This document shows, piece by piece, positions 1-64,000 of a DNA stretch of 64,000 bases. Under the pieces are notes generated by a model, which made no database searches, was not told where the DNA came from, and saw only the letters and a list, made by a program, of their open reading frames with translations. The DNA comes from Candidatus Aenigmatarchaeota archaeon. Its GTDB lineage: Archaea; Aenigmatarchaeota; Aenigmatarchaeia; QMZP01; QMZT01. Position numbers and translations under genes: made by a program. Positions within the stretch are counted from its first letter, which is position 1; each line of letters opens with the position of its first letter. Location of the stretch: NCBI GenBank assembly GCA_963726265.1, contig CAVSBQ010000002.1, forward strand, positions 704,001 through 768,000, written 5' to 3'.

Positions 1-2585
1 AGGCATGTGTTCGCGATGCCGTCGCTCATCACCAGCATCGCCTGGTATCTTTTCATGGTCGCGTTCAGCTCCAGGTCGAACTTCGCTGCCAGACTGTCGC
101 TGTTCTTTAGCCTGACGGCTATGACATTGTCGCCGCTCACGAAATAAGAGCCGTTCACCACTATTTTTTCCCTGAAAGCCACGTCGTCGACGTAGAACCT
201 TTCGTTGTCTTCGCTTGACCTAAGGCCGAATCTTACGGTAAAATTATTAACCATGCTGTAGCCGGACAGGTCTATCTCGTCGTAATGGTATTCGCCGTAG
301 CTGTCATTGGTGGAATATCGCCTGAGCTGATGCCAGCTGCCGTCCCACACCTGCACGTCGGCGTATTCGCTGCCGCTCACGGGAGTGCTGCCCGTCCTCC
401 ACCAGTAGGATAAGACCATGTTTGTCCGCCCTGTGAGATTGATGCGCTTTTCCGCGTATCCGTAGGCATCCATGTCCCTGAATACGAGGACGTCAGTCCC
501 GCTGTGAGCAGGATAGCCGGCATAGTTTGCCATTATATAAATTTCCTTGTCAGCGGTAGGCGTTCCGTTTACGACCCAGTATCCTGGTGTGATGTTTATC
601 TCGGTGTATGTCAGCTGGTTGGCACCGCTCGCATAGTAGCTTTCGAAGTCCTCGCTGAAAGTCACGTTCCCGCGGTTCCAGTAGGTCGCGTTGTGCCTGC
701 CAGCGTCGTTGTCTATCAGATGGCCGTTCAGGTATATTTCTGCGCCGTCGTCCGACAGGACGTAAAGCTCGGCGAAGTCAACGACATCCATGTCGCTGAG
801 GTTGAAATGCTTCCTGAAATAATAGTCGCCGCCGTTGTTGCCTATATTCGTGTTAATGTTTGGTGAGTACGCAGCGCTCTCGAAACCAAGTATTGCCTGC
901 CCTGAGTTCCAGCCGGAATCAGTATAGTTAATCCACGTCCACTGGCTTCCGTTTATCGCCGGCGGCTCGCTTGCCGGGAAGCTCGTGTTGTAAAGCCACG
1001 AGGCTTTCGAAGGGATAAACGTCCTTACGGTTTTTGAAAGGACGAACATGTTCGTCGCGTTGGCTATGCCGCAGGCCATGCACGTGGTGGCGCCTGACAC
1101 AGAAACATAGCTGTTTACATGCGAGGTCAGGGAGGCGCTGCTGTTGCCGAGACCATGCGACAGTGCGGTGCTGGTATTATAGGCGACCAGGCCCAGCCTG
1201 TTGCCTGTGTAGTTCAGGATTGAGGCAACGAAATCCTTGTCCACGTCCTTCGCCACGTCTATTCTGCGGTTCTGGCAGCCGCTGACAGCCGCGTTGCAGT
1301 CGGCGTGCAGGCACGATGACGTCTGGACGTCGCACGAAGCCGAGTCGCTCATGCTCCCCGAGAGGTCGGTTATGAGGACGGAATCGCTCGTGCCCTCGCC
1401 GCTAGTGAAGGCAAACGTGTCCGTCCCGAACCTTATGGGCACGGTGAAGTTGCTCAACGCGAGCGTGAGATTCATCTTTCCGCCAAAGGCGTCGCTTATG
1501 TTCTGCTCGGGGATGTCAACCGTGATTTCACCGGTCTGGTTGCTCCGGTATATCTCTTCCGCCCCTATGACGCAATAGACGGGTATGCCCTGGCCGTTGA
1601 AACTGAGGTTGTTCCTGTAATGCAGCTGCGCGCTGATGTTTTCGAGCGTGCCCGGCACGTAGAATGACGAGTAAAGGTTCACGATGCCCGTTATGCCAGG
1701 GAAGGCATACGAGTCGACGGCAGTCCCGCTGTAAACATAATCGTTTCCCGTAAGCTCGGATGTTTTGTATGTGACTTTGAAATAACCGCCGCCTATGTAG
1801 CTGCTCTGGTTCGAGGTGAAGTTCAGCTGTAGCGTGTTTTCTCCCGGGATGAAATAGGCGCAGTAAGCCGGCGCCGCTTCCGAACAGATGGTCCAGTTGT
1901 CGGCGGAAAAGTTCGATGCGGCCTTGTAGAACATGCCCGCTGACTGGCCGTTGATGTAAAGCGTGAAATTGCCGCCGGTGTTGAGCTCCATGTAGGCCCT
2001 GGTGACGTTCGCGTCCGACGGCAGCGTTATAATCTTGGTCAGGTTGCCGTCGCCCTCGTAGCCGCCGAAGTAGACGAATTCCGAGCTGGTCTTGGCCACC
2101 TTTGTCACGTAGACCTTCGCCAGGTAACCGTTAACCGGCTTCGTTTTTTCGTAGCCTGAAACCACGGTCGCGAGCCTCGCGACGTAATCCGAATATTCCT
2201 GCTGGCTGGCATATATGGTCTCTCCGTTGAAGGCAACCTCGTAGTTCAGGCCCGTGTTGCTAAGCGTCTTGCTGAATATTTCCTGCGTCAGGTTCTCCGC
2301 CTTGCTCCTGTTGCCTTCCGCCCAGAAAGAGCCGATGACGTCCAGTATCGTCCTGTTCATGTCATCCTGCCCGAGGCCGTAGGCGCTGAGATTCACCATG
2401 TCTGCGACTGCCTGCAGCCTAGCCTCCTCGATGACGGAAGCCATGTCCTTGCCCGCATAATAATAGCGCTGGTAGCGCAGCTCCGGCGAGGAATACGTGA
2501 AGGCCATGCCCGCAAGGAAAAGCGACACGCTCAGAAGCAGCGTTATCGCTGCTATCGCGTCAAGTGAAAGCAGAAAGCCCTTCAT
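1..2585 (-). CDS. Large secreted vWA-domain protein with class III (pilin-like) signal peptide, partial (runs off the window)
   Basis: Absent from the ORF track because no stop lies in the window. Read manually from ATG at 2585: MKGFLLSLDAIAAITLLLSVSLFLAG (KG|F plus hydrophobic helix), MIDAS elements VLITDLSGSM ... GATT ... MLVMSDG, with jelly-roll-like inserts. The frame stays open to position 3. Confidence 0.85.
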   Translation of the reverse strand, partial: MKGFLLSLDAIAAITLLLSVSLFLAGMAFTYSSPELRYQRYYYAGKDMASVIEEARLQAVADMVNLSAYGLGQDDMNRTILDVIGSFWAEGNRSKAENLTQEIFSKTLSNTGLNYEVAFNGETIYASQQEYSDYVARLATVVSGYEKTKPVNGYLAKVYVTKVAKTSSEFVYFGGYEGDGNLTKIITLPSDANVTRAYMELNTGGNFTLYINGQSAGMFYKAASNFSADNWTICSEAAPAYCAYFIPGENTLQLNFTSNQSSYIGGGYFKVTYKTSELTGNDYVYSGTAVDSYAFPGITGIVNLYSSFYVPGTLENISAQLHYRNNLSFNGQGIPVYCVIGAEEIYRSNQTGEITVDIPEQNISDAFGGKMNLTLALSNFTVPIRFGTDTFAFTSGEGTSDSVLITDLSGSMSDSASCDVQTSSCLHADCNAAVSGCQNRRIDVAKDVDKDFVASILNYTGNRLGLVAYNTSTALSHGLGNSSASLTSHVNSYVSVSGATTCMACGIANATNMFVLSKTVRTFIPSKASWLYNTSFPASEPPAINGSQWTWINYTDSGWNSGQAILGFESAAYSPNINTNIGNNGGDYYFRKHFNLSDMDVVDFAELYVLSDDGAEIYLNGHLIDNDAGRHNATYWNRGNVTFSEDFESYYASGANQLTYTEINITPGYWVVNGTPTADKEIYIMANYAGYPAHSGTDVLVFRDMDAYGYAEKRINLTGRTNMVLSYWWRTGSTPVSGSEYADVQVWDGSWHQLRRYSTNDSYGEYHYDEIDLSGYSMVNNFTVRFGLRSSEDNERFYVDDVAFREKIVVNGSYFVSGDNVIAVRLKNSDSLAAKFDLELNATMKRYQAMLVMSDGIANTC

Positions 2586-2637
2586 ACTTTTATATTTAAA
2601 TCTCGTCAAAATAAATATCAAGGGACAGGTGGGAACG

Positions 2638-3261
2638 ATGGATTTCAAGAAATTCATCAAATCGAGATTCGGCAAGGACATTTTTTCAATAAAAGAGAAC
2701 GAACTTCTGAAGGAGCGCATCAAAATCGAGAAGGAAATAGAGCGCGTTTCCGACGACCTGAAGGGCATAGCGGAAAAGATACAGAAGCTCATGCTGGGTG
2801 CGAAGGGCCAGCCCACGCCGCTCAAGATGCTCAACGTCCAGAAAATCAAGGCGTTGACGCTCGAATCGCGCACGAAACAGATGGAGGCATCGCGCTACAT
2901 ACGCGAGATGCAGCTCATACTGCTGGTCCAGGCCATGAGGCAGCGCGAAAAGAGCGACAGGCTTTCCGACGTAACCAAGGAGATAATGAACACGGACACG
3001 GACAAGCTCAGCATGGTTCTGATGGACGAGGACGTGAGGGAGGCGCTCGAGGAAGGGCGCCTGGACAAGATCAAGGAAAAGCTTGAAAGGGTTTTCGGAA
3101 GGGAGGAGATGCTCGTCGACGCGGAATCGCAGGACCTCATGCAGGCCATAAACGATCTTGAAAAAGTCGATGAAGAAACCGCCCTGCGCATGGCAGGGGA
3201 AAAGGCGAAGGAGATAACCGAGCAGCCTTCCAAGAAAGAGGAAGAAAAGGAAACCGAATGA
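2638..3261 (+). CDS. ESCRT-III/Snf7/CdvB-like coiled-coil protein (putative)
   Basis: 207 aa from ATG 2638. Appears all-helical, with a long helical hairpin, a basic N-half and an acidic C-half. Directly upstream of a Vps4-like ATPase. Confidence 0.6.
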   Translation: MDFKKFIKSRFGKDIFSIKENELLKERIKIEKEIERVSDDLKGIAEKIQKLMLGAKGQPTPLKMLNVQKIKALTLESRTKQMEASRYIREMQLILLVQAMRQREKSDRLSDVTKEIMNTDTDKLSMVLMDEDVREALEEGRLDKIKEKLERVFGREEMLVDAESQDLMQAINDLEKVDEETALRMAGEKAKEITEQPSKKEEEKETE

Positions 3262-3283
3262 TTTTTTCTTCCGGAGGTTCCGC

Positions 3284-4399
3284 ATGGGAGAACTGAGGGA
3301 ATCGCTTCTCAAGCAGCAGCTCCAGCACGAGATAGACCTCGCGAGGAAGCTTGAGGCCGAAGGCAGGCCGAAGCAGGCGACTGTTCATTACAAGACCGCC
3401 GCTTCCATATACAGGCGGCTCGCCTACATAGCGCCGCGTGAACATGCCGAATCATTTTTTTCCTCTGCCGCGCAATACGAGGAAATAGGCGGCGACAAGC
3501 CACAAAAAGAAAAGTCCGAAACGCTGGAAACGATAAACAGCATGCTCGTCTGCGAGAAACCGACGCTGAAATGGGAGGACATAGGCGGGCTGAGGGACGT
3601 CAAGCGCGAGGTGAGGGAGGCGATAATCCTGCCCATGGTCAAGGGGAAGCCGGACTTCGTCGAGGCGCCGAGGACGCTTCTGCTTTACGGTCCGCCGGGG
3701 ACGGGCAAGACGCTTATTGCGAAGGCCGCTAGCAGCACGCTGAAAGCTAATTTTTTCGAAGCGCGCACGTCAGCGTTGCTTTCGAAGTTCTACGGCGAAT
3801 CGGAAAAAATAATAAGCATGCTTTTTGAAAAGGCTAGGAAGAACTCGCCTTCGATAATATTCATGGACGAGTTCGATGCCATAATGGTGACCAGGGACGC
3901 TGATGTTCACGAGGCGACGCGAAGGGTCATCTCCCAGTTTCTCGTGGAGATAGAAGGCTTCTCGACGGAGAAGGATGAGAAGGTCATCCTGATAGCCGCG
4001 ACCAACAGGCCCTGGGACCTTGACGACGCGATGATATCGAGGTTCCACAGGAAGATTTACGTCCCCCTGCCCGACGCCGAGGCGAGGAAGCACATATTCG
4101 AGATTCATCTCAAGGGTCTCGACCTCTCCGGCATAACCATCGGCCAGCTCGCCGGCATGAGCGAGGCGTATTCGGGGAGAGACATCGCCAGCGTCTGCCG
4201 CGAGGCGATAATGTTCATGATAAGGCAGCAGAACCCCATGCTCGAAGAGCTGACAGCTACGCAGATTGAAAAATATTCCATGTGTCACAGGCCGCTGACG
4301 CGCGCGGATTTCGAGCATGCCTTCTCGAAGGTCAAAAGGACTGTGGACGACAAGGCCGTAGGCAGATACGAGGCATGGAAGGCAAAAATGGGCGAGTAG
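3284..4399 (+). CDS. Vps4/CdvC-like AAA+ ATPase with N-terminal MIT-like domain
   Basis: Walker A GPPGTGKT, Walker B IIFMDEFD, pore loop LLSKFYGESEK, ATNRPWDLDDAM.SRF, Vps4_C-like helix (YEAWKAKMGE), N-terminal three-helix MIT-like segment. Confidence 0.85.
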   Translation: MGELRESLLKQQLQHEIDLARKLEAEGRPKQATVHYKTAASIYRRLAYIAPREHAESFFSSAAQYEEIGGDKPQKEKSETLETINSMLVCEKPTLKWEDIGGLRDVKREVREAIILPMVKGKPDFVEAPRTLLLYGPPGTGKTLIAKAASSTLKANFFEARTSALLSKFYGESEKIISMLFEKARKNSPSIIFMDEFDAIMVTRDADVHEATRRVISQFLVEIEGFSTEKDEKVILIAATNRPWDLDDAMISRFHRKIYVPLPDAEARKHIFEIHLKGLDLSGITIGQLAGMSEAYSGRDIASVCREAIMFMIRQQNPMLEELTATQIEKYSMCHRPLTRADFEHAFSKVKRTVDDKAVGRYEAWKAKMGE

Positions 4400-4456
4400 G
4401 CCACGGCAGGCCCGCATAAGTTATTTGAATTTAACATCCAAGATTCTATTGTCACT

Positions 4457-6190
4457 ATGACGGATGCGCATCCAAAGACGGGAAAGGAAAAGGCGACGGC
4501 GAAAGAAATAGAAAGGCTCCTGAAAAAGGCCGAGCATTACGCGAAGAAGAACGAATGCGAGAAAGCGACGAAGCTTTACCAGGAGCTCGCCAGGCTCGCC
4601 GAAACCATAGGCGACAAGAGGGCGGTCGATTTCTGCATCGAGGAAGCGAAGTGCAACCTCAAGCTCGGCAGGGATTTCAACGTCGGATGGGCCTACAAAT
4701 GCGCGGCCGTTTATGCGCTCGCGTTTAACGATTTCAGCAACGCCGTCAACTTCGCCTCGAAGGCGACTGAGTTTTTTACCAGGGCCAATTCCATGTATGC
4801 CGTCCAGTGGTGCTACAACATAATGGGCGAGGCGGGCGAGAGGATGGGCAATTACGAGCTTGCCCTGAAAAACTACAGGAAGTCGCTCGACATCGAATAC
4901 AGCGAGGAGATAGACAGGAAGATAGAGAAGCTTTCAAAAACCCTGCCGCATCTTACGGTCTGGCAGGAGTGCGCCAAGAGCGCGGCGAAAGAGGGGGAGA
5001 AAGTCGAGGTCGTGCTGAAGATAAGCAACGATACCAAAGGCGAGATGCGCGACATAAGGCTCCTTGGAGAAAAGGCGAACGTGCTCGAGACCGTGGCCAT
5101 CCTGAAACCAGGGGATTCGAAGGCGTTCAGATATGCTATGCATGCCTGGGAGGACGCGAAGCCGCTTTTCAGGAAGCTGGAGTGGACGAACGCGAAAGGC
5201 GAGAAGAACGCGAAGGCAATAGAACCGCCAAGGCTCTGCATCGTGCCCAACATAGAGATAAGGCCTTATCTGAAAAACAGACTAGAGATAGGCAGAGAGT
5301 CTTATTTTGTCATATCCCTGGGCAACAATTCCAGGGAGCCGATAGAGGACGTCGACCTCGCCGTTTCGTTCCCGGTCGAGCTTAAGGTGCAGCCGGTGAC
5401 CGGTTATTCGATAGGCAGGATAAGCCCGAAGGAGGAGAAGGGCTTCGTGTTCAGGCTACTGCCGACGAGCGTGGGCAGAACGCTGCTTTCGCCGGTCATA
5501 AGCTTCAGAGACGCCCGCGGACGCTGCTACAGAAAAAAACTGAAGCCGTTCGTTATCGAGGAGACGCTTGCGTCAGCCGATGATATTGTTCCGGGGCCAA
5601 GGCAGGAGCAGCCGAAAAGCATAGGCAGCGAAAACCTGAGCAGGCTGAAATACACCGAAAAGTTCAAGAGATACGTCGAGGCCTTCATGCAGCCGAAGGA
5701 GATGGACGAGGCTGAATACGTGCGGCTTTCGCGCGGCATGCATTCCGTCATAAGGGGCTATACCCTCAAGGACGTCGACCTTGAAACCGCGTCTTGCCAT
5801 TTACTCGAGGAATGCAGGGTCATGCACATGGTCAGCGAGCATGCCGCTGAAGGCGAGAGGCTGTATATGCTTGCGGGCCAGTCGAAAGCCAAAGCCGTGT
5901 ATCTGCTGACGGCCGCGATGAAGGACGACGAAGGCCTTTTGCACATCGCGCTCAGGCTTTATTCGGACAGGGAGGACGAGCTCGAGGACGTCCTGGAAAA
6001 GATATCGGACATAGTCAAGTATACCATTATCGCCATGAACTTCGCGACCGAGATACAGAAAATAGAGGTAAAGGAAACGATAAACATAATCGACTCCGTG
6101 GTGCAGAGGTCAAAAATAGGCGAAAAGATAAGTAAAAAAGACAAAAATCTGGATATAAAAGATTCGGTCGTCCAGAGAACCGAGATCTGA
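4457..6190 (+). CDS. TPR (alpha-SNAP-like) plus two Ig-like domains plus adaptin/coatomer appendage platform-like domain protein
   Basis: N-terminal ~160 aa of TPR-type helical repeats, central beta-sandwich segments (GEKVEVVLKISN, YFVISLGNNS...VDLAVSFP), C-terminal FMQPKEMDEAEY...IALRLYSD resembling appendage platform subdomains, and a duplicated I.DSVVQR tail. Confidence 0.7.
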   Translation: MTDAHPKTGKEKATAKEIERLLKKAEHYAKKNECEKATKLYQELARLAETIGDKRAVDFCIEEAKCNLKLGRDFNVGWAYKCAAVYALAFNDFSNAVNFASKATEFFTRANSMYAVQWCYNIMGEAGERMGNYELALKNYRKSLDIEYSEEIDRKIEKLSKTLPHLTVWQECAKSAAKEGEKVEVVLKISNDTKGEMRDIRLLGEKANVLETVAILKPGDSKAFRYAMHAWEDAKPLFRKLEWTNAKGEKNAKAIEPPRLCIVPNIEIRPYLKNRLEIGRESYFVISLGNNSREPIEDVDLAVSFPVELKVQPVTGYSIGRISPKEEKGFVFRLLPTSVGRTLLSPVISFRDARGRCYRKKLKPFVIEETLASADDIVPGPRQEQPKSIGSENLSRLKYTEKFKRYVEAFMQPKEMDEAEYVRLSRGMHSVIRGYTLKDVDLETASCHLLEECRVMHMVSEHAAEGERLYMLAGQSKAKAVYLLTAAMKDDEGLLHIALRLYSDREDELEDVLEKISDIVKYTIIAMNFATEIQKIEVKETINIIDSVVQRSKIGEKISKKDKNLDIKDSVVQRTEI

Positions 6191-6204
6191 TTTCTTGCCG
6201 GAAT

Positions 6205-6483
6205 CTACTTCTTTTTCTTCTTGGTCTCTTTCTTCTCCTCTTCTTCCGGTGCCTCGAATTCCTTGGACGTCTTCAGCTCATCAGCCTCGAGCCACACTAT
6301 GAAAAGGCCCATGAGTATCAGAAGGATGGGTATGGTTCCGGTCAGCACTATTATGAAGTTGTTCAGCCAGTCAATGCCGAACGTCCCTTTGACGCCAATT
6401 ATGGGGTACACCGAATCAACGAAGAGTCCCAGGCCGATAAGCACCAAGACAAGCCCTATTATGATTTTTACTGCAGCATGCAT
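6205..6483 (-). CDS. Small two-TM membrane protein with charged C-terminal tail
   Basis: Two hydrophobic helices followed by EEEEKKETKKKK. Confidence 0.75.
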   Translation of the reverse strand: MHAAVKIIIGLVLVLIGLGLFVDSVYPIIGVKGTFGIDWLNNFIIVLTGTIPILLILMGLFIVWLEADELKTSKEFEAPEEEEKKETKKKKK

Positions 6484-6597
6484 GTTTTTACACCCCTAAC
6501 TTTAATTGAACTCATAAGTTTTTATATCTTTAATGCCAAAAATGTTTAAATATCCAGCCAGTCTAATCATTTAAACCGCTCATGCGGTTTCAAGGTT

Positions 6598-7128
6598 ATG
6601 CAAAGTGGTTTCATGATGAAAAGCGCGCGTCAGATATGGAAGAGCCCGAAGAAGAATCTCGGAAGACTCTGGAGCGAAAGGCTCATAGAATGGAGGCAGG
6701 ACGATGTAGTCAAAAGAGTGGACAGGCCGACCAGGCCGGAAAGGGCCAGGTCGCTCGGCTACAAGGCAAAGCAGGGCTTCGTCGTGGCGAGGGTGCGCGT
6801 CTTGAAAGGCAAGAGGAAGAGGCCGAAGTTCGCGGGCGGCCGCGTGCCCAAAAAAAGGGGAAGGTTCTTTCCTGCGGGCAAGTCCAACCAGATCCTGGGC
6901 GAGGAGCGCGCCGCCAGGAAATTCCGCAACCTCGAAATACTCAATTCATATTATGTCGGCGAGGACGGCCAATACGCGTGGTTCGAGGTCATAATGGCCG
7001 ACCCGTCCAGCGCCAGCGTAGCGAAGGACAGGGAGCGCGGATGGCTCGCGCAGAAGCAGCACCGCGGCAGGGTTTTCAGGGCGCTTACGTCGTCTGGCAG
7101 GAAGATGCGCGGCCTCAGAAAAGCGTAG
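6598..7128 (+). CDS. rpl15e: 50S ribosomal protein L15e
   Basis: RPTRPERARSLGYKAKQGFVVARVRV, NLEILNSYYVGEDG, HRGRVFRALTSSGRKMRGL. Confidence 0.97.
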   Translation: MQSGFMMKSARQIWKSPKKNLGRLWSERLIEWRQDDVVKRVDRPTRPERARSLGYKAKQGFVVARVRVLKGKRKRPKFAGGRVPKKRGRFFPAGKSNQILGEERAARKFRNLEILNSYYVGEDGQYAWFEVIMADPSSASVAKDRERGWLAQKQHRGRVFRALTSSGRKMRGLRKA

Positions 7129-7136
7129 AACGGTTC

Positions 7137-8390
7137 TTACTTGTATTCCGATTTTCTGCTGTATTCGGACTTGAAGGCGTATTCGCTTTTGATGGCATAT
7201 TCCCCCTCAATGCCATCGGTTCTTGACATGTCCACGGCATACCCTTCGCTCTTCGCATAATCCTTTTCAAGCGGTTTTTTGATCTCCGCCTCCCAGCTTT
7301 CGAAGGCGCTCGGCCACTTGGACTGCGTGGTTGTGGACGTGGCGAACCTCCAGATCTCGTTGCCTTCAAGGTCAAGGCAGTAAAGGTGGCAGTCCCACGA
7401 AGTGAAATACACGCGCTCTTTCCATACGGCAGGCCACCAGAAGACGTCGCCGCCAGTCTTGAAGCGCCATTTTTCCTTGCCTTTCAGATCAAGGCAGTAA
7501 AGGTTCCCGTCTCCTGAGCCGACATACATCCTGTCTTTGTATATAAATGGAAGCGCCACAACCTCCCCTGTCTTGAATCTCCACACTTCTTCACCTTCAG
7601 GGTTGAGGGCGAAAAGTATGCCCTCTCTGGAATGCTGATAAAGAACATCGTTGTATATGTAAGGGCCTGCAGCTATGCCGTATTTACCGGCTTTGAACCT
7701 CCAGAGCTCCTTCCCCGTCTTGCAATTGACGGCATAAACAAAACTATCGATGGAAGGGATGAATATGATGCCTTTGTAAACAGTTCCCGGATAAACATTG
7801 TATACCTCTCCGCCAGTCCTGAAGCGCCAGAGTTCTTTTCCGGTTTTCGCATCCAAACAATAGTAGTTGCCGTCAAATGAGCCTATGTATACCCTTCCTT
7901 CGTGGACAAGCGGCGTCGAGGCGACCCAGTCGCCAGTCCTGAGCCTCCAGAGAACGGAAGCGTCTTTCTTTCTCAGGCAGTAAACAACGCAATCCTTCGA
8001 GCCAAAATAAACTGAGTCGCCATCCACGGTCGCGCATCCGAGTATCTCACCGCCGCTCCTGAACTTCCATATCTCTTCGCCGTTGCGTATGTCTATCGCA
8101 TAGAGGTTGTGGTCAAAGGAGCCTATATACATCACGGTTCCGTCTATGGTCGGCGACGACTCCATTATGGGGCCGTTTGCCTTGAACCTCCAGACCTCCC
8201 TGCCCGTCGCGGCGTCGACTGCGTACACGTGATGGTCAACCGCACCGAAATAAACTATGCCGCCGACTATCTCGAGTTTCTGGTCTATGCTGCCGCCGAA
8301 GCCTATGCGGAAGACGCGGTCGAATTTCTTGGCCTTTTTCACTTCTATGTCTTCAAGCTCCATGCTGAAGTCGTCAAAGCCGAAACTCAT
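7137..8390 (-). CDS. PQQ-binding-like (BamB-like) beta-propeller repeat protein
   Basis: Repeated VYFGS.D..VYCLD..TGKE.WRF.TGG blades; no signal peptide. Confidence 0.9.
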   Translation of the reverse strand: MSFGFDDFSMELEDIEVKKAKKFDRVFRIGFGGSIDQKLEIVGGIVYFGAVDHHVYAVDAATGREVWRFKANGPIMESSPTIDGTVMYIGSFDHNLYAIDIRNGEEIWKFRSGGEILGCATVDGDSVYFGSKDCVVYCLRKKDASVLWRLRTGDWVASTPLVHEGRVYIGSFDGNYYCLDAKTGKELWRFRTGGEVYNVYPGTVYKGIIFIPSIDSFVYAVNCKTGKELWRFKAGKYGIAAGPYIYNDVLYQHSREGILFALNPEGEEVWRFKTGEVVALPFIYKDRMYVGSGDGNLYCLDLKGKEKWRFKTGGDVFWWPAVWKERVYFTSWDCHLYCLDLEGNEIWRFATSTTTQSKWPSAFESWEAEIKKPLEKDYAKSEGYAVDMSRTDGIEGEYAIKSEYAFKSEYSRKSEYK

Positions 8391-8446
8391 GATATATAAT
8401 GAGAAAAATAAATACTAAAAGAGCATATTATTAGCGGGGTGCTGGC

Positions 8447-9127
8447 ATGCGCATAGTTTTCAAGATAGGCGGTTCGATAATCTGCCCGAAAGGCGTTCCT
8501 GATCTGGCTTATATCAAAAGGCTTTCCAGGTTCCTGCTGGAGCTGAAAAGGAAAAACAGGATAATAATCGTCGTGGGCGGCGGCAAGATGGCAAAGGACT
8601 ACATAAGGTCAGCCAGGACGCTGAAGCCTTCTGAAAACCTCCTAGACAGCATGGGCATACTCGGCTCAAGGATGAACGCCATGGTCATCATGGCATCGCT
8701 TGGCAGGCAGGCGTATCCGAAGGTCGTCAAAAACAGGGAAGAGCTTGAACACGGGATTTCAACGGGCAAGATAGTCGTTCTAGGCGGCACGGTGCCCGGC
8801 CAGACGACCAGCGCCGTCGCAGTCGCTGCAGCGCAATTTTTCAGGTCCGACATGCTCGTCATAGGCACGAACGTGAAAGGCATATTCACAAAAGACCCGA
8901 AAACGCATCGCAACGCCAGAATGCTGCCCAGGATAAAATCCAAGGATCTTTACAACATGGTCATGGTCAGGAAGCACATGGCAGGTCCTATGACTGTTAT
9001 GGACCCGGTCGCGGCGAGGCTTCTGGAGCGCTCAAAAATAAAGGCGGTCCTGCTCGACGGCCGCAACCTGGCGAACATGAAAAAGGCGATAATGCGCAGG
9101 AATTTTGTGGGAACCATCATAGAGTAG
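8447..9127 (+). CDS. pyrH: Uridylate kinase (archaeal type)
   Basis: IVFKIGGS, VVGGGK.A..YI, GGTVPGQTT, TNVKGIFTKDPK, MDPVAA. Confidence 0.92.
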   Translation: MRIVFKIGGSIICPKGVPDLAYIKRLSRFLLELKRKNRIIIVVGGGKMAKDYIRSARTLKPSENLLDSMGILGSRMNAMVIMASLGRQAYPKVVKNREELEHGISTGKIVVLGGTVPGQTTSAVAVAAAQFFRSDMLVIGTNVKGIFTKDPKTHRNARMLPRIKSKDLYNMVMVRKHMAGPMTVMDPVAARLLERSKIKAVLLDGRNLANMKKAIMRRNFVGTIIE

Positions 9128-9157
9128 ATGTTTTGAAGGAAGAACGGCCGATTCAAC

Positions 9158-9469
9158 ATGTATGTCGTTGTTATGATAACTTGCCCTGGCGCGGAAGAAG
9201 GCAATAAGATAGCGGATATTTTGCTTAAGGAGCGCCTGGCCGCCTGCGTCAACATAATCCCCGGCATGAAATCGAAGTTCTGGTGGAGCGGCAAAATACA
9301 TGCCGCCGATGAGGCGCTGCTGGTCGTGAAGACGAAGAAAAGCGTCCTGGGCAGGCTGATAAAAAGGGTCAAGACCGTCCACCAATATACGAACCCCGAG
9401 ATAATCGCGCTCCCCATCATAGGCGGCTCGAAAGAATTTACGGAGTGGATAGAAGATGAGACGAGATGA
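9158..9469 (+). CDS. cutA: Divalent-cation tolerance protein CutA
   Basis: LLKERLAACVNI, S.FWW.GKI, HQYTNPEIIALPI. Confidence 0.95.
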   Translation: MYVVVMITCPGAEEGNKIADILLKERLAACVNIIPGMKSKFWWSGKIHAADEALLVVKTKKSVLGRLIKRVKTVHQYTNPEIIALPIIGGSKEFTEWIEDETR

Positions 9470-10226
9470 GACTTCCGGGTTCCTGGAATTCGCAAAAGGA
9501 ACGGCAAACAACGCCGGCAAAATCCTTATGGCGCATTTTGCGAAGGGCATCAGGTTCAAAAAGAAAAGCGACGGCTCTCTGGTCACGCCCGCCGACATGG
9601 CATCTGACAGCTACATAAGAGCAGCGCTAAGCAAAAAATATCCGGGCCACGCGGTGCTGGCTGAAGAGTCCGGCCTTTCCGGAGGCGGGTCGGAATACAT
9701 GTGGCTTGTCGATCCCCTTGACGGAACGCATGACTACGTTTTCGGCATCCCTCTTTTCGGAGTTTCTATCGCCCTTTACAGAAATGAAAAGCCGCTGGTA
9801 GGCGTCATTTACCTCCCCTTTTACAAGCGCATGTATTATGCCGCCAGGGGCGGCGGCGCGTTCATGAACGGCAATAAAATCAGGGTTTCAAAAGAGCGCG
9901 AAGAGCAGCTCCTGCTTTACGATTCCTATTTCAAGGGCAAGAAGGCGACGCAGCTATCCAGCATAGGAAAACTGGCGGATGCAACAAGCCACATACGCAT
10001 TATAGGCTCCTCCGTTGTGAATTTTGCATGGGTCGCTTCGGGCGTCGCTGACGCGTATGTCGAGAGGACAATCTACCCCTATGACATAGCAGCCGGATGC
10101 CTTATCGTGGAGGAGGCGGGCGGGAAGGTGACCGAAATAAGCGGCGCGCCGTGGCATCTCAGGTCGGACAACCTCATAGCGTCAAACGGCAGGGTGCACG
10201 GCAGGCTTGTCGAGCTTCTCAGATAG
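9456..10226 (+). CDS. suhB: Inositol monophosphatase family protein
   Basis: VTPAD, AEES, WLVDPLDGT, YPYDIAAG motifs. Confidence 0.9.
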   Translation: MRRDETSGFLEFAKGTANNAGKILMAHFAKGIRFKKKSDGSLVTPADMASDSYIRAALSKKYPGHAVLAEESGLSGGGSEYMWLVDPLDGTHDYVFGIPLFGVSIALYRNEKPLVGVIYLPFYKRMYYAARGGGAFMNGNKIRVSKEREEQLLLYDSYFKGKKATQLSSIGKLADATSHIRIIGSSVVNFAWVASGVADAYVERTIYPYDIAAGCLIVEEAGGKVTEISGAPWHLRSDNLIASNGRVHGRLVELLR

Positions 10227-10602
10227 CCCTTTCGCTCTCGAGATATTTCTGGTACATGCCGTCGACCGTCCTCCGGTTGACGTATTGCCTGTGGTGGCGG
10301 AAGCCGCCGCCGAACGCCTCGGGAATGTGCATGAGCTCGTGGATGATCGTCTTTGTCCGCTCCTCCTCGGGCAGCCTGTCGAATTGCTCGGTTATCACTT
10401 CTATGACATACTGCGTCGGTATGCCCAGCGCGCTCTGCATGATGCGAGGAAGGACGTGAATCCTGGCCAGCGTGCGCCTGCTCTGCGAGCCGGAGGAGCG
10501 CATGAACCATACCCTTGACAAATCCACGTGGCTCATCTTCAGCTTTCCAACGATTTCCCTCGCCCTCTTGTCTATGTCAGGCGCGCGTTCGTATGTTATC
10601 AT
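10219..10602 (-). CDS. Putative zinc metallopeptidase (HExxH)
   Basis: TIIHELMHIP motif in a small archaeal protein. Confidence 0.8.
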   Translation of the reverse strand: MITYERAPDIDKRAREIVGKLKMSHVDLSRVWFMRSSGSQSRRTLARIHVLPRIMQSALGIPTQYVIEVITEQFDRLPEEERTKTIIHELMHIPEAFGGGFRHHRQYVNRRTVDGMYQKYLESERAI

Positions 10603-10632
10603 AATTTAAAATAGGGAACAGAAATTAAGAAT

Positions 10633-12324
10633 ATGAGCTTCAGCGAATTCAGGCAGGAAGTCATCGGCTCGCTGGCGAAGGAAACCGGCCTCAAGGCAGA
10701 AGACATCGCTCTGGAGAAGCCGCCTGAAGACATGGGCGACCTCGCCTTTCCGTGCTTCACGCTATCCAAAAAGTTCAGGAAGGCGCCAGATGCGATAGCG
10801 AAGGAGATAGCCGGGAAAATAAAACCGCACGGCCTGATAGCGAAAATAGAGCAGAAAGGCGGCTACCTCAACTTCTTCGCCAACTGGGACAGGCTTGGCC
10901 AGGAGATTGTCGAAACCGCGCTGAAGGAAAAGGACAGCTTCGGACGCGGGAATGCGACAGAGAAGGTCATGGTCGAATACTGCCATTTCAACACGCATAA
11001 AGCCGTCCACATAGGCCACATACGCACCGCATGTCTCGGCGAGTCGCTTTCCAGGCTACTCGAGTTTTCCGGTTATAAAGTCATGCGCGTTAACTACCAG
11101 GGAGACATAGGCCCGCATGTCGCGAGATGCGTGTGGGGTTTCCTCAAGCTGCATAACGGCAAGGCGCCCAAAGAGGGAAGAGGCAAATGGCTCGGCACGG
11201 TTTACGCGGAGGCGAGCAAAAAGATAAAGGACAATGATGAGCTGGAGCAGGAAGCGGACGCGATAAACAGGAAGATATACGCCGGCGACCACGAGCTGGC
11301 GAAGACATGGAAGGAGACGAGGCAGTGGAGCCTTGATTATTTTGACACGGTTTACAGGAGCTTCGGCATAAAGTTCGACCGCTTCTATTTCGAGAGCGAG
11401 GCCGAGAAGCCTGGGACGGAAATCGCGAAAAGGCTGCTCAAAAACGGCGTCGCGAAGGAGAGCGAAGGCGCGGTTCTCATCGACCTGGAGCAATACGGCC
11501 TCGGCATTTACATCCTGCTCAAGTCCGACGGCACGCCGCTCTACTCGGCTAAGGACCTCGGCCTCGCGGAGCTCAAGCTCAAGGAATACAGGATAGACAG
11601 GTCCATCCACGTCGTCGGCTCAGAGCAGAAGATGTATTTCCAGCAGCTGTTCAAGACGTTCGAGCTGATGGGCTCACCGCTTTCGGGCAAGAGCCATCAT
11701 CTGTGTTATGAACTCGTCAACCTCCCGACAGGCAAGATGGCTTCGAGGGAAGGCTTGGTGATACTTTACGAAGATGTCCTCGACGAACTCGAAAAGCATG
11801 CGCAAGAGGAGACGCATAAAAGGAACGAGAAAATGGACGCAGAAAAGATAGAGAATATAGCGAAGACCATAGCCCTCGCCTCGCTGAAATACGACATGCT
11901 CAAGACTTCGCCCAGCAAGACCATAATCTTCGATTGGAAGAGCGCTCTGGATTTCGAGGGCAATGCGGCGCCGTATCTTCTATACACGTATGCCCGCGCA
12001 TGCTCCATACTGAGAAACGCGGAGACGAAAGCGACGGCGTATGACATGTCTCTTCTGAAAGAACCGCACGAGAGGGAGCTTATGAGAATGATATCCGAAT
12101 TCCCCGGGGCCGTGAGGAAGGCGGCGGAAGACATGAGGCCCCACTACATTGCGAATTTCTGCTACGGGATTGCGACGAAGTTCAACGAGTTCTACCAGTT
12201 CGTTCCCGTGCTGAAGGCCGAGGAGGCGATGCGCTCGGCCAGGCTCGCGCTCGTGGAGGCGGTCGCCGCGGTTTTGAAGAACGCGCTCAGGCTGCTAGGC
12301 ATGGAGGCGCTGGACAGGATGTAA
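10633..12324 (+). CDS. argS: Arginine--tRNA ligase
   Basis: HIGH motif (AVHIGHIR), KMASREG, FEGNAAPYLLYTYAR, C-terminal DALR domain ending LDRM. Confidence 0.97.
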   Translation: MSFSEFRQEVIGSLAKETGLKAEDIALEKPPEDMGDLAFPCFTLSKKFRKAPDAIAKEIAGKIKPHGLIAKIEQKGGYLNFFANWDRLGQEIVETALKEKDSFGRGNATEKVMVEYCHFNTHKAVHIGHIRTACLGESLSRLLEFSGYKVMRVNYQGDIGPHVARCVWGFLKLHNGKAPKEGRGKWLGTVYAEASKKIKDNDELEQEADAINRKIYAGDHELAKTWKETRQWSLDYFDTVYRSFGIKFDRFYFESEAEKPGTEIAKRLLKNGVAKESEGAVLIDLEQYGLGIYILLKSDGTPLYSAKDLGLAELKLKEYRIDRSIHVVGSEQKMYFQQLFKTFELMGSPLSGKSHHLCYELVNLPTGKMASREGLVILYEDVLDELEKHAQEETHKRNEKMDAEKIENIAKTIALASLKYDMLKTSPSKTIIFDWKSALDFEGNAAPYLLYTYARACSILRNAETKATAYDMSLLKEPHERELMRMISEFPGAVRKAAEDMRPHYIANFCYGIATKFNEFYQFVPVLKAEEAMRSARLALVEAVAAVLKNALRLLGMEALDRM

Positions 12325-12360
12325 AATTTTTTTATTAACGGGCAAGGATAATTAATTATC

Positions 12361-13179
12361 ATGAGGCATCTGATTCCAATCATGCTGGTATTTTCCCTGA
12401 TATTTATTTCAGGCTGCGTCTCCATAGGTGACCAGCCTGCCGTCGGGTGCACCAGCCCGGAAAAGGCGATAAACGGCACATGCTGCTTCGACAACGACGA
12501 CAACGGCATATGCGACATAAACGAGAGGTCATGCCCCGCCTCGTGCGACGATGCGAAAGTGTGCACAAGGGATCACTGCTCGCTCCAGACGAACTTTGAA
12601 TGCGCGCACGACATCATAAGGCCTTGCTGCGGCAACGGCGAATGCGATACCGTCGAGGACAACGCGAATGAATGCCCGCAGGACTGCACGGTCATAACCA
12701 TGACGGATTTCCTACACTTTTACAGCGGGCCCGATTACATGGATAATGACACCTTCGTTTTCATCCACACCGGCAGCAACGAGACGGACAAGAAGCCGGA
12801 CTTCTATCTCAACATAACCGCGACCAAGGTTCCGCTGCGCAATATACGCGCGACTTACAACTGCACGGACTCCGCGACCGGCCACAAACAGGACAGCATA
12901 ACCGTCGACCGCGTCGAGGTAGTCGAGGGCTTCCCGGAGTTCGGCTACGAGAATATGTTCAACAGCGTGGATTACACGATTTACTCGTCATTCTATTCCA
13001 AGGAACTCAGGACGAAGATAGACGTAAGCCTGCTGGAGATAGGCAAGACGGTCGAGTTCCGCATGAGGATATTCAACAAGAACTACAAGGTGAGGACCAA
13101 GCTGACCTGCGACTTCGACTTCTACTTCCTCGAGCCGCTCAAGCACGTCAAGAAGAAGCTGAAGATTTCTTACATCTAG
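12361..13179 (+). CDS. Secreted lipoprotein-like protein with Cys-rich N-terminal region
   Basis: Hydrophobic leader ending ISGC, then CCFDNDDNGICD and CGNGEC...CPQDC motifs. Confidence 0.75.
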   Translation: MRHLIPIMLVFSLIFISGCVSIGDQPAVGCTSPEKAINGTCCFDNDDNGICDINERSCPASCDDAKVCTRDHCSLQTNFECAHDIIRPCCGNGECDTVEDNANECPQDCTVITMTDFLHFYSGPDYMDNDTFVFIHTGSNETDKKPDFYLNITATKVPLRNIRATYNCTDSATGHKQDSITVDRVEVVEGFPEFGYENMFNSVDYTIYSSFYSKELRTKIDVSLLEIGKTVEFRMRIFNKNYKVRTKLTCDFDFYFLEPLKHVKKKLKISYI

Positions 13180-13220
13180 CCAATAATAAATTTTTTTAAA
13201 GGCGAAAACAATTAGGAATC

Positions 13221-14027
13221 ATGCTCAGAAGGGCGATAGTCGCCGGGATGTTTTATCCGCTCGCGAGAGAAGAGCTGGAGCGCATGCTTTCGAGGCTTTT
13301 TGACGGCGCCAGAAGCAACAGGTTCACCTGCGTCGTTTCGCCACATGCAGGTTACGAGTATTCGGGCAGGACGGCGGCTTGCGCGATTGCCTCGCTCAAA
13401 CCAGCGAAAACGTTCGTCATACTAGGGCCGAACCACAACGCCCTCGGCCCGGAATTTTCGATAATGGGCTCCGGCAGATGGGAAACGCCGCTTGGAGCGG
13501 TCGAAATCGATTCCGCTCTGGCGAAGGAGATTAAAAAATGCGCAGTCGTCGAGGAAGATGACCTCGCCCACATGCACGAGCATTCCATCGAGGTCCAGCT
13601 GCCATTCCTCCAGTACCGCTTCAAGGAATTCAGGTTCGTCCCCATAAGCATAGCCAATGCCGACTACTTCGAAGCTTTCATGGAGAAATGCATGGAGCTT
13701 GGTCAGCACATAGCCAGAACGATAAAGAACAGGGACGCGTGCGTCATCGCGTCGTCGGATTTCTCGCATTACCTGCCGGCGGAGGTCGCGGCCTCGAAGG
13801 ATGCGAAGGCAGTGGACAAAATAGAAAAGCTCGACGTCGCCGGTTTCTTCAGGACGCTCGAAAGGAACGACGCGTCAGTATGCGGCTACGGCCCGATTGC
13901 CGTCGCGATGAGCGTGGCGAAAGCGCTTGGCCTGAAGAAAGCGAAGGTCATAAATCACACGAATTCAGGGGACGCAACGGGCGATTTTTCTTCCGTGGTT
14001 GCATATTACGCGATAGGCTTCGAATGA
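13221..14027 (+). CDS. amrB: AmmeMemoRadiSam system protein B (MEMO1 family)
   Basis: AGMFYP, PHAGYEYSG, GPNH, EHSIEVQLPFLQ, ASSDFSHY, SVCGYGPI. Confidence 0.95.
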   Translation: MLRRAIVAGMFYPLAREELERMLSRLFDGARSNRFTCVVSPHAGYEYSGRTAACAIASLKPAKTFVILGPNHNALGPEFSIMGSGRWETPLGAVEIDSALAKEIKKCAVVEEDDLAHMHEHSIEVQLPFLQYRFKEFRFVPISIANADYFEAFMEKCMELGQHIARTIKNRDACVIASSDFSHYLPAEVAASKDAKAVDKIEKLDVAGFFRTLERNDASVCGYGPIAVAMSVAKALGLKKAKVINHTNSGDATGDFSSVVAYYAIGFE

Positions 14028-14037
14028 GAAACAAGCG

Positions 14038-14448
14038 CTAGGTCTTTCTCAGCGGCGTATGCGGGGACTCGTCCGAAAGGAAAAGTTTTTTGGGATTGGG
14101 ATGATTTCTGACCTCGACGCCCAGCATCTCCGAGAGTTCGCGCTCGAACAGGTTCGCTCCGGGATATATTTTGGTTATGCTCTCGACGACGGGGTTCTTC
14201 CTGTCCAGCGAGATGCGTATGTTCAGCGTTTTTTTATTGTGGATGAAGTGGTATATGACCTCTATGTTTTTTCCCGTGTCGACGCCGGTTATCGATGATA
14301 TGCGGTCGAGGCCGATCGCTTTCAGATGCCTCAGCTCCGAGAGAAGCTCCGCCTTTCCCATCTCCATCCAGACATTTTCGCCCTCGATTTTCAGCCTGAA
14401 TTTTTTGATATAATTTTCAACGTGCATTGGCATTCTCCCTAGTCGCAT
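14038..14448 (-). CDS. NuoC/MbhK-like subunit of a membrane-bound complex-I-like enzyme
   Basis: ISSITGVD, SITKIYPGANLFERELSEMLGV...HPN motifs. Confidence 0.88.
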   Translation of the reverse strand: MRLGRMPMHVENYIKKFRLKIEGENVWMEMGKAELLSELRHLKAIGLDRISSITGVDTGKNIEVIYHFIHNKKTLNIRISLDRKNPVVESITKIYPGANLFERELSEMLGVEVRNHPNPKKLFLSDESPHTPLRKT

Positions 14449-14477
14449 TTATTCCTTGACTTCGCAGTCCCTTGATT

Positions 14478-14951
14478 TTACATCTTCTCCATTACCTTTA
14501 CAATCCCTTCTATCAGCGCCTCCGGCTTTGGCGGGCAGCCGGGCACGTAAACGTCGACAGGTATGATTTTATCGAGCGGGCCTGCAAGATTATAGCTGTC
14601 GTAAAAGACGCCGTTCGATATCGGGCATGCACCGAAGGCGATGACGTATTTCGGCTCCGGCATCTGCTGGTATATCGCAAGCAGCCGCTCCTTCATCTTC
14701 GCGTTCACCGGCCCTTCCACGACCAGAATGTCGGCATGGCGCGGCGAGCCCTTCGCGACTATGCCGAAGCGCTCGACGTCGTGTTTCGGAGTCAGCGCAG
14801 CGAGTATCTCGATGGCGCAGCCGTTGCAGCCCGAGCAGCCGAGATGCAGGATCCAGGGCGACTTTTTCCTGAAATAGCCTGCTATTTTATTGCTTAAAGA
14901 TTTTTTTATCTTCGCCCTTTTTGCGATTATATCAGGTTCGATTTTCAGCAT
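14478..14951 (-). CDS. nuoB: NuoB/MbhJ-like Fe-S small subunit
   Basis: GCNGCAIE, SPRHADILVVEG, GACP, VDVYVPGCPPKPE. The likely start is ATG 14951, because the longer ORF overlaps the upstream gene. Confidence 0.9.
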   Translation of the reverse strand: MLKIEPDIIAKRAKIKKSLSNKIAGYFRKKSPWILHLGCSGCNGCAIEILAALTPKHDVERFGIVAKGSPRHADILVVEGPVNAKMKERLLAIYQQMPEPKYVIAFGACPISNGVFYDSYNLAGPLDKIIPVDVYVPGCPPKPEALIEGIVKVMEKM

Positions 14952-14959
14952 TTCTTCCT

Positions 14960-15257
14960 TCACAGCATCATCACCATAAGCAAGACGAAAATGAAACCCG
15001 CCATCATCCACAGCAGGTAATCAGAAAGCTTTCCAGTATGTATTTTCTGGATATCCTCGATGCCGAGGTTCTTCCTTATTGCCTGGTATAGGTTGTCCGG
15101 CCCCACGCTGACCTTGGGGAACGGCTCGCCGCAGGTATACGTGTCATATTTCCTATTCCTCGGGCCTGGCCTTCCTGCTGCCCAGTGAATATATGAGCAG
15201 CCCCAGGCCGATGAAGCCGGCGAAAGTCAAAATGAAGAGCGACCAGTATTCGAACAT
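14960..15257 (-). CDS. MbhI-like small membrane subunit (one frameshift near 15160)
   Basis: MFEYWSLFILTFAGFIGLGLLIYSLG... continues in a shifted frame as RKYDTYTCGEPFP...HTGKLSDYLLWMMAGFIFVLLMVMML*. Removing one base in GGCCCG (minus strand) restores a single frame of 99 codons. Confidence 0.75.
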
Positions 15258-15266
15258 GCCATCCCC

Positions 15267-16670
15267 TTAGCCGCCTCCCAGGACGGCAGTTATATATTGA
15301 TTCTGATTTAATAAAGCGTCTACCGCTGGCTTGACGATAGCCATTCCCAGTTGCGGGAAAACGCCTATCACCACGCACAATACCGTCAGGATTATCACGG
15401 GCAATAGCATGGTCGCGGGGATTTTTCCCTCGGTCTTTTTCTGTGCAAGGAACACGGACGAGAATATTTTCAGGCCATACGCCAGCGTTATCGCGGACGC
15501 CGTTATGGCCAGGATGGTGAGCAGGGGGTTTACCTCCCACGTGGCCATGAAGATGAGCCATTTCGAGACGAAGCCGTTCAAAGGAGGGACGCCTGCCATC
15601 GACAGCACGCCCACGCCTGTGCACACCAGCAGCGTGCGATTGCGCACTCCCATTTCATCGAGGTTTTCCTTTCCCGTTATGTAGATTACGCATCCGATCG
15701 CCATGAACAGCAGGCCTTTTATCAGCGCGTTGTTGAGGATGTGGTAAAGCCCTGCCTCGTAACCAGCGTATGTTCCGAGGCCTATCGCCATCACGATATA
15801 GCCTACCTGCGATATGCCTGAATACGCGAGCATGCGCTTGACGTTGACCTGAACGAGCGCCAGCAATGCGCCGGCGAGCATAGTTATGACGCCTAGGATT
15901 ATCAGCATGATATTCAGCTGGAGCATGCCGAACACGAAGAGCAGCCTCAGGATGCCGTAAACACCGATCGCCGCCGTCACGGTCGAAAAGAGCGCTCCCA
16001 TGGGTATTGGCGTCCCTTCTATCGCATCGGGCTTCCACATGTGGAACGGCATTATTGCAGCCTTCAGGCTGAAGCCGCCTATTATCAGGCCCAGCGCTAT
16101 CATGAATTCGCGCGAGTGCGAAACGCGAAGCGCGAGGTCGGCGAAGTTCAGCGTCCCCGTGAGGCCGTAAAGTATGGCTATCCCCAGCAGGAGCAGCGAG
16201 CTGCCTAGCGAGCCCATGACGAGATATTTGAACGCGCCTTCTATCGCGTTCTTATCAAGGAAAAAGGCCACGAGCCCGTAAGATGATATCGAGAGGATTT
16301 CGAAGAAGACATACATGTTGAAGATGTCGCCCGTCAGGCACACGCCGAGCAATCCCGCCGTCATCAGACAGAGCAGCGTGTAGAACCTGTGCCTCCTGTC
16401 CTTTATGCATTTTATCGAATATATCGCGACCAGCGACGCCATGCCCGTTATTATGAGGCCGATGAAGGCGTTGAGCCTGTCGACCTCCCAAACGATGCCG
16501 AAGGGCGGCATCCATCCCCCGTACCTGACCACCGCTATGCCGCTCTGGAAGAACAGCGTGGTGAGCAAAAAGAAGGAAAGCAGTATCGCCGCTACCGCTA
16601 TGAAATCCCTCCTGATGGTCAGCATCAGGAAGGCCGAAACTATCAGTATCGTTATAAGATATTCAAGCAT
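15267..16670 (-). CDS. MrpD/MbhH-like proton-conducting antiporter subunit
   Basis: GGWMPPFGI, TGDIFNMYVFFEI, AIEGAFKYL, KAAIMPFHMWKPDA, KRMLAYSGISQVGY, GVPPLNGFVSKW. Confidence 0.93.
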   Translation of the reverse strand: MLEYLITILIVSAFLMLTIRRDFIAVAAILLSFFLLTTLFFQSGIAVVRYGGWMPPFGIVWEVDRLNAFIGLIITGMASLVAIYSIKCIKDRRHRFYTLLCLMTAGLLGVCLTGDIFNMYVFFEILSISSYGLVAFFLDKNAIEGAFKYLVMGSLGSSLLLLGIAILYGLTGTLNFADLALRVSHSREFMIALGLIIGGFSLKAAIMPFHMWKPDAIEGTPIPMGALFSTVTAAIGVYGILRLLFVFGMLQLNIMLIILGVITMLAGALLALVQVNVKRMLAYSGISQVGYIVMAIGLGTYAGYEAGLYHILNNALIKGLLFMAIGCVIYITGKENLDEMGVRNRTLLVCTGVGVLSMAGVPPLNGFVSKWLIFMATWEVNPLLTILAITASAITLAYGLKIFSSVFLAQKKTEGKIPATMLLPVIILTVLCVVIGVFPQLGMAIVKPAVDALLNQNQYITAVLGGG

Positions 16671-16672
16671 TT

Positions 16673-17032
16673 CTAACCCCTCAGCCTGCTCATCTTTTCC
16701 GTGTCCAGCGTCCTGAAGTGGCGGAAGGCGAGTATGGCTATGCTCAGGCCCAGCGCGGTGACGCTAAGCTGGATGACTATCGACGTGAGGACCAGCGCCT
16801 GCGGCAGCGGGTCGACTGCGGCGGCTGCGAAGAAGCCGACGTTTTCCGGGATTATTATAGGCGCGATGCCGCCTTCCTTGAAGCCGATGGATATCAGCAT
16901 CAGGTGGATGAAATTCGTGAATATGCCCAGGCCTATCAGCTTCTTGACAAGGTTCCTTTTGGCAGTCACGCAGTATATGCCCATGACGGCGAGGACAGCA
17001 CCGGTTACGAAGGTTTCCAGCATCATTATCAC
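16673..17032 (-). CDS. MrpC/MbhG-like subunit
   Basis: NLVKKLIGL, DPLPQALVLTSIVI motifs. Confidence 0.92.
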   Translation of the reverse strand: MIMMLETFVTGAVLAVMGIYCVTAKRNLVKKLIGLGIFTNFIHLMLISIGFKEGGIAPIIIPENVGFFAAAAVDPLPQALVLTSIVIQLSVTALGLSIAILAFRHFRTLDTEKMSRLRG

Positions 17033-17428
17033 TTATTCCCTGATCACCAGGAACACGACGAGTATGAGCGCCGACATCACCATGAGGCCCCCGGCGACGT
17101 TGAGCGACAGCACGGTCGGCGAGCTCCAGAGGTTGAAAAACTGGCCGGTAAGGCCGACGTATTTCCTTATGAAGGATTCGTAAAGTATAAGCCCCGCGAG
17201 CATGAGCGCCACCAGGCCTTCTATTATGTGCGTAGTCTCCTCGCTTATCAGCTTCTCGGCGGTTTTCAGGCCGAAGGCGACCGCGACCAGGGCGAAGCCC
17301 GAGGCGACCACCGCCCCACCGGGGAACGAGCCGCCGGGTGTGAGATGGCCGTGGAAGATGATGGAAAAGCCCAGCAGCAGGATGAAGGGGAAGATGCCCT
17401 TTATAACGGTCCTTATTATGACGTCCAT
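17033..17428 (-). CDS. MrpB/MbhF-like subunit
   Basis: HGHLTPGGSFPGG motif. Confidence 0.92.
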   Translation of the reverse strand: MDVIIRTVIKGIFPFILLLGFSIIFHGHLTPGGSFPGGAVVASGFALVAVAFGLKTAEKLISEETTHIIEGLVALMLAGLILYESFIRKYVGLTGQFFNLWSSPTVLSLNVAGGLMVMSALILVVFLVIRE

Positions 17429-17707
17429 TCACTTCCTCCTCCTGAAGCCGACGGCCATCAGGGTCAGGATGCCGGCCGTCGCGGTGAACAAAACGGTTTC
17501 CTCGCCCATGGTGTCGAAACCCCTGAAGTCCCAGACTATCGCCGAGACGACGCTGGACGAGCCCGTCTTTTCCAGGCTGTTGTCCATGTAATACCTGGCG
17601 ACATCCTTGTTTCTCCACGCGCTGAATGACGGCAGGGCAAAAACGCCGATTATGAGAATGAAAAACATCAGAAGCATCAGCAGGAGCGCGGCGTTTTTCC
17701 CGTTCAT
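17429..17707 (-). CDS. mbhE: MbhE-like subunit
   Basis: VVSAIVWDFRGFDTMGEETVLF motif. Confidence 0.88.
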   Translation of the reverse strand: MNGKNAALLLMLLMFFILIIGVFALPSFSAWRNKDVARYYMDNSLEKTGSSSVVSAIVWDFRGFDTMGEETVLFTATAGILTLMAVGFRRRK

Positions 17708-17937
17708 GCCTCATGCCTCCTCGTCTTCTTTACGGCTATGACGTAAATCAGGGTCCCGAGGCCCGCGTTCACCGACGCCTCCGTTATGGCTATGTCCGGC
17801 GCCTGCAGGACGAGAAAAATGACGGCAAGGCACATGGACACGACGCCCATGAATATCACGGATAAAAGAAGGTCCTTCGAGCGGACGGCCATCAGGCTGA
17901 AAAGTACGACGGGTATTGAAAGAAGCGCAAGTATCAT
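17704..17937 (-). CDS. mbhD: MbhD-like (DUF4040) subunit
   Basis: DLLLSVI...LQAPDIAITEASVNAGL motif. Confidence 0.88.
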   Translation of the reverse strand: MILALLSIPVVLFSLMAVRSKDLLLSVIFMGVVSMCLAVIFLVLQAPDIAITEASVNAGLGTLIYVIAVKKTRRHEA

Positions 17938-17964
17938 ATTATAAAATATGCCCGCGCCGTTAAA

Positions 17965-18396
17965 TTAAGGTTTGCCGCCCTCTTTCCTGGCGGCTTCCTC
18001 TATAACCATGGCGATTTCGTTCATCTGGGCTATTATTTTTTCTGCCTGCTGCTGAATCTCCGCTCCTGCCCTTTCGACTTCCGCCGTCCTCTGCTCGAGC
18101 AGCGCTTTCGCCGAGCCTATCTCCTCGTTTATGAAGATGCCCGCGCCCGCGTTTACAAGGATGCGTCCGCGGTCCGTTATGCTGCCGCTCCCGTAACACC
18201 CGCTTCCCAGCGGGAGCAGGATTTCGTTTTTTTCGCCCATTTTTTTGACGTCATCGATGGACATCAGCGTCGACCTCAGCTCCAGCATCTGCTGCTCGAC
18301 GAACTGCAGCTGCTGCTTCAGCGTTTCGAGGTTCTGCGCGAGTATCTGGTAGAGTACGTATTGCTCGCTGAGTTTTTCGTCAGTCATGGATTTCAC
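17965..18396 (-). CDS. pfdA: Prefoldin subunit alpha
   Basis: Coiled coils flanking EILLPLGSG...ILVNAGAGIF beta hairpins. The start may be a few codons later. Confidence 0.92.
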   Translation of the reverse strand: MKSMTDEKLSEQYVLYQILAQNLETLKQQLQFVEQQMLELRSTLMSIDDVKKMGEKNEILLPLGSGCYGSGSITDRGRILVNAGAGIFINEEIGSAKALLEQRTAEVERAGAEIQQQAEKIIAQMNEIAMVIEEAARKEGGKP

Positions 18397-18459
18397 GTAA
18401 TAAATAAATTTATGGGCTGCCTTATAAATGCAGCCGCATGACCTGAAAAATTAAAAAAA

Positions 18460-21400
18460 TCAGGTTGGCTGGTCTTCGTTCTGCCCGGCGCATGCCAGCG
18501 CAACCGCATACGACCTTGAGTAGCAATCGTCGTTCTTCGGTATGTCTATCTGGAAAGTCCCTTCGGCGACTGCCGACGCCGGTCCAGTATTTAACACCGT
18601 TGTCCTGCGGGAACTTGGGATGATACATCTTCACACTACAGGGACCGCACGCAAGGGTGCGCGTCGGGTTGCTGGCGCCTGCCGCATCGGAGGTGCAGAG
18701 CCTGTCGTATTTCGGCGTCCATGTGCTCCTGTTGGTTTCTATGGCTATCTGCTGCGGATCGTTAGACGGGCAGGAACACCACCAGTATGTTATGTCCACC
18801 ATCATGCCGTTGCATGCGCCGCCGCTCACGTCGGTTGCCATTATCCATATGTCATCAGTCGCCGTGTAGACATAGCCCCATTTAGGACTCATGTCGTGGC
18901 CCGTGTTCACTTGGATTTCGCAGCTGCTCATGCATCTGGCATCGCACTTGGTTATCACGGGCGTGCAGACGCCGCATGCGCAGTCGCTGCACGTTCCGTA
19001 GTCAGGGTAATCATACCAGTCCGCTCCTACGCATCCGTCCTGCTGGCATGTGCAGTCGGCGTTCGAGCCGCATCCAGCTCCGCACACGTCCTTGACGCAA
19101 TAGCTGTTCGTGCCGGGCGGAGAGCAGCTGGGCGTGCATGATGTGCAGGCGCAGTTGGCATTGCACGTATTGGCGCAGGAGTTCGTCACTGTAGTCGAAT
19201 CCATTATCTTGTCGCTGTCATACTCCACGAGGATATTCCCGCTGCAGTAATCGTTATACGTCTGCGAACAAGTCGATGCACTGCAATCCCCATTGACCGC
19301 GCATGTCGCACCGCACTGAACCCTTAACGCACGCATACGTGAACGGGTCATAGCCGCATCCGCACGAAGCACCGCAGTCACCGTAAGCGTCCCTCGTGCC
19401 AAGTTTGTAGCCTGAGCACTGGGACGTCGTCTGTGAACAGAATATGTTATTGAACGTATTCGGCAGCTCGCACTGCTCTCCGGTGCTGGCGTTGACGTTA
19501 CCATCACCACAATATGGCAAAAACTGATGTTTGCAGGAGCAGTTGCTCACGTCACACGTATCAAGCGTATGCACGTTACCATCATCACAATCGCTGTTCA
19601 CTGCGCAACTCGCATTGCACACTCCCTTCACACAATACGTATTCGTCGAAGGCGGATTGCACGTAACAGGGTTTTGTGTGCAATCACAGCCCCCCAGGCA
19701 CGTGTTCGCAGTCGAATTCGTAACATTGGTCGAATCCTTTATCTTATCGCTGTCATATTCCGTGAGCTTGTTTCCGGCGCAATAATCGTTGTATGTCTGC
19801 GAGCAGGTCGATGCGTTACAATCACCGTTAATCGCGCATGTCGCGCCGCACTGACCTTTGATGCAACTGTAACTGAACGGGTCGTTCAAACAACCGCACG
19901 AGTTAGTGCAGTTGCCAAAGCCATCTCTCGTCCCCAGCTTGGTGCCGTTGCACTGGGACGTCGTCTGTGAACAGAATATGTTATTGAACGTATTCGGCAG
20001 CTCGCACTGCTCGGAGCCGTCGACTATGCCGTTGCCGCAGAACTGGCAGTCCTGCCACGTCGAACACTGGTCTGTCCCGCTGCCTTCAATGACGGCGCAG
20101 GTCAGGTTTGCGTAATTGCAAACCTTGTGCGAGCATCTCGGGTCATTATAATTTATCGATGGCGTGCATGAACCCTGATCGCATGCGCATCCCTCGCTGC
20201 AAGCGCCCTGTACTGGATAATCGTAATAATCCTTTCCTACGCATCCGTCATGCTGGCATGTGCAATCATCATTCGAATCGCATTGCGCATCGCAGATGCC
20301 CTTGACGCAATACGTGTTTGTTTCCGGAGGCGAACAGTCCGCATCGCAATCAGTGCACGCGCATCCTTCGGTGCAGGAATTGGCGCAGGAATCCGAAACA
20401 TTTGTCGAATCCATAACCTTGTCGCTGTCGTATTCCGTGAGCTTCATGCCCGTACAGTAATCATCATACGTTTCACAACACGTCGAGTTTGTGCACCCGT
20501 GGATGGAATCGCACTCGGCGCCGCAGCTGACATTGCACGTGTGCGTAAGCGACTGCGAGCCCGTAGTGCAGCTGTCCGTTTCATCGTTGCATATGCTTAT
20601 GAAACCCGCGCCATAATCCCATGTGAAATTTATGCTGTCGGGGTTGTTGAAGCATGTCGCGACCTCGTCTATGTCGTATTGGCTGCAGTCAACAAGCGTT
20701 CCGCCGACGCAACCAAGCTCCACATCGCAGGTCTCCTGGCCGTTGCACCAAAGTCCATCGTCGCATTCTAAGTCGTCGGGAGTGTGGCTGCACATGTCAT
20801 TTATCTCGTCGCACGAGTCATGGGTGCATGCCGTTTCATCAGAGCAGTCCCTTTCGCTTCCGCCGCAGGTACCAGCAGTGCAGACATCGTTATCAGTGCA
20901 CCACAGACCATCGTTACAGCTAGTTCCATTTTCTTTGTTCCTCGTAGCGCCGGTATTAATCCATTTCGTATTGGTCACGCTGTAATAGCAGTCAACCGCA
21001 GGCGAAGTCCCGCAATTGTAATCCCTGTATTCCTGCTTCTTCTGTTCCTTCTCCTTGCACACGCCGTTATCCACCCACTGCGTTTCGCTGGTGTTATACC
21101 AGCCGTCAAGAGAGTTGCAGTTTACGGTTGTTCCGGCGCTGCACATACAAGTCGAGCACCAGCCGCAGGTTCTCCCCGTGTGTTTGATGCTGCCGTCGCA
21201 ATAATCGGCGCAGTCGCCGTTCTTGTCGCACTCAGCGCCGCACACGTCTTTCACGCAATACATGTTCGTCGAAGGCGGGTTGCACGTGACAGAATTCTCC
21301 GTGCAGTCACATCCCTCCAGGCACGTGTTCGCAGTCGAATTAGTAACATTGGTCGAGTCCATTATCTTGTCCGAGTCGTACTCGGTCAGCTTCTTTCCGG

Positions 21401-23516
21401 TGCAATAATCATTGTAAGTATGCGAGCAGGTCGATGCGTTACAATCACCGTTAATCGCGCATGTCGCACCGCACTGACCGTTAACACACGCATACGTGAA
21501 CGGGTCATACTCGCAGCCGCAGCCTTCGTCGCAGTCGCCTAAGGCGTCCCTGGTTCCAAGTTTGGTGCCGCTGCACTCGGTTGTCTGTTGCAAACAATAA
21601 GAGTTGTCAAAGGTGTTCGGCAGCTCGCAATCCTCGGAGCCGTCGACTATCCCGTTGCCGCAGAACTGGCAGTCATTCCATGTCGAACACTCATCTTCAT
21701 CTTCGCCTGCAATGGGTGTACATGCCAGCTGGCCGTAATTGCATGTCATGTGGTAACAGTCGCTGCTGGTTTCGCACGCATCTCCCTGAAGATACTCTGG
21801 GACATTGTCGCATGTGAGCGCATTATAATTGCATATGTCGTGCCTGCAGTCCGTATCATTCCAGTCTATGAGTCCGTCGCAGTCGTTGTCATACGTGTCG
21901 TTGCATATTTCCTCGGAGCCGTTGAAGCCGTGAACCGTCACATGAGTTTCCGGGAACGGCATGAACTGGCTCGAGCCGTTATAGTCTTTATATGAAACGC
22001 CGGAGCTGGGATAGACGTTCGTAAGATTGTAGCCAAGCTGATTGACATAAACATCGAATTGCAAATTGGCAGTCTCATTTATGTTTATTATGCCAAGGTC
22101 GCATGTCACCAATCTCGTGACAGCGTCGTAAGAGCATTCTGGCGGCAGCGTGGACTCGTTGAGCACGACATACGCCGGCAGGTAGTCGTAAACAAAAACA
22201 TTGCTGGCGGCGATGGTCGTGACATGTTGTGCTATGTCCTCGTAAATCGCCTCGAGATCGCTGCTGTCCGGCGCGTAATAATAGTCGCCGCCGGTTATGT
22301 TCGCCACGTACTCCATAAGCGTCTGGTTGGCGGTTTCGCCTAGAGCGATGGTATAAATTGTTATGCCCGCGTCCTTCGCCTCGTTCGCCCTTGCAAACAC
22401 CTTGTTGTGGCAATCGCTTGGCGGGTTGCTCATGCCGCAGTTGTTGTTGCCGTCTGAAAGCAGGACTTCTATCCACTTGACCTCAGGCCTGCCATCGGTG
22501 ACAAGCTCTTTGTTCGCAAGCTCAAGCGCATGGCTCATGTTCGTCCATCCGCCCGCGGACATGGCGCTTATCTTGTCCTTAACGGCCTGCTTGTCAAACG
22601 TGAGTGTCTGGTCCAGGGTTGCGACAGTTGAAAATGAAACCAGTCCGGCCTTGTCATTCGTTTTAAGAAGGCCAGCGAATGTCTTGGCAGCATTCTTGGC
22701 GTCGCCTATCGGCTGGTAATCGCTTATCGTTCCGTCCCAGCCGTCGTCGTCCATGCTGCCGGACTTGTCGAAAACAATAATAACGTCTATCGGGTAATAC
22801 TGGCCGCACGCGTCGCCTTTGCCTTCAACCTTAAGGTTTATCGCGGTTTTTTGGCATGTGGCCTCGCCGGGCAGCGCGCTCTTGCTTATCTGGAGATATG
22901 GAGGGATGCAGTCTTCCCTGCAGTCCTGATCAGTGGCACAGGTGTTATTCCCCTTGCCGTCTATTATGACGCATGACCAGTCACGGCATTCGGAATGGAT
23001 GCACTGGTTAAAATTGGAGCATTCATCGGCCTGGTTTCCGGCCGCCGGAGTGCATGCCTGCTGGCCGTAATCGCAGCGCATGTAATAACAATCGGTATTT
23101 GATGCGCAAGTGTTTGGGCCTTCGCCGGAGACCTGTACGCATGCCATATTCAAGCATGCCATATGATATTTTGGAACGCACTGGGCGATAGTCCCGCCGC
23201 CCCCTCCACCACCTGAAGAGAAGCCAGAAGCAAGGCCAGAGCTGCCCGAGCCTGAACTGCTGCTGGAGCTGCCGCCTGTCTGCTGAGTAGTCGTTGTCTT
23301 GGGGGGAGGAGCTAACGTCCCTTCAGAGTCGCCGCCGTTTCCTGTCTCCTGAAAATTCAGAATTTCGACATTATTGCCGCCTCCCGTATCGAGAACGGCA
23401 TCCGTTGCTTTTCCAGAACTTGGCTTCAAAATAGCGACTGAAGCAGCGCATAAAACGAGCACTAAAATTACCAGACTATATTTGACAAAACCCTTGCTCA
23501 AAATACCCTTGAACAT
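18460..23516 (-). CDS. Large secreted vWA plus Cys-rich repeat surface protein (frameshifts near 19320 and 18570)
   Basis: N-terminal hydrophobic leader, Ser/Gly linker, vWA (VFDKSGSM, TN, LLSDG), a MopE-like EEICN..DNDCDGLID motif and repeated Cys-rich units. The 19254..23516 ORF continues in the 18422..19510 frame and ends ...QNEDQPT* before a T-tract. Confidence 0.85.
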
Positions 23517-23581
23517 AGCATCAGCTCCTCACTTCTATCTAGTGTAAATATAAAATTTAAATAAGGTATGTTTTCCAAGAT

Positions 23582-24007
23582 TTACATCGCCTCCGGCTTT
23601 TTGCACCAGCCGCAGACGACGTTTTCCGGTTTGAAGTGGAAGCCGCCCCTCTTTTTGGTGAGCTGCCCCTTGACGTCCATGAAATGCTTGCAGTTCTGGC
23701 AGGATGTCGTGAACATCACGCCGCGCTCGTCCTTCGGGCACGTTATCATCCATCCGGAAGCTCCTATTTTGTCAATTTCGTCAAGCAAATCCTCGTGCCC
23801 GTTGTTGACCATGACCTCGGGTTCGCGGAACAGCTTGTAGTTCATCCTGACCATTTTTTTTCGTTCCAGGATGCCAAGCATCCTTTCAGTGTATTTCTGG
23901 TTGAAATCAAGTATCCTCGCTATCGTGCTCACAGGCATCCTCTTGTTCAGCAGCACGAGCTTGAAGGCGAGGTCGACGCCCGTTTTGACCGTATGGTCCT
24001 CATCCAT
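23582..24007 (-). CDS. Winged-HTH-like protein with C-terminal Cys cluster
   Basis: MPVSTIARILDFNQKYTERMLGILERKKMVRM (wHTH-like), then C..., CQNCKH and CGWC. Confidence 0.65.
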   Translation of the reverse strand: MDEDHTVKTGVDLAFKLVLLNKRMPVSTIARILDFNQKYTERMLGILERKKMVRMNYKLFREPEVMVNNGHEDLLDEIDKIGASGWMITCPKDERGVMFTTSCQNCKHFMDVKGQLTKKRGGFHFKPENVVCGWCKKPEAM

Positions 24008-24137
24008 AACATCACCACTTATCCCGTTTAAAGCGATTTGAGAGCAGTTTGGTTATAATCTTCTTGGTAGAAAGCTTTAAATACCTATATTTTTTTAGTC
24101 CTCATAAGTAGTGATAAAATTAACGTTTACGTCATTT

Positions 24138-24479
24138 TCAGAGCAGTTTGAGCCTGCCTGTTATGCGGTCAAGCCTTCCCTCTTCAGCAGGCCCTATGCC
24201 CATCGCCGTCACGGTGCCCGGCTCCAGCTGGGTTTTGCCCGCGTCGCGGATGACGGCGTATGGCAGTTTCGCCTCTTTTGCCAGCTCCTTTATTGCCATC
24301 AGTTCCTTTACGTCGCTTGCGGCGACAACGACCTTCTTCATGCCTTCCGCCTCCCATGCCGAGACGTCGTCCGCATCCGCTTTCTTGTAGGCCTCCAGCG
24401 ACGCGTGCGCCGCCTGCGCAGCGAGCTTGCCCTTGTCCATCTTCAGGTCCTTGCGGACGACGATGACTTGCTTGTACAT
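24138..24479 (-). CDS. pth2: Peptidyl-tRNA hydrolase Pth2
   Basis: KQVIVVRKDLKMDKGKLAAQAAHAS, DAGKTQLEPGTVT, GPA...TGRLKLL. Confidence 0.97.
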   Translation of the reverse strand: MYKQVIVVRKDLKMDKGKLAAQAAHASLEAYKKADADDVSAWEAEGMKKVVVAASDVKELMAIKELAKEAKLPYAVIRDAGKTQLEPGTVTAMGIGPAEEGRLDRITGRLKLL

Positions 24480-24617
24480 GTTATTTTAGAATTGGCGTAA
24501 GGCAGATATAAATTGAAATGAATATATAATTTAGATATTCAAAATAATGTGTATAATCTGCAATATCTGTAATAGCACAAATTGGGCATGGAGTAAAAAC
24601 AACACAGAGGTGATGCG

Positions 24618-24806
24618 ATGGGCATTTTGGAAGACATGGTCAAGGACAAGGAAGAATTCCTGGCGAAGCTGCTCGAAATCCTCGAGGGCAAGGAGACGAA
24701 GACAAAGGTAAACCTCAACGGCGTCGAGTTCAAGATAGGCAGCTCCAAGGTCAAGGTCAGCGGCAACGTGGAGTTCGTCATTGTCCCATTCGAGAAGAAA
24801 AAGTAA
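24618..24806 (+). CDS. Small hypothetical protein
   Basis: 62 aa, preceded by SD-like GAGGTGA, with typical codon usage. Confidence 0.7.
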   Translation: MGILEDMVKDKEEFLAKLLEILEGKETKTKVNLNGVEFKIGSSKVKVSGNVEFVIVPFEKKK

Positions 24807-24820
24807 GCCAGTAATGCGGG

Positions 24821-25093
24821 TTGATGAACATGGACATTCTTGGTGATATTTTCAGGACTATCGTCGGCAGGGCGCATTTCATGATTTACATGAGGAATGT
24901 GCCAGCCGCAGAGATAGAGCTCAATGACAAGGAAATTACGGTCAGCATCGTGAACCCTATTGCGGCCGTCGAACTCGGCCTGGAGGAATTTCTTTCTAAA
25001 AAAGGGGCGCAGGACATAGAGGCGATAAAGAAGATAAAGGAGGCGGGCTACAGGATAAAAGTGAAATACAAGATGCTGGAAATGGAGCTTTAG
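24821..25093 (+). CDS. Small hypothetical protein
   Basis: 90 aa, closely follows the previous ORF on the same strand. Confidence 0.7.
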   Translation: MMNMDILGDIFRTIVGRAHFMIYMRNVPAAEIELNDKEITVSIVNPIAAVELGLEEFLSKKGAQDIEAIKKIKEAGYRIKVKYKMLEMEL

Positions 25094-25115
25094 CTTCGAA
25101 AGCGGAAAGCGATTT

Positions 25116-25613
25116 CTAATAGACAAGCGAGAATTCCAGTTTTGCAATCCTGTCATTGTACAAGCAATACCTTTCAAGCGGGACAACCATCCTGTTTTCC
25201 GCCTTGGAGCCTATGGTGCCGTAAGACGTCCCGTTGAGGTCGGTGAGGTTGAAAAAGAAGTCATACCCGCCAGTCAGAATGTTTCTCGTCATGTTGTAGT
25301 CCGCGCTCCCCATGGCCAGCAGGTAGGAGACTTTCGTCGCATTCAGCACGTTCTCTTCGGAAGCGAGACCTATGACGCTGACATCCGATGGATTCCAGTC
25401 CTCGGGAAGCCCCTTTGTCCGGACGAGGGCGTCCGAAACCGAGAGCGCCGTGTTTTCAAGGTCATCGAAAATGAGCTGCTGCTGGTTCTGGGTGTTGACG
25501 TAGCTCCATATGAAAAAAAGCGGTATGAGGACGAGCATGAAGATGACGAACGACGTGGCAAAATCCAGCGACCACACCTGCGCCTTCCTGCGTTTTACGC
25601 ATGCTCCATTCAT
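25116..25613 (-). CDS. Class III signal peptide (type IV pilin-like) protein
   Basis: From ATG 25613: KRRKA|QVWSLDF followed by a hydrophobic helix; GLPEDW...IGLA motif. Confidence 0.8.
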   Translation of the reverse strand: MNGACVKRRKAQVWSLDFATSFVIFMLVLIPLFFIWSYVNTQNQQQLIFDDLENTALSVSDALVRTKGLPEDWNPSDVSVIGLASEENVLNATKVSYLLAMGSADYNMTRNILTGGYDFFFNLTDLNGTSYGTIGSKAENRMVVPLERYCLYNDRIAKLEFSLVY

Positions 25614-25993
25614 GATATCACGACCACGCCGTTGACGTTCGAGAGCGTGTTTTCGCCCTTCGCCAGGCTTCCCGTTATGTTCGGAGTGAGCAGCCTGTCC
25701 GAATAGGAATTTTCGCTCACGGTGAGCCACAGCATGCTGCCTTCTATCTGGATGGTGTAGTTTTGCGTGCCTATCTTCCCAGGCACCGCGAAACCTATGT
25801 AAAAGCCGTCGCCTTCCAGGTAGGCGGTGTTTATCATGTCCGACGCGAGGTTCAGTATCCTTCTCGCCTCGAAATCGACAGATGCTTTTTCGGCATTCGC
25901 GACGCCGTTCCATGCGGAAAGCGCGACCACCGTAACTCCCATGAGGAAGACCCCGAATATGAACATGAATTCCAGAGCGACCTGCGCCTTCAT
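25610..25993 (-). CDS. Class III signal peptide (type IV pilin-like) protein
   Basis: MKA|QVALEFMFIFGVFLMGV (QxxxE motif). Confidence 0.82.
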   Translation of the reverse strand: MKAQVALEFMFIFGVFLMGVTVVALSAWNGVANAEKASVDFEARRILNLASDMINTAYLEGDGFYIGFAVPGKIGTQNYTIQIEGSMLWLTVSENSYSDRLLTPNITGSLAKGENTLSNVNGVVVIS

Positions 25994-25994
25994 G

Positions 25995-26636
25995 TCATTT
26001 CCCCCTCTGGAGCTTCTGGTGTTCAAGATACGAGTAAACCACGGCGTAGGCCATGAATACGATCATCGGGGCAAGGACCAGCACTATCGCGTAATCCGGC
26101 GCCAATATGCCGAGGCATGCGATTATGCCGGCGGCCCTGAACAGCCTGCCGCCCAGGCGGTGGGTCTTGTCCCACACTTTCTCGCTGCTCATGGTCCATG
26201 GAGTTCGTATGCCGATGAACCAGTTCTGCTTCGCATTTGCCACGAGAATGCCGCAGTAGTAGAAAAGGATGCCGAAAGCCGGAGACATGGCCTGCATGAT
26301 ATTGAATGACGTCCCTGTACTCCATATTATGGTTAGAAGGTGGATGTAGAGCATGAACGCAAGCAGCATCACGATGAACCTGTCGTAGTGCTTCCTGAAC
26401 TTGGCGACATTCGCCTTAAGCGGGTCTATTTTCGGTATGGCTACCAGAAGCAGGAGCATGGCCGCTGACATCACCGGGACTAGGAACAGCGCCCAGAATT
26501 TAGGCATGTAACCATCGACTTCGCCGCGTTCGTTCCAGTGCGACGCCATTACGTCCGGCATCTGGCCGTAGAAATACACGCTTGCAGCAAAGGTGAGCAG
26601 CACTACGCAGACCGCGGCGATTTCAATTATTTTCAT
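25995..26636 (-). CDS. SdpI/DUF1648 family membrane immunity-type protein
   Basis: PDVMASHWN..GEVDG, QNWFIGIRTPWT...VWDKTHRLGG, multiple TM helices. Confidence 0.9.
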   Translation of the reverse strand: MKIIEIAAVCVVLLTFAASVYFYGQMPDVMASHWNERGEVDGYMPKFWALFLVPVMSAAMLLLLVAIPKIDPLKANVAKFRKHYDRFIVMLLAFMLYIHLLTIIWSTGTSFNIMQAMSPAFGILFYYCGILVANAKQNWFIGIRTPWTMSSEKVWDKTHRLGGRLFRAAGIIACLGILAPDYAIVLVLAPMIVFMAYAVVYSYLEHQKLQRGK

Positions 26637-26667
26637 AATTTCACACATTTTCTGTTTTGCTGTGATA

Positions 26668-27072
26668 TCAGGCGAGCGTTACGTTAACGTAGCTGCCTTC
26701 CGCCTTTATCAAAACCCAGTAGAGGCCTTCGCTGGCCGGAATGTCTCCCTGCAGTGGCGCTATCGACGTCGCGAAAACGTCAACCGGGCCGGAATTCGAC
26801 GTCACGCGCATGTTTATCTCGTTCCCGGAGATGTTTATGTATTCGACGCCTCTGGGTATGTACACCTCTATTTTGACCCGCGCATCCATCCTCTGGGAAT
26901 ACACGAGGTCCGCCTTCTTGGCGATCTGGGTCACCGCGTTTTTTGCGTAAGAAAGCACGAACTGGTCGTTTGTCTGGTTCTGAACCTGGAACAGGTATAC
27001 CCAGATTGGCGTGATGAAAGCGAGAATGAAAATGACCATCACCATGAATTCGAAGGCCGTCTGTCCCCTCAT
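26668..27072 (-). CDS. Class III signal peptide (type IV pilin-like) protein
   Basis: From ATG 27072: MRG|QTAFEFMVMVIFILAFI. Confidence 0.82.
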   Translation of the reverse strand: MRGQTAFEFMVMVIFILAFITPIWVYLFQVQNQTNDQFVLSYAKNAVTQIAKKADLVYSQRMDARVKIEVYIPRGVEYINISGNEINMRVTSNSGPVDVFATSIAPLQGDIPASEGLYWVLIKAEGSYVNVTLA

Positions 27073-27123
27073 GCTTAATCTTTGTTCTGCCCAGAATAAA
27101 AAAGCTGTCGTGAAAAAAATACA

Positions 27124-27266
27124 TGGGGCCGCTGGGATTCGAACCCAGGTATGCGGGTATCTCTCTTTCACAGGATATTCCTCAAAATACCCTCATCGCT
27201 CCAATAATGCACAATTGTGCATTTTCAACTGGAGCCCGCCAGGATGCCGGACTACCTCACAGCCCC
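27124..27266 (-). tRNA. tRNA-Trp(CCA) with 70-nt intron at position 37/38 (intron 27159..27228)
   Basis: Acceptor GGGGCTG/CGGCCCC, anticodon arm GCGGG-CTCCAG|A-CCCGC, T-arm CTGGG-TTCGAAT-CCCAG. Confidence 0.92.
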
Positions 27267-27328
27267 ATGCGTATTTAATTGATGCGTAAATGCTTTATAT
27301 TTTTGTTCAACTCTTTGACCTGGCTTCA

Positions 27329-27445
27329 CGAGCCCGGCGCGATTCGAACGCGCGGCCTCCAGCTCCGCAAGCTGACGCTCTAGTGCCAGACGAAAGGACG
27401 AAGGCGAAGTCTGCGTCGTCTGACTTCCGGCTGAGCTACGGGCCC
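27329..27445 (-). tRNA. tRNA-Arg(GCG) with 43-nt non-canonical intron in the D-loop (intron 27383..27425)
   Basis: GGGCCCG/CGGGCTC acceptor, GCTC-AGCCGGA|TA-GAGC D-arm after splicing, TCAGC-TTGCGGA-GCTGG anticodon arm, GCGCG-TTCGAAT-CGCGC T-arm. Confidence 0.9.
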
Positions 27446-27474
27446 GTCCAGCGTAAGACACAGGCAAGCCTGTG

Positions 27475-27966
27475 TCAGTTCACTGGCTTATTAATTAATT
27501 CAAATGGGAAATAAAAACAGCTTATTTCTCGAGTCTGACCGTTTTCGAGCAGTTTCCGATTAACTCGCCGCTCTTCCAGAGCTTCCATGACGATGTCGTA
27601 ATCACCGGGCGCAACGCCCGCGCAGCCGTAGCAGCTCGGCATGCGGAAGACGAAGGTTTCGTTCGTTCCCAGCATCCCAACGCTCACGTTCCTTTCCTCG
27701 TTTACCCTGTAATTTCCCCTGCTGTCAGGGATGCCGTAAAGTTTCAGCGTCACGACATCATCCTCCGGGAGAGTCACGCTTACGTTTATTTCCATTTCCT
27801 CCGCGGAGCGGTAGACTTCCTTGTCAGCAGACATGCTCATTTCAGGCTTGTTTATTGCTGTCATGCCGGTGTCATTCGCCTTCGTAACAAGCACCGAAAA
27901 AATTATGGCCGTGGAAAGTAAAACCAGCATCGCCGCGATGGCAAATTTTCCCAGACGTTTAAACAT
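27475..27966 (-). CDS. Secreted or membrane-anchored Ig-like domain protein (probable frameshift near the 3' end)
   Basis: N-terminal TM, then SADKEVYRSAEEMEINVSV...PSCYGCAGVAPGDY. An alternative frame gives a cleaner end (KSGELIGNCSKTVRLEK*). Confidence 0.7.
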   Translation of the reverse strand: MFKRLGKFAIAAMLVLLSTAIIFSVLVTKANDTGMTAINKPEMSMSADKEVYRSAEEMEINVSVTLPEDDVVTLKLYGIPDSRGNYRVNEERNVSVGMLGTNETFVFRMPSCYGCAGVAPGDYDIVMEALEERRVNRKLLENGQTREISCFYFPFELINKPVN

Positions 27967-28006
27967 GTTTTTACCTTTATTATCCACCAATTTTATTTAA
28001 TATATT

Positions 28007-31000
28007 ATGGTTAAAAAGGCACTTCTAGCCCTGCTTATGCTTATCGTTTTTCTGGCGTTCCTGCAGCAGTATGCCTTTGCCGCATCCCCCAGTGTGACGC
28101 TCGTCTCGCCAGGCGATGGCAACGTTTCATCCGCAAGCAACATGACATTCGTTTGCAACGCCAGCGACGACGGCAACGTCTACAACGTCTCCCTTTTCAC
28201 CGACATAAACGGTTCCTTCGCCGTTTACAACACCAAAAAAATAATGGAAACCGAAAGCGATGCCAGCACGACGCTGCTTTGCCGCTTCGACGGCACTTAC
28301 ACATGCGATGGCGGAGAAAGCGGAACGGCGTCAGAGACGGATTTCGCCACCACCAAATTCATGCAGGGCGTCAGAATCAACGAAACCGACACGCTCACTT
28401 ACCCGACAGCCGGCAACCTCAACTATGACAAGGGCTCGCTGGAATTCTGGATAATGCCGGATACCAGCGGAGATAATCTTTACCTTTTTTCCACTGACTC
28501 GTATGGCGGCATCGGGAATCGCATCAAACTTTATACGGAAAGCGGGTCGCTCAAATTCGAATTTATCGACAATGCCAATCCCGAAAACATTTTATCCGCG
28601 GAATATCCAATTGCCTGGGGCTCAGAATGGCATCATGTAGTTTTATTGTGGGATCTTTACAATAACGCAGGCACTTGCGAAACTGATCTTTTCGTGGATG
28701 GTTCAAATAGTTCCACTTCTTGTATAGGAAGTTATACTGAACATGGCTCGTCATTCGGAACCAATATGTATTTGGGCAGCAACAAGGCAGGCGGTTCTCA
28801 GCAGACGGGCGTCTACGACGAGTTCATCGCCTTCAACCGCGTTCTGAGCGCGGATGAGATTTACTCCTCTTACATAAAAGGCGCCGCGGATCATTACAAC
28901 GAATCCGTAAACTGGACCATCAGCAACATATCAGACGGAGCCCACAAGTGGGCATGCCTGGCGTCACGACAACGCAACGGAAAGCGCATGGTCTTCCAAC
29001 CGCACCTTTTACGTCGACGCCGTCAGTCCGCCGGTAGTAAACAGCATAACGCTTTCGCCATCGCAAGGATGACATAAAGACCCCGGAGTCATGAAATCAA
29101 TGTCACTGCTAACATGACGGACACAGCAATGTGAGCCATGGCGTTTTCCAGTTAGAGAGCGCACTGGACCAGACTTTGGATGAACATAATAGGATGACAA
29201 GATAACAGGCTTACGGAATGGGAGGTATCCATCAACATAAACATTGAAGGTGAGGAGTTTACGATTACATGATATGGTCCAACGATACACTCTTGGTCAC
29301 GGCGGCAATTCATCTATTTATAACGTTACTGTGGCAGTTGGATTTTACATGGATTATCAATGCACATCCCAGATTTGGGCAACAGTCGGAAATATTAAAT
29401 GCAACAGGATTGCTAAGTCGGGAATATTGGTTGTAAATAACACGGGAGACAAAATGCTTTTTTTCATTTAGTTGATGACTGGAACAATATCGGAAGTTGT
29501 GGCGTGGGCACTGACTGACGAAATTTATTATAATGGAAGTACAAGTTATCAATTTTCACTTTCGAACAAAAGCACAATAGAAATAAACATTACTGGTTTG
29601 TTCGAATATCGTGACAGCGAAAAGAATTTTACAATAAACATATCCGCCGAACCATACGAACCAGAAAAAACGGCAACGCCACCGAGACGGATGACAATAA
29701 ACGTTACCATGAATTCGTATACAGGTGGTCCCTACTTCATATTTTTACATCATTTCTCCTTATGACTTCCGTCAATCAAAGCCAGACCTTCAATCTGACA
29801 GGCGTGATAAAAAACATAGGAAATGAAACTGCCAACAACACGATTCTATGAGTGGAATTTGCCGAACGGCTGGGGCATAGTCTCAGGCAACTATAGCGTT
29901 AATTTAGGGAACATAAACGTCCGGTGACAACATCCTTTAATAACATGACCATTACTATTAATCCCGCTACGGTTGCGCCTGGAACATATGCCATATGCGC
30001 CAATGCGACATGCAACCAGAGTATTAACGGGTCTGCATCAGTTTCGATAGGCGTTTTGTGCAGCAATGACGACGGCGTTTGCGGCAACGGCTGTTCATAT
30101 GTAACGGACGACGACTGCTCGCTTCCCGGCGGCGGCACGAGCGGAGGCACGACTCTGACCTCAATTGCCGGCGTCGGGAGGGAATACAAAATCGGGCTTG
30201 CTTTACCTTCGAGGCTTGACGTCAACAGAGGCGAAAGTCAGGCCATCAGAATCGGAGTCACCAACAACATTTCGGGCGCAAAGCTCACCGGCGTCCGCCT
30301 GTCGCTTTCCGGCTATCCCCAGACCTTCATCAGTTTCTCACCTTCGCGCATCGATGAAATAGCGCACAAGGAAACCAGGTATTTCGACGTCGAGATAAGG
30401 GCGCCAGTTTACGCCGTTTACGGCGAATATTACCTGAATGTCAGCGTGAAAGGCGAGTTCACCGAAGGCAGCGACAAAAGGAGCGCTGAAAACAGCGTAA
30501 AAGTCATGCTGGTCACCCACAAGTTCATAGGCAACGAAACCGCGGGCTACCTTGAAAAGGCGGAAGCGGCCATGAACGAGATGGCGGAAGCCGGCTTCGA
30601 CACCAAAGAAATAGGCGCGCTGGTCGATGAAATCGGGAAGGCGCTGGACGATGGCAATTATGACAGGGCGAAGGAGCTGTCCGAAGAGGCGACGGGCATC
30701 AGGGATTCCGCCTTCAAGCTTAGCGGGCAGATAAGCATGACAGAGAAAAACCTGGAAGGCATGAAAAGCCAGGGCATCAGCCTCGCCGAGAGCGAAAAGA
30801 TGCTTTTCCTGGCGAAAGCGGCTTTCCAGCGCGGCGATTACAGGATGGCGGAGGGAAGGATAAGCGGGGCCATGCTTGTATATGCAGTCGAAACCGGGAA
30901 TTCGGCAATCCTCATATTCGTGAACAAATACTGGTGGTTCCTGGCCGCGGCCTCGTTAATCTGCGCATCGGTGATTGTTTTCGGCAGGAGAAAAATACAG

Positions 31001-31405
31001 CGCCTGTCCCTCACCAAGGATCTGTACTATCTCGCCGGAGATGAGAAAAAGACATACGAGCTCATGGAAGCCCTGCAGAAGGAGCATTTCATCGAGAGAA
31101 AGATGGGTACAGAAAGCTACCTGCGAGATGTTGAAAATTACGAAAGGATACTCGCCGGCATAAGGAAGAGAAGGACGGAGATCCTTTCAAAAAGCGTCAG
31201 GATGCTCAAGGCCAAAGATGCGCTGAAAAGGCTGAAGGCCGAGGAAGAGCGCGCCATCTGCATGATAACTGAGGCGCAGGAGAGCTATTTCAGGCACGGC
31301 AAAATAGGCAAGACGCGGTATGAAAAAACGGTCGGCGACCTCAGGGCAGAAATGGTAGAGATAGAAAGGCTTGCTGAAATCACAAGGAGCGACAAACATG
31401 CTTAG
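28007..31405 (+). CDS. LamG/ConA-like secreted protein with C-terminal TM and coiled coil; apparently one gene broken by frameshifts in ~28950-29930
   Basis: Signal peptide, LamG motifs (GSLEFWI, WHHVVLLW, DEFIAFNRVLSADEI), fragments 29472..29765 and 29924..31405 (Ig-like domain, helical bundle, TM, cytoplasmic helices). Confidence 0.65.
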
Positions 31406-32177
31406 AAGGCTTTTATTACTGGGCTTGATTATCCTCCTTTTGTCAGCCGCGCCTGCAAGCAGCGAAGTGACCAGGGACTCTGCCCTGCTGGCGATAAGCG
31501 AAGCAGATAGCGTGATTGGACAGATGCAGGAGGACGGTTTTAGCGTAACCTACGCCAATGACACGCTGAACGAAGCAAGGCTGCTGCTGGAGCAAAAATA
31601 TTATGAGGCATCGGAGGCGCTCGCCAGAAAAGTCCTCGATATACGGGATAGCGCGCTCAGGGTCAGCGGCCTCATGGATACGGTGGAGGCGAGGCTATAC
31701 GAGCTGACTGCGAAGGGCTATGAAGTTTCTGATGCAAAGGCCCTGTTCGCATCAGGCCTTTCTGAGTTCAAGCTGGGCAATTTCGATGATGCCGAAAAAA
31801 TACTGGACAATGCGGTCAGCAGGCTCGACGAGATAGAGAGCGAGGAAGCGCTGAAGAGGGCGGGTGCGGCAGGAGGCGTTGATGTCGTAGCTTTGCTACT
31901 CGATTACCTGTGGCTTATTGTAATCGTCTTCCTGGCCGCGTTCATAACAGGGATGAAGCTCAGGAGCGCGTCCGCCGCGAGAAAACGCAAAAGCAGGATA
32001 ACGTTCCTGGAAAGGGAGAAGGCGGCGACGGAGAACAAATTGAAGGAGGCGCAGAAAAAATATTTCGAGAAGGGCGCAATCTCCAAAATGGAATACGACA
32101 TCACGCTGGACAGGCACAGCAGGAAGCTCGCCGAAATAAAAAAGGAGCTGTCTATACTGAAGGCGAAGGCTCGCTGA
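31398..32177 (+). CDS. Membrane protein: signal peptide, helical ectodomain, TM, cytoplasmic coiled coil
   Basis: From ATG 31398 (MLRRLLLLGL). Its C-terminal AQKKYFEKGAISKMEY resembles motifs in the upstream gene. Confidence 0.8.
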   Translation: MLRRLLLLGLIILLLSAAPASSEVTRDSALLAISEADSVIGQMQEDGFSVTYANDTLNEARLLLEQKYYEASEALARKVLDIRDSALRVSGLMDTVEARLYELTAKGYEVSDAKALFASGLSEFKLGNFDDAEKILDNAVSRLDEIESEEALKRAGAAGGVDVVALLLDYLWLIVIVFLAAFITGMKLRSASAARKRKSRITFLEREKAATENKLKEAQKKYFEKGAISKMEYDITLDRHSRKLAEIKKELSILKAKAR

Positions 32178-32625
32178 CCTTGTTCAGCTCGTAGAATTTC
32201 TGCCTGGATATGACTACACCTTTCGTCACGCCGTCCTTTTCCAGCTCCGTCAGGTATTCGCTGCATCTCGTTCTCGACAGATTCAGCTTGACGCTGAGGT
32301 CGGACGCTGTCAGCCGCTTGTGCTTGCTGAGCGTCTCTATCACAATCCTTTTCATCTTCAGTTTCCTTATACTGTCGGATTTCGACCGACTCAACGGGAC
32401 TAGCGATGACTTCAGGTCATCGACGTTTTTTTCAAGATTTCTTGTGAACTTGCAAATATCGTCAAGACGTTCAGTGATGCCCGAGTTCTTCAGCTCTTCG
32501 GCAATCATCTCCCTTATTTTTCCCTTCAGGTATTTTTCGCGCTCCTCTTGAGCGATTTTTGATATGTCTGAGATGTAATTTTTCTTCCCCTTCCCGACCT
32601 TCCTGTCCTGCAGAAACCCGAACAT
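32152..32625 (-). CDS. Coiled-coil plus winged-HTH transcriptional regulator
   Basis: C-terminal LTASDLSVKLNLSRTRCSEYLTELEKDGV...RQKFYEL. Confidence 0.85.
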   Translation of the reverse strand: MFGFLQDRKVGKGKKNYISDISKIAQEEREKYLKGKIREMIAEELKNSGITERLDDICKFTRNLEKNVDDLKSSLVPLSRSKSDSIRKLKMKRIVIETLSKHKRLTASDLSVKLNLSRTRCSEYLTELEKDGVTKGVVISRQKFYELNKVSEPSPSV

Positions 32626-32633
32626 GCTATTGT

Positions 32634-32738
32634 ATTGTCGATCGACAATTTAAACCTTAGTATAACTGTTAATTTTTTATCCTATATATAATCCGACAGT
32701 TACGTATACTATTAGTGTTGTACACTAATGGCCATTAG
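32634..32738. promoter_or_regulatory. Divergent promoter region with three inverted repeats (candidate operators)
   Basis: ATTGTCGATCGACAAT (32634-32649), ATTAGTGT-TGT-ACACTAAT (32711-32729), CTAATGGCCATTAG (32725-32738), plus AT-rich TATA-like tracts. Confidence 0.6.
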
Positions 32739-32770
32739 CGTATGACTAACTTGGGTTGGGTTCAGTTTCT

Positions 32771-33970
32771 ATGAACGGCGCGCCTCCGCGGGAACAGATA
32801 ATAGAGCTCCTTAAGAAGCATCCGGAAGGCCTGACTATCACGACTATTTCTGAGTTGACCAGGCTCCACAGGCACACGGTGACCAAATACGTCTACGAGC
32901 TGAGGGGCGCGGACATCATCCACGAGAGGGAGATAGGCCCCGCGAAGCTGTGCTACATGAAGGACGGCCTCACCAAAAAACAGGAAAAGCAGACCATGAG
33001 CAGGCTCAACAACCACAACATGAAATCGAGCCTGGGCAGCGTGGGCCAGATACAACTTGTCGCCGTGTTCATGTTCCTTGTGCTGGCGCCGGCGGCAGTA
33101 ATAACCGCCTACAACCTTACGAACACGAGCGAAAACACGTCTTTCTCCATGGAGGGATACATCACAGCGAACAACGAGGTCACGTCAGACGTTAGCGACG
33201 GTATGCTGAATGAATTCTGGATGAACATCACCAACGGGACCTTTGGGGAGAATGCAACCAACGAAACCCTGCCTCCGGGGGAAGGAAGCCCGCTCCCGCC
33301 GCAGGACGCAGCAGAGCAGACGAATGAAACAGGCGGAAACGCAACTGTCGATGTCGACGAAACGTTAAACGCAACAAATATCACGCAGCCTGAGAATGAG
33401 GCGAATGAAACCCTTAATATAACCGAGCCATTGAACGAAACCAATGTCACAGTTTCCAATTCGACAATAATAATTTCGGACCTCACCAGCCCGTTCGAAG
33501 TTAACGTCACCGAGGAGTTCAGCATCAAAGCCGTGATAATGTCCCTTTACGGAAGATCGGAAAACATAAGGGTGAATTTATCCGCGCCCGCATCTTTTGA
33601 GGTCGCCAATCAAAATCAGACAATACCATTTTTAGACGAGAACACATCCGCGGAGTTCGCATGGAACGCCACCGCGAGTGAATGCGGCAATTACACGCTT
33701 GGCGTGCTCGCCGAAAGCGACACTTCTTCCGCTTATAAAAATGTTGACGTGTTTGTCGTGTGCCCCGTGGAAAACGTCACGCTGGAAACAGAGACAATCC
33801 AGGGCGACGCCGAAGTGGGCAAGCCTGTCGTATGGAAGAAGATAATCACGGTCAGGAACCCCAACAGGATAAAAGTAGACAACGTCCAGCTCGAGACGGA
33901 AATCCCGGCGAAGGCCTTCAACGCGGAGCTGAAAAAACTAAGACATGTTTTCGGGAATACCGTGACTTGA
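32771..33970 (+). CDS. Giant protein segment 1: winged HTH, TM helix, Asn/Thr/Glu-rich linker, Ig-like (CARDB-like) domain
   Basis: IIELLKKHPEGLTITTISELTRLHRHTVTKYVYEL...REIGPAKLCY, then IQLVAVFMFLVLAPAAVITA. Confidence 0.8.
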   Translation: MNGAPPREQIIELLKKHPEGLTITTISELTRLHRHTVTKYVYELRGADIIHEREIGPAKLCYMKDGLTKKQEKQTMSRLNNHNMKSSLGSVGQIQLVAVFMFLVLAPAAVITAYNLTNTSENTSFSMEGYITANNEVTSDVSDGMLNEFWMNITNGTFGENATNETLPPGEGSPLPPQDAAEQTNETGGNATVDVDETLNATNITQPENEANETLNITEPLNETNVTVSNSTIIISDLTSPFEVNVTEEFSIKAVIMSLYGRSENIRVNLSAPASFEVANQNQTIPFLDENTSAEFAWNATASECGNYTLGVLAESDTSSAYKNVDVFVVCPVENVTLETETIQGDAEVGKPVVWKKIITVRNPNRIKVDNVQLETEIPAKAFNAELKKLRHVFGNTVT

Positions 33971-36900
33971 CATCCCGGAAAGGGAAAGCAGGGTTTTCGC
34001 GGGCTTCACCGAAAGGTTTAACAAAAAAGTAAGCAGATGGAAAGAGGGGACGATGGAGGCGGGCGAGGAGGTCGCCTATGAACTCGGGTATGAAACACCT
34101 GCCCCGCAAAAGGAGGAAATCGAAGAGTACGCGGAAGACGGATGGAAGAAGGAAGTCAGAATAAGCAGCGATTTCGAAGAGGAACATTACAGGAACGTCA
34201 GCGTCACGGTCACGCTGCCCGAGGATATCGATGCTGAGGCCACGATAACCGAGGTCTCGGGCAAAAAAGCATTCGCTGCATGGTGAAGAGCCGAGTTTTC
34301 GAGATGAAGGGTTTCAGGCGGCATGGGCGTTTACTGGAAAGAGCGGGAGCGAAAACAGCCCTTCAGAAGGGATTGACGTGACGCAGGACCCCGTGCATGA
34401 AGTGGAGTTCGCGGATTCTGACGGCGACGGCCAGGCCGACGCCGTTTCATGGAAAGTGCCCCAGCTCTCGGAGCAGACTTACGTGGTGAAGGAGAACGAA
34501 AACAAGATAACTGAAGTTTACGTCGAAGCGCAGAACGGACAGAGAGCCGACATCACGCCCGAGATTATCGAAAAAGCCGACGGCCTTTACGGCATAAAGC
34601 TCGGCGCGAAGAAAAACTTCAGGGCAGGCGCATACAAGCTGGTGATAGTGTCCGGCGACAAGAAAGAGGAGATATGGTTCAACTGGGGTCTGATTTCCAT
34701 AAACACAAGGAGGAGCATCTACCATCCAGGCGAAACCGCGGAGATAATAATGGTCGTCCTTGACAAGTACGGCTATCTTGTCAAGGAGGCGGACGTCACG
34801 CTTGAAATCACCAGCCCGTCCGGAGACAAGACAACCCTGACCACTGCAGCAGGCGAAATCATAGAAAACGGGCCGGGCGTTTACACCGCGGCTTACGATG
34901 TCAAAGAGGAGGGCGAATACGCGCTCTTCGCCAAAAGGAACGACATGGCGAACGTCGAGATAGCGTCCTATTTCGATGCGGCCGCCTTTTACGAGTTCGA
35001 CATAATCCGCAATACACCGGTGACGATTGATCCGACTTCAGGGCCCTTCGAGTCCAACATAACCGTCAAGGCTTACGTTCCGGCTCTCATGTTCACATTC
35101 AAGGAATATCTTCCGAGGGAATTCGAGGTTTTCGACACAGATGCCATAGTCACGGATGAAGGCGAATACAAAGTGCTCACATGGAAAAACGTGACGGACG
35201 GCTCAACCGTCTCGTATGAATTCAACGTCCCGCCCATCTGGCCTTACCTTTACGCCATGGGCCCGGCGAAGGTGATATATAGCGGGCTTTTCGGTGAAAT
35301 GGAATTCACAGAAGCAAGACCATGGATGCTTGCGATCGACCCGACTTATGCATCATATTATCCTTCCGGTTATTCGCTCGTCGGCGACACAGACTACATT
35401 TCCGGCACCATCACTAACCTCAATGCCAACGACGGCAGCTACATGACCTTCCGGCCGTATTACACATTCGATGAAACCACGAACACCAGGGAAGCGATGA
35501 TTACCTACAGGTCCAATACACTGGGAGACAACGACCAGCTGCACTATAAATTGTGGAACGGCAGCATCCAGTCATGGGGAAGCGAGCAGCAGATGAACGA
35601 CGTCGGCGGAACGATAACCGGTAGCAAGGTTGTCTATTGCCCGAGAAGCTCCAGGTACTACGAAAAGATTGCGGTGGCCTACGATGCGCAGGCAAATCCC
35701 GGGTCGCTGGACGCATTCGTATGGAACGGTACCGGATGGACCGATTACGACAACATATTCACGAACATGTCGTTGAATCAAGACGATGCTGTCGCATGGG
35801 ACATAGCCTACGAATCGCTGAGCGGCGATGCCATGTTCATCTACGGCAGGAACTTCACGACATCGTATCTGCCGCGCTCGCAGATTGGCTACAAGACGTG
35901 GAATGGCAGCGCGTGGTCGAGCGAGATGAAGTTCAACCTTTCTACCGATCTCAATGCCTTTTCATGGATAGACATGGTCCCGGACCCTAATTCGGATTAC
36001 ATCGCAGTCGTCATGTTTCAGAACAGCGTCTGGGACAGGTACGCCCTGATATGGAACGGCACGAATTTCATATCCAACACGACCCTGACCACGACCGGCG
36101 GCGCGCAGAACGAGTCCGCCCAGGCGATAGCGTGGGAAGAGACCACAGGCGACGCGATGTTCGTCTGGGGCATTAACACAGCGTCCATCATAAACTATAC
36201 TAAATACTCGAAAACGACCGGCTGGGGTGAGATGCTAACTGCCACCAAGACCGAATGGGGCTCAGACCTCAATTTCATAAAAATGAAAACGCGGCCCGGA
36301 ACAGACTATATGATGCTTGCCGGCGTCTCGGACAACTACGATCTGGATACCATGTACTGGGACGGCACCTCATGGGACACGACGCATCTGGAGCATGACA
36401 GCGGTGTCGGCGACAACTCGGATTCATCCTACAATTTCGATTTTGCCTGGCATCCGGACGGCTCGAACTACGGCGTTCTTGTCTGGTCGAGCAACGTTAC
36501 AAATTCCTTGAACTACAGCGTCTGGGACACTGGAGCTTGGATGCCAAGTAACGCCTCATACAGTGGGGTATCTAGGGCGATGCAATTCATTAAAAATCCG
36601 AGATACACGGAAGGCGATGTGCTCATGCTCGGCTGGGCGGTCAATATAACTTCGTATACCGGAAGGGAGATGAGATACGACGGCGACCTGCAATTCACCG
36701 CAAACGGGACTGTATTTTCCAACAACACCAATTCCTCTGAGTTCGACAGGCATTTCCTCGCTTTCAGCAATTTCGGCGACCCGAACAGCGCGCAGGCGGT
36801 CGTCGAATTCGTCGGGACCGGCGAGAACAAGCCGTGGGACGCGGTCAACGTTTCTGTCGACGCGAGAAGCACGATTGCCGGCAACGTGACGATACAGGTT

Positions 36901-39900
36901 TTCAATTTCCTCACGGGAGCGTATCCTTCATCCGGAAATGGTTATACAACGCAGGCGATATCATCAGGCACGGACACAATGGTAAACAGATACATAAGCA
37001 CCAATGCGAACGACTACAAGAACGATACCTACAACTGGAAGGTGAAAGTCACCTTCACCAACACGACGTATTACGACCCGTTCAATTTCAGCATCGATTA
37101 CATTGTTTTCAACGCGACCATCCCAGACCTCTACCCGACGAACGTTACGGTGCACAACAACGTCACTGCAGTTTATTCAACGCTTTTCGGGACCGGCGAC
37201 CCGCTCGATATAAGAGTGAACATAACCAACTCGAAGCCGGCAACGCCGCTGACAGGCAACCTCACCATCAACATAACCAATTCCACAGGCTACTCATTCA
37301 ACGTCTCCAGGAAGGAGGTGACATGGGCCGCTGCCGGTTCGACGCTGACGAACATGACCAACATCTCCACTGCCGGATGGAACACCGGCAGCTACAATGT
37401 CAACGTAAGCATTTCGTGGTATGACGGGGCGCCATATTCCACTTCGGTCATGTACTATGAGCTTTTTAATCTGACCAACTTGACGGCAAGAATTTATCCC
37501 AGCCCCGGCCTATGCCTTGGAGAAATCGATAATTTTAACGTGACCATTGTGAGCAACTGGACATCCACCATCACGTTCAACATAAGCCGGGTCACACCCT
37601 CCAATTTCACGGTGAGTCCTGTGTCGAAACTGATGAACGCCTCTTTCGAAGCGTCGAACACGACCAATTTCACCGTCACCGTCCCGGCAACCGCAGGAAG
37701 ATACACGATATACTTCAACGTCTCTTACAGAGACCCCAACAATTACAACAAGTCCTTCATCATCAGCAAGGACGTGTACGTGCCGTCGCCGCGCATAACA
37801 GTTTACAGGGAAACGCCGCCGAAAATCGCGAACGCGACCAATTTCAATTCCAGCTTCGTCATCCACAACCTCGAGTGCGGTCCGGCACAGGACGTCTATT
37901 TTGTGGAGCACATCCCAAGCGGATGGTCCGTAATTTCCGCGCCGGGCAATTACAGCATAAATACGAGAAGCGACGGCATCACCGACATAACTTGGTACGT
38001 TCCATATCTCGGCGTGAACGAGTTCCAGATGGTAAACTACACAACCCTTTCGCCTTCGTCCATAACCACGGCGACTTTCGGCAAATGGAACACTTCATAT
38101 CACGACATCGATGGCATAGAATATAATAGCAGCGAGGCATCGACGTATGTCGTGACGAGTGATACCTACGATTACGCCCATTTCTATTTCACGCTGACCA
38201 TGAACGAGACCAACGAAACGAGGGTCCTGCCGACGAACGTGAGCCAATGGTTCATAGTCACGGGCACCAACGTAGGAAGGGCGACTGCGGCGACTGGAGA
38301 ATGGAACTTTACGGTGAAAATACCGACCGGCTGCAACGTGACCAACAACGGGACGGCGACATCATGGGACGCGGGAGGAAGAACGCTGAACTGGACGCTG
38401 AATGAAGACGTGCCTGTCGGCGGCGTAAAGAATTTCACTTTCAAACTCAACTGCACGCAGGACGCGAACGAATACGACCTGCTCCCGACGACGTATTCGA
38501 TACAGACAGGCGAGCTCGAGTATACCGATTCGGTCTCCTATACCGATTACGGAGGCAGCACGACGCGCTCGAACTTCTATCACCCCTTCACACCGGCTCC
38601 GACCGATTCAGCGAGGATAACGAGGTTCGTCTGGTACCTGACGAACGTTGCGCTGGACGCTGGCGAGTATTGCCGTTTCTGGCTGTTCAATGACTCCGGC
38701 ACGGGCAACCTGACGATAAAAGACAACTGGGTCGGCACCGGCGGAACGCAGTACTCCCAAATGGTCGACGAGGACCCGGCCGACTATAACAAGGAGCAGT
38801 TCACCACATTGCCGAACCACGAGCTTCATATACAGATATACGCCCAGGCTAGCTCGGCTACGGCCGAGTACTGCAGGATGACGAGCATAATGTACAGGTG
38901 GAACTGGGGCGGCTACACCACGGAGCAGCAAGGTATGTTCTTCAAGGTCAGGCGCAACACCGAGCCCAAGATATCCGCCTGGAACGTCACACCGGCGCAG
39001 GGCCAGTGGGGTCAGCCCTTCAACTTCACCATAAAGGTTTACGACCAGAGGAATGACACCATAAACGTTTCCCTGTGGTCAAGGCAGGCCGGTACGAGCA
39101 CGTGGAGCATGATAAACTTCACCCAGACAACGAACAGCATCTCGAATCAGTCCATAAATTTCACGCAGCGCTTCTCCTGTGCCGATGCCGACAAGCAATA
39201 CGAATACAAGATTCGCGCAGAGGACCCCTACTATTTCAGGAAGGAAACGCCCGTCGGCTATTACAACGTGACCAGAGACAACGTAATCTTTGACATAATT
39301 TCAGGCCACGGCTCCGGCGCGATCGCCAATCGCAGCTCAGAAAGAACGAATCTCACGCTCCGCCTGAGGATAAGGGACGAGAACGGCTCTTACCTCCAGG
39401 GGCTTAACACCACGCTTTACATATCCCAGCTGGGAACACTTGGCGGCACAATCCTCTGGGACGGCGGCCAGGTCTTCCAGACCAACGCCGCCGGCAACAT
39501 CACATACAATTTCACGGCCGCCGACCACTGCGACAACGAGTCGACGCCATACACCGAAGAAGAATACGAGGTCGGGCCGCACTGGTGGTACGTGAAGATA
39601 AATTCGAACGAAGTCTGCTACAAGCAGACCAACTCGACAGTCGAGGCGGGCGAATACGGCTATTACAATTTCACGACAATAGGCGAGCTGATAAACACGA
39701 TAGTAGCGCCGACAGGCGGAACGATAATACAGCAGGGCAGGGCGAACGTTTCGATAATGACATACATATACAACTTCTGCGAAGAGGCGATGAAAATAAA
39801 CACGACCCATGTCACATTCAATCTTTCCACCGTTGGCGCCAGCTACCTCTGTTCCAGCATCCAGAGGATAGGCGAGAACGTCTACACGTGCACTTGGCAG

Positions 39901-42900
39901 ACTCTCAACAGGACGAACGGCATGTACAACTTCACCATGAAATCCTACGAGGACAACTATTACAACGACACGGTGACTGAAGTTAACGCCGTCGAGATAA
40001 GAACTGTCCCGATGCTCAGGGCCGCGAATGCCACCTACAGGACCGAATCTTGGTCGAGGATGAGAAACTATTCGGTGAACGTGACCGACAACCTCGACGA
40101 CACGGTGAACGTTACCCTTTGGCTCGCAGTCGGCGCCATCGAAGAATCATACGGAAGCCGCTGCTGCGGTCCGAACTGCCCTTCCAACCCAGTGAACTGC
40201 ACTAATGTTGTTCTGAACTGGACCAACATAGAGCTCAACACCAGCAAGCCATGCGAGACCTATGCGGACAAAACCGTGAGATTCTACTTCTCGGCAGAGG
40301 ATACTGAAACTTACACTTATGACACATCAGTCGCCGCTGGCGACTACATAGGCAACAGCGACACGATCAACATGGAAAAGGCCAACACCACCATCGAATA
40401 CGTGGAAGGCAACAACAGCTTCACCGGCGGGGCGCCGGTCTGGTTCAAGCTGAGGGTCAACGACACCGACAACGGGAGTTCCGTTTATATCAGGCCGTCT
40501 TCCGAGCATCCGCTGATATATTTCAACGTAACTACAGACGAGAACGAGAAAGAGAGCTTCGTCTACGTCAACGACACGCGCACGGATTCGGCTGGCTACG
40601 CGAACGTCACCTTCACTCCCGACGGGAGGTTCAGCCTGGGCAACATGACATGGCGCGGCTACGTGCACCCGGGCGACCTCTGCTACAAATACAACATTTC
40701 GAACAACTTTACCGTGGAGATATTCCTGAACTGGCCACCGATGTTCGCCAACATGAGCGTGAACAACAAGACCACGGACAGCAAGGGATGGGGAGGCGGC
40801 TGGAACTTCTCAGTCGAGGTGAAGGACCACGGCTCGGAGGGAGGAAGCCTGAACGTGACCCTGCAGCTCGACACGAAAGACGGCTGGCGCAACATAGAGA
40901 CGAAAAACTGCACGTCCTGCCTTTTGTGGACAAATATAAACTTCACGGATGTCCGGCTCAACTGCTCGGACCTGAACTCTTCGGCGCGTTTCAGGTTCAA
41001 CGTCACGGACAACGCCAACAACGAGAACGGGACAGGCGTCTACGGCACGTTCGGCGTGCTTCCCGATTCCGTCGCTTTCGAACACGTGCGCGGCAACAAC
41101 ACCATAGCCAACAGGAGCGGCTCGCAGAGTGACCTTCTCGTGCTCAGGCTTTACGACCAGAATAACAACACGTACCTTCCGGCAGGAGCGAACGCGACGT
41201 TATGGGTGAGCTGGAACTATTTCGCTTATGACGACGGCTTGGCCGTAAAAACGAATGCGACAGGCCACATAAACAGAAGCTTCGACCCCACGTGCGACAG
41301 CGAAAGCGACTACGAATACGAGGCAAGAAACCAGATATGGCGTGCACAGGTTAATTCGTCGGATACCTGCTACTACCCGAACATAAGCAGCACGTATTAT
41401 CTCAACGTCATGGGCGACCTTAATCTCACGATAATCAAGCCCGACGGCTCGAACAACTACACGTGGGGCGACAATGTTTTCGTCCAGGGCCAGCTCAAGG
41501 ACGACTGCGGCAACACGCTGGACTATGCGAACGTCGAGTTTAACATGAGCGTAGGAAGTCACAGGTACAATTACTCCAACGTCCCCAACCTCGGAGGCGG
41601 CTTCTACCAGGGCGACTGGAATTCCGCCGGAGCGGCGGAAGGCTGGTACAACGTGACCATGTGGGCCAACAAGACTTACCAGCCGAATCCCAACTACAGC
41701 TATTACTACGTTAACCAGACCACGATAGTCCCGCCGTACACGTTCTACCTCAAGACGATACCGATACTGAAATACGCGAATGTCACGCCCAGGCTTGACG
41801 GCTGGGGTGCCGTATATAATTTCAGCGTCAACGTGACCGACGAAGCCGGGGATAACGTAACCGTGATATTCGAGAGGAAGAAATACGGCGTAGACTATTC
41901 CCAGGTCGGGTCTTCGCAGAGCTGCATTTCATGCACGAATTACACGATGCACTGGAACGAGACCTACATGTGTGCCAACCTGAGCGGCAACCCGACGTTC
42001 TATTTCCAGTTCACGGGAACGGACGAGATCGGAAACGAGCGGAAAACACAAACGGCGACTGGCGATTACGTCAACAACGACAACACCTACGTCTTGGATA
42101 AGGACGACGTGCAGATACTTTATTTCGCTGGCAACGAGAGCAAGGTCAACAGGTCAGGAGGCAACTTCACGTTATCCCTGATAATCAACGACACTGACAG
42201 GAGGGCGTACGTCAGCGATTCCGAGGCGACCGCATACCTCAACATAAGCACGAACTCTAGCAACCCCAATTCGCAGAACCTGACCGAGGCGGTCAACATC
42301 ACCGACGGGACGGGCCATGTCAATTTCGACTTCTCGCTCAAGGGAAACTGCAATTACCAGGTCGGAAAGCAGCAATGGTACGGCTATGTGGGGAGCGCAG
42401 ACACATGTTACAAGACCGCCATATCGCCTTCGTTCAACATAACGGTCTTCGGCGACCTGAACGCCAGCATAAGACCGGACAACTACACCAAACACCAGGA
42501 GGAAAACGTTTACATTTACGTAAACATCACGGACGAATGCGGCCATCTTCTATCAGGCCTGAACATATCCGTCCTGATGGTCAAGAATTCCACCCTGAAT
42601 TACACGTGCGGCGACATAGTGGACTACAACAACGGCACCTACCGCTGCAACTGGACGACCACCCAGGCCATGCCAGTTTACAAATACGGCGTCTGGATAC
42701 AGATGAACTCGACCGGCTACTACAACAACGACACGGAATTGCACAATGACGTGGTTTGGCTGCAGAGCTACATAAACAACGCACCCGTTTTCTCAAGCCC
42801 GTCATTCATGCGCGAGGGATGGGGCGCTGCCACGAACTTCAGCGTGCACGTCGACGATCCGGACTACAACAACGTCACCGTCTGGTTCTGGACCTCGGAT

Positions 42901-45900
42901 ACGGGCTCGGAGCCATGGACCCTGAGAAACTACACCAACTGCACGCTTTGCGCCAACACGTACGTGAACTTCTCGCTGTTCCACAACTGCTCCTTCCTCG
43001 GCAACACGTATTATTTCAAGTTCAACGGCACCGACATGAACTACAGCGGCCAGTACGACCTCTCCGGCACGTCGAGCTCGCAGACCTACGATGTCGAAAA
43101 GGATAACGTGAGCGTTTCATTCGTCGCAGGAAGCAACAACGTAGTCAACCGTTCCGGGACGCAGTTCACCAACGAGACCATGATAACCAGGGTCTACGAC
43201 ACCGACAACAAGACGTACGTGGGTTCCGGGGTTTACGGTAAGCTGTGGATCAGATATAATGTAAGCGCTGGTTACGACGGAGGCCTTGAAAACACGACTG
43301 ACGGCAGCGGTTATCTGCGCTTCAACTTCAATCCCGGCTGCGGCTATACAGTCGGCTTCCATAACTGGACTTCGGGCACGACAGTAAACACGTGCTACGA
43401 CGAAGAGAACATGACAACCCCCTCGAATCTCACGATAATCGGCGAACTCATACACACGTTCGACAACGCCAGCTGCGGCGGCAAGGATTACTGCCTGGAC
43501 GGCGAGAACGTCACAATATACATAAACATTAGCGACGACTGCAACGTCTCCGTCTCCGACGCCAGCATGAACATATCCGTTTCGCACGATGTATTTTCGG
43601 CGAATTGCAGCAGCGTCCAGGCGCTCGGCAGCGGGCGCTACAACTGCACCCTTAACATGACCAGCCTGCCCGGAGGCTACTACAACGTCACCGCCGCCAG
43701 CGCAAGGACCTATTTCAACGCGAATTCGACGAAGTTCGTCAACGCGTTCTTCAGGCAGGTCGCGCCATCCCTGAACAACGAGAACGTCGACCCCTCCTCC
43801 ACCTACTGGGCCAGGACCGTTGCAGGCGGACCCAACTTCGCATTCCACGTCAACGTGAGCGACGATGACGACACGCTCACGCTTGAGCTCTGGGAATACA
43901 AGAATTCCACCAGCGGCCCGTGGCAGCTCGCCAACTCGACAGTGCTTTCCGACAGCGTGGGCTATAACGCAACGCGTATCAGGACGTATTATTCCTCTGA
44001 CATAGGTATCTGGTACTGGAAGTTCAACGTCACTGACCAGAGAGGCCTCACATACGAGACCGCGAACCACACACTCGAGGTCACGAAGAGGGCGCTCAAC
44101 ATAAGCCTTCTGGCGGGCAACGAATCGAACGTGACGAGCGTGGGCACCAACAGCACGGAACTGGCCGTAAGCGTGAAGGACGCCGTTGACGGCCAGAACG
44201 TCACGCTTCCCACGTACAAGAAATTCTGGGTCACCACCAACGGCGTCAGCTGGGGTCCGGCGCAGGACATCTCGATTCCGGGTTTCGGCTACATGAACAG
44301 GATATTCGAGCCCGACTGCCCGACCTATTACACCGGAAGGCAGCTGTGGAAGGCGGGCGTAGCCGGCCATACGCAATATTATGATGCCAATTCGAGCAGC
44401 TACGTGCTGTATATATATTCGCAGATGTACCTCAACGTGACGTATCCCAATAACGTGTCCTTTGTCAAGGACAGCTGGGTTCTGATAAACGGGACCATCA
44501 TCGACGAGTGCAGGAACGTTTCCGCCGCGACTGTCAAATTCATATCAGTTAACCAGTATGGCACGGATATTTCGCCGCCATGCACGGCAAACAACTACAC
44601 CGGAGGCATATACAACTGCACGCAGGACATGACCGGAGAGGATTTCGGCCTGAACGCATGGTACAACATCACCATGAACGCTTCGCTGGCGTATTACAAC
44701 ACGACGAGCATGACCTTCCCGCACAGGTACAGGCTTGCTTCTTACCCGGACCTCACCTCGCCCGAAGTCGATCCGCCCGGCGAGGGATGGGGCTACAACT
44801 ATTCCTTCAACGTGACGGTCAACGACCAGGATTCCGGCGACGTCGTGAACGTCAGCTTCTGGTCCGCTTCAGCCTCATCAGGCCCGTGGACTTTCCGCGG
44901 CTCGCAGAATTGGACCAGCGACCAGAACGACCACAAATTCGAGTATCGCCAGGCGTTTACCTGCAGCGATTACACGGCGGACTCGAATCACAGGCTCTAC
45001 TACAAATACAACGTCACCGACACCATAAACTTCACCGACGAGACGAGCCCGACGAATTTCATAGAACTTCAAAAAGACGACGTGTGGTTCGCCAACGTGA
45101 CTGGCAGCGGCATAACCATAAACAGGGAGGGAACGGACACGGGCAGGATAGGCGTGCAGGTTTATGATGACGACTCTTACAGCAAAAACAAGCTCGGCTC
45201 CGGCATAATGGTTTCGTTCTGGCTCACCAACGACTCCGCTAATTACGCTTTCAATCTCACGAACACGACCAACGCGAGCGGCTACGTGTTCTATGATTTC
45301 GAGCCGACCTGCAGCTACGCCGCCGGTTCGCAGCTGTGGTTCGGGGGGACGGAAAATTCGACCTGCTACAAAATGACAAACCAGAGCCAAGGTTCGCAGA
45401 GTCTCGTGGTCCGCGGTCAGTTCAAGAACAATCTCCAGACGCCGGCCAATGGGACGCGCTTCAACGTGACCAACGGCATAACAGTAAGGTTCAACATCTC
45501 CACGGACTGTAGCAACGAGGGCATAGTCAGCGGAGCGACGACGAAAAGCGTGACGCTCATCCATAACCAGACCGGCGCTACATCATCCTGCGTGACGGTC
45601 AACGACGAAGGCAACGGCTGGTACAACTGCACCTGGTCCTCGACAGGTCAGCCCGAGGGCAACTGGAGCATCAACGTCACGACGGGCAAGAACGACTACA
45701 ACCCGAACACGACGGTATGGCTCAACAGGTTCTTCCTCGACAACCGCGGCCAGGCCGCCGAAAACCAGACCTTCGCCCCGTCGCAGGGCGGCTGGGGCAC
45801 GACTTATACTTACAATATCTCCATAGCAGATCCTGAAGGCGACACGGTGACATGCGTCCTGTGGACCAACACCACGGGCTCCGGATGGATAAACAGGGGC

Positions 45901-48900
45901 AGCAGCGCCGTCGCCGGTTCGGGCAACTGCTCGGTGCAGGTGAGCAACTTCAACTACACGGACGTCGGCGCCTCCCAATACAGATTCGCAATCAATGACA
46001 CTTACAACGCGCTTGAGACCGCGAATTTCAGCGGGCCCGTGATAAACAATGACAGCGTTACCGTAATCCACAGCGCGGGCAACAACACGAACGTCAACAG
46101 GAGCATGGACCAGACCACGCTGCTCGGGGTGAGGGTCAACGACACGGACAATGGCCAGCCTACATCCGGCATAGACACGACTTTCTGGGTATCATATACC
46201 AACAATTCCGTGGATTACGACACCGGTTTCCTCAACCAGACCTCTTCGGACGGCTACTCTTATTACAGTTTCAACGCGACATGCGGCTACACGGTCGGCG
46301 TCCACAACTGGAAGGCCGGCGTGACGGATGGCATGATACAACAAGACTAATTCCTCGACCTTCACCGTCAACATAACCGGAGACCTCATACCGACTATCA
46401 TCAGCCCGCTCGGAGGCGTTGCAGGCGTATACCCGCGCGGCCAGAACATAACCCTGCGCGGCTATCTCGCATCGGACTGCCCCTCCGAAACCATGACTGG
46501 CACGCCGTCGACTATGAGATATTCCAACAGCTCGGGCAGCTATTATTGCTCCAATGTCATCGACGACGGCGGAGGCTACTACAACTGCACCTTCAACACG
46601 TCCTCGCTGGCGGTGGGCTGGTATAACCTGACCATGAACTATTCCAGGCAGCATTACAACGCGAATTCGACCACGAAGACCAGCGCCTTCTTCATAGAGA
46701 CCGCGCCAAGGCTCGCCGTCCCGAACATAAGCAAGACACTGGGCGGCTGGGGGGAGACTTACATATTCTCCGTAAACGTGAGCGATGAGGACAGCGATAA
46801 TGTAAGAGTATATGCATGGTACAGGAAGCTTCCAAGCGGTGCATGGACCCAGATAGGCTCCTACAACCAGACCAGCGGCATGAACAAAACCGTTACCTTC
46901 ACCACCTCCTTCCAGTTCACGGACATGGGCAACCTGACGTTCAAGTTCAACGTCACGGACGACGCGGACACCCCCGTTTCTGGCGGCACGCAGTACACCG
47001 ACGAAATCCAGGCGGGCTTCAATTTCACGCTCGAAGCCGACGACGTGACTTTCATTTATGTTGCCGGCAACGAGACCACGATCAACAGGGTCGGAGCTAA
47101 CACCGCCACATTCACACTCTCGCTTTATGATACCGACGTGGGCGCTGCTGTCACGATGAACGAGAACGGCACGTTCTGGGTCACGACGAACGAGAGCGAC
47201 CCAAATTCATGGAGGAGCGCCACACAGAAATTCTTCGTCACAACGCTTAGCTACGACTTCAATCCCGACTGCAATTACCAGACTGGCAAGCAGAAATGGA
47301 AAGGAGGTCTGATAAGCGGCGGCTCGGGCTACTACAAGAACACCAACTCGTCCATCTACAACGTCACCATAACATCCGAATACACTCCATACATATACTA
47401 CCCGAAGGGCAGGAGCTTCGACAGGGATAATCTGTCGATGACAATAACCCTGAGCATGAACCTCACGGACAACGAAGCCGCCTGCGGCCTGGTCAGCGGC
47501 GCCACCGTAATGTTCAACGTCACCAACACCAGCTACGTCCGCCAGGCGACCGACTACGGCACCGGCTGGTACAATTACACCATACCGCAGACAGACTTCG
47601 CGGGCTGGAGCTACGGTTGGTACACTCTTCAGGCAAACGCGACGAGGCAATATTACCCGACCAACGTAAGCACGACTTACCCGGTTCGTTCTATCTTGCA
47701 TCGAGGCCATCTCTCGGTTCGGCAACCTCTGCCAGAGGGTGTCCGTACTGGGGCTGCCCCGCGAACTTCTCCATCGAGGTCACGGACAACGACGGCGGCA
47801 ACGTGACGGTCTTCCTGTGGAAGAAGATAGACACGGGCGGCCAGTGGGAATACCTGGGCAACGCGTCCTGCGGTCCGTGCTCAAGCACGCCGCTGCAGAT
47901 AAATTCGTCTTTCGACTGCGGCGACATAGGAACCAACTACTTCAAGTTCAACGCCACGGACAACTGGAACTACACCGCCACAACCGGCGAAAACAGCAAC
48001 CCCTTCAGCGTGAACCCGAATCTCGCTACAGTCTCTTACGTCACGGACGACAGCATCAGCATGACTAGGGAGGGCACATCCGCCTACAATCTTACGGTAT
48101 TCTTCAACGACATAACCAGAAGCCAGCCGGTGCTTACCGGAACGAACGGCACATTCTACGTGACCATGGACGGCACCAGCTTCGGCTTCGATAATGAACA
48201 CCACGACCAACTCCAGCGGCCACCTGAATTACCAGCTCGGGCCCAACTGCTCGTATTCGGTCGGCCTGCAGAGGTGGCACGCTGTCCTTGATAATGATAA
48301 TTGCTATTACGACGCTTCGCCTTCACCCGAAAACTTCACCTTCACCATAGCCGGCCAGCTCAAGAGCAAAATCGACACGCCGGCGCAGGGCTCCCAGTAC
48401 CTTGCGACGAGCCTGATTCCCATAAGATTCAACGTCACTTCCGACTGCATCTCTGAAGAAGGAAGGATATCGAATTCCAGCACGTCGCTCGAGCTTTATT
48501 CGCCCACCGCCGAGTACCAGCAATGCACGCCACTTTACAACGAGAGCGGCTCCAACGCAGGCTACTACAACTGCACGTGGGACTCGGCAGGCGACCTGGT
48601 TGGCATGTGGGGCATAAGGATTAACGCCAGCAAGACAGGCTATAACATCAATTCTACCCTCTACACGAACTGGATAAACCTCACCAACTCCGCGCCAGAG
48701 GGCAGCAACATGGACGTAACGCCAGACCAGGGAGGATGGGGGAGCATTTTCAACTATTCGATAAACGTTTCTGACGCCGACAATGACAACGTCAACTGCA
48801 CGCTCTTCGTATCAACTGACGCGGGCCTTTCATGGACCCAGAAGGGCTCGATGGTAGTCTACGGCGGGCATGACCTCTGCTGGGTCGAGGTCAGCGATTT

Positions 48901-51900
48901 CAGCTGCCTGGATGACATGGGAACCGACAACTACTTCAAGTTCACGCTTTACGACACGAAGGTGCAGATTGAGACAAGCAACATGTCCGGACCCAACATA
49001 ACCGTCGATTCCGTCAGCATAACGCATCTGCAGGGCAACAACCAGAACGTGAACAGGACTGCTCAGCAGATAACGCTCAAGGTCAGCGTCAACGATACAA
49101 CCAAGGGCCAGGGTATCTCATCCGTGCCCGCCTATTTCAACATAACGCGCGATGGCCAGAATTACACCTATCTTTACGAGGCGACTACCGCCTCGGGTAA
49201 TGCCACTCATACCTTCACGCCAGGCTGCGACTTCAACGCGACGCTGCAGAAATGGCACGTCTTCATAAACGACACGTGCTATGCCAACACGAGCAGCTCG
49301 GCCTTCAACATGACCGTATACGGCAGGCTAAACAACAGCATATTGCAGCCGACGGGCGGGGAATACCTGCGCGGCAGCAACGTGACCATACGACTCAACG
49401 TTTCGGATTATTATTGCGGCCAGCTGGCCGCGTCGGTGCTGCCGACAACGATAAACATATCCTCCGTAAGCCAGCTTACTTCCGTCACCTATCCGTGCAC
49501 GCCCATAGTCAATGACGGCGGCGGCTACTACAACTGCACCTTCAACACGTCCTTGATGAACCCGAGGGGCTACAACATAAACGCTTACACCTCAAGGACC
49601 TACTTCAACGCACACAACTACACGATCACTTATACCGCCGGCCAGCCCAAGGGCTTCTTCGTCGACACGGCGCCTCTCCTCACCTATCCGAAGCTCAACA
49701 CGACAGGCTACGACGGCGACGCGGGCGAGAACGGCTCCTGGTCCGAGCCGAGAAAATTCACGGTAAACGTCACCGACGAGGACGGCGACGTATATGTCGC
49801 CGTAAGGCTGTGGAAAAGAGATTACACTGTCGGCTCGGGCTGGGGCAGCTGGCAGCAGGTCGGCTCGGCAAAGAGTTTGAACACTGAAGCCAATAACACA
49901 CTCGTCGAATTTAACGAGGCCGGCAACCTGACGTCTCCTTACAATCCCGATGGCGACCTTGGAATATGGGAGTACAAGTTCAACGTCACCGACAACCCGA
50001 CCATGCCAAAAACCGGCGGAACGACCTACAGTTACCAAATCAACGGGAGCAACTACACGGTCGAGAAGGACGACATGGAGATACATTACTACAGCGGCGG
50101 GGAAGGAAATATCGTATGGAGGAACGGCTCAGATTCAATCATACTCTCCGTGCAGGCATGGTCAGTCGACCAGCAGAAATATATCGACTCCGGCGAGGCG
50201 GACGCCATGGTGTGGATAACAAAGGACCATTCCACTTTCGAGAACGTGACGGCTCCGGGATACCTATCTAACCTCGGCAACGGCACCATCAATCACACGT
50301 TCTTCCCCAACACAGGAGACTGCGCCTACGACGTCGGCGTCCAGTACTGGATAATAGGCGTGGAAAACAACGCCAGATTCAAGGACACGAACTCGAGCGG
50401 CAACGAGAACGTCAGCATATGGACTTTCCTGAATGGGTCCATAAACTCTCCTGACGGCGAAGTCTATCTGAAGGACCCGAACATCAACGTTACCTTCAAC
50501 ATGAGCGTCTGGGACGAGTGTAACGAAGGCGTAACGAGTCCCGACGACGTGAGCATAACGCTTACAGAAATCGAAGGCACACAGAAATACGCCGGCATAA
50601 CTTCCATACAGGACCTCGGAGGAGGGGAATATTTCTACAACTGGAGCACGGAAAACATCGAAACGCTCGGCATGTACAACATGACATTTGCCATGAGCAA
50701 AAATTATTATACCGACCTTTCGCTTTTCCGCAATCCCGCATTCCAGCTGACATCAGCGCCTCAACTATCGTTTAACGTAGACCCTCCGCTTGAAACGTCA
50801 GGCGAAGGCGGCTGGGGAGAGGACTACGACTTCAGGATAGCGGTGATGAAATCTGACGGCCTTCCGTTCAACGTCAGCCTCTGGTACAAGCACAACCAGT
50901 CATCGGAATGGACGCTGCTGAAGATGGTGGAATTGATCAGCGAAGGCTGGAGCAATCCGAGCGACTTCTACAACATGCAGTTCAACTGCACCGACATAAC
51001 GCCGGCGAATGACAACGCCTCCTACAAGTTCAACGCGAGCGACCAGTTCGGCTACACCGCCGAGCTGCCGGCAATAAACTTTACCATATTCAAGGACGAC
51101 GCCGCCGTTTATTACGACGACGCGGGCTCCAACATAATCATAAACAGGGAAGGCTCCTCCACCGGCCTGTTCAGGGTCAGGATAAACGATACCGACAGGT
51201 CACTTGTCGGCGTAGGAAACAACATATCGGGCGTATTTTACGTAACCACAGACAACGTAAACTATCTCACAACCTACCTCAACAGCACTAATGCGGATTC
51301 GAGACTCGTACTGAACTTCGACCCGAACTGCTCGCACGGCTACGGGCCGCAGAAATGGAAAGGCGGAACGTTCGGCGACACATGTTACAAAGACGTGAAC
51401 GTGTCAGAGAGATCATTAACAGTCAACGGCACGCTGAAGAACAACATCCAGCAGCCCAACTGGACCATCGGCCAGCCGTCGTTCAACGTCACGGACCAGA
51501 TCCTGCTCAGGCTTAATACGACCTCCGACTGTTCCGGCGAGGGAATGATATCAGGCAGTTCGGTTAGCTTGTATCTCAAAGCCCCGAATGGAAGCGTATA
51601 CTCATGCACGCCGGTCAACAGCGAAACAGGCGCTGATGCCGGGCGTTATAACTGCACTTGGAATTCGAATGACAAGCCGGAGGGCAACTGGACCGTCAAC
51701 ATGACGTCCACGAGGCAATACTTCCTGCCGAACACGACGACTCTTACCAACTGGTTCTGGCTCGAGAACAAGAACGCGACCGAAACCGACCTCAAGGTCA
51801 CGCCGCCACAGGACGGCTGGACCAGGCTCTACAACTACACCGTCCTGGTCAACGACGCCGACTCCGACGTGGTCAACTGCTCACTATATATCAACAAGTC

Positions 51901-54900
51901 CGACGGCCAGGGCTGGCTATACAAGGGCTCCAACATCCTCTACAACGCAAGCGGCATAGTGAACAGGAACTGTTCCGTCACCGTCCATGACTTCACGGGC
52001 GACGACATCGGCAACAACTCCTTCCGCTTCCTCATCAACGACAGCGAACCCGCGAACGTCCACTACACCTCAACAGCGTATGGCCCGTATCTCGAGGAGG
52101 CGAACACGACAGTGGGTCACCACGCTGGCAATGGCTCGACCGTGAACATATCCGACTATTCCGAGGATTACACCACGCTTCTTTCAGTGCAGGCCAACGA
52201 CACTGACAATGAATCCTTCGCCCCGAATGCCAACGTGACATTCTGGATGTACTATAATCTGACAGCGATGGCACCGGGATATGTCACGCCGACGAACTCG
52301 ACGGGCCATGCCAACTACGATTTCAACCCGGACTGCAACTACTCGGCCGGCAACTGGGAATGGTTCGCTGGCGTGACCGACGCGTATTACGAGGACAAGA
52401 ACACGACGAGGTTTAACGTAACACTTTTAGAAGACATAAACGTGAACCTGATTTCACCGCTTGGGCTGGAGGATGTCAGGGGTAACAACATAACCATAAG
52501 GTTCGGGCTTTATGACTCGTGCAATAGGAACATAACAGGCGTGTCTGGCATCAACATAACGATGTCAAATGATATCACGGGCCAGATATTCAACTGCACC
52601 AATATCATTGGGGAAGGAAACGGCGTATACAACTGCACGTTCAACACTTCGGCCAACCCGGGCATCATGCCAGCGGGGAGTTATGGCATAGAAATAAATT
52701 CATGGAAGCAGTATTACAACCGCGACAATACCAGCCTGCCTTTTATAGGTGATTCCCAGTCTTTCTACATAGAAACTCCGCCATCGCTTTTCAGCGCGAA
52801 GGTGAATGCGAGCCAGTTGGGAGGAAGCGTAGGCTCGTGGTCCGAGGACTGGAACTTCAGCGTAAACGTCACGGACGAGGACGGCGATGAGGTCACGGTC
52901 GTTTTGTGGGAAAGGAAGTACACGTCAGGCTCGGGATGGAGCAGCTGGCAGCCGGTCGGGAGCACAAGCTGCGGGGAGGGAACGGAAATTTGCAACAACA
53001 ATGTCGTTTCCATACCTGTTGATGGTTATACCCACTATAACGGACAGCAACCGACGACGGCGAATGACACTTGGTCATTCAAATTCAACTGCACGGATGA
53101 AGCCGGAAAACCAACTGAGGGCGGAAATCAGTACAGCTACGAAATATCGGGCTATAACTACACGATAGAAAGGGACGACATAAACATAACACTCTACGCC
53201 GGTTATAATACCACTCTGGACAGGAACGGCACGGCGAACTTGACGCTGTCGGTAATGGTCTATGATATAGACCTTGGAAGAAACCTGACCGGAGGCGAGG
53301 CCAAGGGCAATGTGTGGATAAGCAAGAACGGGACCAATCTGGAATACGTGACCCAGGTCAACGTTATCAACGGCTTATTCAGCTACACTTTCCAGCCCGA
53401 AGACTGCAATTACAAGGTGGGAGTGCAGCACTGGATAATAGGGCTAATCAATTACAACAACTGGTTCAAGGTCACCAACGCGACAATGGCCAACATAACG
53501 CTTTACGCCCCCCTAAACGGAACCATAAACACGCCGAATGGTGAGACATATCCCGGAGGGACCTATCCCGGGGAATATATGATCCCAATATGGTTCAGCG
53601 TCTTCGAGATGGATTGCCCTGCGAACTACGTCGGGAATTTGGATAATAAATCTCTGAAAATAAACCCCTCTGACGGAGATCCAAGTTATCCGACTATCCT
53701 TGGTAGCAGCATATATGATTGGAGCAATGGAAGCTACAATTATTCGTGGGATTCAAATAAGGTAAAGGAATGGTATAACATAACGGCAATTCTTGGGGAG
53801 CAATATTATTACCCGATTAATGTAACCAAACCGAATGCATTTGCACTTTCAAGTGCGCCACAACTTTCCTCGCCCTCGCACAGCATCAGCTATCCGGTTG
53901 GCGGTGACGGCGGCTGGGGGGAAACGCATAGGTTTACCGTCTATCAACAGGACGCGGACGGGAACAATCTAACTCTATATTTATGGTACAGGTTCACGCC
54001 ATCGGATACTTGGATTTTGCTTAACCAGACCGTTGTCCAGGGGGATCCTGGGCAGGCCACGCCGTATTTCTATGATTACAGCGGTTTCGACTGCTCGAAC
54101 ATAACGCCCCCCGGTGACAACAGCCAGTTCAAATGGAACGTCACGGATACGGCCAACTTCCACGACGAAACAGACGTGATTAACTTCACCGTCCTGAAGG
54201 ACGACGTGTCAGTGGATTATGTTTCGGGATTCGACCTGAACATAAACAGGGACGGAACCAACAGCGGGCTTTTCGTGGTCCAGATAAACGACACTGACAG
54301 GAACAATGTCGGCGTTGGAGAGGGAGTGCCCGGCATCTTCTACGTGACTACGGACGGAACGAATTTCCTCACCACTTATCAGAACGACAGCACGTCCGAT
54401 TCGATGCTGTCGCTTAACTTCGACCCGAACTGCTCGCACAGCCCTGGCATCCAAAAATGGACCGGAGGCGTCTGGAACGACACGTGCTACAAGGACAGGA
54501 ACATGACGGGTTCGCCGAGGGAGTTCACCGTATACGGCCAGCTCAAGAACAACATCCAGCAGCCCAACTGGACGAGCGGCCAGCCGTCGTTCAACGTCAC
54601 GAACCAGATATTGTTCAGGTTCAATACCACTTCGGACTGTTTGGTCGATGGGCTGGTAAACAACACAGGGACGTCCATATATCTGCATGCGCCCAACGGA
54701 AGCAACTACACCTGCTCGCCCATGAAAAACGAGACCGGCGTGAACGCCGGCTACTACAACTGCACGTGGGACTCCAGCGACAAGCCCGAGGGAAATTGGA
54801 CGCTCAACACGACCTCGGTTAAAACCTACTATTATCAGAACCAAACCATACTTACCAACTGGTTCTGGCTCGAGAACAAGAACGCTACCGAGACCGACCT

Positions 54901-57900
54901 CAAGGTCACGCCGCCACAGGACGGCTGGACCAGGCTCTACAACTACACCGTGCTGATCAACGACGCCGACTCCGACACCGTCAACTGCTCCTTGTACATC
55001 AACAAGTCCGACGGCCAGGGCTGGCTATACAAGGGCTCCAACTTCCTCTACAATGCAAGCGGCATAGTGAACAGGAACTGTTCCGTCACCGTCCATGACT
55101 TCACGGGCGACGACATCGGCAACAACTCCTTCCGCTTCCTCATCAACGACAGCGAACCAGCGAACGTCCACTACACGTCCGTCGCGTATGGCCCGTATCT
55201 CGAGGAGGCGAACACATCAGTATTCCATGGTTACGGCAACATGAGCACCATAAACATATCCGATGCCCTCGCCAACTACACGGGCCTGCTTTCGGTCAGG
55301 GTAAACGATACCGATAACGTAAGCGCGGCGCCAAACGTGAATGTCACGTTCTGGGTTTATTATAACTCGACCACAATCGCTTCAGGCGTGGTTAACAAGA
55401 CGAACTCGACGGGACACGCAAATTATTATTTCAACCCCGACTGCAACTATTCCGCCGGCAACTGGCAGTGGTCTGCAGGGGTCACGGATAATTATTACGA
55501 GGACAAGAACACGACGACGTTCAACGTCACCCTCAAGGAATATATGAATATAAACATACTTTCGCCCCTCGGAAGCGAGCACATCAAGGGCAGCAACATA
55601 ACCATACGCTTCCTTCTGAACGACTCATGCGGCAGGAACATAACCGGAGTGTCCGACATAAACATAACGATGAGGAGCGTGCTCACCGGCATTGTTTTCA
55701 ACTGCACCAATCCTGTCGCGGAAGGCAACGGCTATTACAACTGCACCTTCAACACTTCGCAGAACCCGAGCCCGATGTCCGTGAGGGGATATGACATGGA
55801 GATAGTTTCCGCCAAGCAGTATTACCATCGCCAGAACAATAGCATAAGCTATGCGGCAGGCTCTTCCGGCTTCTTCATAGAAACGGCCCCCCTGCTCGAG
55901 CAGCCCAAACTCAACACCAGCGGCTACGACGGCAACACGGGCGAGAACGGCTCCTGGTCGGAGGAAAGGAACTTCACGGTAAACGTCACCGACGAGGATG
56001 GGGATCAGGTCACAGTAAACCTGTTCAAGAGCCAGTATAACAACGTTTCCGGCTGGGGAGCATGGGAACTGGTGGACACGAAGTTCTTCTCCGATACAAA
56101 TAAGACAAGGGTAACCTTCACGGAAGGGACCTCGGTGTACAACGCACTCGTCCATCTCGGGGTGTGGAAATACAAGTTCAACGCGACCGATGAGGCCACG
56201 AACCCGAACCCGCTGGGAGGAAACACATACTCTCATGAAATAAGCGGCTCAAATTACACGGTGGAAAAGGACGACATGAGCATAACGTACGTTTCAGGCA
56301 GCGGAGGAAGCACATGGAGGAACGGGACAGACAGCAGGATACTTTCAGTGCAGGTAACATCGATCGACCAGAACAGGAACCTTTCGCAGGAAGAGGCCAT
56401 TGCAGTGGTCTGGATTACAAAGAACGGGACAAACTACCAGAATGTCACATCTTTCGAGAGCCAGGACGCCTACAAGACGATGGAGGGCGGCTTCGTGAAC
56501 TACACCCTTGAGCCCGACTGCACTTACAACGTGGGCGTCCAGTACTGGAAGATAGGCATAGTAAACAACCCCAAGTTCAAGGACACCAACGTCACAGGGG
56601 TTTACAACGCTACCATAAACGCCTACCTCAACGGCACAATCATAACGCCTGACGCAGGGGTTTACAGGAGGGCATCTGACGTGAACGTGCCTTTCAACTT
56701 ATCGGTTTTCGATGACTGCAACCGCGGCGTCGACGGCCTTGACAGCACCAACATAACGGTGAAGACCTCAGGAGATCCCCCGAAGTCCAACCTCACTATA
56801 ACCGCTTACGGGAATGGCTCTTATTTCAACAACTGGAGCACGATGACCATATTTACCCTTGGCCTTTACAACATGACTTTCAGGGCAACCGAGCAGTATT
56901 ACACGAGCCTGTATCTCTTCAGGGAGAACGCCTTCAGGCTGGCGACGGCGCCGGAAGTGGAGAACTATGCCCCCTTCATAGATGTTGACAATGACTACGG
57001 CTGGGGGGAGAATTTCAATTTCATAATGAGGTGCAGGAAAGCGGACAGCTTCCCCTTCAACGTGAGCCTGTGGTTCAGGAAAAACCAGACAGCTGACTGG
57101 CAGCTGCTGGAGACGAATGAATGCACTTCGTCAGGAACGACGTGGAATACCTCCGTGTCGCAGGAGCACTTCTCGGACACGTATTTCTCATGCCAGGACA
57201 TAACGCCGTCCCTGGGTAACGCGTCATACAAGTTCAACGCCACCGATGCGTTCGGCTTCACGGCGGAGGCGCCGGCGCTCAACTTCACCATCATCAGGGA
57301 CGACGTCAACGTCTATTACGACAATCAGGGCTCAGGCATAACCATAAACAGGGAGGGCTCCGAGACCGGCCTGCTGCGCGTCAAGGTCAACGATTCCGAC
57401 AGGGGCAACGTTGGAGTCGGAGAGAATGTTTCAGGAGCATTTTTCGTCACCCTTGACGGTTCTTCTTACGGAACCGTTCATCCAAACACCACAACCTCCG
57501 ATTCCAAGCTGGGCATTGATTTTGAACCCAACTGCAGCCACGGCTACGGAACGCAGAAATGGAGGGGCGGGACATGGAACGACGCCTGCTACAAGGACAA
57601 GAACACCAGCCAGGAATATTCCATGACGGTGAGAGGCCAGCTCAAGAACAACATCCAGCGGCCCAACTGGACCAGCGGCCAGCCGTCGTTCAACGTCACA
57701 GACCAGATATTGCTGAGGCTCAACGCCACGTCCGACTGTCCATCGGAAGGGGCGATAGCATCAACGGACGTTGACCTCTACCTCAACGCCCCGAACGGAA
57801 GCGTATACTCCTACACCCAGATGAACAACGAAACGTCCGTGCCCGGATGGTACAACTACACCTGGGACTCCAGCGACATGCCCGAGGGAAATTGGACGCT

Positions 57901-60900
57901 CGTGCTTAATTCATCGAGGCAGTATTTCCTGCCTAACACGACGACTCTTACCAACTGGTTCTGGCTCGAGAACAAGAACGCGACCGAAGCCGACCTCAAG
58001 GTCACGCCAGCCCAGGACGGCTGGACCAGGCTCTACAACTACACCGTCCTGGTCAACGACGCCGACTCCGACGTAGTCAACTGCTCACTTTACATCAACA
58101 AGTCCGACGGCCAGGGATGGATATACAAGGGCTCCAACATCCTCTACAACTCAACAGGCATAGTGAACAGGAACTGTTCGGTGGCGGTACACGACTTCAC
58201 GGGCGACGACATCGGCAACAACTCCTTCCGCTTCCTCATCAACGACAGCGAACCCGCGAACGTCCACTACACCTCAACAGCGTATGGCCCGTATCTTGAA
58301 GAAGCGAACGTCACGATACTTTACATCGCAGGCAACAACTCATACGTAAACATAAGCAATTCGAATCCAGACAACGCCATTTCACTCGTGCTGAGAGTCA
58401 ACGACACGGATAATTCGTCATACCCTTCGGGCGTCAACGCTACCATATGGGTCATGTTCAACGAGAGCGCATGGGACAGCGGCAACTTTTCCCAGACGGC
58501 GAACGGCTACATAAACTACACCTTCGACCCTAACTGCAGCTATAAGCCGGGCACAAGGCCATGGAATGGCGGGACGACAGACAATTATTATGACGACAGG
58601 AATTACACCGGCAACCTGACCATACGCGTCATAGGCGACCTGAACAACACCTTAATCTCACCGCTCAGTTCCATGGGCGCTTCCTCACAATACCTGCCGC
58701 GGCTCGAACGTGACAATAAGGGTGCGGCTGAGGGATTTGTGCGGCAACAACATCACGGGCGCCGCCTCCAACATAACTCTCAGGATGATGCATAACGACA
58801 CGGGCCAGCAGTTCAACTGCACCGGCATACTCGAGGAAGGCAACGGCACCTACAACTGCACCTTCAACACGTCCGGCATGCCCGCGAAATTCTACCACAT
58901 AAACATGTTCTCCAACAGGAGCTATTACAATCCCGACAACGACACTGCGAACCTCGCCTTCTTCATAGACACAGCGCCCGTGCTTTCCGGCTGGTCGCTC
59001 ATGCCTTCGGGGGACGGCGGCTGGGGCGAAGAATACACGTTCATGGTCAACGTGAGCGACGAGGACGGCGACATCATGGAGGTCTGCGCCTACGCCAACA
59101 AGAGCAACACGTGGGGCAGTGCCGGCTGCAACCTGACGGTCGCTGGCATTAACCAGACGGTCATATTCATAAAGGCCAGCGACACGTATTTCCACAGCGG
59201 CGACATAGGTCCTGCGGAATACAAGTTCAACGTCACGGACAGCGGGAACAACCCCTACGTCGGCGGCTCGCAATACTCGGACCAGACACCTGTCACGCCT
59301 TTCACGGTAGCAGGAGACGACGTGTTCATCAATGTCACGCTGGGCAACAACAGCGTTGTCAACAGGACCAGTCCCGACTTCCTCTGGGAAGTCAAGATGT
59401 ACGACACGGACCTGGAACCCGACGAGGAAGTATACGCCGGGACCGAAGGCATGTTCTATTACACGAAGAACATATCGAGCGGCTTGTGGTACCAGTCGGA
59501 GGTAAAAACCACAAGCGGCGGCGCCAGCGCCGGCATAATCAGGTTCAGGGACGAGGATCCTGAGGCGGAATTCTACGACTGCTCCTTCGTGATAGGCCCG
59601 CAAATGTGGAAGGCCGGCTTAATAACGAGCGACATATACAAGCCGATAAATTCATCGGTAGCCAACTGGAGCATGATCACCACCAACATAACCGCCGTGC
59701 AGCTAGACCCGGACGGCATATCGAGGGTCAGGGGCGTCGACAGCATAGTGTTCCGCGCGAACGTGACGGACGACTGCGGCGCGCTGGCCGGAGCGACTGT
59801 CACTTTCAACGTGCTTCAGCAGGGAAGCGAGGCCGTGAAGGAAGCGTGCTCAGGCACGCTTTACCAGGGGAACGGGATATACAACTGCACGATGACGGCC
59901 GGGACGCATTCGTCATGGAACACCGGCTGGTATAACGCGACGACCGTTGCCGGCAAAACTTACTATAACGGGACCACCTACAAGAAAAACAGCTCCTTCT
60001 ACTTGGCCACGGTGCCGGTCATAGGGAGCACGGCTGCCCAGGCGGCTTCGGGCTCGTCCGGCGGATGGGGCGAGTCATGGAGCTTCCTTGTCAACAACCT
60101 CCAGGACCTGGACGGGGGCTGGATGAACGTATCGCTGTGGGCGAATCTCACGGGAAGCTGGGAATATCTTAACAGCACCAACACGACCGCGACGTCGTTC
60201 CTGAGCTTTACCGGCCATTCAGTTTAACTGCTCGGATTTGCTCGGCCAGACCTCCAGCCAGAAGCAGTACAACATAACCGCGATAGACGAATGGAACTAC
60301 AGGGACGAGGACGTGCAGGCCTTCACGCTTGCTCAGGGACGACACCCAGACATATTACATAGAAGGCTCCAGCACGACGGTCCCAATATACAGGGAAGGC
60401 GCGAACACAAGGCTGCTCAAGGCCAGGATAAACGACAGCGACAGGAACGACCTCGGCCTTGGCGGCGGCGTGAAAGGCGCTTTCAGGATGATGACCAACT
60501 TTACAAACGACACCTATCCCGGTGCTTTCATATTCATAAACATGACAACGACCGATGCCGACGGGAACCTTTCATACACTTTCGATCCCAACTGCACTTT
60601 CAGCGTTGGTCTTCTCAAGATGGTATGCGGGTTCTTACAATGACACTTGTTATGACGATGATTTATTCTACATGGGGCAGCAGGGTACTGGTATACGGCC
60701 AGCTCAAGAACAACATTCAGCAGCCCAACTGGACCAGCGGCCAGCCCGTCGTCGCCGTAGGCAACAACGTAACCATAAGGTTCAACGTCTCGACCGACTG
60801 CGGCAACGAGGGCCTCCAGACCGGCCTTTCGAACGCCACCATACGACTCAGGTCGCCGACGGGTGTATGGGAACACTGCAACTCGACGCAATACGTCTTC

Positions 60901-63900
60901 GACGAGGGCAACGGCTATTATAACTGCACCTGGGACACGTTCCTACACCAGGGAGGCAACTGGTCCATAGAGATAAACACGTCCAAAGGCAATTATTCAT
61001 CCAACAGCACGCTGCTAGTGAACTACATCTACCTGAACAACACGCCGCCCGCCTATGGCAATCTTTCAGTGACGCCGGGCGAGGATGGCTGGGGCGTGGT
61101 CTTCAATTACAGCGTCGACGTATGGGACCCACAGACGGACAACGTCACATGCAAGCTTTTCGTCAGGACCAATAATTACGACAAGACATGGGTGCTCAAG
61201 AACTCGACTCTTATCATAGGCGGCAGGGGTAAGTGCTCGCTCACGGTAAGCGATTTCGACTGCCTCGACATCGGCAACGACAGCGTCAACAGGTTCATGT
61301 TCGAGCTCTACGACGGCACCAACATCCTCCCCACGTCCAACGTTTCCGCGCCCAACATCACGGCCAACAGCGTCAGTATATCATATTATTACGGCAATAT
61401 GTCCCTGCTCAACAGGTCCAACGCAGAACCGGAGCATTCAGCGTTTCTCGCGGTATTCGTGAACGATACGGACAGGAACGAGTCTGCTCCGGCAAACGTG
61501 GACGTGACTTTCTGGATAACGCTTAACGCATCGAACCCGTCCAGCTGGGATGACGGCAACCTCACGGAGACCAACTCATCCGGCTTTGCCAACGTGACCT
61601 TCAACCCGGAGTGCAGCCCTTTCTACACGGTCGGCAACCATTCGTGGAAGGCAGGGACGACTGACGGATGCTACCAGAAACTGAATACAAGCGAGGAGCT
61701 CAACCTCACGATACGCGGGACCCTTGTGCCGCAGATAATATACATGCTTCCGCCTTCTCCGGGCCTGGGGGATGAAATCCTGAGAGGCGAGAACATCACG
61801 CAGCAGGTCTACGTGGACAGCGACTGCGAGGGCGATGCCGTCAATGACGCCAATGTCAGCATGGGTTTCACCAACGAGAACGGGGATTTCTACGGCTGCG
61901 CTCCCCGTTTACAGGATAGTCTCTCCCGGCGTCTACGAATGCGAGAGGAACACGACAGACATGCGCGCCAGATGGTACAACACGAGCACGAATTCCACCA
62001 GGGAGCTTTACAACATGAACGCCACGATGCTCGCCGACCACTTCTTCATAAAGACCATGCCGGTGCTGTCGTCGCCCAACATAACCAAAGACCCGGCCGG
62101 CTGGGGCGAGGCCAGAAACTTCACAGTGAACGTCACGGACGAGGACCTCGACAACGTCTCGATCCAGCTTTACGCGAGATGCGTATCGACCGTATTCGGA
62201 AGCTGCCCCGGCATATATAGCGACAGTGACTGGCATTTCGAAAACGAGCAGACGCTCACGTCCCCAATAAATGCGACAGCGTACATCAGCCTCGGCAGCA
62301 ATTTCTACGGCGTAGGCTGCCCGACCAGGGGCAACTGGAGCTACAGGTTCAATGCAACGGACATCCCCCATGACTACAAGGACGCGACCCAGCCTGCGAA
62401 TTTCAGCGTCGAGAGGGACGACGTGATATTCGAGCCATTCGCCGGCTACAACAACCCGATGGCATGGAGGAACGGGACGAATTCGACGCTCCTCAGCGTG
62501 AGGGTATATGACAACGACAGCGGAGAGTATGCAGGTTCCGGCAACGCGACCGTGTGGGTGACCAAAAACGCGTCCAATCCCGTGTCATGGGACGTGGGCA
62601 AATTCATAGGCATAAACGGCAGCGGCTACATAAACTACAACTTCCTTGACGAAGGGGAGATGCCGATGCACGAATGCAATTACACGGTCGGCAGGCACAA
62701 CTGGACCGCGGGCGTCGGCGGCATAAGCGAGGACATCTGCTACAAGACGGCCAACTCTTCAATATATAATCTAACCATGTGGGGCGAGCTGAGGCCGAGG
62801 GTCACTTACCCGACAGGCCTCAAGGGCTTCCTCGTCGGCGACCAGATAAACATAACCGGCTACGTCGAGGACGACTGCTCATACAGGACAGGCCTCGGCA
62901 TCGAGGGCGTGGACCTGGACCCGGCTTCGCCGTCGCAGAGATACATGATAAGGGGCGAGTCGGGAACGCCAACGCGTTACTGCACCGCCAATTGGCAGGA
63001 GGGGAGCGGATACTACAACTGCACGTGGGATTCCACAAGCCAACTGAGGATTAACTGGAACATAACGATGAGCGTGAACAAGACGTATTACGCCCCCAAC
63101 TCGACGATGGAAGGCAGGGCATTCCACCTGGGAACCGCCCCGCTCGTATCAACCCCCACGGTCCAGCCTGCATCAGAAGGATGGGGCTACAGGTTCACCT
63201 TCAACGTCTATTTCACCGACTCGGATAACGATGTGAACAATGTGTCGTTATGGAAGAGCTTCAACAACGCCACATGGGATTTCGTCAATTCGACGCAGAT
63301 AGCATCTTCCGGGATAACCCTTACGTTCTACCAGAGATTCACCTGCAGCGATTCGCAGCAGACGCCCGGCAGGCTGAACTACTTCAAGTTCAACACGACC
63401 GACCCGTTCAACTACACGTCCGAGACGACGTCTTCGACGTTCAACGTCACGGAGGACAGCGTCACTCTCACGCTTAACAACTCTGCGAGCACCGACACGG
63501 TAAGGAGGATGGGCAGCAACAATGCACTGCTCAAGTACAGGATAAAGGATGACGATTACAGCCAGTCCGGCAACGCGACATACCCGAGCGGCGTGGCGGC
63601 TCTGGTATGGATAACCAGCAACGGCACCGCATATTCCAATGTTAAAACCTGCACGTCAAGCAGCGGCCACTGCGAAGTAAATTACGATCCTAACTGTTCG
63701 ACCTCGCTTGCAGGCGTGCAGCGCTGGAAAGGAGGAACCAACGACACTTGTTACGAATATGAAAACTCCACCAACAGGTCACTCGAGGTCATAGGGCAGC
63801 TCAACGTTTCCATCGTGAACCCCGTGGCGAACATCATACTCAACAGAAACACGACCGTCGCGTTCAACGCGTCCGTATACGACGAATGCAACCTCGGCAT

Positions 63901-64000
63901 AAACGATTCCAACGTTTACTGGTTCAACGAAAGCATGAGCCTGCTTGCGACGGGCCACAACGCGACGTGGCTGGTGCCCTACAACTACCCGCTCGGCTCC
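32771..64000 (+). CDS. Giant repetitive surface protein (>10,000 codons, 3' end beyond the window), reconstructed across about ten frameshifts
   Basis: Contiguous same-strand ORFs whose repeat modules continue seamlessly across the frame changes. Confidence 0.75.
34378..46350 (+). CDS. Giant protein segment (3990 aa): macroglobulin-like Ig domains, beta-propeller-like W-NG-x-W repeats, start of the ~1 kb module array
   Basis: ORF track translation; SIYHPGE.AEI..VVLD motif, repeated WNGT.W, recurring GWG...FNFSVNVTD modules. Confidence 0.9.
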   Translation: MTQDPVHEVEFADSDGDGQADAVSWKVPQLSEQTYVVKENENKITEVYVEAQNGQRADITPEIIEKADGLYGIKLGAKKNFRAGAYKLVIVSGDKKEEIWFNWGLISINTRRSIYHPGETAEIIMVVLDKYGYLVKEADVTLEITSPSGDKTTLTTAAGEIIENGPGVYTAAYDVKEEGEYALFAKRNDMANVEIASYFDAAAFYEFDIIRNTPVTIDPTSGPFESNITVKAYVPALMFTFKEYLPREFEVFDTDAIVTDEGEYKVLTWKNVTDGSTVSYEFNVPPIWPYLYAMGPAKVIYSGLFGEMEFTEARPWMLAIDPTYASYYPSGYSLVGDTDYISGTITNLNANDGSYMTFRPYYTFDETTNTREAMITYRSNTLGDNDQLHYKLWNGSIQSWGSEQQMNDVGGTITGSKVVYCPRSSRYYEKIAVAYDAQANPGSLDAFVWNGTGWTDYDNIFTNMSLNQDDAVAWDIAYESLSGDAMFIYGRNFTTSYLPRSQIGYKTWNGSAWSSEMKFNLSTDLNAFSWIDMVPDPNSDYIAVVMFQNSVWDRYALIWNGTNFISNTTLTTTGGAQNESAQAIAWEETTGDAMFVWGINTASIINYTKYSKTTGWGEMLTATKTEWGSDLNFIKMKTRPGTDYMMLAGVSDNYDLDTMYWDGTSWDTTHLEHDSGVGDNSDSSYNFDFAWHPDGSNYGVLVWSSNVTNSLNYSVWDTGAWMPSNASYSGVSRAMQFIKNPRYTEGDVLMLGWAVNITSYTGREMRYDGDLQFTANGTVFSNNTNSSEFDRHFLAFSNFGDPNSAQAVVEFVGTGENKPWDAVNVSVDARSTIAGNVTIQVFNFLTGAYPSSGNGYTTQAISSGTDTMVNRYISTNANDYKNDTYNWKVKVTFTNTTYYDPFNFSIDYIVFNATIPDLYPTNVTVHNNVTAVYSTLFGTGDPLDIRVNITNSKPATPLTGNLTINITNSTGYSFNVSRKEVTWAAAGSTLTNMTNISTAGWNTGSYNVNVSISWYDGAPYSTSVMYYELFNLTNLTARIYPSPGLCLGEIDNFNVTIVSNWTSTITFNISRVTPSNFTVSPVSKLMNASFEASNTTNFTVTVPATAGRYTIYFNVSYRDPNNYNKSFIISKDVYVPSPRITVYRETPPKIANATNFNSSFVIHNLECGPAQDVYFVEHIPSGWSVISAPGNYSINTRSDGITDITWYVPYLGVNEFQMVNYTTLSPSSITTATFGKWNTSYHDIDGIEYNSSEASTYVVTSDTYDYAHFYFTLTMNETNETRVLPTNVSQWFIVTGTNVGRATAATGEWNFTVKIPTGCNVTNNGTATSWDAGGRTLNWTLNEDVPVGGVKNFTFKLNCTQDANEYDLLPTTYSIQTGELEYTDSVSYTDYGGSTTRSNFYHPFTPAPTDSARITRFVWYLTNVALDAGEYCRFWLFNDSGTGNLTIKDNWVGTGGTQYSQMVDEDPADYNKEQFTTLPNHELHIQIYAQASSATAEYCRMTSIMYRWNWGGYTTEQQGMFFKVRRNTEPKISAWNVTPAQGQWGQPFNFTIKVYDQRNDTINVSLWSRQAGTSTWSMINFTQTTNSISNQSINFTQRFSCADADKQYEYKIRAEDPYYFRKETPVGYYNVTRDNVIFDIISGHGSGAIANRSSERTNLTLRLRIRDENGSYLQGLNTTLYISQLGTLGGTILWDGGQVFQTNAAGNITYNFTAADHCDNESTPYTEEEYEVGPHWWYVKINSNEVCYKQTNSTVEAGEYGYYNFTTIGELINTIVAPTGGTIIQQGRANVSIMTYIYNFCEEAMKINTTHVTFNLSTVGASYLCSSIQRIGENVYTCTWQTLNRTNGMYNFTMKSYEDNYYNDTVTEVNAVEIRTVPMLRAANATYRTESWSRMRNYSVNVTDNLDDTVNVTLWLAVGAIEESYGSRCCGPNCPSNPVNCTNVVLNWTNIELNTSKPCETYADKTVRFYFSAEDTETYTYDTSVAAGDYIGNSDTINMEKANTTIEYVEGNNSFTGGAPVWFKLRVNDTDNGSSVYIRPSSEHPLIYFNVTTDENEKESFVYVNDTRTDSAGYANVTFTPDGRFSLGNMTWRGYVHPGDLCYKYNISNNFTVEIFLNWPPMFANMSVNNKTTDSKGWGGGWNFSVEVKDHGSEGGSLNVTLQLDTKDGWRNIETKNCTSCLLWTNINFTDVRLNCSDLNSSARFRFNVTDNANNENGTGVYGTFGVLPDSVAFEHVRGNNTIANRSGSQSDLLVLRLYDQNNNTYLPAGANATLWVSWNYFAYDDGLAVKTNATGHINRSFDPTCDSESDYEYEARNQIWRAQVNSSDTCYYPNISSTYYLNVMGDLNLTIIKPDGSNNYTWGDNVFVQGQLKDDCGNTLDYANVEFNMSVGSHRYNYSNVPNLGGGFYQGDWNSAGAAEGWYNVTMWANKTYQPNPNYSYYYVNQTTIVPPYTFYLKTIPILKYANVTPRLDGWGAVYNFSVNVTDEAGDNVTVIFERKKYGVDYSQVGSSQSCISCTNYTMHWNETYMCANLSGNPTFYFQFTGTDEIGNERKTQTATGDYVNNDNTYVLDKDDVQILYFAGNESKVNRSGGNFTLSLIINDTDRRAYVSDSEATAYLNISTNSSNPNSQNLTEAVNITDGTGHVNFDFSLKGNCNYQVGKQQWYGYVGSADTCYKTAISPSFNITVFGDLNASIRPDNYTKHQEENVYIYVNITDECGHLLSGLNISVLMVKNSTLNYTCGDIVDYNNGTYRCNWTTTQAMPVYKYGVWIQMNSTGYYNNDTELHNDVVWLQSYINNAPVFSSPSFMREGWGAATNFSVHVDDPDYNNVTVWFWTSDTGSEPWTLRNYTNCTLCANTYVNFSLFHNCSFLGNTYYFKFNGTDMNYSGQYDLSGTSSSQTYDVEKDNVSVSFVAGSNNVVNRSGTQFTNETMITRVYDTDNKTYVGSGVYGKLWIRYNVSAGYDGGLENTTDGSGYLRFNFNPGCGYTVGFHNWTSGTTVNTCYDEENMTTPSNLTIIGELIHTFDNASCGGKDYCLDGENVTIYINISDDCNVSVSDASMNISVSHDVFSANCSSVQALGSGRYNCTLNMTSLPGGYYNVTAASARTYFNANSTKFVNAFFRQVAPSLNNENVDPSSTYWARTVAGGPNFAFHVNVSDDDDTLTLELWEYKNSTSGPWQLANSTVLSDSVGYNATRIRTYYSSDIGIWYWKFNVTDQRGLTYETANHTLEVTKRALNISLLAGNESNVTSVGTNSTELAVSVKDAVDGQNVTLPTYKKFWVTTNGVSWGPAQDISIPGFGYMNRIFEPDCPTYYTGRQLWKAGVAGHTQYYDANSSSYVLYIYSQMYLNVTYPNNVSFVKDSWVLINGTIIDECRNVSAATVKFISVNQYGTDISPPCTANNYTGGIYNCTQDMTGEDFGLNAWYNITMNASLAYYNTTSMTFPHRYRLASYPDLTSPEVDPPGEGWGYNYSFNVTVNDQDSGDVVNVSFWSASASSGPWTFRGSQNWTSDQNDHKFEYRQAFTCSDYTADSNHRLYYKYNVTDTINFTDETSPTNFIELQKDDVWFANVTGSGITINREGTDTGRIGVQVYDDDSYSKNKLGSGIMVSFWLTNDSANYAFNLTNTTNASGYVFYDFEPTCSYAAGSQLWFGGTENSTCYKMTNQSQGSQSLVVRGQFKNNLQTPANGTRFNVTNGITVRFNISTDCSNEGIVSGATTKSVTLIHNQTGATSSCVTVNDEGNGWYNCTWSSTGQPEGNWSINVTTGKNDYNPNTTVWLNRFFLDNRGQAAENQTFAPSQGGWGTTYTYNISIADPEGDTVTCVLWTNTTGSGWINRGSSAVAGSGNCSVQVSNFNYTDVGASQYRFAINDTYNALETANFSGPVINNDSVTVIHSAGNNTNVNRSMDQTTLLGVRVNDTDNGQPTSGIDTTFWVSYTNNSVDYDTGFLNQTSSDGYSYYSFNATCGYTVGVHNWKAGVTDGMIQQD
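46340..48200 (+). CDS. Giant protein segment (two frames, shift near 47685)
   Basis: ORFs 46493..47806 and 47617..48291 carry the same module motifs (GGYYNCTFNT, GGWGE, F.FNATD). Confidence 0.75.
48194..58795 (+). CDS. Giant protein segment (3533 aa) with a 3.1 kb higher-order repeat
   Basis: ORF track translation; three near-identical TNWFWLENKNATE...GPYLEEAN blocks. Confidence 0.9.
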   Translation: MNTTTNSSGHLNYQLGPNCSYSVGLQRWHAVLDNDNCYYDASPSPENFTFTIAGQLKSKIDTPAQGSQYLATSLIPIRFNVTSDCISEEGRISNSSTSLELYSPTAEYQQCTPLYNESGSNAGYYNCTWDSAGDLVGMWGIRINASKTGYNINSTLYTNWINLTNSAPEGSNMDVTPDQGGWGSIFNYSINVSDADNDNVNCTLFVSTDAGLSWTQKGSMVVYGGHDLCWVEVSDFSCLDDMGTDNYFKFTLYDTKVQIETSNMSGPNITVDSVSITHLQGNNQNVNRTAQQITLKVSVNDTTKGQGISSVPAYFNITRDGQNYTYLYEATTASGNATHTFTPGCDFNATLQKWHVFINDTCYANTSSSAFNMTVYGRLNNSILQPTGGEYLRGSNVTIRLNVSDYYCGQLAASVLPTTINISSVSQLTSVTYPCTPIVNDGGGYYNCTFNTSLMNPRGYNINAYTSRTYFNAHNYTITYTAGQPKGFFVDTAPLLTYPKLNTTGYDGDAGENGSWSEPRKFTVNVTDEDGDVYVAVRLWKRDYTVGSGWGSWQQVGSAKSLNTEANNTLVEFNEAGNLTSPYNPDGDLGIWEYKFNVTDNPTMPKTGGTTYSYQINGSNYTVEKDDMEIHYYSGGEGNIVWRNGSDSIILSVQAWSVDQQKYIDSGEADAMVWITKDHSTFENVTAPGYLSNLGNGTINHTFFPNTGDCAYDVGVQYWIIGVENNARFKDTNSSGNENVSIWTFLNGSINSPDGEVYLKDPNINVTFNMSVWDECNEGVTSPDDVSITLTEIEGTQKYAGITSIQDLGGGEYFYNWSTENIETLGMYNMTFAMSKNYYTDLSLFRNPAFQLTSAPQLSFNVDPPLETSGEGGWGEDYDFRIAVMKSDGLPFNVSLWYKHNQSSEWTLLKMVELISEGWSNPSDFYNMQFNCTDITPANDNASYKFNASDQFGYTAELPAINFTIFKDDAAVYYDDAGSNIIINREGSSTGLFRVRINDTDRSLVGVGNNISGVFYVTTDNVNYLTTYLNSTNADSRLVLNFDPNCSHGYGPQKWKGGTFGDTCYKDVNVSERSLTVNGTLKNNIQQPNWTIGQPSFNVTDQILLRLNTTSDCSGEGMISGSSVSLYLKAPNGSVYSCTPVNSETGADAGRYNCTWNSNDKPEGNWTVNMTSTRQYFLPNTTTLTNWFWLENKNATETDLKVTPPQDGWTRLYNYTVLVNDADSDVVNCSLYINKSDGQGWLYKGSNILYNASGIVNRNCSVTVHDFTGDDIGNNSFRFLINDSEPANVHYTSTAYGPYLEEANTTVGHHAGNGSTVNISDYSEDYTTLLSVQANDTDNESFAPNANVTFWMYYNLTAMAPGYVTPTNSTGHANYDFNPDCNYSAGNWEWFAGVTDAYYEDKNTTRFNVTLLEDINVNLISPLGLEDVRGNNITIRFGLYDSCNRNITGVSGINITMSNDITGQIFNCTNIIGEGNGVYNCTFNTSANPGIMPAGSYGIEINSWKQYYNRDNTSLPFIGDSQSFYIETPPSLFSAKVNASQLGGSVGSWSEDWNFSVNVTDEDGDEVTVVLWERKYTSGSGWSSWQPVGSTSCGEGTEICNNNVVSIPVDGYTHYNGQQPTTANDTWSFKFNCTDEAGKPTEGGNQYSYEISGYNYTIERDDINITLYAGYNTTLDRNGTANLTLSVMVYDIDLGRNLTGGEAKGNVWISKNGTNLEYVTQVNVINGLFSYTFQPEDCNYKVGVQHWIIGLINYNNWFKVTNATMANITLYAPLNGTINTPNGETYPGGTYPGEYMIPIWFSVFEMDCPANYVGNLDNKSLKINPSDGDPSYPTILGSSIYDWSNGSYNYSWDSNKVKEWYNITAILGEQYYYPINVTKPNAFALSSAPQLSSPSHSISYPVGGDGGWGETHRFTVYQQDADGNNLTLYLWYRFTPSDTWILLNQTVVQGDPGQATPYFYDYSGFDCSNITPPGDNSQFKWNVTDTANFHDETDVINFTVLKDDVSVDYVSGFDLNINRDGTNSGLFVVQINDTDRNNVGVGEGVPGIFYVTTDGTNFLTTYQNDSTSDSMLSLNFDPNCSHSPGIQKWTGGVWNDTCYKDRNMTGSPREFTVYGQLKNNIQQPNWTSGQPSFNVTNQILFRFNTTSDCLVDGLVNNTGTSIYLHAPNGSNYTCSPMKNETGVNAGYYNCTWDSSDKPEGNWTLNTTSVKTYYYQNQTILTNWFWLENKNATETDLKVTPPQDGWTRLYNYTVLINDADSDTVNCSLYINKSDGQGWLYKGSNFLYNASGIVNRNCSVTVHDFTGDDIGNNSFRFLINDSEPANVHYTSVAYGPYLEEANTSVFHGYGNMSTINISDALANYTGLLSVRVNDTDNVSAAPNVNVTFWVYYNSTTIASGVVNKTNSTGHANYYFNPDCNYSAGNWQWSAGVTDNYYEDKNTTTFNVTLKEYMNINILSPLGSEHIKGSNITIRFLLNDSCGRNITGVSDINITMRSVLTGIVFNCTNPVAEGNGYYNCTFNTSQNPSPMSVRGYDMEIVSAKQYYHRQNNSISYAAGSSGFFIETAPLLEQPKLNTSGYDGNTGENGSWSEERNFTVNVTDEDGDQVTVNLFKSQYNNVSGWGAWELVDTKFFSDTNKTRVTFTEGTSVYNALVHLGVWKYKFNATDEATNPNPLGGNTYSHEISGSNYTVEKDDMSITYVSGSGGSTWRNGTDSRILSVQVTSIDQNRNLSQEEAIAVVWITKNGTNYQNVTSFESQDAYKTMEGGFVNYTLEPDCTYNVGVQYWKIGIVNNPKFKDTNVTGVYNATINAYLNGTIITPDAGVYRRASDVNVPFNLSVFDDCNRGVDGLDSTNITVKTSGDPPKSNLTITAYGNGSYFNNWSTMTIFTLGLYNMTFRATEQYYTSLYLFRENAFRLATAPEVENYAPFIDVDNDYGWGENFNFIMRCRKADSFPFNVSLWFRKNQTADWQLLETNECTSSGTTWNTSVSQEHFSDTYFSCQDITPSLGNASYKFNATDAFGFTAEAPALNFTIIRDDVNVYYDNQGSGITINREGSETGLLRVKVNDSDRGNVGVGENVSGAFFVTLDGSSYGTVHPNTTTSDSKLGIDFEPNCSHGYGTQKWRGGTWNDACYKDKNTSQEYSMTVRGQLKNNIQRPNWTSGQPSFNVTDQILLRLNATSDCPSEGAIASTDVDLYLNAPNGSVYSYTQMNNETSVPGWYNYTWDSSDMPEGNWTLVLNSSRQYFLPNTTTLTNWFWLENKNATEADLKVTPAQDGWTRLYNYTVLVNDADSDVVNCSLYINKSDGQGWIYKGSNILYNSTGIVNRNCSVAVHDFTGDDIGNNSFRFLINDSEPANVHYTSTAYGPYLEEANVTILYIAGNNSYVNISNSNPDNAISLVLRVNDTDNSSYPSGVNATIWVMFNESAWDSGNFSQTANGYINYTFDPNCSYKPGTRPWNGGTTDNYYDDRNYTGNLTIRVIGDLNNTLISPLSSMGASSQYLPRLERDNKGAAEGFVRQQHHGRRLQHNSQDDA
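51746..58310 (+). repeat. Three near-identical ~360 bp nucleotide copies (about 51746-52105, 54854-55213, 57951-58310)
   Basis: ACCAACTGGTTCTGGCTCGAGAACAAGAACGC...GGCCCGTATCT repeated at ~3.1 kb spacing. Confidence 0.9.
58690..61927 (+). CDS. Giant protein segment (several frameshifts near 60220, 60330, 60610-60680, 61910)
   Basis: ORFs 58710..60227, 60329..60643 and 60238..62220 alternate in carrying module motifs. Confidence 0.75.
61928..64000 (+). CDS. Giant protein segment, open to the window end
   Basis: Read manually: GVYECERNTT...DPAGWGEARNFTVNVTD...GYYNCTWDST...EGWGYRFTF. No stop, hence absent from the ORF track. Confidence 0.85.

Follow-up and report, generated by a model that had tools for sequence, protein, structure and literature searches.

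The stretch of DNA analysed here (64,000 nucleotides, hereafter the window) covers the 5' part of a gene that encodes a giant surface protein in an archaeon of the Aenigmarchaeota (DPANN); the gene starts with an ATG at position 32771 of the + strand. From this codon onwards, a winged helix-turn-helix (wHTH) domain of 80 residues is followed by a basic linker, a membrane helix at residues 93-113 and an ectodomain rich in sequons. This combination of a cytoplasmic wHTH, one membrane helix and a giant glycosylated ectodomain is real and has been kept in DPANN relatives. For the wHTH head, autoregulation seems the likeliest role, judging from a candidate operator in the gene's own promoter (site 2, see below), and we consider it fairly probable that this giant of a tiny DPANN archaeon regulates its own gene through that site, with the surface domain as the "sensor".

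Residues 1-115 (32771-33115) were read as a single open frame without a stop. The fusion of the wHTH in frame to its membrane anchor, as proposed in an earlier sequence-only reading, thus stands: one frame runs from 32771, and no stop codon precedes the helix in the window or in 15 relatives. Contigs from other public metagenomes also lack indels between HTH and helix; X1 covers this span (32902-33541) free of indels, X2 (32916-33218) has no differences, and X3 (32707-33399) has 48 substitutions and no gaps, with cover by X2 missing at 33270-34475 and the uncovered parts of 32600-34600 being uninformative either way. The same layout of wHTH, membrane helix and giant, for which a search in DPANN genomes had been suggested, was indeed encountered. 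Of 61 related Aenigmarchaeota genomes, 16 have a full-length match to the 120 N-terminal residues (E 1e-28 to 1e-77), which argues that the N-terminal architecture did not arise by chance. Within the first 400 residues, this stretch shows the highest conservation (78% vs. 66% identity to relative G001). Relative G014 has an intact frame of 14,526 residues with the same start of HTH and membrane helix, and with a second transmembrane (TM) helix and an ATPase at its end.

The wHTH head and its membrane anchor

The first 80 residues are, according to the structural model, a MarR/ArsR/IclR-like wHTH. The domain as delimited by AlphaFold, Foldseek and profiles (residues 1-81; 32771-33013, + strand) has its recognition helix around HRHTVTKYVYEL; helices are predicted at residues 6-16, 23-30, 34-46 and 67/69-81 and strands at 50-55 and 58-63 (pLDDT 86-98). 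A separate model of 90 residues was used for the Foldseek search of the head and retrieved MarR/ArsR-type wHTH regulators (MexR, E 3.9e-4; AspA, TM 0.71), and the 399-residue model gave Ig-like matches only and none to an HTH. In the Pfam scan of the window protein HTH_11, HTH_IclR and HTH_69 were listed and nothing else, and the window HTH alone stays under the cut-offs (HTH_11 20.0 bits vs. 25). Its identity as an HTH is, therefore, based on the fold and on the family profile, which matches the TtgV HTH at E 5.2e-5; 79 out of 100 members of the family match HTH_IclR. The family is large and archaeal, and some of its members stand alone as proteins 70-100 residues long. Among its best 150 representatives, the HTH is followed by a membrane helix in 77, of which 10 proteins exceed 1,000 residues, and 60 are free-standing HTH proteins. 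The dimerisation or effector domain of MarR/IclR regulators is absent from the window protein, in which the wHTH of 80 residues leads directly into the membrane helix. Trans_reg_C (OmpR/PhoB-type) has no Pfam match in the window protein and is absent among the 25 families listed of the 65 that 100 members of the HTH family match.

The single TM helix (QIQLVAVFMFLVLAPAAVITA, residues 93-113; 33047-33109, + strand) was identified from hydropathy, the structural model, charge bias and sequons, and lies within an AlphaFold helix at residues 91-117. The 27 residues before it contain five K/R and one D/E and the 27 after it none and four, respectively, and N-x-S/T sequons number 23 in residues 114-399 and zero in residues 1-92. 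From both distributions follows an N-in topology, with the HTH on the cytoplasmic face and the residues following the helix outside. The 23 sequons also fit the glycosylation-rich ectodomain that had been proposed. The modelled start of this ectodomain (33110-33967, + strand) consists of a disordered sequon-rich linker (residues 114-230) and an Ig-like beta-sandwich (residues 232-330; pLDDT 93-97), after which a second one begins. Its Foldseek matches are MG/CARDB-like domains and Fsx1, and NPCBM_assoc is matched in 19 out of 100 members of the HTH family.

Between head and helix, the leaders of orthologues reveal what is probably a vestigial short leader with a conserved G-Q boundary motif, Met84-KSSLGSVG92/Q93 (33020-33049, + strand). 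The absence of a basic residue at -2 and of Glu at +5 had been noticed correctly, since Val91 and Gly92 occupy -2 and -1, although many relatives have KG/Q. Of 77 relatives with HTH and TM helix, 35 have GQ at this position (12 as [KR]GQ), 13 have [KR][SA]Q and 23 no Q motif at all. Orthologues without an HTH begin at the equivalent of Met84, and their short leaders end in KG/Q (as AKG/Q or SKG/Q before the same helix; 3/5 orthologues), KKS/Q or ELG/Q; the giants among them begin with MKSTLG/QSEIL. For the internal Met84 (MKSSLG), the best reading is that a short signal leader ancestrally began there; in many fused relatives (e.g., P0011, P0012, P0016) it has been replaced by K or other residues. 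Cleavage at G92/Q93 may occur.

The giant body and the frame breaks

The expectation that the frame continues uninterrupted for more than 10,000 residues did not hold, since it ends at a TGA (33968-33970) after 399 codons; that size is reached (about 12,900 codons, vs. 14,526 in a relative) only when the breaks in the assembly are read through. The gene thus read makes up about 3% of a 1.1-Mb genome. After 33970 it continues in open frames at 33966-34283, 34249-46347, 46337-47803, 47431-48288, 48164-58792, 58656-60224, 60205-62217 and 61784-68116 and, beyond the window, at 68328-71597. At least nine frame changes occur in the assembly, and every break is of this type; across about 12,900 codons there is not one same-frame stop. 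In a DNA alignment to G001, the first two breaks (33965-34338, + strand) correspond to a single additional base near 33965 and to four more at 34278-34338. The five breaks open to checking are all single extra bases. These bases are missing from contigs X1 (about 98.7% identical), X3 and X4, and proteins from the same genus are collinear across the breaks, so that sequencing or assembly errors are the most likely explanation. If the breaks were real, the gene would be dead in this genome. The 399-residue ORF was also considered as a stand-alone gene, comparable to the genes of 336-397 residues in G042, G010 and G019, and this was rejected since orthologues and contigs pass through its stop once one base is removed.

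The body of the gene (34249-64000, + strand, running off the window), which was traced from its open frames and its homology to the intact G014 protein, is internally repetitive. Residues 10917-11325 and 11331-12012 of G014 align across the break near 61890/61907. MG2 is matched in the first large piece (35.8 bits), and Pfam gave no match on the pieces 46493-47806, 48194-58795, 60238-62220 and 61835-63999; the sequon density of the body is 5.9-6.5 per 100 residues. Near its far end, beyond the window, the protein re-enters the membrane by a second helix and finishes as a cytoplasmic HerA/VirB4-like ATPase. Here, a Walker A motif (AAGATGSGKS) lies downstream of the hydrophobic stretch and a K/R cluster, and the tail matches DUF87/HerA (41.1 bits, cut-off 23.2) and HerA_C (29.8 bits, cut-off 22). 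It is the best conserved part of the protein (92-94% identity within the genus; 94% to G002). Its distribution is wider than that of the head (35/61 vs. 16/61 relatives); headless giants of 13,314-13,519 residues exist, and in the split genomes G042, G010 and G019 the head resides on a separate gene of 336-397 residues directly upstream of the giant gene. The giant size is the product of a lineage-specific fusion of two neighbouring genes.

Candidate operators and the role of the head

Upstream of the giant gene lies a divergent gene (32152-32625, - strand) for a soluble wHTH regulator of 157 residues (Pfam HTH_24, 34.0 bits vs. 21.9), which resembles the HTH of the giant weakly (E 0.004, 37% over 35 residues). 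A homologue is adjacent and divergent in 14/14 loci with a head (32-72% identity) and in 5/5 headless loci. At 9 nt from its start codon there is a perfect 16-bp palindrome, site 1 (ATTGTCGATCGACAAT, 32634-32649), followed by TTTAAA (32649-32654). Site 1 has been kept as TTGTCG(A/G)(N0-1)TCGACA in all 15 head loci and all five headless loci, and it accompanies the divergent regulator in 20/20 loci; this regulator would bind the palindrome TGTCGA-TCGACA. The presumed promoter element of the giant gene is a TATA-like box (TATATATAA, 32683-32691, + strand) in a conserved block of a 15-genome alignment, directly followed by the half-site-like TCCGACAG (32692-32699).

Site 2 (32719-32734) is situated between this box and the start codon and reads TGTACA-CTAA-TGGCCA, a local form of TGTACA-N4-TGTACA; it overlaps with palindromes at 32711-32729 and 32725-38. 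The zero-spacer palindromes of 32560-32800 were found by script, and a standard inverted-repeat search reported none there. Two TGTACA hexamers spaced by 4 nt occur in 13 of the 15 head loci, the exceptions being G041 (TGTATA) and the window, the only locus with TGGCCA as second hexamer; its recognition helix is unchanged and the letters of site 2 are identical in contigs X1 and X2. The site is present in all 15 loci with a fused HTH, across three families of the order, and TGTACA is found nowhere in the five orthologous loci that encode the small membrane protein without an HTH, a contrast among related genomes that represents two or three independent transitions, with both states occurring within families f5 and f6. 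This co-occurrence favours autoregulation and is indirect evidence for a head that would act on transcription from the membrane.

Sites 1 and 2 are each unique in the 1.13-Mb genome. Paralogous HTH genes possess neither; they have palindromes of their own upstream (..CA-TTAA-TG..), with ATTAATG in 9 of 12 regions, compared to 7 at most among 200 shuffles. Site 2 varies at its centre, and the core CATTAATG is shared with the paralogues in 11 of the 15 orthologous promoters only; none of its seven occurrences in the genome adjoins another gene of the head's HTH family. One ACATTAATG that precedes a coiled-coil gene (C2:785134) was attributed to chance. In two HTH-less loci the place of site 2 is taken by another palindrome, AGTTGCAACT, where a different factor could act.

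In the autoregulation we favour, the HTH would bind, in the dimeric form that a palindrome calls for, TGTACA-N4-TGTACA in its own promoter, so that the output of giant protein feeds back on transcription of its gene, and the giant adhesin-like ectodomain would serve as the sensor of a transmembrane transcription regulator. The HTH could act either while tethered or once cut off at G/Q. The sequence-only reading had suggested a contact sensor, a chromosome-to-surface tether or an autoregulator released by proteolysis; of these, autoregulation gains support from an operator that tracks the head in the gene's own promoter, and release may occur as well. A specific form of such release, which seems to us unlikely, would be that the HTH is an over-long leader of class III type and that an A24 peptidase cuts G92/Q93, whereupon the freed HTH of ~92 residues represses site 2; each exported giant would yield one soluble HTH and be left with a pilin-like N-terminal helix. 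The G/Q boundaries of the HTH-less orthologues and of many fused relatives agree with this, as does the size of the free-standing paralogues, which is that of the putative released piece. Moreover, the genome contains one Peptidase_A24 gene (G000:C2:446649-446987; 31.9 bits vs. a cut-off of 26.5) and nine short-leader ORFs with M..[KR]G/Q and a hydrophobic stretch, and EppA substrates of Methanococcus have a leader-final G and Gln at +1, as described in the part of PMC3875500 considered here. However, all nine ORFs have K/R at -2, which is missing from SVG/Q in the window, and the motif is wholly absent in the 23 relatives mentioned above. The folded leader of 92 residues compares with 5-13 residues in the pilins treated in that part of PMC3875500. 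Up to E 10, the Pfam model Class_IIIsignal (PF04021) matches neither residues 76-125 nor the leader of the G042 giant; a neighbouring pilin-like ORF reaches 20.2 bits (cut-off 23.7). Alternatively, signal peptidase I might cut at the conserved (I/V)xA-Q-N-x-T that follows the helix. Taken one step further, the wHTH would be a cleavable pro-piece grafted on a prepilin-type signal, and the A24 cut for every inserted giant of up to 14,000 residues would free exactly one soluble repressor for its own double-TGTACA operator. We regard this form of counting, by which the cell would meter its costliest protein by completed export events, as rather doubtful. To our knowledge, no folded transcription factor acts as a class III signal leader, and our literature search returned no report of one.

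It has also to be considered that the fusion is without function, either with the surface protein starting at Met84 or with the whole gene being a decaying pseudogene. Met84 as the ancestral start, the at least nine frame changes and the unique variant in the operator would fit this scenario, which is nevertheless improbable: none of the 16 genomes has a stop between HTH and Met84, the N-terminus is better conserved than what follows, Met84 itself has been lost in many fused relatives, the breaks are missing from the other contigs, same-frame stops are absent and the ATPase tail is 94% identical to that of G002. Very improbable is a role of the HTH not in transcription but in recognising DNA for the C-terminal HerA/FtsK/VirB4-like ATPase at the same membrane face, with the giant as part of a device for transfer of DNA or effectors between symbiont and host. 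In FtsK, a winged-helix gamma domain provides DNA recognition. Both ends of the giant are cytoplasmic, and a P-loop ATPase forms its strongly conserved tail; for nanohaloarchaeal giants that share this tail, a function as secretion channels is proposed in the part of PMC10266531 considered here. However, the tail is commoner than the head and headless giants exist, so the ATPase does not need the HTH; in the split genomes the HTH is on a separate protein, and the candidate DNA site is a unique one in the gene's own promoter. Autoregulation through site 2 remains the reading that we prefer.

Among the proteins of DPANN archaea, which live attached to other cells, the giant ones of the surface are prime candidates for contact with the host. 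Our literature search (supplements left out) encountered no description of an HTH on such giant archaeal proteins. Here, a control element with a recognisable operator appears to be built into a costly giant protein, and relatives with and without the head offer a natural experiment on how the cell surface is linked to gene expression.

Relation to known systems

Class III (type IV prepilin-like) signal peptides are cut by the A24 peptidases EppA, FlaK and PibD and share with the boundary described here Gly at -1, Gln at +1 and about 20 hydrophobic residues, according to the part of PMC3875500 considered here; a cut at this boundary would likewise be on the cytoplasmic side. An A24 peptidase and ordinary [KR]G/Q prepilins are also encoded in this genome. 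However, class III leaders are short and basic with K/R at -2 and G/A at -1, and the present one would comprise 92 folded residues ending in Val91-Gly92, without Glu at +5 and unmatched by PF04021. If the head is cut at the G/Q site, the prepilin-peptidase pathway would here be put to a new use.

Small proteins with an HTH and then C-terminal membrane helices, such as ArnR and ArnR1, are already known from archaea, and the window protein differs from these by its giant ectodomain. In the part of PMC6396743 considered here, ArnR/ArnR1 of Sulfolobus acidocaldarius are membrane-bound regulators of archaellum and pili genes; the likeness, by description only, is that of an archaeal membrane-anchored HTH with surface-structure genes as target. 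Transmembrane transcription regulators (TTRs) such as ToxR, TcpP and CadC, most commonly single-pass (about 56%), combine a cytoplasmic DNA-binding domain with a membrane helix on one polypeptide in the part of the survey by Demey et al. (2023; PMC10269533) considered here, which contains no mention of DPANN. The window protein likewise has a DNA-binding domain, recognised by fold, Foldseek and profiles with Pfam alone below cut-off, and a TM region (residues 93-113) in the same polypeptide, and would likewise control a nearby or its own operon. In contrast to ToxR/CadC, its HTH is MarR/IclR/ArsR-like and not OmpR/PhoB-type, an outside part of 12,000-14,000 residues takes the place of the small sensor domain, and the chain has a further membrane helix and ends in an ATPase. 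TTRs would thereby stretch to a "sensor" of 14,000 residues and a secretion-type ATPase on one chain.

The overall body plan is matched by the nanohaloarchaeal "SPEARE" giants (SVXNc_0300, 9,409 aa; BNXNv_0298, 8,880 aa), for which the re-analysis in the part of PMC10266531 considered here describes an N-terminal signal/anchor, dozens of Ig-like domains, a TM helix, a VirB4/TraG/HerA-like ATPase and a coiled-coil tip. These are described there with a plain Sec signal peptide and no DNA-binding head; the window protein is longer. As to a possible tandem Ig-like bulk, its first ectodomain is Ig-like, the first large piece contains MG2 and the second piece is blank in Pfam, and beyond the window the C-terminal TM helix, VirB4/TraG/HerA-like ATPase and coiled coil were found. 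It resembles the SPEARE giants in overall body plan and DPANN origin, a likeness of layout.

Reading frame and layout of the giant gene

In G000, a 1.13-Mb genome in four contigs (88% complete) of which the window covers C2:704001-768000, a single frame runs from the ATG at 32771 through the winged HTH head (MNGAPPREQIIELLKKHPEGLTITTISELTRLHRHTVTKYVYELRGADIIHEREIGPAKLCY...) and a basic linker (...NMKSSLGSVG) to QIQLVAVFMFLVLAPAAVITA and a sequon-rich stretch. Translation of this open frame bears out the sequence-only reading where it placed the HTH and a membrane anchor in one frame at 32771-33115, but the uninterrupted frame of >10,000 residues that it also claimed fails in the present assembly, in which a stop follows after 399 codons (33968-33970). 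On the forward strand this first open frame (32771-33970) is followed by a chain of others, each overlapping the one before in a changed frame, at 33966-34283, 34249-46347 (4,033 codons), 46337-47803, 47431-48288, 48164-58792 (3,543 codons), 58656-60224, 60205-62217 and 61784-68116, the last running past the end of the window. The final piece lies beyond it (68328-71597, i.e., G000:C2:772328-775597, or 4328-7597 of locus L041). In total, the gene comprises ~12,900 codons, along which the frame changes at least nine times and is never interrupted by a same-frame stop. Orthologues from the same genus, G001 (866+ residues, to the contig end) and G002 (3,868+), are unbroken and collinear across the first two breaks. 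At the DNA level, the window carries a surplus base near 33965 and another four between 34278 and 34338. Among contigs from other public metagenomes, X1 (4 substitutions in 320 bases) lacks the extra base at 33965 and X3 and X4 (~92% alike) lack all five, while X2 is identical to the window over three pieces, none spanning these positions. Furthermore, the alignment of the intact G014 protein crosses the break near 61890/61907 straight, and the C-terminal piece shares 94% identity with its G002 counterpart. Judged from these comparisons, the frame breaks are with considerable probability assembly errors.

The combination of HTH and membrane helix, for which a search of DPANN genomes had been suggested, is indeed present elsewhere: the N-terminal 120 residues have a full-length match in 16 of the 61 Aenigmarchaeota genomes searched (G000 counted), at 48-78% identity and in three families of the order. 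The head lies inside the giant frame in genera g1, g6 and g9, and in G014 the fused gene is one frame of 14,526 residues. A split layout, in which the head belongs to a protein of 336-397 residues made up of HTH, membrane helix and Ig-like domain, occurs in G042, G010, G015, G019, G006, G041 and G047; in the four whose downstream DNA was examined (G042, G019, G010, G041) the next gene, or the one after it, encodes a giant with a short leader of its own. Since the small protein of G042 aligns with window 32786-33610 and residues 385-819 of its giant with 34032-35343, the gene in the window combines two adjacent genes that were fused in this lineage. In G004 (same genus, 91% complete) the head-membrane-helix query found no match, the best being a free-standing HTH (E 1.9e-5); its ATPase tail (G004:C3:230369-231613) is 92% identical in a frame of just 458 residues.

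Towards its C-terminus, the giant has the same build in G000 (last piece) and G014 (end of the intact frame): a hydrophobic stretch is followed by a cluster of K/R and this by a HerA/VirB4-like P-loop ATPase (Walker A AAGATGSGKS), with DUF87/HerA at 41.1 and 36.9 bits, respectively (cut-off 23.2), and HerA_C over its cut-off. This tail, predicted to be cytoplasmic and ending in a coiled coil, was found in 35 of the 61 relatives, where it ends frames of, for example, 14,526, 13,519, 13,462, 13,314 and 8,399 residues, and it is the giant's best conserved part (92-94% identical within the genus). The stretch that follows the giant gene (L041:7681-18997) encodes a coiled-coil protein of 542 residues, a surface protein of 1,977 residues (NPCBM_assoc, C-terminal membrane helix plus tail) and, further on, a MinD/ParA-like ATPase (AAA_31, 66 bits) and additional coiled-coil proteins. 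In their C-terminal tails, the giant and the next two proteins have a short G(F/L)I(S/T)..(A/E)Y-like motif in common, which may resemble SHOCT.

The wHTH head and its membrane anchor

In a Pfam scan of this protein by itself the head scored under the cut-offs (HTH_11 20.0 bits vs 25; HTH_IclR 17.8 vs 22). Its relatives among 1.84 billion representatives number 308 at E <=1e-3 and 106 at E <=1e-10, and the Pfam matches in a 100-member alignment are to HTH_IclR (79), HTH_11 (54) and MarR_2 (43); the family profile finds the HTH of TtgV (E 5.2e-5). The AlphaFold model has three helices, a two-strand wing and a fourth helix (pLDDT 86-98), and its top Foldseek matches are MexR, an ArsR, SlyA, PcaV and the archaeal plasmid protein AspA (E from 3.9e-4, TM 0.57-0.71). 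Because of these family, profile and structural matches we assign the predicted fold to a generic MarR/ArsR/IclR-like wHTH, without a dimerisation or ligand domain. Of the best 150 representatives of the family, 60 consist of a free-standing HTH, in 77 the HTH is followed by a membrane helix (45 of 261-400 residues; 10 of >1,000), and two have other forms. In the remaining 11 (P0039, P0072, P0078, P0085, P0091, P0101, P0105, P0124, P0138 and others) the HTH is C-terminal to another conserved domain of ~135 residues, in proteins of ~200 residues.

Helix 93-113 is the sole hydrophobic segment within residues 1-399. The preceding 27 residues contain five K/R and one D/E, the next 27 no K/R and four D/E, and all 23 sequons of the first 399 residues are C-terminal to it; charge bias and sequon distribution together place the HTH in the cytoplasm. 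After the helix come a disordered linker and an Ig-like sandwich (residues 232-330), which resembles MG, CARDB and NEW3 domains according to the Pfam matches of the family, the model and Foldseek.

Two candidate operators and proposed autoregulation

The 145-bp spacer between the giant gene and the divergent regulator gene (32152-32625, - strand; a 157-residue HTH_24 protein) is strikingly conserved across 15 genomes. Site 1 (32634-32649, ATTGTCGATCGACAAT) lies 9 nt from the divergent start and just before TTTAAA; a TATA-like box (32683-32691) has a TCGACA-like half-site behind it; and site 2 (32719-32734), ~45 nt before the ATG, consists of two TGTACA hexamers with a 4-nt gap. Site 2 is exact in 13 of the 15 loci, the exceptions being G041 (TGTATA) and the window, with TGGCCA as second hexamer. 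Both sites are unique in the G000 genome. The TGGCCA replacement, seen in 1 of the 15 genomes, makes a 14-bp palindrome (32719-32738, CTAATGGCCATTAG); two other studies yielded contigs with the same letters, and the recognition helix shows no change. Very short, deep X3/X4 contigs (37-69 bases, word depth 18-35) accumulate over the operator region (32700-32743); several organisms in these samples probably have this motif in common.

Five orthologous loci with a small membrane protein without HTH (G030, G043, G033, G026, G052) gave the decisive comparison. Each of them retains the divergent regulator as well as site 1, and TGTACA is absent from the 2.1-3.5 kb of each locus searched. Thus, site 1 tracks the regulator (20 of 20 loci) and site 2 the fused HTH (15 of 15 loci with the head vs 0 of 5 without), and families f5 and f6 each hold both states. 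In two of the HTH-less loci (L042 and L044, from G030 and G033) the position of site 2 is taken by another palindrome, AGTTGCAACT; head-bearing loci carry GTTGTACA there. Upstream of paralogous HTH genes both sites are absent; these genes have palindromes of their own of the form ..CA-TTAA-TG.. (ATCATTAATGAT, GACATTAATGTC), and ATTAATG is present in 9 of 12 upstream regions vs a maximum of 7 among 200 shuffles, which suggests that autoregulation is a habit of the family. The sequence-only reading had proposed an autoregulator released by proteolysis. Its first part gains from the co-occurrence of site 2 and head: we consider it somewhat probable that the head binds site 2 and thereby feeds the giant's production back on its own promoter, the promoter, transcription start and binding being deduced from sequence. 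The effect would probably be repression because site 2 sits behind the TATA box.

Possible release of the head, rival readings and known systems

The part of that proposal concerning proteolysis, i.e., release by cleavage at G92|Q93, seems doubtful. The short leaders of HTH-less orthologues end in AKG/Q, SKG/Q, KKS/Q or ELG/Q (slash, boundary of the G-Q type) and giants with their own leader begin MKSTLG-QSEIL (boundary G|Q), and Met84-KSSLGSVG|Q in the window would therefore be the old leader, in front of which the HTH was added. G000 encodes one A24 prepilin peptidase and nine short-leader ORFs (M..[KR]G|Q plus a hydrophobic stretch), and among the 77 relatives with HTH and membrane helix 12 have [KR]GQ, 23 GQ with another residue at -2 and 13 [KR][SA]Q. 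The boundary in the window also has the Gly at -1 and Gln at +1 that are hallmarks of EppA substrates of Methanococcus (PMC3875500). However, the leader would be folded and 92 residues long, the residue at -2 is Val and the region has no match to the Pfam class III signal model, in agreement with the earlier remark that the site resembles class III only loosely and lacks a basic -2 residue. Alternatively, the conserved (I/V)xA-Q-N-x-T that follows the helix on the outer side could serve signal peptidase I, whose cut would keep the HTH in the membrane as a stub.

Two further alternatives to an autoregulatory head are unlikely. The HTH might be the DNA-recognition partner of the ATPase tail, but tail-bearing giants without the head are common. 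Translation might start from Met84 only, but nothing else in the first 400 residues is as well conserved as the head, and many fused relatives have lost Met84.

Small pilin-like ORFs with leaders M..[KR]G|Q and then a hydrophobic stretch lie in the window at 25610-27171 (-) and at nine places genome-wide, one of them scoring 20.2 bits for Class_IIIsignal (cut-off 23.7); surface-protein genes (Laminin_G_3, 28007-29077; NPCBM_assoc, 29924-31405) lie beside them.

As published, nanohaloarchaeal giants consist of a Sec signal, ~75 Ig-like domains, a membrane helix, a VirB4/TraG-like ATPase and a coiled coil (PMC10266531), a body plan that the Aenigmarchaeota giant appears to share. The latter is therefore a new member of an already known kind; the new element is the DNA-binding head. 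Our literature search, supplements aside, found no description of a wHTH grafted on the signal/anchor of a DPANN giant, of a matching operator or of a natural experiment with and without the head. Transmembrane transcription regulators are a known and widespread class (PMC10269533), and DPANN giants with an ATPase tail have likewise been published (PMC10266531).
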